A stretch of DNA of 32,000 nucleotides from an uncultured bacterium (GTDB lineage: Bacteria > Auribacterota > JACPWU01): the NCBI GenBank assembly GCA_964640155.1, contig CAZXEQ010000001.1:171256-203255 (forward strand). The letters are read 5' to 3'. Position 1 is the first letter of the stretch, and the number at the start of each line of letters is the position of its first letter. The notes below the pieces were generated by a model, which saw only the letters and a list, made by a program, of their open reading frames with translations, ran no database searches and was not told where the DNA came from. Shown here in pieces: positions 1-32,000 of this stretch. The translations under genes and the position numbers were made by a program.

Positions 1-1
1 T

Positions 2-1021
2 TTAACTTTCGTAGGAGACATTAATGGTGATCGTATAGATGATTTGGTTGTAGGTGCTCCTGATCATAGAGAGTATGATGCAATTTATTACCACGAATAT
101 CTTAATATTAATGAAGATGATTTATTAAATAATGTTCTTGTTTTTAGAGGTGATATGGGATACGGAAAAATTTTTATTTTTCTAGGTAATGAAGAGCGTA
201 CTTTACAGGTAAATCGTACTATTGTTGGAGATTTTCCTCGCTATTATCCTTGGCTTGGAGTAGCCGGGTTTATTACACATGATCCACGATCTGTAGCATA
301 TGTTTCTGAAGCACGCCCCTATTACTTTGATCATCGATTTACTGATCCTTATGCTGAAACAGTAGCCGCACGAACGGCTATTGGTCATGCAGGATCATTT
401 GGAGATACTATCTCTAAATTAGGTGATATTAATCATGATGGTTGTGACGACTTTCTAGTAGGCTATGGTTTTAGAGGTCATGTAGTTCTTTTTATGGGAA
501 GTCGCTCTTTAGGAATATTAAATGGTCTTAGAATAAGTAGAATTTTCGATAGAGGAACGTCTTCTTGTAATCCTAGCATTTCAGGTGGAGATATTAATGG
601 AGATGGATATGTAGATATTCTTTTAGGTATACCTACGTTTTTACTTCCATCTCTTTCTACTTCCAGACAGGGAGAAGTTAATTTAATACTTGGAGGTAGG
701 GATTGGCCAATAGGGATAAATGGTATTGAGGCAGCAACAGATATCCATTTTACAAGTGAAGCTGAAGGAGATTATGCCGGATATAGTGTTGCTGCTGTAG
801 GTGATATTGATGGAGATCAAAAAGAAGATATTGTCATTGGAGCCTATGGACATAATGAAATGGGAAGAGCTAGATCAGGTCGTTCATATGTCATTTTTGG
901 AGGAGAGCTTTTCCCTTCAAAGTCTTCCTCAGATTCAATCAAAAAGCTCGCTTCTTTTCCTACGTCCTTCTCTTTATTAAAAGAAAGTCAAACTTCAGAA
1001 GAAATAAAGAAAAAGAGTTAA
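2..1021 (+). CDS. FG-GAP (integrin-alpha-like) beta-propeller repeat protein, 5-prime end outside window
   Basis: Frame is open from nt 2 (LTFVGDINGDRIDDLVVGAP...), so the TTG at 44 is not the true start. Four Ca-binding FG-GAP signatures (GDINGDRIDD, GDINHDGCDD, GDINGDGYVD, GDIDGDQKED). TAA stop at 1019-1021. Confidence 0.85.
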   Translation, partial: LTFVGDINGDRIDDLVVGAPDHREYDAIYYHEYLNINEDDLLNNVLVFRGDMGYGKIFIFLGNEERTLQVNRTIVGDFPRYYPWLGVAGFITHDPRSVAYVSEARPYYFDHRFTDPYAETVAARTAIGHAGSFGDTISKLGDINHDGCDDFLVGYGFRGHVVLFMGSRSLGILNGLRISRIFDRGTSSCNPSISGGDINGDGYVDILLGIPTFLLPSLSTSRQGEVNLILGGRDWPIGINGIEAATDIHFTSEAEGDYAGYSVAAVGDIDGDQKEDIVIGAYGHNEMGRARSGRSYVIFGGELFPSKSSSDSIKKLASFPTSFSLLKESQTSEEIKKKS

Positions 1022-1237
1022 GGTTTTCTTACACAAACTAAGCTTTTTCAAGAATTATTATATTCTAGTTCTAGTCGTAGGCTTATTGTTTACTTGCGAT
1101 TTACTTTGGCGTGACACAAGGCCTTTAAAGGCATGGTATAGCGTAAGCAGAAGTGCAAAGGAGAAAATATTAAGTAGTAAAAGCACAGAATCTAATTTGT
1201 AGACATAAAAATTAAAAAATAGAAAAAGGAAAAAACA

Positions 1238-1324
1238 ATGAAAACGAAACTCATATTAATTTTATCTACCTTGCTCATCACAAGTCAGATAGCACAAGTT
1301 AAAGCGGTAGATTTTAACCTTTAA
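1238..1324 (+). CDS. 28-codon ORF encoding a Sec-type signal peptide, in frame with the downstream FG-GAP ORF (likely the severed 5-prime end of that gene)
   Basis: ATG at 1238 is preceded by AAAGGA about 9 nt upstream. Product MKTKLILILSTLLITSQIAQVKA/VDFNL has a basic n-region, a hydrophobic core and an AxA-like cleavage site. TAA at 1322-1324 is in the same frame (frame 2) as ORF 1367-3061. Confidence 0.4.
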   Translation: MKTKLILILSTLLITSQIAQVKAVDFNL

Positions 1325-1366
1325 CGCTCCAATGTAAAAATTGACGGAGAAAGCTATCAAAATCAT

Positions 1367-3061
1367 GTGGGTTATAAAACAGTTAAACTCGGTGATATTG
1401 ATGGCGACGGTCTTTCCGATTTTGCCATATCTACCATTGATTTACCAACTATGGCAGGGCGTGTAGGGATTTTTTTTGGGAGACGTGATAGCCGAGATTG
1501 GCCTGCAAATCTTACCTTGGGAAGAGCAGATGTTGTACTAACAGGAGAAATCAGCACAGATGTTGCTAATGGAGATCGTTTTGGTGAAAACATTGCAGGT
1601 GAAGGAGATTTCAATGGAGATGGTTATGGTGATATCGTCATTGGAGCACCTTGTAATGATAATAGCGGTAGAGCAAATGCCGGGAAAATCTATGTTGTTT
1701 TTGGCCGATCTAGAGCAGGCTGGTCTATGATCAGCGGATCCATTACCCGTGCAGCTGATATTACACTACTTGGCGAAAATTCAGGAGACCAAATGGGTCC
1801 TGTGGCTCTCGGAGATTTTAACGGCGATCGAATAAGTGATCTTGTTATTGGGGCTCCAGGTTATGATCCAATTGATCCTGCAGGTTATGGGCGAGGCGCC
1901 AATTATGGAAAAATTTATCTTTTATATGGTAGTACAGCTTGGCGATCATCCTCTTTAAGTCTGTCTATTTCATCTGTGGCTGATCTCAGCTATGGAATTG
2001 ATGTAAATACAGTTATTCCTCCTGGAATGAGTGGTAGTCCAACTGGTTTTTTTTACTGGTTCTGTTTTGGTAAATCTCTTTCTTTTGTAGGAGACTTAAA
2101 TGGAGATGGTTTTAATGATTTGGTGGTTGGAGCACCCGGATCTTCCTCTTTTTGGTATGTAGGAGGAGGTGTCAGAGGTTATTTTGTGTATGGTCGAGTT
2201 ATCATATTTCCCGGAAATAATCGACGAAATTTATCTCCTGCTTATGGTATTTCTGGTGATACCCCTGTTCATGCTGTTACAACACTCGGAGGAGGTCTAT
2301 ACCAACATTATTATTTTGATGCCACTAATCCAATTGATGGAGCAAATACTCGTAATGAAAATCGTTCATTTGGAGAAGTCATCTCTAAGGCAGGTGATAT
2401 CGATCACGATGGTTATGCAGATTTTTGGGTAGGTTACGGAGCTAGACCTTTTTTTGCCTTAATTAAAGGAGCTGCTAGCATACCTTCCATGAGAATTAAT
2501 GCTACTTTTGAGCAAAGTAATCAATTTTATAATATTTCACTTTCTTCGGGAGATGTAAATGGAGATGGTTGGGTTGATCTACTGGTAGGAAGTCCACATT
2601 TTAATTCCAGTTCTGGCTCTAGTGGAGAAGGACAAGCTTATTTACTCAGAGGAGGTCTGAGAGACTGGACAACCATTGCAAATATTGAACGTAATTTTGA
2701 CGTTCGTTTTATAAGCGAATCATATCGAGATCAAGAAGGTAAAAGTGTCGCCTTCGTTGGAGATGTGAATGGCGATGCAATAGAGGATATAGTCATTGGG
2801 GCCGACGGTTATAGCGGCACAGCTATAGATGCAGGTCGAGCTCATTTGATCTTCGGTAGCCGAACAGGTGGAATTTTTTCCTCAGTCACTTTTGAAGTGA
2901 TAGAGTATTACTCTCTTACTTTAGGAGGTTTTGATCCACGTCCTTGGCCTTACCAAAACTCAAAAATTACAAATGAGGATAAGATTGTTAATCCAGCAAT
3001 AACAGAAGAGAAAGTCGATACTACAAAAGAAGCTACTGTCGACTCTGTAAAAACTGAATAA
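1367..3061 (+). CDS. FG-GAP repeat protein, seven-blade beta-propeller; possibly a pseudogene or recoded gene starting at 1238
   Basis: 564-aa ORF with seven GD[IFLV][DN]xDxxxD signatures (GDIDGDGLSD, GDFNGDGYGD, GDFNGDRISD, GDLNGDGFND, GDIDHDGYAD, GDVNGDGWVD, GDVNGDAIED). The GTG at 1367 is only the first start-like codon after an in-frame TAA. No signal peptide if translation starts at 1367. Confidence 0.8.
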   Translation: MGYKTVKLGDIDGDGLSDFAISTIDLPTMAGRVGIFFGRRDSRDWPANLTLGRADVVLTGEISTDVANGDRFGENIAGEGDFNGDGYGDIVIGAPCNDNSGRANAGKIYVVFGRSRAGWSMISGSITRAADITLLGENSGDQMGPVALGDFNGDRISDLVIGAPGYDPIDPAGYGRGANYGKIYLLYGSTAWRSSSLSLSISSVADLSYGIDVNTVIPPGMSGSPTGFFYWFCFGKSLSFVGDLNGDGFNDLVVGAPGSSSFWYVGGGVRGYFVYGRVIIFPGNNRRNLSPAYGISGDTPVHAVTTLGGGLYQHYYFDATNPIDGANTRNENRSFGEVISKAGDIDHDGYADFWVGYGARPFFALIKGAASIPSMRINATFEQSNQFYNISLSSGDVNGDGWVDLLVGSPHFNSSSGSSGEGQAYLLRGGLRDWTTIANIERNFDVRFISESYRDQEGKSVAFVGDVNGDAIEDIVIGADGYSGTAIDAGRAHLIFGSRTGGIFSSVTFEVIEYYSLTLGGFDPRPWPYQNSKITNEDKIVNPAITEEKVDTTKEATVDSVKTE

Positions 3062-3070
3062 TTGTTTCAA

Positions 3071-3113
3071 CACCTTCCCTGCCAGAAATATTTGGCAGGG
3101 AAGGTGTTTTATT
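3071..3113. terminator. Rho-independent terminator between convergent genes
   Basis: Perfect 14-bp inverted repeat CACCTTCCCTGCCA (3071-3084) / TGGCAGGGAAGGTG (3093-3106) with an 8-nt loop, followed by TTTTATT. It lies between the FG-GAP stop (3061) and the minus-strand thioredoxin-like stop (3124). The U-tract is good only for the + strand. Confidence 0.85.
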
Positions 3114-3123
3114 CTAAAAACTT

Positions 3124-3744
3124 TTATTTCAAAACCTGTATTCGTGCTCTAGCTTTTCGCCCAACGAGAGAATTGGGCGCAAGCTCAGCAGCTTTAGAAT
3201 AAAAATTAATGGCTTGAGGTTTTCGACCTAATTGTTCCATTTTAACTCCTAATTTATAGAATTGCTCGGCTTTGCCAACTTGATCCTGAACATGAGTAGG
3301 TTCGGCAGAAGTTGAAGCTGTAACATGATTCACCTTCGGCTGTCCTTTGCCTTTCGTAATAGCTTCTTTTAAGAATTCAATCACTCTTGGCTTATCTGCA
3401 AATCCTACTTGCTTACGAATTACAGTTCCACTTGAGGACAAAAAAATAAGCGTGGGATATCCGTCCACTTGATAGTGCTGGGCTGTTGCCTTATCTCGAT
3501 CGCAATCAACTTTAATACAAATCATTTGCTGAGCTAAATTTTGAACATCTCCATCCGTATAAACTTGTGAATCTAATTTTTTACACCAGCCACACCAATC
3601 CGTATAAAAATCAATAAAAACAGGTTTTCCTGTTTGAGCAGCTTGCTGCATCCCTTTTTCATAGGAACTTTCCCAAACAATTGCCTCGGATAAGGAAGAA
3701 AAGATAAGAAAAAATAAAATAGATATAGAATATTTTTTGATCAT
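3124..3744 (-). CDS. Secreted thioredoxin-fold protein (CGWC active site) with C-terminal TPR-like segment
   Basis: N-terminal signal peptide MIKKYSISILFFLIFSSLSEA. Motif FIDFYTDWCGWCKKLD is typical of thioredoxin-like thiol:disulfide oxidoreductases. C-terminal AEQFYKLGVKMEQLGRKPQAINFYSKAAELAP is TPR-like. ATGA overlap with the upstream gene at 3741-3744. Confidence 0.85.
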   Translation of the reverse strand: MIKKYSISILFFLIFSSLSEAIVWESSYEKGMQQAAQTGKPVFIDFYTDWCGWCKKLDSQVYTDGDVQNLAQQMICIKVDCDRDKATAQHYQVDGYPTLIFLSSSGTVIRKQVGFADKPRVIEFLKEAITKGKGQPKVNHVTASTSAEPTHVQDQVGKAEQFYKLGVKMEQLGRKPQAINFYSKAAELAPNSLVGRKARARIQVLK

Positions 3745-5612
3745 ATTTTTATTTTTCGTCCTTCGTGTTCTAAGTTCAAGGTTCCAAGTTTAGTTTTTAT
3801 TATTTTCCATAACTGAAAATATTCTTCTTCAAATCCCTTTAAAACTGTTTCTAACTGTTCTGCTTTAACAGCATTACCCTCTTGAAGAAAAGATCTCACC
3901 TCTGGATCTTCATAAACAGATTTAGAAATAATCACATCATCTCCTGATGAATAATGCTCCAATCGCGCGGCCATATTCACCGTAGTCCCAAAATAATCCA
4001 ACCGATCATTCAACGTCACAGCAATACAAGGTCCATAATGAATGCCTGCTTTAAGAATTAAGGGGTCCCTCCCTTGAAAAGGTTCAGCCAAAATTCGCTG
4101 AGCCTCTAACATCGCTTGAAGAGCTTGAATGGGATGACGAAATACCGCCATCACCGCATCACCAATGGTTTTTACAAGAGCTCCCTCTTTTTCTGCAATC
4201 ACCTTCTTTAAAACATCAAAATGATTCATCACCAAACCAAAAGCGGGAGCATCACCAATCTGCCGATAAAGTTGTGTAGAATGACGCAAATCCGTAAAAA
4301 GAATGGCAAGGTTTCCGACAGAAATTTGTTGATCCGACCTTAAAATTTCTTTAGAAAAAAGGTCTCTGAACTTTTGAAGAGCAATCACTTCTGCTGCCGT
4401 CGCAGACTGATCTGTCCAAGCCATTCGTTCCAAAAAAACAAGTTGAGGAGAAGATGTTTCATTTTGAAAAAGAATTTTGGGAGAAGATGACAAAATTATT
4501 TCTTGATCTGACCAAGTCTCTTGAGAAAGTTTAAATGTTTTGGTTTTCTCCCCCTCTAACAGGACTTGAATGAATTGTTCCTTTGAATGATCAGGTAATC
4601 TTAAAAGATAACGCCCTATTTCAAGAGACAAGGAGACTTCGCGGCTTTCTCCGGCTTGAATCAATTGTTGAAGAACAATGTGAGGAGCATGTTGAGGACT
4701 TCCCATGCAAAATGTACGAATTTCTACTTTTCTAATGGCCGGATTGGGAGAAAAAACAACTTCAACCAATCTCTCAAAATTGACTGAAAAATCAATCTGA
4801 CAACCCCCGCAATGCATTTTAGATTCAATTTCACTCAAAGAATGAAGCGCTTCTCCACTTCCACGGCACATAGGACATAGCAAATTCCACCGTAATTCAA
4901 GAAGCCCTGCTCGTGTTGCCAATAAACAAAGTTCAAGCACTTCTCGACGGGGCACATTCCAAAAATCAGCTAAAACATAAGGTTTTATTTTGACCAAAGT
5001 CAAATCATCAGCTTCTTTAATCGTTTGAATAAGAAGATCCACTAAACGAGCGGAAACAGACTCTTTTAGAAGAGCCTCACGGACGATCTTCAGTCTTTCT
5101 TGTCCCCCGGCAGAGAGATTTTGTTTTCCAGAATAAAAAAAATTATTTTGTTCTTTTAAGGCCAATGAATCATATCGATGTAAAATTTTTTCGCAATCAC
5201 GCAAAAAAAGTCGAAATTGAATAGGAATCAGAAAAGCGCCCAAAATATTTTTGGGTTTAACCCAAATCTGATATATGACTTGCGTTCCATCCTCAGCTTG
5301 AGGAACAAGCTGAACTTGAACTCTGAAACTTTTAATCGGACCTTTTAAGTAATTACGCACCATTCCCAATCGGTGAGGACGAACCCATTCCGAAGGAAAT
5401 TCTTCCCATTCAAAGGGCACCCCAAAAAAAGAAAAACTTAATTTGCGTAAGTTTTTCTTTTGATTTTGATGAATCTGTAAGGAAGGAAGGCCTAGATCTT
5501 GATTCAAACGATTGGTATCAGAAACAAAAGGCCAAAGTTTTTCAGGAGATGATTTAAAAAACCATTTCCGCTCGTAATAGAGTTCTGATAGATTCATAAT
5601 CAATAAACTCAA
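3741..5612 (-). CDS. Class III adenylate cyclase with SRPBCC-like N-terminal domain and four-Cys zinc ribbon
   Basis: C-terminal cyclase motifs ILFTDLRHST, LVKTIGDAVMAVF, GIHYGPC, RLDYFGTTVNMAARLE. N-terminus SPEKLWPFVSDTNRLNQ. CPMC-x18-CGGC. Start is either TTG 5612 (TTGA overlap with the permease stop) or ATG 5597. Confidence 0.88.
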   Translation of the reverse strand: MSLLIMNLSELYYERKWFFKSSPEKLWPFVSDTNRLNQDLGLPSLQIHQNQKKNLRKLSFSFFGVPFEWEEFPSEWVRPHRLGMVRNYLKGPIKSFRVQVQLVPQAEDGTQVIYQIWVKPKNILGAFLIPIQFRLFLRDCEKILHRYDSLALKEQNNFFYSGKQNLSAGGQERLKIVREALLKESVSARLVDLLIQTIKEADDLTLVKIKPYVLADFWNVPRREVLELCLLATRAGLLELRWNLLCPMCRGSGEALHSLSEIESKMHCGGCQIDFSVNFERLVEVVFSPNPAIRKVEIRTFCMGSPQHAPHIVLQQLIQAGESREVSLSLEIGRYLLRLPDHSKEQFIQVLLEGEKTKTFKLSQETWSDQEIILSSSPKILFQNETSSPQLVFLERMAWTDQSATAAEVIALQKFRDLFSKEILRSDQQISVGNLAILFTDLRHSTQLYRQIGDAPAFGLVMNHFDVLKKVIAEKEGALVKTIGDAVMAVFRHPIQALQAMLEAQRILAEPFQGRDPLILKAGIHYGPCIAVTLNDRLDYFGTTVNMAARLEHYSSGDDVIISKSVYEDPEVRSFLQEGNAVKAEQLETVLKGFEEEYFQLWKIIKTKLGTLNLEHEGRKIKI

Positions 5613-6778
5613 AGTTCTCTTAGCGCCACCGCAATCTGTAAATTCGCTGCTCTTAACGCCGGAATCAATCCGCCTAAAAATCCGATTAACACTGAAAAAC
5701 TAATTCCACTCAAAAGAAGTCCTGGTGTGATTCTAAATGCAAAAGCCATTTGAGACCAAGTTTGCCAATTGAGAGTTGATGTTGTAAAACCATTCATGGG
5801 AATCACAATTACACAACCCAACACCCCTCCAATCAAAGCGATGAGAACAGATTCAAAAATCATCGACATAATTACCGCTCCTCTTCCAAAACCAATTGCA
5901 CGTAAAGTTGCAATTTCTCGAGAGCGCGCAGTCAAAGCAGAATACATGGTATTAAAAGCTCCAAAAATAGCACCGATGCCCATCACAATTGCCACAAGAT
6001 AACCTAAAACCTTAATCATAGACGAAACAACGCGTGATTGTTTTGCGTAATAGTCTGATTCTTTTTCAATTTGAACACTCAGACGTGGATCAGCCGATAG
6101 CGCATCTTTAAAATTAGAAAATTCACTAGGAGAAATGAGTCTCAATGTTAAAGAAGAAAAAAGATTTTCAGGTCGTTTATAAATTTGATTGAGCACTACC
6201 TGATCACACCACATTTCAGAGTCAAAAGAACTCCCCTTAGAATCCATAACTCCAACAACTTTCCAAACTTGTCCTCCAAAACGAGGAGTTGCCCCTAAAG
6301 ATAAACCCGTATAAATATCTTGGGCATGTTTTCCTACCACAAGCTCTGGTAGTCCTGGCTTAAAAAAACGTCCTTCAATGATTTTAACTTTGTCATGAAT
6401 TTCAAGCGCAAGAGGCGAGACCCCTCTTACTTGAGCTAAAGCATCCGAGTTTGATGCTTTATGATGAAAAGCAGCCACCACTACTACTTCAGGACTGATC
6501 AGGGCCTGCCCCTCTGAAGCTTGAGCGATGCCAGAAATGCTTGAAATCACACGAAGTTGGTCCAATGTCACAATACTATCCATCTCTGAAGTTGCTCCAG
6601 CTCGACGAATCATTACATTTTTGGGAGAACCTGATTCTACCAGAGTGGCCTGAAATCCATAAGCCATGGAAAGCATAGCGACAAAAATAGAGACCACACC
6701 TGCAATTCCCACAATAGCAGCAAAATTAGATGTCCAACGAACTCGAACACTTCTAAAATTATAAATAAACGGGACCAT
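5609..6778 (-). CDS. ABC transporter permease, FtsX/MacB family
   Basis: 389 aa. N-terminal TM helix, large extracytoplasmic domain, then three C-terminal TM helices with an FtsX-like motif (TARSREIATLRAIGFGRG). TAATG overlap with the upstream permease at 6778. Confidence 0.9.
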   Translation of the reverse strand: MVPFIYNFRSVRVRWTSNFAAIVGIAGVVSIFVAMLSMAYGFQATLVESGSPKNVMIRRAGATSEMDSIVTLDQLRVISSISGIAQASEGQALISPEVVVVAAFHHKASNSDALAQVRGVSPLALEIHDKVKIIEGRFFKPGLPELVVGKHAQDIYTGLSLGATPRFGGQVWKVVGVMDSKGSSFDSEMWCDQVVLNQIYKRPENLFSSLTLRLISPSEFSNFKDALSADPRLSVQIEKESDYYAKQSRVVSSMIKVLGYLVAIVMGIGAIFGAFNTMYSALTARSREIATLRAIGFGRGAVIMSMIFESVLIALIGGVLGCVIVIPMNGFTTSTLNWQTWSQMAFAFRITPGLLLSGISFSVLIGFLGGLIPALRAANLQIAVALREL

Positions 6779-7917
6779 TAGACCCTCCTCAAAGCATCAA
6801 CAATTTTAAGTCTCATCGCTAAAATCGCTGGAACAACGCCAGAAGCAATACCTACCATCACAGCAACCATCAAACCCAATCCTATTTTAAATGGAGATAA
6901 ATAAAAAAGAGGAAGAAATCCTCCCGTAGGATCTCCGCGCAATGTAAAAAGTTTGATTGCGGCAAGCCCCAAGCTTCCACCTAAAACACCATAGACTAAA
7001 GATTCAACCAAAATCAAAAATAAAACTGAAAAATCAGAAAAGCCTAATGTTTTCAAAACACCAATTTCTCCTGTACGCTCCCGTACCGACAAAGCCATGG
7101 TGTTTCCTGTCACTAATAAAAGTGTAAAAAATACGACCCCACCAATTGAAAGAATTAAAAGTTGTATATTCGCAATTTGTTTTACAAAAGCCATGTTAAA
7201 TGATTTCTCTGTTTCAGCAGCAGTCTCATAAGGAGAATTAACAAATCGTTCATCAATGGCATGCGTAATCTCTGCAACATGGTCGATATCTGCTATACGA
7301 ACGGTATACCAGCCCACCGTCCCCTTACTATATTCGCGCCTTTCTTCTAAATAATCCCATCGAAGCCAGAATTGAGTAATGTCATCTTCACGACGTTTCC
7401 CATCATAAATACCCTTCACATTAAATTCCCAGGTCCCTCCCCAAAGCGGCGCCATTAAGGGAATACGATCACCAATTTTCCAATGATATTTTTCTGCGGT
7501 AGCTCTACCCACAATACATCCTTCTTTATCTTTAAGAAATTCATCCCATTGATCTTTCAAAACTGTGAATTCAGGATACATTTCAAGCCAGTTCTCTTTA
7601 TCAATTGCAAATTGTGCAAACCAATTTTTTTCATTTTGATATACACCGCCAAACCAAGTTGCAAATGAAACGGTTTTCACTCCTGAAATTTGTGAAATTC
7701 TGTCTTTGTAAGCATAGGGCAAAGGCATAATCAACGATGTCTTGTTTCGAACAATCAAACGATCTACGCCTGCGACTGTCACACCTTGAGTAAAAGCAGT
7801 TTGAATCGTGCCCAATAAACCAAAGAGGAAAAGAGCAACAGCAAAAGAGCCAATGGTTAAAAAAGTTCTAACTTTTTTTCGGCCAAGATTAGCCCACAAA
7901 AGAGGCCAGAATTTCAT
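6778..7917 (-). CDS. ABC transporter permease, FtsX/MacB family (second subunit)
   Basis: 379 aa with the same topology ([21 protein letters not shown]..., VRERTGEIGVLKTLGFS). ATGA overlap with the ATPase gene at 7914-7917. Confidence 0.9.
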   Translation of the reverse strand: MKFWPLLWANLGRKKVRTFLTIGSFAVALFLFGLLGTIQTAFTQGVTVAGVDRLIVRNKTSLIMPLPYAYKDRISQISGVKTVSFATWFGGVYQNEKNWFAQFAIDKENWLEMYPEFTVLKDQWDEFLKDKEGCIVGRATAEKYHWKIGDRIPLMAPLWGGTWEFNVKGIYDGKRREDDITQFWLRWDYLEERREYSKGTVGWYTVRIADIDHVAEITHAIDERFVNSPYETAAETEKSFNMAFVKQIANIQLLILSIGGVVFFTLLLVTGNTMALSVRERTGEIGVLKTLGFSDFSVLFLILVESLVYGVLGGSLGLAAIKLFTLRGDPTGGFLPLFYLSPFKIGLGLMVAVMVGIASGVVPAILAMRLKIVDALRRV

Positions 7918-8639
7918 ATGTGAGCACCGCTCCTTTTTGCTTCAACCAAAACCCCTTTTTCTAAATGTAAGATTGTGGTCACACGCTCAGCGGCTCTGGG
8001 ATCATGCGTTACCATCAAAATGGTTTTGTGATGGGATTTTGAAAGCTCGACCAAGAGATCCATAATTTCATCTGCACTCTTACGATCCAAATCGCCTGTG
8101 GGCTCATCGCATAATAAAAATGTAGGATCAGTCACAATCGCTCTGGCAATGGCAACGCGTTGTTCTTGTCCCCCCGATAGCTGCCGAGGATAATGACGCA
8201 TACGATCTTGAAGTCCCACCAAAGTCAAAGCTGTTTCCACATGCTTACGACGTTCTACCTTTGATAAATTTGTTAAAAGCAAAGGAATTTCCACATTTTG
8301 AAAAGCCGTCAAAACTGGAATCAAATTATACATTTGAAAAATAAATCCCACATGCCGTGCCCGCCAAGCTGAAAGCTTAGCACGTGACATCTTATTAATC
8401 TCATCGCCTGCGACAGTAATGCTTCCAGAGCTTGGAATATCCAATCCACCTATCAAATTTAAAAGAGTGGTTTTTCCAGAACCCGAGGGTCCCATAAACC
8501 CTACAAACTCACCTTGAGTCACATCCAAATTAAGGCCTTGAAGCACATGAATCTCTTCACTGCCTCTTTGATATTTTTTATCTAAATTCCTAACTTGAAT
8601 CAAAACCTGATTGGAATTATTACCATTCAAATGAACCAT
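7914..8639 (-). CDS. ABC transporter ATP-binding protein, MacB/LolD type
   Basis: Walker [11 protein letters not shown]-loop, signature [14 protein letters not shown], Walker [13 protein letters not shown]-loop VTHD. Confidence 0.95.
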
Positions 8640-8656
8640 ATTCTTTTCCCTTATGT

Positions 8657-9886
8657 TTAAGAAATCACTTTTACTTTCTGCCCATCTTGCAAATTTTTAG
8701 GAGGATTGATGACCAATTGTTCACCAGGCAAAACCCCAGCTATAATTTCTAAATCTGTACCACTGATGCCACCGGTTTTAACAGCTCTTTTTTCAATTTT
8801 TCCATCCTTTAGGATAAAAACAATTTTTTTGCCGTCTTGCTCAGATAAAGTATCTTGAGAAATCAAAGCCCTCACTTCATTTTGTTTGTCAGAAGTTTGT
8901 TCGCTTAAAAAAGAAACTTTCACTCCCATATCTGGAAGAATCTTTGGATCTAAAGCATCTAAAGCAATACGAACTTTCACCGTTGCCTTTTGTCGATCTG
9001 CTGTGGGGATCACTGTTCTCACTTTTCCAGGCATATGCCAATTGGGATAGGCATCTAACGTCGCTTCTACAGGCTGGCCAATAGCAACCTTTGCAATATA
9101 AGATTCACTCACATCCACTTCTATTTCTAAAGAAGACATATCCACAATCGTTGCAATGCCTGTTCGCGTAAAGCTTCCACCCGCTGACATAGGAGACACA
9201 ATTTCCCCCACTTGAGCATCTTTAGAAACAGCAATTCCTGAAAACGGAGCACGCACAATACAGTTTTCAATCTCGCGCTGAGCTACTTTCAGTTTTGCCT
9301 CTGCAGAACTTACTTGATTTTTAGCCAGCTCCAATCTTGCCTTCAGGCCATCTAATGTTGCTTGAGCTTTTTCTAAACTTTGAATATCTACAATTTTATC
9401 TTTTTCTAAAACCTTCATTCGTTTAAGGACACGATCTGCCTCTTCAAGATTTACTTCTAATTCTGGAATACTTGAAAGAACAACTTTACGTTCAGCCTCA
9501 GCAGCTGCATACGCAGCCTGAGCATCTGAATCATCGAGTCGAGCCAAAATCTGATCTTTTTCAACTTTCATCCCTTCTTCAACCAGCATTTCACCTACAC
9601 GCCCCGTGATCTTCGTTGCCAAAGTAGATCGCACCCGAGGCGTCACATACCCACTTGCACTCAAAACAGTTGATGCCCCTGTTCCAATAGGTGCTCGCGC
9701 AGTAGTCACTTTCACTTTTACGGTTGAACGACCCAATATCGAAATGAATATAAGAATGATGATAAAGCTTAATGCCCCCCAAAGAGCATATTTTTGGGTC
9801 TTTCGACTTTTGGGTTTGTATTTTGCCTCTGCATCAATTTTGAGAGCAGAAATACGTGTAGAAGAGGTATCTTTAACTTCTATCAT
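8657..9886 (-). CDS. HlyD-family periplasmic adaptor (membrane fusion protein)
   Basis: 409 aa. N-terminal TM anchor (YALWGALSFIIILIFISILG), lipoyl-like hairpin, long coiled coil (AYAAAEAERK...AKLKVAQREIE) and beta-barrel C-terminus. Confidence 0.9.
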   Translation of the reverse strand: MIEVKDTSSTRISALKIDAEAKYKPKSRKTQKYALWGALSFIIILIFISILGRSTVKVKVTTARAPIGTGASTVLSASGYVTPRVRSTLATKITGRVGEMLVEEGMKVEKDQILARLDDSDAQAAYAAAEAERKVVLSSIPELEVNLEEADRVLKRMKVLEKDKIVDIQSLEKAQATLDGLKARLELAKNQVSSAEAKLKVAQREIENCIVRAPFSGIAVSKDAQVGEIVSPMSAGGSFTRTGIATIVDMSSLEIEVDVSESYIAKVAIGQPVEATLDAYPNWHMPGKVRTVIPTADRQKATVKVRIALDALDPKILPDMGVKVSFLSEQTSDKQNEVRALISQDTLSEQDGKKIVFILKDGKIEKRAVKTGGISGTDLEIIAGVLPGEQLVINPPKNLQDGQKVKVIS

Positions 9887-9942
9887 TTTGAATCCTTAAT
9901 GCTCAACCTATGTGTATAAGAAATGTGATTACCAGAGGAGAG

Positions 9943-9971
9943 ATTATACTGCTAAATGAGCACGGTTGCAA
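9943..9971 (-). promoter_or_regulatory. Sigma70-type promoter for the MFP-ABC-cyclase-thioredoxin operon
   Basis: Minus strand reads TTGCAA (9971-9966), a 17-nt spacer, then TATAAT (9948-9943), about 55 nt upstream of ATG 9886. Confidence 0.55.
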
Positions 9972-10025
9972 CGAAGAGAAAAACGGTAAAAACGAAGAAA
10001 GAAAGAAGATTTTTGCACTATAAAT

Positions 10026-10883
10026 CTATGAAATAGCTTTTAGGCTCTTGTTAAACTCTTTCGTAAAATTTCCTTCAAATACACTACTGACATCTCCTGT
10101 CATATGTACGCCATTATCAGAAATCTCAATATCAATCACACCGCCAGGCATATGAACCTGAATATTTTTATCAACCAAACCAAGTCGATAAGCAGCACTA
10201 GCCGCTGCGCAACTGCTACTTCCTGAAGCAAGTGTGTAACCTGCTCCCCTTTCCCAAATCTGGATTTCTATATTTTTACGATCTCTTACCTTTAAAAGTT
10301 GCATATTAATTCTTTTGGGAAAAGATGAATGCTTTTCAACATGAGGGCCCATTTCTTTTGCCAAGGATTCTGAAATTTCAGAGAGAGGAATAACACAATG
10401 GGGATTGCCAATCGAAAGGCAAGTCACCTTAAATGTTTTACCATTTATGTTTAATTCTTCGTTCACCACTTCACGAGCAGGACCTTTTATAGGGATTAGT
10501 TCACTTTGAAAAGTGACTTTCCCCATGCCTACCTTAATACGACTGGCTTCTTTATTCAAAATCTGAACATCCACATTCCCACCCAATGTTTTTAATTGAA
10601 ATTTTGTCTCTTTGACATACCCTGCTTCTATAAGATATCGAGAGAAAATTCGAATCCCATTGCCACTTTTCTCAGCTTCGCTTCCATCTGGATTAAAAAT
10701 CTTGAGTGATACCACCCCCTTTTCAAGAATAGGCCCATAAAGAATCCCATCGGACCCGACTCCAAAATTTCGATGACAAATGAGACGAATAACTTCCTCA
10801 TTTAATTTGATTTTTGTTTTCTGAGGATCTATCACAAGATAGTCATTACCCAACGCATGATATTTATAAAAATCAATGCTCAT
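10026..10883 (-). CDS. Diaminopimelate epimerase (DapF)-fold protein lacking both catalytic cysteines
   Basis: DapF motifs YHALGNDYLVID, IFNPDGSEAE-x-GNG, SIGNPHCV, WERGAGYT. Ser73 and Ser220 occupy the positions of catalytic Cys73/Cys217 of E. coli DapF. ATG 10883 overlaps the upstream antiporter gene by 11 nt. Confidence 0.8.
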   Translation of the reverse strand: MSIDFYKYHALGNDYLVIDPQKTKIKLNEEVIRLICHRNFGVGSDGILYGPILEKGVVSLKIFNPDGSEAEKSGNGIRIFSRYLIEAGYVKETKFQLKTLGGNVDVQILNKEASRIKVGMGKVTFQSELIPIKGPAREVVNEELNINGKTFKVTCLSIGNPHCVIPLSEISESLAKEMGPHVEKHSSFPKRINMQLLKVRDRKNIEIQIWERGAGYTLASGSSSCAAASAAYRLGLVDKNIQVHMPGGVIDIEISDNGVHMTGDVSSVFEGNFTKEFNKSLKAIS

Positions 10884-12552
10884 TTGTCTCTCCGCTCATC
10901 TGTTCTTTTTGAGTCACTTGTTCTAAAAAATTAGCCAAATATTCTCCTGCCATAATATATGGAAGTAGAACCTCATTGGCCCCTGCCACCTTTAATTTTT
11001 CGGCTTGTTCTGTCGAATCTGCCGTCGCAACAATCAACGCCTCTGAAGCCAAAGAACGACAGGCTCTGACAATACTAAGGTTATTGGTCCCTTTCAAAAG
11101 CATATCCGGAATAGTTGAAAGAATCACTTGAGCATGATTTAAATGTGCATGATCTAAAGTGTCCAGACTGCTGATATCGCCAAAAAGACCGTTAATTCCA
11201 AGCCGTTTTAATTCCTTCAAAACTTCTAAATTAAAATCAATCACCAAAACTTCTTCAAGCATTTGAGGATTTTTCTGAGCAATGATTTCGATCAAAGATC
11301 TTGCTCCTCGATGAAATCCAAGGATGATAATAGAATACACGTGTTCTCTTCCCTCTTCCTCATTTTCTATTTTGATTTTCCACCCTAGCTTACCCAACAT
11401 ACGCTGAAAAACCAAATAAAGCTCATGATTGTATTTAATAAAATAGGAAGTCAAAATGGATGTAAATGCCATGGTATAAATAAGCGTCGCCATCAAATCA
11501 GGATGAATATGCCCATAGCTCACTCCCAAAGAAGCAATCACAAGTGAAAATTCACTGATTTGAGCAAGATTCACACTCGAAATAAAACTTGTTCTTCGGC
11601 CAGCACCCGAAATCCTTAAAAGAGGATAAACACTTAAAAATCTTGATAAAATCACAAAAGCTACCAACATCAAACTTGTCATAATCATCGAGATTTGAGG
11701 CTCGACAATTTTCATTCCCAAAGAAACAAAAAAAAGCGTCATAAAAAAATCTCGTAAAGGAAGAGTCTTGGCCGTGACATGAATGCTATAGGGGAAAGTT
11801 GAAATAGAAATTCCCGCAATCAAAGCACCCATCTCTTTGGAAAGCCCTAGCGCCCCTGCCCCATAAGCCACAAGTGCGCACCAGCCAATGGAAACAGCCA
11901 CAACCATTTCAGGAGATTTTGCAATCCATTTGTAAACTTGGCTTAAGAAAAATTTACTAAAAAGAAAACCTGCTACAAGCAGAATAATACTTTTGAGAAT
12001 GGCCCATAAAAAAGGCCCCGCCGCAGGATGAGCAAAATTAGGTTGAATGGCTAAAACTAAAATCGCCCATAAATCCTGAATGATCAAAACCCCAAGGGTA
12101 ATGCGTCCTGGAAGCGTATCAAATTCGAATTTATCATAAAGCAGTTTGACTACAATGGCTGTACTACTCAAAGCACAAAGAATCGAAAGATAAAAGCCAT
12201 CAATATTGGATCCTCGAATTAAGAAACCCAACCATGGAAAAACAAGCAGACCCAACCCCACGCAAAGAATAAATTGCCCCACCCCTGTTACAAGCAATTG
12301 CTTCCCTGACGCAATCACTTTCTGAACATTGAGTTCCAGACCAATGATAAAAAGAAGGAGAATTAATCCAATCTCAGAAATGATTTCAATATTAATGGGA
12401 TCTGTAACAAGCTTGAAACCAATACTAGGCCCAATCAAAGCGCCTGCCAGTAAATATCCAAGAATAATCGGCTGACGCAAGCGATGCATGATCACACCTA
12501 AAAGTGTGGCTGCAATGATAGATAGACCTATGTTTTCAAGAAGACCGTGCAT
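10873..12552 (-). CDS. CPA2-family monovalent cation:proton antiporter (Kef-type) with C-terminal RCK/TrkA-N domain
   Basis: 559 aa. About 12 TM helices with typical Kef/CPA2 N-terminus (QPIILGYLLAGALIGPS). C-terminal Rossmann-like domain (IIILGFHRGARSLIEII...). Confidence 0.88.
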   Translation of the reverse strand: MHGLLENIGLSIIAATLLGVIMHRLRQPIILGYLLAGALIGPSIGFKLVTDPINIEIISEIGLILLLFIIGLELNVQKVIASGKQLLVTGVGQFILCVGLGLLVFPWLGFLIRGSNIDGFYLSILCALSSTAIVVKLLYDKFEFDTLPGRITLGVLIIQDLWAILVLAIQPNFAHPAAGPFLWAILKSIILLVAGFLFSKFFLSQVYKWIAKSPEMVVAVSIGWCALVAYGAGALGLSKEMGALIAGISISTFPYSIHVTAKTLPLRDFFMTLFFVSLGMKIVEPQISMIMTSLMLVAFVILSRFLSVYPLLRISGAGRRTSFISSVNLAQISEFSLVIASLGVSYGHIHPDLMATLIYTMAFTSILTSYFIKYNHELYLVFQRMLGKLGWKIKIENEEEGREHVYSIIILGFHRGARSLIEIIAQKNPQMLEEVLVIDFNLEVLKELKRLGINGLFGDISSLDTLDHAHLNHAQVILSTIPDMLLKGTNNLSIVRACRSLASEALIVATADSTEQAEKLKVAGANEVLLPYIMAGEYLANFLEQVTQKEQMSGETNEH

Positions 12553-12742
12553 TTAAAACTCCGTAAAATAACCCGAGTTATGCATAACACTTTTATTCCT
12601 GCCCATGCAAAGAGATTGCTGGCAAATACTAACCCAAGCGTTTTCTCTCCCAACAACACCCCTCTTTTTTACCTAAAAAATCACTAAATTGATAGTCGTA
12701 AACACAGACAAACATATAAGATTTATCCGCATCATCTATGAA

Positions 12743-13318
12743 TCACAAAGCTAAGGTCTTCTCAATACGACGATCTGGAACAAGCCAGATAATCGCTACC
12801 AAAACATATACCGCACAAGCAATCCATGCTTTCACAAAACAAAGAGGAATAGCTGCAGCATACAACATCAATGATATTTTCCCTTTAAAATCACTTCCCA
12901 GTGCAATTGCTAGAACAGAATCCTTTGTATGTATAGAAAGAAGGGCTCGCGTCAAAATGAAATACGCAATTGCAGAAAATAACAAGACCATTCCATACAA
13001 AGCTACTGGCCAGGATGCAAAATGATTTTCACCCATCCAAGCCGTAACAAAGGGAATAAGAGAAAGCCAAAACAGCAAATGTAAATTAGCCCAGAGAACA
13101 CGTCCATCCACATGTTTAACGGCTTGAAGCAAATGATGATGATTATTCCAATAAATGCCCAGAAAGATAAAACTCAAAATATAACTTAAAAACACAGGGA
13201 TCAATGGGTGCAATACTATTAAATCTGAGCCATGAGGCACTTTCAACTCAAGCACCATGATAGTAATAATAATTGCAACCACGCCATCACTAAAGGCTTC
13301 TAATCGGCTCTTTGTCAA
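12743..13318 (-). CDS. TMEM175-family (DUF1211) putative potassium channel
   Basis: 191 aa, six predicted TM helices. Family signature RxxxFSD in TM1 (SRLEAFSDGVVAIIITIMVLEL). TTG start at 13318. Confidence 0.8.
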   Translation of the reverse strand: MTKSRLEAFSDGVVAIIITIMVLELKVPHGSDLIVLHPLIPVFLSYILSFIFLGIYWNNHHHLLQAVKHVDGRVLWANLHLLFWLSLIPFVTAWMGENHFASWPVALYGMVLLFSAIAYFILTRALLSIHTKDSVLAIALGSDFKGKISLMLYAAAIPLCFVKAWIACAVYVLVAIIWLVPDRRIEKTLAL

Positions 13319-13370
13319 TATGAAGCTCCCTTCATTAGAAACAAATAGACGATATCTTCACAGATATTAT

Positions 13371-13814
13371 TCACGAACCAGCAATTTGATTAAATTTTTC
13401 ATCATAGTCGGATAAATAACATGTATTAATCCAAAATGTATAAATTTCTGGACCAAGCATTTTCCCCAATTGAGTTAATACATCCCCAATACAAATAATC
13501 CTCACTCCTGATTCATCGTTGGAAGAATTGATTTCTGTCTGTAATAGATTCTGGCAAACTTGCAGATGGAGAGAAATCCAACATTCAACAACTCTATCTT
13601 TACTACGAAAATGTAATTCTTTTAAACTTTTTAATTTTGGTTCAATTTCATCAACAACCTCTTGTTTTTTTTGCTGAATAGCACGATTTTTCTCTTCTTG
13701 ATCCTTAGGGATCCAACCACGCTCAATCGCTTCATCAATCATGCCGGCTTCAACTCGTGCACCTTCTAGTTGGCGACGTAAATTTTCTAACTCCCATATT
13801 TTTGAATTCATCAT
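13371..13814 (-). CDS. Hypothetical cytoplasmic protein, no recognisable domain
   Basis: 147-aa ORF co-oriented with its neighbours. N-terminal charged, coiled-coil-like half and Cys-containing C-terminal half. No motif recognised. Confidence 0.55.
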   Translation of the reverse strand: MMNSKIWELENLRRQLEGARVEAGMIDEAIERGWIPKDQEEKNRAIQQKKQEVVDEIEPKLKSLKELHFRSKDRVVECWISLHLQVCQNLLQTEINSSNDESGVRIICIGDVLTQLGKMLGPEIYTFWINTCYLSDYDEKFNQIAGS

Positions 13815-13874
13815 TTATATAGATTTATCTATGCTTAGTGGACTGAATATTCTCTAAACGCTTTTCTCTCAAAT

Positions 13875-14969
13875 TTAATTCTTATATTTTCCCCATTGAT
13901 AATTTTGGGACCAGTTTAAAAATTCATTCACACGCGTTTTATTTTCTTGTAACCATTTTTCAATTTCTGGTGTGTTTTGGTTTTGAGAAATGTAATAACA
14001 AAAGACATCAATATAATTCTTCTGCTTCATCTCAACAAAATACGGGACATAATAAGTACACGCAAACCCAGTTTGATCTTTTGTTTTCATTTCTAAAAAA
14101 AGAGAAAACAAATTATCGAATTGACAAATCATTTGCTGAATAGAATTTCTTTTTGAACCTTCTCCCTCCCCACATGTTAGAGCAGATGCTGATAGAGCTA
14201 GATTTAAAGCCGAAAAATCTCCTTCATCTGTCTTAGCAGATGGATCAAGCAATATCTGATTCGCATTCGCATTTTTCTCAACTCCGCTATGAATTAACTC
14301 ATAGGTCAAATCCAAACCTATGCCCGCACGATCTCCTTGAGGTTCTAAAACTAAAAAACGACTGATGGCTAGCAAAGCTGGAATTCGATAGCCTCCCTCT
14401 TTAAAAGCTTGGCACAATGCATAATGACTTGAAATATGATTGGGGTTGAGAGTTAAAGCCTTTTCAAAATTGTGACGCGCCTCGTCTATTTTATTTTGAT
14501 TAAACTGAGTAATCGCTAAGTTAAAATAAATCCCTGTATCTTTTGGAAAACGTTTTACACCTAATTGAAAAACTTTTTCTGCCTTTTCAGGCTCTCCTAA
14601 TTCATCAAAATTATTTCCAATAAGCGCATAATACATCGACAAATACTCTGATTGATATTGCGCCCCCTTCAATGCTATCTCTAAACTTTTTTTAAAGTTT
14701 TTTGCTGCAGAATAAGAATAGGCTAATTCATACAGTGCATAAACATTGTCTGGATTCTCTTTTAATATTTGCTCATATGTACGAATGGCACCTTCATAGT
14801 CTGCGCGATCATGAAGAGCAATTGCTTCCTGTATTAAGGCATCTTGTTTTTTTGTGGAAGGAGAAGGAAACCGTTTAGGAGAGTTAATAATATCCGCCGA
14901 CACATAAACTCCTGTTAAGAAAATTCCAGCTAAAACTGAAAGCTTTAAATAATTCACTCTATTTTTCAT
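13875..14969 (-). CDS. Secreted TPR-repeat protein with unassigned C-terminal domain
   Basis: Signal peptide MKNRVNYLKLSVLAGIFLTGVYVSA. Several TPR units (AIRTYEQILKENPDNVYALYELAYSY, ARHNFEKALTLNPNHISSHYAL). AAGGAGAG Shine-Dalgarno before ATG 14969. Confidence 0.8.
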   Translation of the reverse strand: MKNRVNYLKLSVLAGIFLTGVYVSADIINSPKRFPSPSTKKQDALIQEAIALHDRADYEGAIRTYEQILKENPDNVYALYELAYSYSAAKNFKKSLEIALKGAQYQSEYLSMYYALIGNNFDELGEPEKAEKVFQLGVKRFPKDTGIYFNLAITQFNQNKIDEARHNFEKALTLNPNHISSHYALCQAFKEGGYRIPALLAISRFLVLEPQGDRAGIGLDLTYELIHSGVEKNANANQILLDPSAKTDEGDFSALNLALSASALTCGEGEGSKRNSIQQMICQFDNLFSLFLEMKTKDQTGFACTYYVPYFVEMKQKNYIDVFCYYISQNQNTPEIEKWLQENKTRVNEFLNWSQNYQWGKYKN

Positions 14970-15037
14970 TTTGAATCTCTCCTTCTAACCATTTTTATGA
15001 ATTTTAAGATAAAATTTGTATTGTTCAGTATACACTA

Positions 15038-15112
15038 TCGGGGTGGGCGGATTCGAACCGCCGGCCTCCTAGTCCCGAACCAGGCGCTCTAGCCAGGCTG
15101 AGCCACACCCCG
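15038..15112 (-). tRNA. tRNA-Pro (anticodon CGG)
   Basis: Minus strand folds as a cloverleaf. Acceptor CGGGGTG/CACCCCG plus discriminator A, D-arm GCTC/GAGC, anticodon stem CCTGG/CTAGG with loop TTCGGGA (anticodon CGG), T-arm GGCGG-TTCGAAT-CCGCC. CCA is not encoded. Confidence 0.93.
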
Positions 15113-15127
15113 TCTATAAATATTTTT

Positions 15128-15799
15128 TTAATGCTTTAATCTATTGATTGCTACTTTGAACATCAATTTCAAAAAGCGTAAAGTATCTCGAAAAGGCCTT
15201 ATTTTACTCTTCTCATCCCCATAAATCGAGGCAATAGGGACTGAACAAATTCCCTTCGTATATCGAGCACTTTGAATCAAAATTTCAGATTCAATATCAA
15301 ATCTCTTAGACTCCAAATGTATTTTTTCAATAAGTTCTCGCTTGATCAAACGATATCCACATTGTGTGTCAGGAACTTCTACACCTACCAAGAGGGATAA
15401 AATCTTCGACATCACCCAATTGGTTGCAATACGAATTTTTGGCATATCTTTGGCTGCCCCCATTCGATTGCCCACAACCATGAGAATTTGAGAATTTTTT
15501 GCTGCTTCCACAAATTTTGAAATTTCTTTTGCATCATGTTGCCCATCCCCATCCATCAAAATTAAAGCATCCCATGACTTAGGAAGAAAAAATTCAAAAC
15601 CTGTTTGAATCGCAGAACCTTTGCCTTGATTCATTTTATGACGGATGACATGGGCTCCTGCTAATTTAGCCTCCTCGGCCGTTTTATCTTTAGATCCATC
15701 ATCTATCACAACTACATCCGCAATAGGCAAAACTTCAGCAATCACTTTCCCGATTCTTCCTTCTTCTTGATAAGCAGGAATAAGAATACACAGTTTCAT
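15128..15799 (-). CDS. Family 2 glycosyltransferase (DPM1/GpgS-like, soluble)
   Basis: 223 aa. ILIPAYQEE, VIDDGSKDKT and MDGDGQHD (DxD) motifs of GT-A family 2 enzymes. Confidence 0.85.
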   Translation of the reverse strand: MKLCILIPAYQEEGRIGKVIAEVLPIADVVVIDDGSKDKTAEEAKLAGAHVIRHKMNQGKGSAIQTGFEFFLPKSWDALILMDGDGQHDAKEISKFVEAAKNSQILMVVGNRMGAAKDMPKIRIATNWVMSKILSLLVGVEVPDTQCGYRLIKRELIEKIHLESKRFDIESEILIQSARYTKGICSVPIASIYGDEKSKIRPFRDTLRFLKLMFKVAINRLKH

Positions 15800-15835
15800 T
15801 AAACAATCCTTTGTCTTGAGTCTTTTACTTTTGCT

Positions 15836-15863
15836 GACAACTGATGACTAACGACTTACGACT
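15836..15863. repeat. Four tandem degenerate heptamers (nnnGACT)
   Basis: + strand reads GACAACT GATGACT AACGACT TACGACT, directly downstream of the LpxL-like TAG stop and upstream of the GT2 ATG. GATGACT also occurs (reverse orientation) in the obg-leader repeat. Confidence 0.6.
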
Positions 15864-15865
15864 AT

Positions 15866-16678
15866 CTACTTCCATATTTCTTCAAAACAAATCCATTGAG
15901 TGGGATCTCTCTCAATCATTTTTTCTAAAGCTTTTGCAATAGCATCGGCTAATTGATTTTCTGTTTTTCCTTCAGGTTCAATGACAGAGTCAAAAAATAA
16001 ACATCCCAAATTTTCCTCACGAATAAAAGCCCCAGGCACAATTGGAGCTTGAGCACGCCTAGCAAAAACAATAGGCCCTCGAGGAATTTTTGTTTTCTTT
16101 CCAAAAAGCTCAACATCAATTCCTGTCCCCAAAAAATCAATATCTCCTGCAATAGCAACAGTACGCCCCCTACGCAAAGCTTCTAAACAAGCATGGGTAG
16201 CATCTTGCTTCCAGGGAATTACTTCTAGCCCATTAATAGTCCTTTGATCTATAAAAAGTTGATTCAAAGAGGGATCAGGATGACTAAAAAAAACAGCACT
16301 TACAGGAATGTTTTGAATCACAGTTGCAAGAGCCGCTATTTCCCAATTACCCAGATGAGGGGTTACCGCAATCACTCCCTTGCCTTCAGCACTTGCTTTA
16401 AGGAGATTCTCTAATCCTTCATAGCGAATTGACTGAATAAACTTTTTCTTTTTTTCAAGAGAGCTCAAAAATTCTGCTAAATATTGCCCAAACGAAGCAA
16501 AAACTCCTCGAGCTTGTTTTCTCACATCTTGCTTTTGATAAACAACAGAAAGATTTCTAATCACATTGTTTCTTTTTTTAGAGCAGAAATAATATGAAAA
16601 ATTCCCTATCGTTTTGGAAAGCCAAATATTCCAAGACCAAGGCAACACCCGAAGTAAAACAGTCATAATCTTAAGCAT
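15866..16678 (-). CDS. LpxL/HtrB-family lysophospholipid or lipid A acyltransferase
   Basis: PHLGNWE catalytic motif and overall LpxL-like layout. The longest ORF (to 16756) would overlap the upstream gene by 86 nt. ATG 16678 or ATG 16666 around the upstream TAA (16671-16673) are more plausible starts. Confidence 0.8.
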   Translation of the reverse strand: MLKIMTVLLRVLPWSWNIWLSKTIGNFSYYFCSKKRNNVIRNLSVVYQKQDVRKQARGVFASFGQYLAEFLSSLEKKKKFIQSIRYEGLENLLKASAEGKGVIAVTPHLGNWEIAALATVIQNIPVSAVFFSHPDPSLNQLFIDQRTINGLEVIPWKQDATHACLEALRRGRTVAIAGDIDFLGTGIDVELFGKKTKIPRGPIVFARRAQAPIVPGAFIREENLGCLFFDSVIEPEGKTENQLADAIAKALEKMIERDPTQWICFEEIWK

Positions 16679-17804
16679 GAACCGCTGGCACACTGGAGAT
16701 TTCCAAGAGTGTTTTTGCAATATCTGCTGCAGCTTGAGGTTTTCTGAGCATATCAATGTGCCGACGAATCTCGTGTAAGCGATCTGGATTTCCTAAAAGT
16801 TCTTCAACTACTTGTGGAATTTCATCGGCGTGATTCACTTTCAAAGCTATTTTATTTTCAACCAGAAATTCTGTATTTTTAGATTCCTGCCCAGGCAAAG
16901 GCTTAAAAATAATCATGGGAAGTTTCTTTACCAAAGCTTCTGAACTGGTCAATCCTCCTGGCTTACTAATTAAAAGATCTGATATTTCCATTAAAGAATT
17001 AATATCATTAACATATCCATAAACGCTAAGAGGAATACGACATTTTTCACGTAGAGTTTCCAGCTTATTTTGTAAAGAACGATTGCGCCCTGCTACTGCA
17101 ATCACATGAATAGGCTTACGAACTTCCTGCAAAGCTCTCACAATCTCACGAATAGGGAGCAACCCCTGTCCTCCACCCATAATTAAAATTACAGAGTGAT
17201 CTTTTGGGATGCCATAGGTCTCTTTAAGAAAATCTTTATCCTGAGACTGATTAAACATCGGATCTACGGGAATACCTAGAACCTTTACTTTTTCTGCAGG
17301 AATTCCTTCTTCCAAAAGACGGTTTTGAGTTGTTTTTGTGGGAACAACAAATAAGTCTACTTGATTCAAAATCCAGTAAGAATGCACAACATAATCTGTA
17401 ATCACTGCAACCAGAGGAAAAGACAAATGATTTTCCTCTCGATATGCTGAAAGTACTCCACAAGGGTAAGCTTGTGTACAAATGACAACATCGGGTTTAA
17501 ATTCAGAAGTGAGTTGAAGCAAACGAGAAGAGTTTAAACGATAAGCAAAATCTTTAAATTTTGAAAGTTTCTCTTTGACTTGAGAATTATCATAAAGATA
17601 TTCCCATAGCTCAGGGGTGTTTTTGACAACACCCATATAGGTTTTGATCACGAATTTTTCTAGAATAGGACTAATATAATTCAGAGCATTCACATTCAAA
17701 ATTTCGATTTCTGGATCTTCTCGCCGCAAAGCATTTTCAATAGATTTTGCAGCAATATGATGTCCCGAATTAACAGAAATATACAGAATGAGAACCCGCT
17801 TCAA
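16671..17804 (-). CDS. MGDG-synthase-like / UgtP-like diacylglycerol glycosyltransferase (GT28)
   Basis: 377 aa. N-terminal ILYISVNSGHHIAAKSIENAL typical of the MGDG_synth domain, plus C-terminal GT-B domain (ISKPGGLTSSEAL). TTG start forms a TTGA overlap with the upstream small ORF. Confidence 0.85.
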   Translation of the reverse strand: MKRVLILYISVNSGHHIAAKSIENALRREDPEIEILNVNALNYISPILEKFVIKTYMGVVKNTPELWEYLYDNSQVKEKLSKFKDFAYRLNSSRLLQLTSEFKPDVVICTQAYPCGVLSAYREENHLSFPLVAVITDYVVHSYWILNQVDLFVVPTKTTQNRLLEEGIPAEKVKVLGIPVDPMFNQSQDKDFLKETYGIPKDHSVILIMGGGQGLLPIREIVRALQEVRKPIHVIAVAGRNRSLQNKLETLREKCRIPLSVYGYVNDINSLMEISDLLISKPGGLTSSEALVKKLPMIIFKPLPGQESKNTEFLVENKIALKVNHADEIPQVVEELLGNPDRLHEIRRHIDMLRKPQAAADIAKTLLEISSVPAVHA

Positions 17805-18079
17805 AAAGAATCCTCCACTTCTTCCTCTTGATTTTCTTTTTTAACATTTTCTTCAATTAAAGCAAGAACATCTCCGACTCGAACTTCTTCTGACTCATCA
17901 AAACAAATTTCACTTACAATGCCCGAAACAGGAGAAGAAATAACAAAATTTTTACCGTTAATACTTAAGCGAACCAAATTTTTTCCTTCTTCTACTTCAT
18001 CCCCTTCTTCTACATGCCACAAAAAAACGGTTGCAACTTTGTTATCAAGAGGCAATTTATCCAAAAGAACTTCTTTCAT
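17801..18079 (-). CDS. Stand-alone biotinyl/lipoyl-domain-like protein with acidic tail
   Basis: 92 aa. ATVFLWHVEEGDEVEEGKNLVRLSINGKNFVISSPVSGIVSEICFDESEEVRVGDVLALIEE aligns motif-for-motif with E2 lipoyl domains, with Lys43 at the modified-lysine position. Confidence 0.7.
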   Translation of the reverse strand: MKEVLLDKLPLDNKVATVFLWHVEEGDEVEEGKNLVRLSINGKNFVISSPVSGIVSEICFDESEEVRVGDVLALIEENVKKENQEEEVEDSF

Positions 18080-18109
18080 TTTAAATACCTCTTTTAAAAT
18101 CAGTATTTT

Positions 18110-19804
18110 CTACATCGCTTCCGGTGCACTTACTCCCAGCAAGCTCAATCCATTTTTCAAAACAATTTGAACAGATTTAATCAAAGCCAAACGTCCTCTT
18201 GAACGTTCTAAATCTTCACTAACCACACGATGATGGGTATAAAAATGATGAAAAGATTGCGCAACCTTCAGAAGATATTCGGTAAGTCCATACGGATCTA
18301 AATGCTCAGCACAATTTTCTAAGACTTCTTGAAAGAGACCTAAAAGCTTAACTAAGTCCACTTCTTCAGGTTCAAACTTTTCTATCCAAGAAAGGTCTTT
18401 CTCACTGATGCTTTCAACCTTTCCTCCCTCTTCCCAATATTTCTCAAAAATGCTCGAAATACGTGCATGTGCATATTGAATATAATAAACAGGATTATCG
18501 GGAGATTGCTTCTTGGCTAATTCCAAATCAAAATCAAGATGACTGTCCGTTCGACGCATGAGAAAGAAAAAACGGCCCGCATCTTTCCCTACTTCGTCAA
18601 GGATTTGCCTAAGAGTCACAAATTCCCCTCGTCGAGTAGACATCGAAAGCTTTATTTTTCCCTCATAAAGCGTTGCTAGTTGAAGAATGATAACACTCAA
18701 TTGATTAGGATCAAAACCAAGCGCTGACAAAGCCGCTTTCATTCTTGGAATATAACCATGATGATCGGGGCCCCAAATATCGATCAAGCGATTGAATCCT
18801 CGTTTTAATTTATCTTCGTGATAGGCTGCATCTGGACTGATATAAGTCATTTCACCTGTATTTTTAATCAACACACGATCTTTATCATCTCCAAAATCTG
18901 TGGATCGAAACCATAAAGCTCCATCTTTTTCATAAAGATAGCCTTTACTTTTCAGCTTCCCTAAACAAGCTTCCACTTTACCCGTCGCTACAAATTCTTT
19001 CTCACTAAAATAGTGATCAAACGAAACGTCAAAATCATTGAGGTCTTTACGGATATCTTCCATAATGCGATCACCCGTATATTTTGAAAAGAATGCAATC
19101 GCATCTTCTTCTTTCTCATTCAAAAAACGCATCGAATGTTTTTCAATGACTTCTTGCGCCAAGGTTCGAATGTAATCGCCTTGATAAAAATCTTCTGGGA
19201 ATTGGATTTGCTTACCTAAAATCTCCTGATATCTCAAAAAAGTGGAATGACCCAAGATATTCATCTGACGACCACGATCATTGAGATAATATTCTTTAGA
19301 TACGTCATAACCGACATTTTTCATAATGCGAGCTAACGTATCTCCAACGGCCGCTTGCCTGCCATGAGCTAAAGTTAAAGGACCTGTGGGATTAGCACTG
19401 ACAAACTCAATCAACACTTTCTCTTTTTTTCCAAAATTGGAACAACCATAATGTTCATGATGTTTAAGAATATCTTTTAAAACAGCAGCAAGAGGATCTC
19501 TCCCAAGAAAAAAATTAATGAACCCTGGACCTCCTACTTGAACACTTTCAAAGGGAACAGGAGAAGTATTTTTTTGTTGAGTTAGAATTTGTACAAGAGT
19601 CTTTGCCAGCTCAGGAGCAGGTTTGCCCACCTGTCGAGACAAGAGAAGCGCAATATTGGTAGTTACGTCTCCAAACTTCACATCTTTGGTAGCTTCTACA
19701 CGTATCTCAGGCAAGGTTTCAAAAGAAATACTTCCAGACTTTTTCAAATCCTCTAAAGTTTTTTGAACAACGCCTGCAATAGAATCACGAATCCATTTAT
19801 TCAA
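18110..19804 (-). CDS. argS: Arginine--tRNA ligase
   Basis: 564 aa. SANPTGPL..H, IWGPDHHGYIPRMKAAL, MSTRRGEFVTL and YIQYAHARISSI motifs. TTG start at 19804. Confidence 0.95.
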   Translation of the reverse strand: MNKWIRDSIAGVVQKTLEDLKKSGSISFETLPEIRVEATKDVKFGDVTTNIALLLSRQVGKPAPELAKTLVQILTQQKNTSPVPFESVQVGGPGFINFFLGRDPLAAVLKDILKHHEHYGCSNFGKKEKVLIEFVSANPTGPLTLAHGRQAAVGDTLARIMKNVGYDVSKEYYLNDRGRQMNILGHSTFLRYQEILGKQIQFPEDFYQGDYIRTLAQEVIEKHSMRFLNEKEEDAIAFFSKYTGDRIMEDIRKDLNDFDVSFDHYFSEKEFVATGKVEACLGKLKSKGYLYEKDGALWFRSTDFGDDKDRVLIKNTGEMTYISPDAAYHEDKLKRGFNRLIDIWGPDHHGYIPRMKAALSALGFDPNQLSVIILQLATLYEGKIKLSMSTRRGEFVTLRQILDEVGKDAGRFFFLMRRTDSHLDFDLELAKKQSPDNPVYYIQYAHARISSIFEKYWEEGGKVESISEKDLSWIEKFEPEEVDLVKLLGLFQEVLENCAEHLDPYGLTEYLLKVAQSFHHFYTHHRVVSEDLERSRGRLALIKSVQIVLKNGLSLLGVSAPEAM

Positions 19805-19819
19805 TGATAAATATCCTTT

Positions 19820-20146
19820 TTACCAAGAAGTAGAGCCTGTCCCAAGTTTTTGTTCGGGAATGGGTGACTGGGGGCTAAAATCAACTATTTCAGCATCTCC
19901 CCATAAAGTCTCAAGCTTATAATATTCGCGAGTGGGTTCATCAAAAATATGAACCATCACATCAAAATAATCTAAAACAATCCATCGAAAGTCAGAGTCT
20001 GATTCCCGATGAAAACAGGTCATACCTTTTTCTTTCAATTTAAATTGAATCTCATCTGCAATGGCACGAACATGTTTATCAATTTTGCCCGAACAAAGAA
20101 CAAAATAGGAAACAGCTGTTGAAATTTCGTGCACATCTAATACCAA
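19820..20146 (-). CDS. rsfS: Ribosomal silencing factor RsfS (iojap family); true start may lie upstream at 20212
   Basis: VLDV...SYFVLCSG...HVRAIADEI...WIVLDYFDVMVHIF...REYYKLETLW motifs. TTG 20146 has GGTGA 7 nt upstream, but homology continues upstream to an ATT at 20212. Confidence 0.85.
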   Translation of the reverse strand: MVLDVHEISTAVSYFVLCSGKIDKHVRAIADEIQFKLKEKGMTCFHRESDSDFRWIVLDYFDVMVHIFDEPTREYYKLETLWGDAEIVDFSPQSPIPEQKLGTGSTSW

Positions 20147-20245
20147 AATATTTTCACCTTTTTTGGAATCAGCAATTTCTGCACTTAAAAGAGCTAAATC
20201 TTTGGGTTTAATATGTCCTCCTTCGAAAAAATCATTCCACTTAAA

Positions 20246-20878
20246 TTAATTTTTAACGCTCGCGACCTTATTACTTTGATATAAACTTTCTTGCTGAATC
20301 ACATTTAGAACTTTATCTGGTAAAAGATACCTCACCGAGAGACCTCTGGCAACTCTCTTTCTAATCTCACTTGCAGAAATTCCAATAGGCAACATCTCAA
20401 TCAAATGTTGAGTCAAGGCACTCACCGTTTGAGGCGGTAAATGCAAAGATTTTTCATCTTTTTCACGAAGAGAAAAGTTAGGTCGATTCAAAAAAGCAAA
20501 TTGACATAACTCCACCAGTTCCTCTATTCGATGCCACCCATGCATTTCAAACAGCGTATCTCCTCCTGCAATAAAGAAAAATAAATCTTCAGGAAATTTC
20601 TTAATAAAATATTCTACCGTATCAATGGTATAAGAAGGCGCTGGTCGATCCAATTCAAAACTTGAAACTTCAAAAAAGGTATTACCCTCAATCGCACACT
20701 CCAACATCTTTAATCTTTGAACCCCTGGTGTCACATTAACAAAGCGTTTATGTGGAGAACAAGCACTTGGAATAAAAATAACTTTTGCCAACCCTAATCT
20801 CTGCCTTGCTTCCTCAGCTAAAATGAGATGTCCATAATGTACCGGATCAAATGTACCACCGAATAGACCTATTTTCAT
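20246..20878 (-). CDS. nadD: Nicotinate-nucleotide adenylyltransferase
   Basis: GLFGGTFDPVHYGHL (HxGH) and ISASEIRKR (ISSTxxR-like) motifs. 210 aa. Confidence 0.93.
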   Translation of the reverse strand: MKIGLFGGTFDPVHYGHLILAEEARQRLGLAKVIFIPSACSPHKRFVNVTPGVQRLKMLECAIEGNTFFEVSSFELDRPAPSYTIDTVEYFIKKFPEDLFFFIAGGDTLFEMHGWHRIEELVELCQFAFLNRPNFSLREKDEKSLHLPPQTVSALTQHLIEMLPIGISASEIRKRVARGLSVRYLLPDKVLNVIQQESLYQSNKVASVKN

Positions 20879-20898
20879 AAAAAGAAACTACTGCCTTT

Positions 20899-22155
20899 CT
20901 ATTTTCTTAACTGTCCATTTCCTCTAACAAGATATTTATAACTCGTAAGCTCTTTCAACCCCATCGGGCCACGCGCATGGATTTTATCTGTACTAATACC
21001 AATCTCTGCTCCAAAACCAAATTCATATCCATCTGTAAAACGAGTTGAAACATTATGATAAACACAAGCTGCATCCACTTCATTCAAAAAAGTTTCTGCA
21101 TGCTTTTTATTTTCCGTCACAATGGTATCTGAATGCATGGACCCATAATGATTAATATGATGAATAGCTTCTTGAAGGTCTTTTACAATTTTCACGGACA
21201 AAATCATATCCAAATATTCTGTGGTCCAGTCTTCTTCAGTTGCTCGCTTAAGATCGGGAACAATCTTACATGTTTGAGCACAACCCCGTATTTCAACATT
21301 TTGTTTTCTTAATACATCAATCATATGAGGTAAAAATATCTTCTTTAATTTTTCATGAATCAAAAGGGTTTCTGCTGCATTACAAGTCGCAGGTCTTTGA
21401 GTCTTAGCATTAATCGAAATGGCTTCAGCCATTTTCAAATCAGCTGAATCATCGATAAAAACGTGACAGACTCCTTTGTAATGCTTAATCACAGGAATCA
21501 AAGACTCTTCGGCAACAGCTCGAATTAAACTCTCCCCTCCTCGAGGGATCACCAAATCAATATATTGACTTAATTTCAAAAGCTCTCGAACTGCTTCTCT
21601 ATCGGTTGTTTCAATCACTTGGATTGCTGCACCAGAAATATTACTTTTCAAAAGTGCTTGTGTAAGAACACGCGCCAATACCTTATTAGTATAAATAGCT
21701 TCGGAACCTCCACGCAAAATAACAGCATTACCTGATTTAAAACAAAGAGCCGCTGCATCGACAGTCACATTAGGACGCGATTCATAAATAATGGCAATAA
21801 CACCGATCGGGACACGAACTTTTTGAATCTGCATTCCATTGGGTCTATCCCATGATTCAAGTTCTTCACCGACAGGATCCTCAAGCGCAGCTACTTTTCT
21901 TAACCCATCACTCATCAATCGAACACGTTTTGCATCTAATTTCAACCTATCTAAAAGAGCCCCCGAGAGTCCTTTTTTCTTTCCTTCTTCCAAATCTTTT
22001 TCATTTTCCATTCGAATTTGATCAAAAGATTCATCTATCAAATCTGCCATCATAAGCAAGCAGCGATTTTTATCTTCAGCTTTTAACTGAGATAAAACGC
22101 GTGAGGATTCTTTTGCTTTTTGCCCAACCGTTTCAATATAAGATTTGATATCCAT
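20899..22155 (-). CDS. proA: Gamma-glutamyl phosphate reductase
   Basis: 418 aa. IYESRPNVTVDAAALCFKSGNAVILRGGSEA and catalytic-Cys motif PATCNAAETLLIHE. Confidence 0.95.
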   Translation of the reverse strand: MDIKSYIETVGQKAKESSRVLSQLKAEDKNRCLLMMADLIDESFDQIRMENEKDLEEGKKKGLSGALLDRLKLDAKRVRLMSDGLRKVAALEDPVGEELESWDRPNGMQIQKVRVPIGVIAIIYESRPNVTVDAAALCFKSGNAVILRGGSEAIYTNKVLARVLTQALLKSNISGAAIQVIETTDREAVRELLKLSQYIDLVIPRGGESLIRAVAEESLIPVIKHYKGVCHVFIDDSADLKMAEAISINAKTQRPATCNAAETLLIHEKLKKIFLPHMIDVLRKQNVEIRGCAQTCKIVPDLKRATEEDWTTEYLDMILSVKIVKDLQEAIHHINHYGSMHSDTIVTENKKHAETFLNEVDAACVYHNVSTRFTDGYEFGFGAEIGISTDKIHARGPMGLKELTSYKYLVRGNGQLRK

Positions 22156-22168
22156 GATTTCTCACAAA

Positions 22169-22245
22169 ACAAGCCTTTACAAGCTTCTACAAGTTTTTAT
22201 AGTGCTTTAGCATAGTCTCCGAAGGAGATAGTCCCCATCAGGGGA
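22169..22245. repeat. Three ACAAG motifs phased at exactly 10 bp plus two adjacent short hairpins in the proB-proA spacer
   Basis: ACAAG at 22169, 22179 and 22189. Hairpins TCTCC-GAA-GGAGA (22216-22228) and TCCCC-ATCA-GGGGA (22232-22245). Confidence 0.6.
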
Positions 22246-22260
22246 TAAGAATGATCTTTT

Positions 22261-24332
<2,072 letters not shown>

Positions 24333-24334
24333 TT

Positions 24335-24362
24335 AGTCATCGGTCTTCAGTCACCGGTCTCC
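24335..24362. repeat. Tandem 14-bp direct repeat (2 copies) in the obg 5-prime leader
   Basis: AGTCATCGGTCTTC (24335-24348) followed by AGTCACCGGTCTCC (24349-24362), 12/14 identical. A related GTCTCCAGT recurs at 24401-24409, flanked by duplicated AGTTACAG. Confidence 0.7.
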
Positions 24363-24442
24363 AGTAAAAGATAAAACTTCATACAAAATTTTAAGTTACA
24401 GTCTCCAGTTACAGATTTTAGAAAAAGCTATTTCAAGCAAGT

Positions 24443-24451
24443 ATTATACCA
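24443..24451 (-). promoter_or_regulatory. Candidate extended -10 promoter element upstream of obg
   Basis: Minus strand reads TGGTATAAT (TGnTATAAT), about 115 nt upstream of obg ATG 24329. No good -35 element. Confidence 0.35.
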
Positions 24452-24537
24452 TCAACATTTTAAATAAAAACGAATACCAAGAAAAAGACAGAAAAAGAGT
24501 AAAAACAAAAATTCTCTTGTGAGAAAAATGAAAAATC

Positions 24538-24807
24538 TTAGGAATTGCTTACTGGAAGAGGATGAATGCTGACCCTTTTCTTTTTTGGGTCATTACCTTC
24601 AAAAGCGACAATGCCATCAATACGGGCAAAGAGTGTGTCATCTGAACCAATGCCTACATTCAAACCAGGTTTAAGGCGTGTGCCTCTTTGACGAACCAAG
24701 ACAGAACCACCGGTAACAAATTGACCTGCGTATCTCTTTACACCTAGACGTTGCGCATTACTATCACGTCCGTTTCTTGATGAACCTTGACCTTTTTTAT
24801 GTGCCAT
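24538..24807 (-). CDS. rpmA: 50S ribosomal protein L27
   Basis: [52 protein letters not shown] is canonical L27. Confidence 0.97.
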
Positions 24808-24850
24808 ACAAAACTCCGTAGATCTGCTTAAGTATATATTCGTTAAAAAA

Positions 24851-25174
24851 CTAAGCTACTTTAACTGACTCTATTTTGACCACACTGTATTTTTGGCGAT
24901 GTCCTACTTTACGACGATAACCTTTTCGTCTTTTATACTTAAAAGCAATAATCTTTTCACCTTTAGTTTCTTTAACTAATTTTCCTAATACCTTTGCTTC
25001 CTTAACGATAGGTGTACCAATTTTTACTTTCCCATCTTGAGAAATCAGAAGAACCTTATCGAAAAGAATCTCCTCGCTAGAAGCCTTAGGTAAAAGCTCT
25101 ATTTCAAGAACGTCTCCTTCTTGAACCTGATACTGTTTGCCACCTGTTTCAATAATTGCGTATGTTAAGCTCAT
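24851..25174 (-). CDS. rplU: 50S ribosomal protein L21
   Basis: [19 protein letters not shown]...[23 protein letters not shown] is canonical L21. Confidence 0.97.
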
Positions 25175-25197
25175 AAAACCCTCGAAAATTGGCCATC

Positions 25198-25226
25198 ACT
25201 ATAAAAAGTTATCCCTTCATTGTCAA
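25198..25226 (-). promoter_or_regulatory. Sigma70-type promoter for rplU-rpmA
   Basis: Minus strand reads TTGACA (25226-25221), a 17-nt spacer, then TATAGT (25203-25198). GAGGG Shine-Dalgarno before ATG 25174. Confidence 0.6.
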
Positions 25227-25279
25227 GAAAAAGAGTATAAAAAATTTTCCCCCTCATTCAGGATCACAAGATCCCGTTT

Positions 25280-26818
25280 TTAATAAACAATTTTATAATG
25301 ATCGATTTGAATCTCTAAATCCTTCTCAATCTTAATATTTCCCTTTAAGGCTTTTTCAATAGGGATAAGAAGTTGTTTATGTTCTGTCAAAAGCTTCTCA
25401 GCAACCTTAGGATGAAGAATGATTTTGATCATTTCCACTTTTTTCTTAGCAACGATATTTCTTGCTTCACGAATAACTTCAAGAATAATACTGGTCCCTG
25501 ATTTAATGGTTCCCAGACCTGTGCAAACAGGACAGGCTTCGTAAAGTTGTTTGTTGGTACTCTCTTGAACACGTTGGCGAGTCATCTGTACAAGCCCAAT
25601 CTCACTGATAGGAAGAATATTGGTCTTCGCTTTATCTTTACGCAAAGCCATACGCAAACGCTGCAAAACTTTCATTTGATCACGTTTGGATTTCATATCA
25701 ATCAAATCAATGATGACGATACCTCCCACATTACGTAATCTCAATTGTTTGGCCACTTCTTCGACGGCTTCCATATTGGTGTCTAGAATGGTCTCTTCCA
25801 AATCACTTTTACCCACATTCCTTCCAGAGTTCACATCAATGGCCACCAACGCTTCTGTCTGCTCAATGATTAAATAACCTCCTGTTTTGAGCCAAACTTT
25901 GCGATCAAAAATCTTTTTGATTTCTTTCTCAATCCCTAAATGTTCAAAAAGAGGTTCAATTCCTGAGTAAAGCTCAACCTTCGATCTTAATCGGGGAAAT
26001 ACAGCACTCACAAATCTCATAATTTTTCGATACTCATCGCGCGAATCCACAACCAATTTTTCAACCAATTCTGTGAAAGCATCTCGAATGGTTTTTAAAA
26101 CCAAATCATATTCCACATGCAATGCACTTGGAGCGGGATATTCTTTAAACCGATGTTCTATCTTTTTCCATAAACTGATCAAATAGCGAATATCCCTTAA
26201 AAAATACTTCTTATGCATTTGATCACCCACGGTACGAATAATGACTCCCATATTTTCAGGAAGTCGTATCGACCAGAGGATTTCTCGTAAACGAGACCGT
26301 TCAGGCTTATCCATGATTTTGCGCGAAATTCCACGTCTCGGATCATCAGGAAGCATCACCAAATAACGACCTGGAAGACTGATATTGGTAGAAAGTCTCA
26401 CACCCTTGGTTCCAATGGGATCTTTAATAACCTGAACAATCAGTTCTTGCCCAGGTTTTACCAGTTCATCAATAGAAGCTTTTTTGGCAGGACGCTCGGG
26501 TTGTTTATGATGTACATGTGGATGAGGATGAGTTTCATTAACCTCTTCTTCCATTTCTTCATCCAAAATATCTCGATAGGCTTCGGATGGATTCAAAATA
26601 TCTGAAACATGAAGAAATCCATTTTTCTCAAGACCTACATTTACAAATGCAGCTTGAATACCAGGAACAACATTTTCAACAATTCCTTTATAAATACTCC
26701 CCACCAAACGTTTATCTGTTTCTCGCTCAATGCTAAAATCCTCAAGCGTTCCATCATTTAGAAACGCAATTCTTTTTTCTAAACCTTCACTGTTAATAAC
26801 GATTTGTTTTTTTGACAT
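25280..26818 (-). CDS. rng: Ribonuclease G/E family endoribonuclease
   Basis: S1 domain (GSIYKGIVENVVPGIQAAFVNVGLEKNGFLHVSD). Catalytic AIDVNSGR and IVIIDLIDM motifs. ATG 26818 is preceded by GAGGAGA at 6-nt spacing and is preferred over the TTG at 26836. Confidence 0.92.
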   Translation of the reverse strand: MSKKQIVINSEGLEKRIAFLNDGTLEDFSIERETDKRLVGSIYKGIVENVVPGIQAAFVNVGLEKNGFLHVSDILNPSEAYRDILDEEMEEEVNETHPHPHVHHKQPERPAKKASIDELVKPGQELIVQVIKDPIGTKGVRLSTNISLPGRYLVMLPDDPRRGISRKIMDKPERSRLREILWSIRLPENMGVIIRTVGDQMHKKYFLRDIRYLISLWKKIEHRFKEYPAPSALHVEYDLVLKTIRDAFTELVEKLVVDSRDEYRKIMRFVSAVFPRLRSKVELYSGIEPLFEHLGIEKEIKKIFDRKVWLKTGGYLIIEQTEALVAIDVNSGRNVGKSDLEETILDTNMEAVEEVAKQLRLRNVGGIVIIDLIDMKSKRDQMKVLQRLRMALRKDKAKTNILPISEIGLVQMTRQRVQESTNKQLYEACPVCTGLGTIKSGTSIILEVIREARNIVAKKKVEMIKIILHPKVAEKLLTEHKQLLIPIEKALKGNIKIEKDLEIQIDHYKIVY

Positions 26819-26828
26819 TTTTATCTCC

Positions 26829-27932
26829 TCAGACAAAAGATTTTCTTAAATGAATGTTTTGTAAAAATCCAAGACAGGCCATCATGGCCAACAAATGTGA
26901 TCCTCCATAACTCATAAAAGGAAGAGGAATTCCCGTAATCGGCATAATTCCTATCGTCATTCCTGTATTGATAATGACATGGGAAGCAATTAATAAGCTT
27001 AAACCCACTGCCAAAAATCTTCCAAAAAGATCTTCACAATTACGTGCAATCTTAAAACCCGACAACAAAAAGGCAATATATCCAATCAAAACAGCCCCAC
27101 ATCCTAAAAATCCCCATTCTTCTCCCACAACAGAAAAAATAAAATCCGTATGACGCTCCGGCAAAAAATGAAGCTGACTTTGAGTCCCTTGAAGCCAACC
27201 TTTTCCATATAAGCCACCAGACCCCACAGCAATTTTTGATTGAATGGCATTGTATCCTGCACCTAAAGGGTCCATATTGGGATTAATAAAAACGAGCAAA
27301 CGTTGACGTTGATATTGATGCAGCACACTCCATCCTATAGGAAGAATGGCTAACCCAATCGCTACAATAGCCAAAAGATATCGCATTCTTGCTCCAGCCA
27401 CAAAAAGCATACCCATCAGCACAGGAATCAAAACAAGTGCTGTTCCTAAATCAGGTTCTAACATAATAAGCCCTATAGGCAAACCTGCTAAAAGAAGTGT
27501 AAAAATCACATATCGCATTTTAGAACGATCTTCCGATCGATCGGCCAAAAACCTAGCAAGCATGAAAACGATTCCTATTTTTGAAAGTTCTGAAGGCTGA
27601 AATGCGAAGGGGCCAATATCAAACCAACTGCGAGCTCCTTTGTGAACACTTCCAATAACTAAAACTAATATAAGAAGAAACAAACTGACCATATAGAAAA
27701 AATAGGCCATGGAACCTACCGTGCGAAAATCAATTTTTAAAATAAAAACAAAGAGACTCATTCCTAATCCTAACCAAATCATTTGCTTATAGACAAAAGC
27801 ATCTCCACCCGGCGTTCTATAAGTCGCGCTATAAATAAAAAGAAGGCTTACTGACAGAAGAAAAAAAACAGTCAAAAGCATTCTGAAATCTAAAAATCTG
27901 AAAATACGAAAACTGTTCATGATTGAAAACAT
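26829..27932 (-). CDS. rodA: Peptidoglycan glycosyltransferase RodA (SEDS family)
   Basis: 367 aa polytopic SEDS protein (QPSELSKI, HTDFIFSVVGEEWGF, PLPFMSYGGS). Alternative ATG 27920 gives an ATGA overlap with the mrdA stop. Confidence 0.93.
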   Translation of the reverse strand: MFSIMNSFRIFRFLDFRMLLTVFFLLSVSLLFIYSATYRTPGGDAFVYKQMIWLGLGMSLFVFILKIDFRTVGSMAYFFYMVSLFLLILVLVIGSVHKGARSWFDIGPFAFQPSELSKIGIVFMLARFLADRSEDRSKMRYVIFTLLLAGLPIGLIMLEPDLGTALVLIPVLMGMLFVAGARMRYLLAIVAIGLAILPIGWSVLHQYQRQRLLVFINPNMDPLGAGYNAIQSKIAVGSGGLYGKGWLQGTQSQLHFLPERHTDFIFSVVGEEWGFLGCGAVLIGYIAFLLSGFKIARNCEDLFGRFLAVGLSLLIASHVIINTGMTIGIMPITGIPLPFMSYGGSHLLAMMACLGFLQNIHLRKSFV

Positions 27933-29680
27933 TTCTCCAAAACAATATGGGCCAGAGGAGCCACTTCATGTCCCGATGTATCTTTAATCCCATCTATGAG
28001 CAAAACCAATACCAATTCAGGATTTGTTGCCGGAGCATAGGCCACAAACCAACCTAATTTTTTAAACTCCTCTCCCTTTTTAACCTGAACCGTTCCTGTT
28101 TTTGCACATACTTCTACATTTTCCAAACGAGCTAAACGACCGGTTCCACCGGGTTCATTAACAACAGTCCACATCGCTCCACGAATCTGATTTAAGACAT
28201 TCTTGGAAACATTCAATTCGTTTCTAATTTTAGGACCCATTTCAATCAGAGTCCGACCTTCAGGTAATACCACTTTTTTCACAAGATAGGGGCGTAAAAG
28301 TTTGCCTCCATTTGCAATTGCCGAAACCGCCATAGCCATTTGTAAAGGAGTCACTGTTACAAATCCCTGTCCAATTGAAAAATTAGCTGTATCTCCACCA
28401 AACCATCCTTCTTTTAATTTCTTTTTCTTCCATGCAAGCGTAGGAACAAGCCCTTCCTGTTCCCCTCCCACATCTAATCCTGTTACCTGTCCCAGCCCAA
28501 AACGCCTCGCATATTCTGCAATATTTTCAGGGCCTAAACGCTGCGCAAAATAATAAAAAAATACATTACATGAATATTTCAATGCTTCTTTCCAAGAAAC
28601 TTGCCCATGCCCACTTTTTTTCCAACACTTAAAATAAGACCCTCCCACTCGATATGCTCCTTCACACTTCACCCAATCCCCATCTTTAAAGACTCCTGTG
28701 TCTAAACCCGCAGCCATCACAATCAGTTTAAAAATAGATCCCGGGCCATAAGTCCCTTGAAAAATACGATTAATCAAAGGCCTCTGGGGATCTTGAAAAA
28801 GCTTTGCCAACTCGCTTTTCAAATCTGGTCTAATAAAAACATTTAGATCAAAACTGGGACGACTGGCTGCTCCCAATATCTCGCCCGTGTTAGGATTGAC
28901 AATAAGACCCGCCCCAACTTTATCTTTTAATACCTCTTCCAAAGCCTGTTGAAATTTCATATCAATGGTTAAATAAACATTTCGTCCAGGAATGGGTTTC
29001 TTAATTGCAATAATTCTTTCACGACGTCCACGATGATCCACCTCCACTTGCATACCTCCCGACTCTCCTCTCAAATAAGCTTCGCAAGCAGCTTCTACTC
29101 CTGACTTCCCAATCACATCCAGCCAGTGATAGCCTTGATCTTTCATGGCTTGATATTGTTTGCGATCCAAAGGCCCCACATAACCCAGAATAGACGCAGC
29201 CGTATCAGCCAAAACATACTTCCGCACAGGATTGACTTCCAATGTCACCCACGGAACCTGAAGTTTAGATTCTTCAACATACGTTAATGTTCTCATGTCT
29301 ACATCTTTTTTTACTGGAATAGAAAGATAGGCTGGGCCTCGATAGCTTTTAAGAACTTGTTCAATGGTCTGTTTTGATTCATTTAAAACTTGAGAAAGAA
29401 AAGGTATTGCCACATTTTTTTCTTTTAATCCTTCATATTCCAAAGCCACATCAAAACTGGGTCGATTATCAACCATGATATTTCCTTTACGGTCATAAAT
29501 TTTCCCTCGAGGAGAAGGAATCCACACACGTCTGATCCGATTATCTTGAGAAAGAGAAAAATATCGATTGGTTTGCATGACTTGTGTCACGCCAAAAATC
29601 CCAATCCATAAGGAAAATACAAGAATCACTGATCCTTGCATGATCCATAACCTTCGATCAAGAAGCCATCCACTGTTCAT
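27917..29680 (-). CDS. mrdA: Penicillin-binding protein 2 (elongasome transpeptidase)
   Basis: N-terminal TM anchor. SxxK (GSIFK), SxN (SCN) and KTG (KTGT) motifs. Confidence 0.93.
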   Translation of the reverse strand: MNSGWLLDRRLWIMQGSVILVFSLWIGIFGVTQVMQTNRYFSLSQDNRIRRVWIPSPRGKIYDRKGNIMVDNRPSFDVALEYEGLKEKNVAIPFLSQVLNESKQTIEQVLKSYRGPAYLSIPVKKDVDMRTLTYVEESKLQVPWVTLEVNPVRKYVLADTAASILGYVGPLDRKQYQAMKDQGYHWLDVIGKSGVEAACEAYLRGESGGMQVEVDHRGRRERIIAIKKPIPGRNVYLTIDMKFQQALEEVLKDKVGAGLIVNPNTGEILGAASRPSFDLNVFIRPDLKSELAKLFQDPQRPLINRIFQGTYGPGSIFKLIVMAAGLDTGVFKDGDWVKCEGAYRVGGSYFKCWKKSGHGQVSWKEALKYSCNVFFYYFAQRLGPENIAEYARRFGLGQVTGLDVGGEQEGLVPTLAWKKKKLKEGWFGGDTANFSIGQGFVTVTPLQMAMAVSAIANGGKLLRPYLVKKVVLPEGRTLIEMGPKIRNELNVSKNVLNQIRGAMWTVVNEPGGTGRLARLENVEVCAKTGTVQVKKGEEFKKLGWFVAYAPATNPELVLVLLIDGIKDTSGHEVAPLAHIVLEKCFQS

Positions 29681-30134
29681 AACGCGTCCTAAAGATTCGA
29701 TTAAGTACCGGATAAATAAAAATAGATAAAATTGCCGTCTTCAAAGCCACGCCCAATGAATGAGAAAAAAGCGACGGCCTCATCACTCCTTGCAAACAAT
29801 AAAAAAGCCATTCAAGATTCAAACCTAAAAATATTCCCACGAAAACCATCATCATGCGGGCTATCATATGTTGCTGATAAATGACAGAATGAAACAGTCC
29901 TACCAATACACATGCTCCCACCAAAGCAAGCGTTTTAGAACCCAAAGGTGCGCCTGATAAACTGTCCCAAATCAAACCACCCAACAAAGCAAAAATCGAG
30001 CCCTCCAACCAATTAAATCTCAAAACAAAATAAAAAGAAAATAAGCCTAATAAGTCAAAAGCATCACAAAGTCGATATTGACTTTGAAAAAGAATCACCC
30101 CAAATACTAAAAAAAACTCTTTAATCCATCTCAT
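29658..30134 (-). CDS. mreD: Rod shape-determining protein MreD
   Basis: 158-aa polytopic membrane protein lying between mreC and mrdA. Call rests on position and size. Confidence 0.8.
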   Translation of the reverse strand: MRWIKEFFLVFGVILFQSQYRLCDAFDLLGLFSFYFVLRFNWLEGSIFALLGGLIWDSLSGAPLGSKTLALVGACVLVGLFHSVIYQQHMIARMMMVFVGIFLGLNLEWLFYCLQGVMRPSLFSHSLGVALKTAILSIFIYPVLNRIFRTRYEQWMAS

Positions 30135-30143
30135 TTCAAAAAC

Positions 30144-30968
30144 TCACACTCCCTCTTCAGGAATAGGTTTCTCCTTGCTTAAAACAACAATAACTTCCCG
30201 AAGCTTCCCCAAATTTGCATTGGGTTTCACCTCTGCATATTGAAAGAGACCATACGCATCATCATAAATCTTCGAGACAACCCCGATCGTTAAACCTGAA
30301 GGAAAAAATTCACTCAAGCCTGAAGTAACAATAGCATCTGTCGGTTTAGCTTGTGCTTCTCGTGGAAGATAATTTAAAACATAGTTTCCTTTTGAAGCAT
30401 TGCCCTGTAAAATCCCTAATTCTCCACTTTCTCGAATCATTGCTCCAACTTTGCAATTTTCATCGCTTAGAAGCATCACTCTACTCCACTCTGGAAAGGT
30501 CTCTGCAATTTTACCAATGACTCCTTCAGCTGATACCACTGCCATTCCTTCTTGTACTCCATTGATTTTCCCCTGATCAATCCACAAACTTTGATTCCAC
30601 TGACTGGGAGCACGTCCCACAACGCGAGCAGATAAAGATTTCCAAGGACTTTCTTCTACAAAATGGAGCAACTGAGTTAATCTTTCATTTTCCTCAGTCA
30701 CATTTTGTAAATGGTCGACTTTTAACCTTAATTCAGCTAACTCCATTTGAAGTTTCTGATTTTCACTTTTGATCGTAGAAAACTGGAAAAGACCTTCAAA
30801 AATATTTCCAATTTTCTCAAAGAATCCATGGGAAGAATTAAGGACTGGAACGGTGGATTGATTTAAAAAAGATTTGAAAGAGTTGCCAAATTGATTTGGC
30901 AAGCACAGAAAAAGAATGATTAAAATTCCTATCAAAGATAGGTAAAGAAACAAACGATTTCGAAACAA
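30144..30968 (-). CDS. mreC: Rod shape-determining protein MreC
   Basis: N-terminal TM anchor, coiled coil (ENQKLQMELAELRLKVDHLQ) and beta-domains (VVSAEGVIGKI, VTSGLSEFFPSGLTIG). TTG start immediately after the mreB TAA. Confidence 0.9.
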   Translation of the reverse strand: MFRNRLFLYLSLIGILIILFLCLPNQFGNSFKSFLNQSTVPVLNSSHGFFEKIGNIFEGLFQFSTIKSENQKLQMELAELRLKVDHLQNVTEENERLTQLLHFVEESPWKSLSARVVGRAPSQWNQSLWIDQGKINGVQEGMAVVSAEGVIGKIAETFPEWSRVMLLSDENCKVGAMIRESGELGILQGNASKGNYVLNYLPREAQAKPTDAIVTSGLSEFFPSGLTIGVVSKIYDDAYGLFQYAEVKPNANLGKLREVIVVLSKEKPIPEEGV

Positions 30969-30970
30969 GT

Positions 30971-31999
<1,029 letters not shown>

Positions 32000-32000
32000 A

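Follow-up and report, generated by a model that had tools for sequence, protein, structure and literature searches.

A DapF homologue with serine at both catalytic cysteine positions belongs to a widespread and apparently undescribed subfamily

A gene on the reverse strand of the 32,000-nucleotide stretch of DNA analysed here (the window), at positions 10,026 to 10,883, encodes a 285 aa protein of the DapF family in which serine residues stand at both positions of the catalytic cysteine pair. It belongs to a large monophyletic subfamily sharing this feature, here termed Ser/Ser, the members of which are labelled as ordinary DapF in the databases. Literature searches found neither a published description of a natural Ser/Ser DapF nor biochemical data on any member, and the subfamily is apparently undescribed so far.

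DapF, a standard example of a two-cysteine enzyme, is also a target for antibiotics, and its inhibitors act by alkylating these cysteines. Either the Ser/Ser proteins represent a thiol-free way of working in this enzyme class, or a gene has been mislabelled in hundreds of genomes. If active, they would embody a new catalytic solution for the abstraction of an unactivated alpha-proton, and a ready-made resistance to thiol-directed DapF inhibitors. If inactive, the lysine prototrophy calls and peptidoglycan predictions that count them as DapF would be in error across hundreds of species, and a novel function linked to DAP would be left to discover. The best explanation, which we regard as plausible if short of probable, is that the protein is a thiol-free DapF isoform, a member of an ancient Ser/Ser subfamily, that still interconverts LL- and meso-DAP.

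The gene and the positions of the catalytic thiols

The open reading frame is intact, and its product is a full-length, two-domain match to the Pfam family DAP_epimerase (PF01678; E=2.3e-57), scoring 246.7 bits against the DapF model TIGR00652 over residues 3-273, relative to a cutoff of 114.65. HMMER alignments to the solved structures from Anabaena (9MRO), Arabidopsis (3EJX) and H. influenzae (2Q9J/2Q9H), with E values from 1e-56 to 4e-48, set S73 (EKSGNG) opposite the cysteine of MCGNG/QCGNG, and S220 (LASGSSS) opposite that of LACGTGA. Ser73 is encoded by AGT (10,665 to 10,667, reverse strand) at the site of the catalytic Cys73 in E. coli/H. influenzae numbering, and Ser220 by TCA (10,224 to 10,226, reverse strand) at that of the catalytic Cys217. 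The initial annotation had placed serines at these two positions of a DapF homologue and called for an alignment against DapF structures; both the codons and the alignments confirm that assignment. On this evidence the Cys73/Cys217 thiol pair is missing from the protein, without a conserved substitute cysteine.

The predicted structure agrees with the alignments. In an AlphaFold2 model (pLDDT 96.6, pTM 0.92), S73 and S220 directly precede helices 74-86 and 221-233, which is where the catalytic cysteines of DapF sit. The best Foldseek match is the Anabaena enzyme 9MRO (TM 0.89/0.91, rmsd 2.1 Å), and the pseudo-symmetric two-domain alpha/beta fold of DapF, with its two central helices aimed at the active site, is present in the model. 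Two other family assignments were rejected: the chlamydial bifunctional DapF/glutamate racemase model NF038284 scored 53 bits against a 350-bit cutoff, and the catalytic cysteines are lacking; the proline racemase/hydroxyproline dehydratase family PF05544 scored 19.9 bits against a gathering score of 27, with fold matches reaching only TM ~0.65-0.75.

Another cysteine might enter the active site and so restore a thiol mechanism. The candidates are Cys225, which lies five residues past Ser220 on the same helix and had been raised at the outset as the possible true catalytic residue, together with Cys36 and Cys163, both of which are highly conserved in Ser/Ser proteins. However, the position of Cys225 is occupied by C, S, A, V, L, T, I or G in different clade members, a variability that rules it out, and canonical Cys/Cys DapFs conserve Cys36 and Cys163 just as well, so that neither is compensatory. 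Furthermore, both the alignments and the predicted helix boundaries put Ser73 and Ser220 themselves at the helix N-termini, in a model that superposes on DapF without any large-scale shift (TM 0.89). A relocated thiol is consequently very improbable.

The Ser/Ser clade and its remodelled active site

Far from being a single-genome curiosity, the protein represents a large monophyletic subfamily that purifying selection strongly constrains. The 120 closest database relatives are all Ser/Ser, each carrying the motifs EKSGNG and [AS]SG[ST]SS, as are 124 of the best 150 representatives of 50%-identity clusters. No fewer than 589 species genomes, spread over a dozen phyla, carry a member of the clade; cultured isolates are among them, and the clade includes abundant human-gut Blautia and Dorea as well as Verrucomicrobia, Planctomycetes, Spirochaetes and Chlamydiota. 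The initial annotation had suggested surveying whether such homologues group together: they do, and the clade contains no Cys/Cys sequences at all. All of 234 clade members have serine at both positions 73 and 220. Across 88 related loci, Ser73 is encoded by AGY at 82 and TCN at six, and Ser220 by TCN at 72 and AGY at 14; the use of both serine codon families at both sites points to long selection for serine. The idea of a fault in sequencing or assembly, or of a pseudogene decaying in one MAG, has nothing in its favour except the unusual residues themselves. It is refuted by the clade-wide conservation, by the intact reading frame and by an identical protein in an independent Logan assembly, and can for practical purposes be dismissed; the original view that the serines are no base-call error holds.

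The substitution of the thiols is accompanied by further changes around the reaction centre, all read here from the reverse strand. The pocket residue Phe13 is replaced by Tyr15 (TAT, 10,839 to 10,841), converting the GNDF motif to GNDY; tyrosine occupies this position in 97% of Ser/Ser sequences, and phenylalanine in 99% of Cys/Cys sequences. Gly220 (Gly227 in Anabaena) is replaced by Ser223 (AGC, 10,215 to 10,217), the position being serine in 95% of Ser/Ser and glycine in 100% of Cys/Cys proteins. A third conserved cysteine, Cys79 of the GNGxRC motif, has given way to Ile79 (10,647 to 10,649), with isoleucine in 97% of the clade and cysteine in 99% of Cys/Cys sequences. Adjoining Ser73 is Lys72 (AAA, 10,668 to 10,670), where the canonical plant/cyanobacterial/Firmicute type has methionine; lysine is found in 89% of Ser/Ser proteins, with R, I, V, M and L also occurring, and methionine in 99% of Cys/Cys proteins. 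Position 222 is serine in 88% of the clade. In Anabaena DapF, the backbone NH of Gly227 hydrogen bonds to the sulfur of the catalytic Cys224 (PMC12039745), and F22 of the G-N-D-F motif in C. trachomatis DapF is listed as pocket-lining (PMC5885031), its equivalence to Phe13 resting on alignment of the motif. Positions 220 and 223 covary: in four hybrid sequences, Cys220 is paired with Gly223, and Ser220 with Ser223.

The ligand-binding residues have been retained. The DAP-contact test set comprised Asn11, Asn64, Gly74, Asn75, Asn157, Asn190, Glu208, Arg209, Gly218 and Ser/Thr219, together with His159. In the clade N13, N64, G74, N75, N160, H162, N193, E211, R212 and G221 are each at least 96% conserved, and these are common to Cys/Cys DapFs, in keeping with the early observation that the contact motifs are preserved. 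Judging from these contacts, the protein almost certainly still binds DAP.

Genome neighbourhoods, fusions and paralogy

Upstream of the gene is a CPA2 (Kef-type) cation:proton antiporter with a TrkA_N domain (10,873 to 12,552, reverse strand), matching Pfam Na_H_Exchanger and TrkA_N, with best NCBIfam matches (CPA2/KefC/YbaL) that all fall below cutoff. The end of the antiporter gene and the start of the dapF-like gene share 11 nt (10,873 to 10,883), as originally reported and as follows from the ORF coordinates. The remark that such an antiporter is an unusual partner for dapF also stands: the adjacency is kept in three relatives (the coupling was counted in four genomes), being conserved within the Chlamydiota-like lineage of the window and absent elsewhere. 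The nearest named relatives are proteins of 'Chlamydiota bacterium' MAGs, with 70-72% identity and synteny. In related Chlamydiota MAGs, a DUF5939 and class III nucleotidyl cyclase gene lies directly downstream of the Ser/Ser gene; in the window this cyclase is found at 3,741 to 5,612 (reverse strand), with an efflux cassette in between. Downstream of the cyclase is a gene for a thioredoxin-fold protein (3,124 to 3,744, reverse strand), a comparable place being filled by AhpC/TSA in relatives. Thioredoxin-fold genes occur within 3 kb of the Ser/Ser gene in nine genomes from four phyla, an enrichment biased by seed choice and by related genomes. The translational coupling to this Kef-type K+/H+ antiporter and the nearby thiol-redox genes fit a stress-linked role. 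No DAP, lysine or peptidoglycan genes were seen in association with the Ser/Ser gene within the window.

Such signalling and transport neighbours (the antiporter with its regulatory TrkA_N domain, and the cyclase) would also fit a non-catalytic DAP-binding pseudoenzyme, which might sense or sequester LL/meso-DAP, or act through protein-protein contacts, with the serines only hydrogen bonding to the ligand. The preserved pocket in a protein without thiols accords with this, as does the paralogy in Lachnospiraceae described below, and E. coli DapF is itself a non-catalytic activator of RppH (PDB 6D13; PMC6061791). However, the antiporter and cyclase context is limited to one lineage, and binding alone would seemingly need neither the strict conservation of the helpers His162 and Glu211 nor the covariation of Ser220 with Ser223. 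Given in addition the gene fusions that would be expected of a metabolic enzyme, a purely non-catalytic role is unlikely.

These fusions were found as open reading frames on metagenome contigs, and join the Ser/Ser DapF domain to LysA (TIGR01048; 360 and 410 bits, cutoff 297.9), to the DAP-adding MurE (NF001126; 433.6, cutoff 373), the DapF-MurE form being present in two samples, and to Alr (TIGR00492; 379 and 247, cutoff 168). In a Polyangiaceae MAG, a Ser/Ser dapF is followed on one strand by dapL (TIGR03542; 545.6, cutoff 364.7) and then a lysA-like gene. Together, the LysA, MurE and Alr fusions and this gene row tie the clade to the production or use of meso-DAP, a link that the initial annotation had not foreseen. 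In Hungatella and Lacrimispora the Ser/Ser gene has ddl upstream of it, and in Blautia it has hom/ask downstream. This association with DAP, lysine and peptidoglycan genes is confined to some members of the clade and is missing at most of 80 loci; contexts are lineage-specific, and no operon partner is conserved over phyla. A divergent AraC-type regulator with a ligand-binding domain adjoins the gene at 17 loci. In Planctomycetes, GNAT acetyltransferases flank the Ser/Ser gene, and a GNAT-DapF open reading frame is also found there; a GGACT fusion is present as well.

No second DapF gene was found within 10 kb of any Ser/Ser locus. For reference genomes of Lachnospiraceae, a pair of DapF homologues is listed, and one of the two adjoins dapL. 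No dapL lies closer than 10 kb to the Ser/Ser loci of these genera; hence the Ser/Ser copy appears to be an extra paralogue rather than the dapL-linked gene. Such pairs are listed for Dorea formicigenerans ATCC 27755 (peg.231 and 2298), D. longicatena (2229 and 1909), Hungatella hathewayi DSM 13479 (2262 and 2334) and Blautia wexlerae DSM 19850 (1328 and 1883). One DapF homologue is found in B. hydrogenotrophica, and likewise one in Christensenella minuta, which has DapL alone and lacks Ddh. In 'Bacteroides' xylanolyticus, a second dapF is listed 18 genes away.

The initial annotation had proposed a neofunctionalised DAP-binding enzyme or pseudoenzyme or, were this the only copy, a possible unusual route to the cell-wall diamino acid. 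The Lachnospiraceae paralogy lends the first of these proposals some support, whilst the invariant serines and co-fixed active-site changes argue against its being a decaying pseudoenzyme. A neofunctionalised enzyme would bind DAP or a close analogue and catalyse a reaction other than two-base epimerisation; its ligand might conceivably be a muropeptide fragment that contains DAP, or else a hydroxy-, acyl- or thioether-bridged diamino diacid. Blautia, Dorea, Hungatella and Lacrimispora-type genomes have another DapF homologue beside it, linked to dapL, which is consistent with this reading, as are an active site that is invariant yet remodelled (Y15, K72, S223, Y216), the ligand-responsive regulator at the 17 loci, and the association with GNATs and GGACT. 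Proteins predicted to be DapF have also proved to have other substrates, as with HisR, CntK and DcsC (PMC11602996; PDB 7VDY), and hydroxyproline dehydratases, which have the same fold, provide a precedent in thiol-losing homologues of proline racemase. However, the dehydratase precedents known to us keep one thiol, and the Ser/Ser proteins, unlike HisR, CntK and DcsC, keep all the residues that bind the distal and proximal ends of DAP. Neither are there partner enzymes of a new pathway conserved over phyla, and a side reaction accounts less well than meso-DAP supply for the dapL-lysA-like row and for the fusions to LysA, MurE and Alr. We therefore consider a new reaction, and likewise these candidate ligands, somewhat unlikely.

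A possible thiol-free mechanism and comparison with known systems

The Ser/Ser protein has kept the closed two-domain DapF fold, and a complete pocket for both amino-acid ends of LL/meso-DAP; the two catalytic thiols and the third conserved cysteine are gone (C73S, C217S, C79I), and new hydroxyl and amine groups have become fixed near the reaction centre (Tyr15, Ser223 and usually Lys72 and Tyr216). Under the preferred interpretation of an active epimerase, Ser73 and Ser220, at the N-termini of their helices, would form the proton-transfer pair, with assistance from Ser223, Tyr15 and Lys72. Such an enzyme would be proof against disulfide oxidation of the cysteine pair, a liability of the canonical enzyme documented by C. 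glutamicum DapF structures, in oxidized and in reduced form, among the Foldseek matches, and against thiol-alkylating electrophiles, the rationale in terms of stress being our inference. In some lineages, the Ser/Ser protein would serve as the functional DapF, joined to or neighbouring LysA, MurE or DapL; elsewhere, it would be an additional copy under separate regulation, alongside a canonical dapL-linked gene.

Epimerase activity is favoured by the DapF scores and fold, the shared DAP-contact and helper residues, and the invariance of the serines; by the co-fixed active-site changes, the 220/223 covariation, and the monophyly and wide spread of the clade; by the LysA, MurE and Alr fusions, the dapL-lysA-like row and the ddl and hom/ask neighbours; and by the documented disulfide liability in C. 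glutamicum, the Kef coupling and the nearby thioredoxin-fold genes. It is weakened by the absence, to our knowledge, of any natural Ser/Ser cofactor-independent amino-acid racemase, by the location of the gene outside DAP operons in all but a few lineages, and by the bias in the redox-gene enrichment. In Lachnospiraceae, a paralogue whose altered active site is invariant hints at some other function, and the AraC-type regulator at 17 loci would be more usual for an inducible gene than for a housekeeping one. Also weighing against it, turnover falls greatly when cysteine is engineered to serine in enzymes of this class (PMC11602996; PMC12039745); literature searches retrieved no kinetics for C73S/C217S DapF. 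An E. coli strain deleted for dapF grows without a defect, and a GapMind 2026 preprint used DAP secretion as its read-out. That the Ser/Ser proteins are competent thiol-independent LL/meso-DAP epimerases, and as such the first natural cofactor-independent amino-acid epimerases to operate on two serine hydroxyls, helped by Ser223, Tyr15 and Lys72, is possible but doubtful; they would then provide an oxidation- and electrophile-proof route to meso-DAP, immune to DapF inhibitors that alkylate cysteine, aziDAP among them.

The nearest characterised proteins are the canonical DapF enzymes (EC 5.1.1.7; 9MRO, 3EJX, 1BWZ/2GKE), which are of equal length to the protein described here, share 36-40% identity and the same fold with it, and have in common with it the DAP contacts, the His/Glu helpers and the location of the reactive residues at the N-termini of helices 2 and 4. 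They differ in that the Ser/Ser clade has fixed Phe13 to Tyr, Met72 to Lys, Gly220 to Ser, Cys79 to Ile and both catalytic cysteines to serine, and has a two-residue Gly-Pro insertion at positions 50-51. The thiol-thiolate mechanism of DapF (PMC12039745) cannot operate in such proteins. Serine is also found at catalytic cysteine positions, in the same fold, in engineered H. influenzae DapF C73S and C217S (2Q9H, 2Q9J), and in C67S/C209S HisR, which are among the top matches; however, these are single laboratory substitutions that hinder catalysis, whereas the Ser/Ser replacements are natural, affect both sites, are invariant and come with extra fixed changes.

In relatives of proline racemase, replacement of a catalytic cysteine changes the reaction rather than killing the protein. 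The trans-3-hydroxy-L-proline dehydratases (6R76, 4K7G) have the same superfold as the Ser/Ser protein with a different substrate pocket, and keep one cysteine of the catalytic pair, whereas the latter has neither. The bifunctional DapF/glutamate racemase of C. trachomatis (NF038284), which shares its phylum with the nearest named relatives, keeps C72/C207 in a remodelled pocket (PMC5885031). The histidine racemases HisR and CntK, and the O-ureidoserine racemase DcsC, are annotated or predicted as DapF whilst being functionally different; they keep the Cys/Cys pair and change the pocket, and the Ser/Ser clade does the opposite. Finally, the non-catalytic activation of RppH by E. coli DapF (6D13) demonstrates a scaffold role for this fold apart from epimerisation, although that protein is still a Cys/Cys epimerase, and a link to RppH was not seen for the Ser/Ser protein.

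Serine at both catalytic positions of a DapF homologue

The 285 aa product of the ORF at 10026-10883 (minus strand) is matched twice by the Pfam DAP_epimerase profile (E = 2.3e-57), and its score against the NCBIfam model TIGR00652 'DapF' (246.7 bits) is more than double the cutoff of 114.65. HMMER alignments with the solved DapFs of Anabaena (9MRO; E = 1.2e-56), Arabidopsis (3EJX) and H. influenzae run from end to end, placing Ser73 (EKSGNG) at the cysteine of E-M-C-G-N-G and Ser220 (LASGSSS) at that of L-A-C-G-T-G-A. Read directly from the sequence, the two codons are AGT (10667-10665, minus strand) and TCA (10226-10224, minus strand). An AlphaFold2 model, for which 44 clade sequences formed the alignment input, has a pLDDT of 96.6 and a pTM of 0.92; in it, Ser73 and Ser220 immediately precede helices 74-86 and 221-233, matching the helix-start geometry that PMC12039745 describes for the two DapF catalytic cysteines. 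The top Foldseek match to this model was the closed Anabaena DapF (TM 0.89/0.91, rmsd 2.1 Å). Hence alignments, codons, model and fold match confirm the observation, made in the initial annotation, that both catalytic cysteines are replaced by serine; the feature is real and statistically unassailable, in what is a variant of a known enzyme family.

The Ser/Ser proteins form a clade, rather than being a curiosity of one genome. The best 120 matches among 5.8 billion proteins have 64-81% identity to the window protein, and come from Chlamydiota, Halanaerobiales (Orenia), Peptococcaceae (Desulfotomaculum, Desulfosporosinus), Bacteroidota, Spirochaetes, Omnitrophota and WOR-3; EKSGNG and [AS]-S-G-[ST]-S-S are present in all 120. 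Searched exhaustively with phmmer, 1.84 billion 50%-identity representatives yielded 2091 relatives (E≤1e-30); among the best 150 of these, 124 are Ser/Ser, and Cys/Cys sequences are first met only at around 38% identity. Patterns specific to Ser/Ser, run against a single genome for each GTDB species, gave at least 589 confirmed loci, the matches listed including Lachnospiraceae (Blautia, Dorea, Hungatella, Lacrimispora and Faecalicatena), Christensenellaceae, Sporomusa, Pelosinus, Pirellulales, Sedimentisphaerales, many Verrucomicrobia and Polyangiaceae, as well as one genome each labelled Nitrospira, Ktedonobacter and Okeania. A neighbour-joining tree has a single Ser/Ser clade with no Cys/Cys member inside it, the few hybrids (S/C, C/S, T/C) falling within. 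Some 90%-identity clusters of Blautia-type Ser/Ser proteins (representatives P0477, P0586, P0585 and P0494) have 450-1970 gut-metagenome member sequences, implying very high abundance of the gene in human-associated samples.

Remodelling of the active site

Comparison of 234 Ser/Ser with 147 Cys/Cys sequences, and of a smaller set, identified as clade-specific and highly conserved Tyr15 (Phe in 99% of Cys/Cys sequences), Lys72 (Met), Ile79 (Cys in 99%), Ser222 (Thr) and Ser223 (Gly in 100%); the same holds for Ser73, Gln195, Ile209, Ser220, Met245 and Val265, and for a Gly-Pro insertion at 50-51. Through the replacements at 73, 220 and 79, three cysteines around the active site have thus been lost, and hydroxyl or amine groups have been gained around it. 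The backbone NH of Gly227 in Anabaena DapF, the equivalent of Ser223, hydrogen-bonds the sulfur of Cys224 (PMC12039745). In four hybrid sequences, 50%-identity cluster representatives within the clade that have Thr/Cys, Cys/Ser or Ser/Cys active sites (P0200, P0247, P0256 and P0267), every Cys220 is accompanied by Gly223 and every Ser220 by Ser223, indicating that the two positions are coupled; these hybrids may be intermediates or partial reversions.

The clade keeps, at 96-100%, Asn13, Asn64, Gly74, Asn75, Asn160, His162, Asn193, Glu211, Arg212 and Gly221, all of which bind DAP or help catalysis in canonical DapF. Across 88 related loci, the codon for position 73 is AGY at 82 and TCN at 6, and that for position 220 is TCN at 72 and AGY at 14, the dominant codons each being one step from TGY; switches between both serine codon families show long-standing selection for serine itself. 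An active site in use, not one in decay, is what the invariance of the serines, the coupling at Ser223, the retention of the His and Glu helpers and the intactness of the DAP pocket all speak for.

Cys225 had been named in the initial annotation as a possible catalytic residue; the position proves variable in the clade (C/S/A/V/L/T/I/G). Cys36 and Cys163 are conserved to the same degree in the Ser/Ser clade as in canonical enzymes. All three were ruled out as the replacement thiol and, judging by these conservation patterns, the clade has no substitute.

The reading we tentatively place first is that the Ser/Ser protein may be a thiol-free DAP epimerase, in which Ser73 and Ser220 would use alkoxide or hydroxyl chemistry instead of a thiolate, with extra groups around the serines. 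Such chemistry is harder to set up than that of a thiolate, which counts against this reading. So does the greatly slowed turnover of single Cys-to-Ser mutants of this enzyme class (PMC11602996; PMC12039745).

Fusions, neighbouring genes and copy number

Fusion proteins account for 9 of the best 150 50%-identity representatives. Partners of the Ser/Ser domain include, by NCBIfam, LysA (diaminopimelate decarboxylase; TIGR01048, 360 and 410 bits, cutoff 297.9), DAP-adding MurE (NF001126, 433.6, cutoff 373), and alanine racemase (TIGR00492, 379 and 247, cutoff 168); further partners are GGACT, a methyltransferase and a partial GNAT. Metagenome contigs carry the fusion ORFs, with DapF-MurE found in two independent samples. 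On one strand of a Polyangiaceae MAG, dapL (TIGR03542, 545.6, cutoff 364.7) and then a lysA-like gene (256 bits, below cutoff) come after the Ser/Ser gene; ddl is directly upstream in Hungatella and Lacrimispora, whilst hom and an aspartokinase gene lie four to five genes downstream in Blautia. These associations are as would be expected for an enzyme supplying meso-DAP, and the links to LysA, MurE and DapL, together with the extra groups surrounding the natural serines, fit a thiol-free epimerase.

Otherwise, no shared neighbourhood was conserved across 80 genome loci. At Planctomycetes loci of Pirellulales and Sedimentisphaerales (L012, L015, L018, L019 and L026), the gene is flanked by genes for small GNAT N-acetyltransferases, and in the representative ORF P0216 the Ser/Ser domain is fused to a GNAT C-terminus, hinting at a linked acetylation step in Planctomycetes. 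SppA and an AhpC/TSA protein are encoded nearby in Verrucomicrobia. At L029, from a Nitrospira-labelled MAG, a full lysine-fermentation cluster (6349-12123; lysine 5,6-aminomutase alpha and beta, a KamA-family aminomutase, 3,5-diaminohexanoate dehydrogenase, a Kce-like cleavage enzyme and 3-aminobutyryl-CoA ammonia lyase) lies on the opposite strand, 2.5-9 kb from the Ser/Ser gene; this single case may be coincidence. In one genome only, that of Desulfotomaculum arcticum (L003), genes for a glycyl-radical enzyme and its radical-SAM activase (10890-14198) run towards the Ser/Ser gene, and past them lies a GntR regulator.

'Bacteroides' xylanolyticus is presumably a misnamed member of the Lachnospiraceae, of the Lacrimispora/Hungatella type. 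Two DapF homologues, along with Ddh, are tabulated in this genome and in those of Blautia hansenii, B. producta, B. wexlerae, Dorea formicigenerans, D. longicatena and Hungatella hathewayi (Ashniev et al. 2022, PMC9026213, Table S2); one of the two adjoins dapL in the genomes of Dorea, Hungatella and 'B.' xylanolyticus. No dapL was found within 10 kb of the Ser/Ser loci fetched from these genera, and the B. wexlerae copy peg.1883 is five genes from LysC (peg.1888), the gene order of Ser/Ser Blautia loci. From these observations we infer that the Ser/Ser gene of these Lachnospiraceae is a second copy beside the dapL-linked one, assumed to be Cys/Cys. A single homologue is tabulated for Akkermansia, Christensenella minuta and B. 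hydrogenotrophica (PMC9026213), and no second DapF was found within 10 kb of any Ser/Ser locus examined.

Such paralogy favours a new function on the DAP ligand, catalytic or ligand-binding, as does the divergent AraC-family regulator, with a cupin ligand-binding domain, that adjoins the gene at 17 loci in Lachnospiraceae and a Pelosinus genome (e.g. L014, L017, L020, L044, L047 and L073). By analogy with the dehydratases derived from proline racemases, another reaction might be catalysed, which we consider somewhat less likely than epimerisation; non-catalytic binding only, as suggested by the moonlighting of DapF with RppH (PMC6061791), is less likely still.

In the window, the stop of a Kef-type (CPA2) antiporter gene with a TrkA_N domain (10873-12552, minus strand) overlaps the start of the Ser/Ser gene, the ORF coordinates bearing out the 11 nt originally described. 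Just upstream is a TMEM175-family K+ channel homologue (12743-13318, minus strand), such that the Ser/Ser gene is preceded by two consecutive potassium-transport genes. In each of the three closest relatives (81%, 72% and 70% identity), the Ser/Ser gene is again paired with this antiporter, the two overlapping or lying no more than 12 nt apart. Two of the three are MAGs with the name 'Chlamydiota bacterium', in both of which a DUF5939-cyclase and an AhpC/TSA gene follow the Ser/Ser gene. The window has, on the minus strand, a MacAB-like efflux cassette (5609-9886; membrane-fusion protein 8657-9886, ABC ATPase 7914-8639, two FtsX/MacB permeases 5609-7917) between the Ser/Ser gene and a DUF5939-cyclase (3741-5612) and thioredoxin-fold gene (3124-3744); since the cyclase directly follows in the related MAGs, the cassette looks like an insertion. 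Synteny of the window with GCA_016196885.1 extends over around 20 kb, and the source is therefore probably a related bacterium of Chlamydiota type.

In nine genomes, spread over four phyla, thioredoxin-fold genes are found no more than 3 kb from the Ser/Ser gene, at a density of 0.022 per kb near it versus 0.0023 per kb farther away, a comparison biased by seeds picked from nearby genes and by the relatedness of several genomes. A thiol-free isoform would escape disulfide inactivation and cysteine alkylation, which would rationalise the second copy, the loss of the third cysteine and the Kef, AhpC and thioredoxin neighbours; oxidized and reduced structures of C. glutamicum DapF, which undergoes disulfide inactivation, are among the Foldseek matches.

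A complete cell-elongation cluster (25280-31987, minus strand) comprises mreB (30971-31987), mreC (30144-30968), PBP2/mrdA (27917-29680), rodA (26829-27932) and an RNase G/E-family rng (25280-26836), all above NCBIfam cutoffs, with a 158 aa ORF (29658-30134) that is possibly mreD; mreB, mreC, PBP2 and rodA imply that the organism makes peptidoglycan. At the left end, two FG-GAP/VCBS-repeat ORFs with faint TcdB_toxin_midN matches (44-3061, plus strand) run opposite to almost all other genes.

Comparison with known systems

The chlamydial bifunctional DapF, ruled out for the window protein (53 bits versus 350), differs in keeping C72/C207 (PMC5885031), and membership of the proline-racemase family was ruled out by Pfam search. 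HisR, CntK and DcsC are unlike the Ser/Ser protein in having kept the cysteines and changed the pocket (PMC11602996; 7VDY). Solved DapF structures among the sequence and Foldseek matches are all Cys/Cys or engineered single mutants, and natural Ser/Ser DapFs were found described neither in a full-text literature search nor in DapF papers. NCBIfam has no separate model for them, hence annotation pipelines name them 'diaminopimelate epimerase'. The Ser/Ser protein agrees with DapF in profile, fold and ligand pocket, but differs in the defining catalytic dyad; it is a widespread and apparently unrecognised variant of the family, and the activity of this subfamily is worth testing at the bench.
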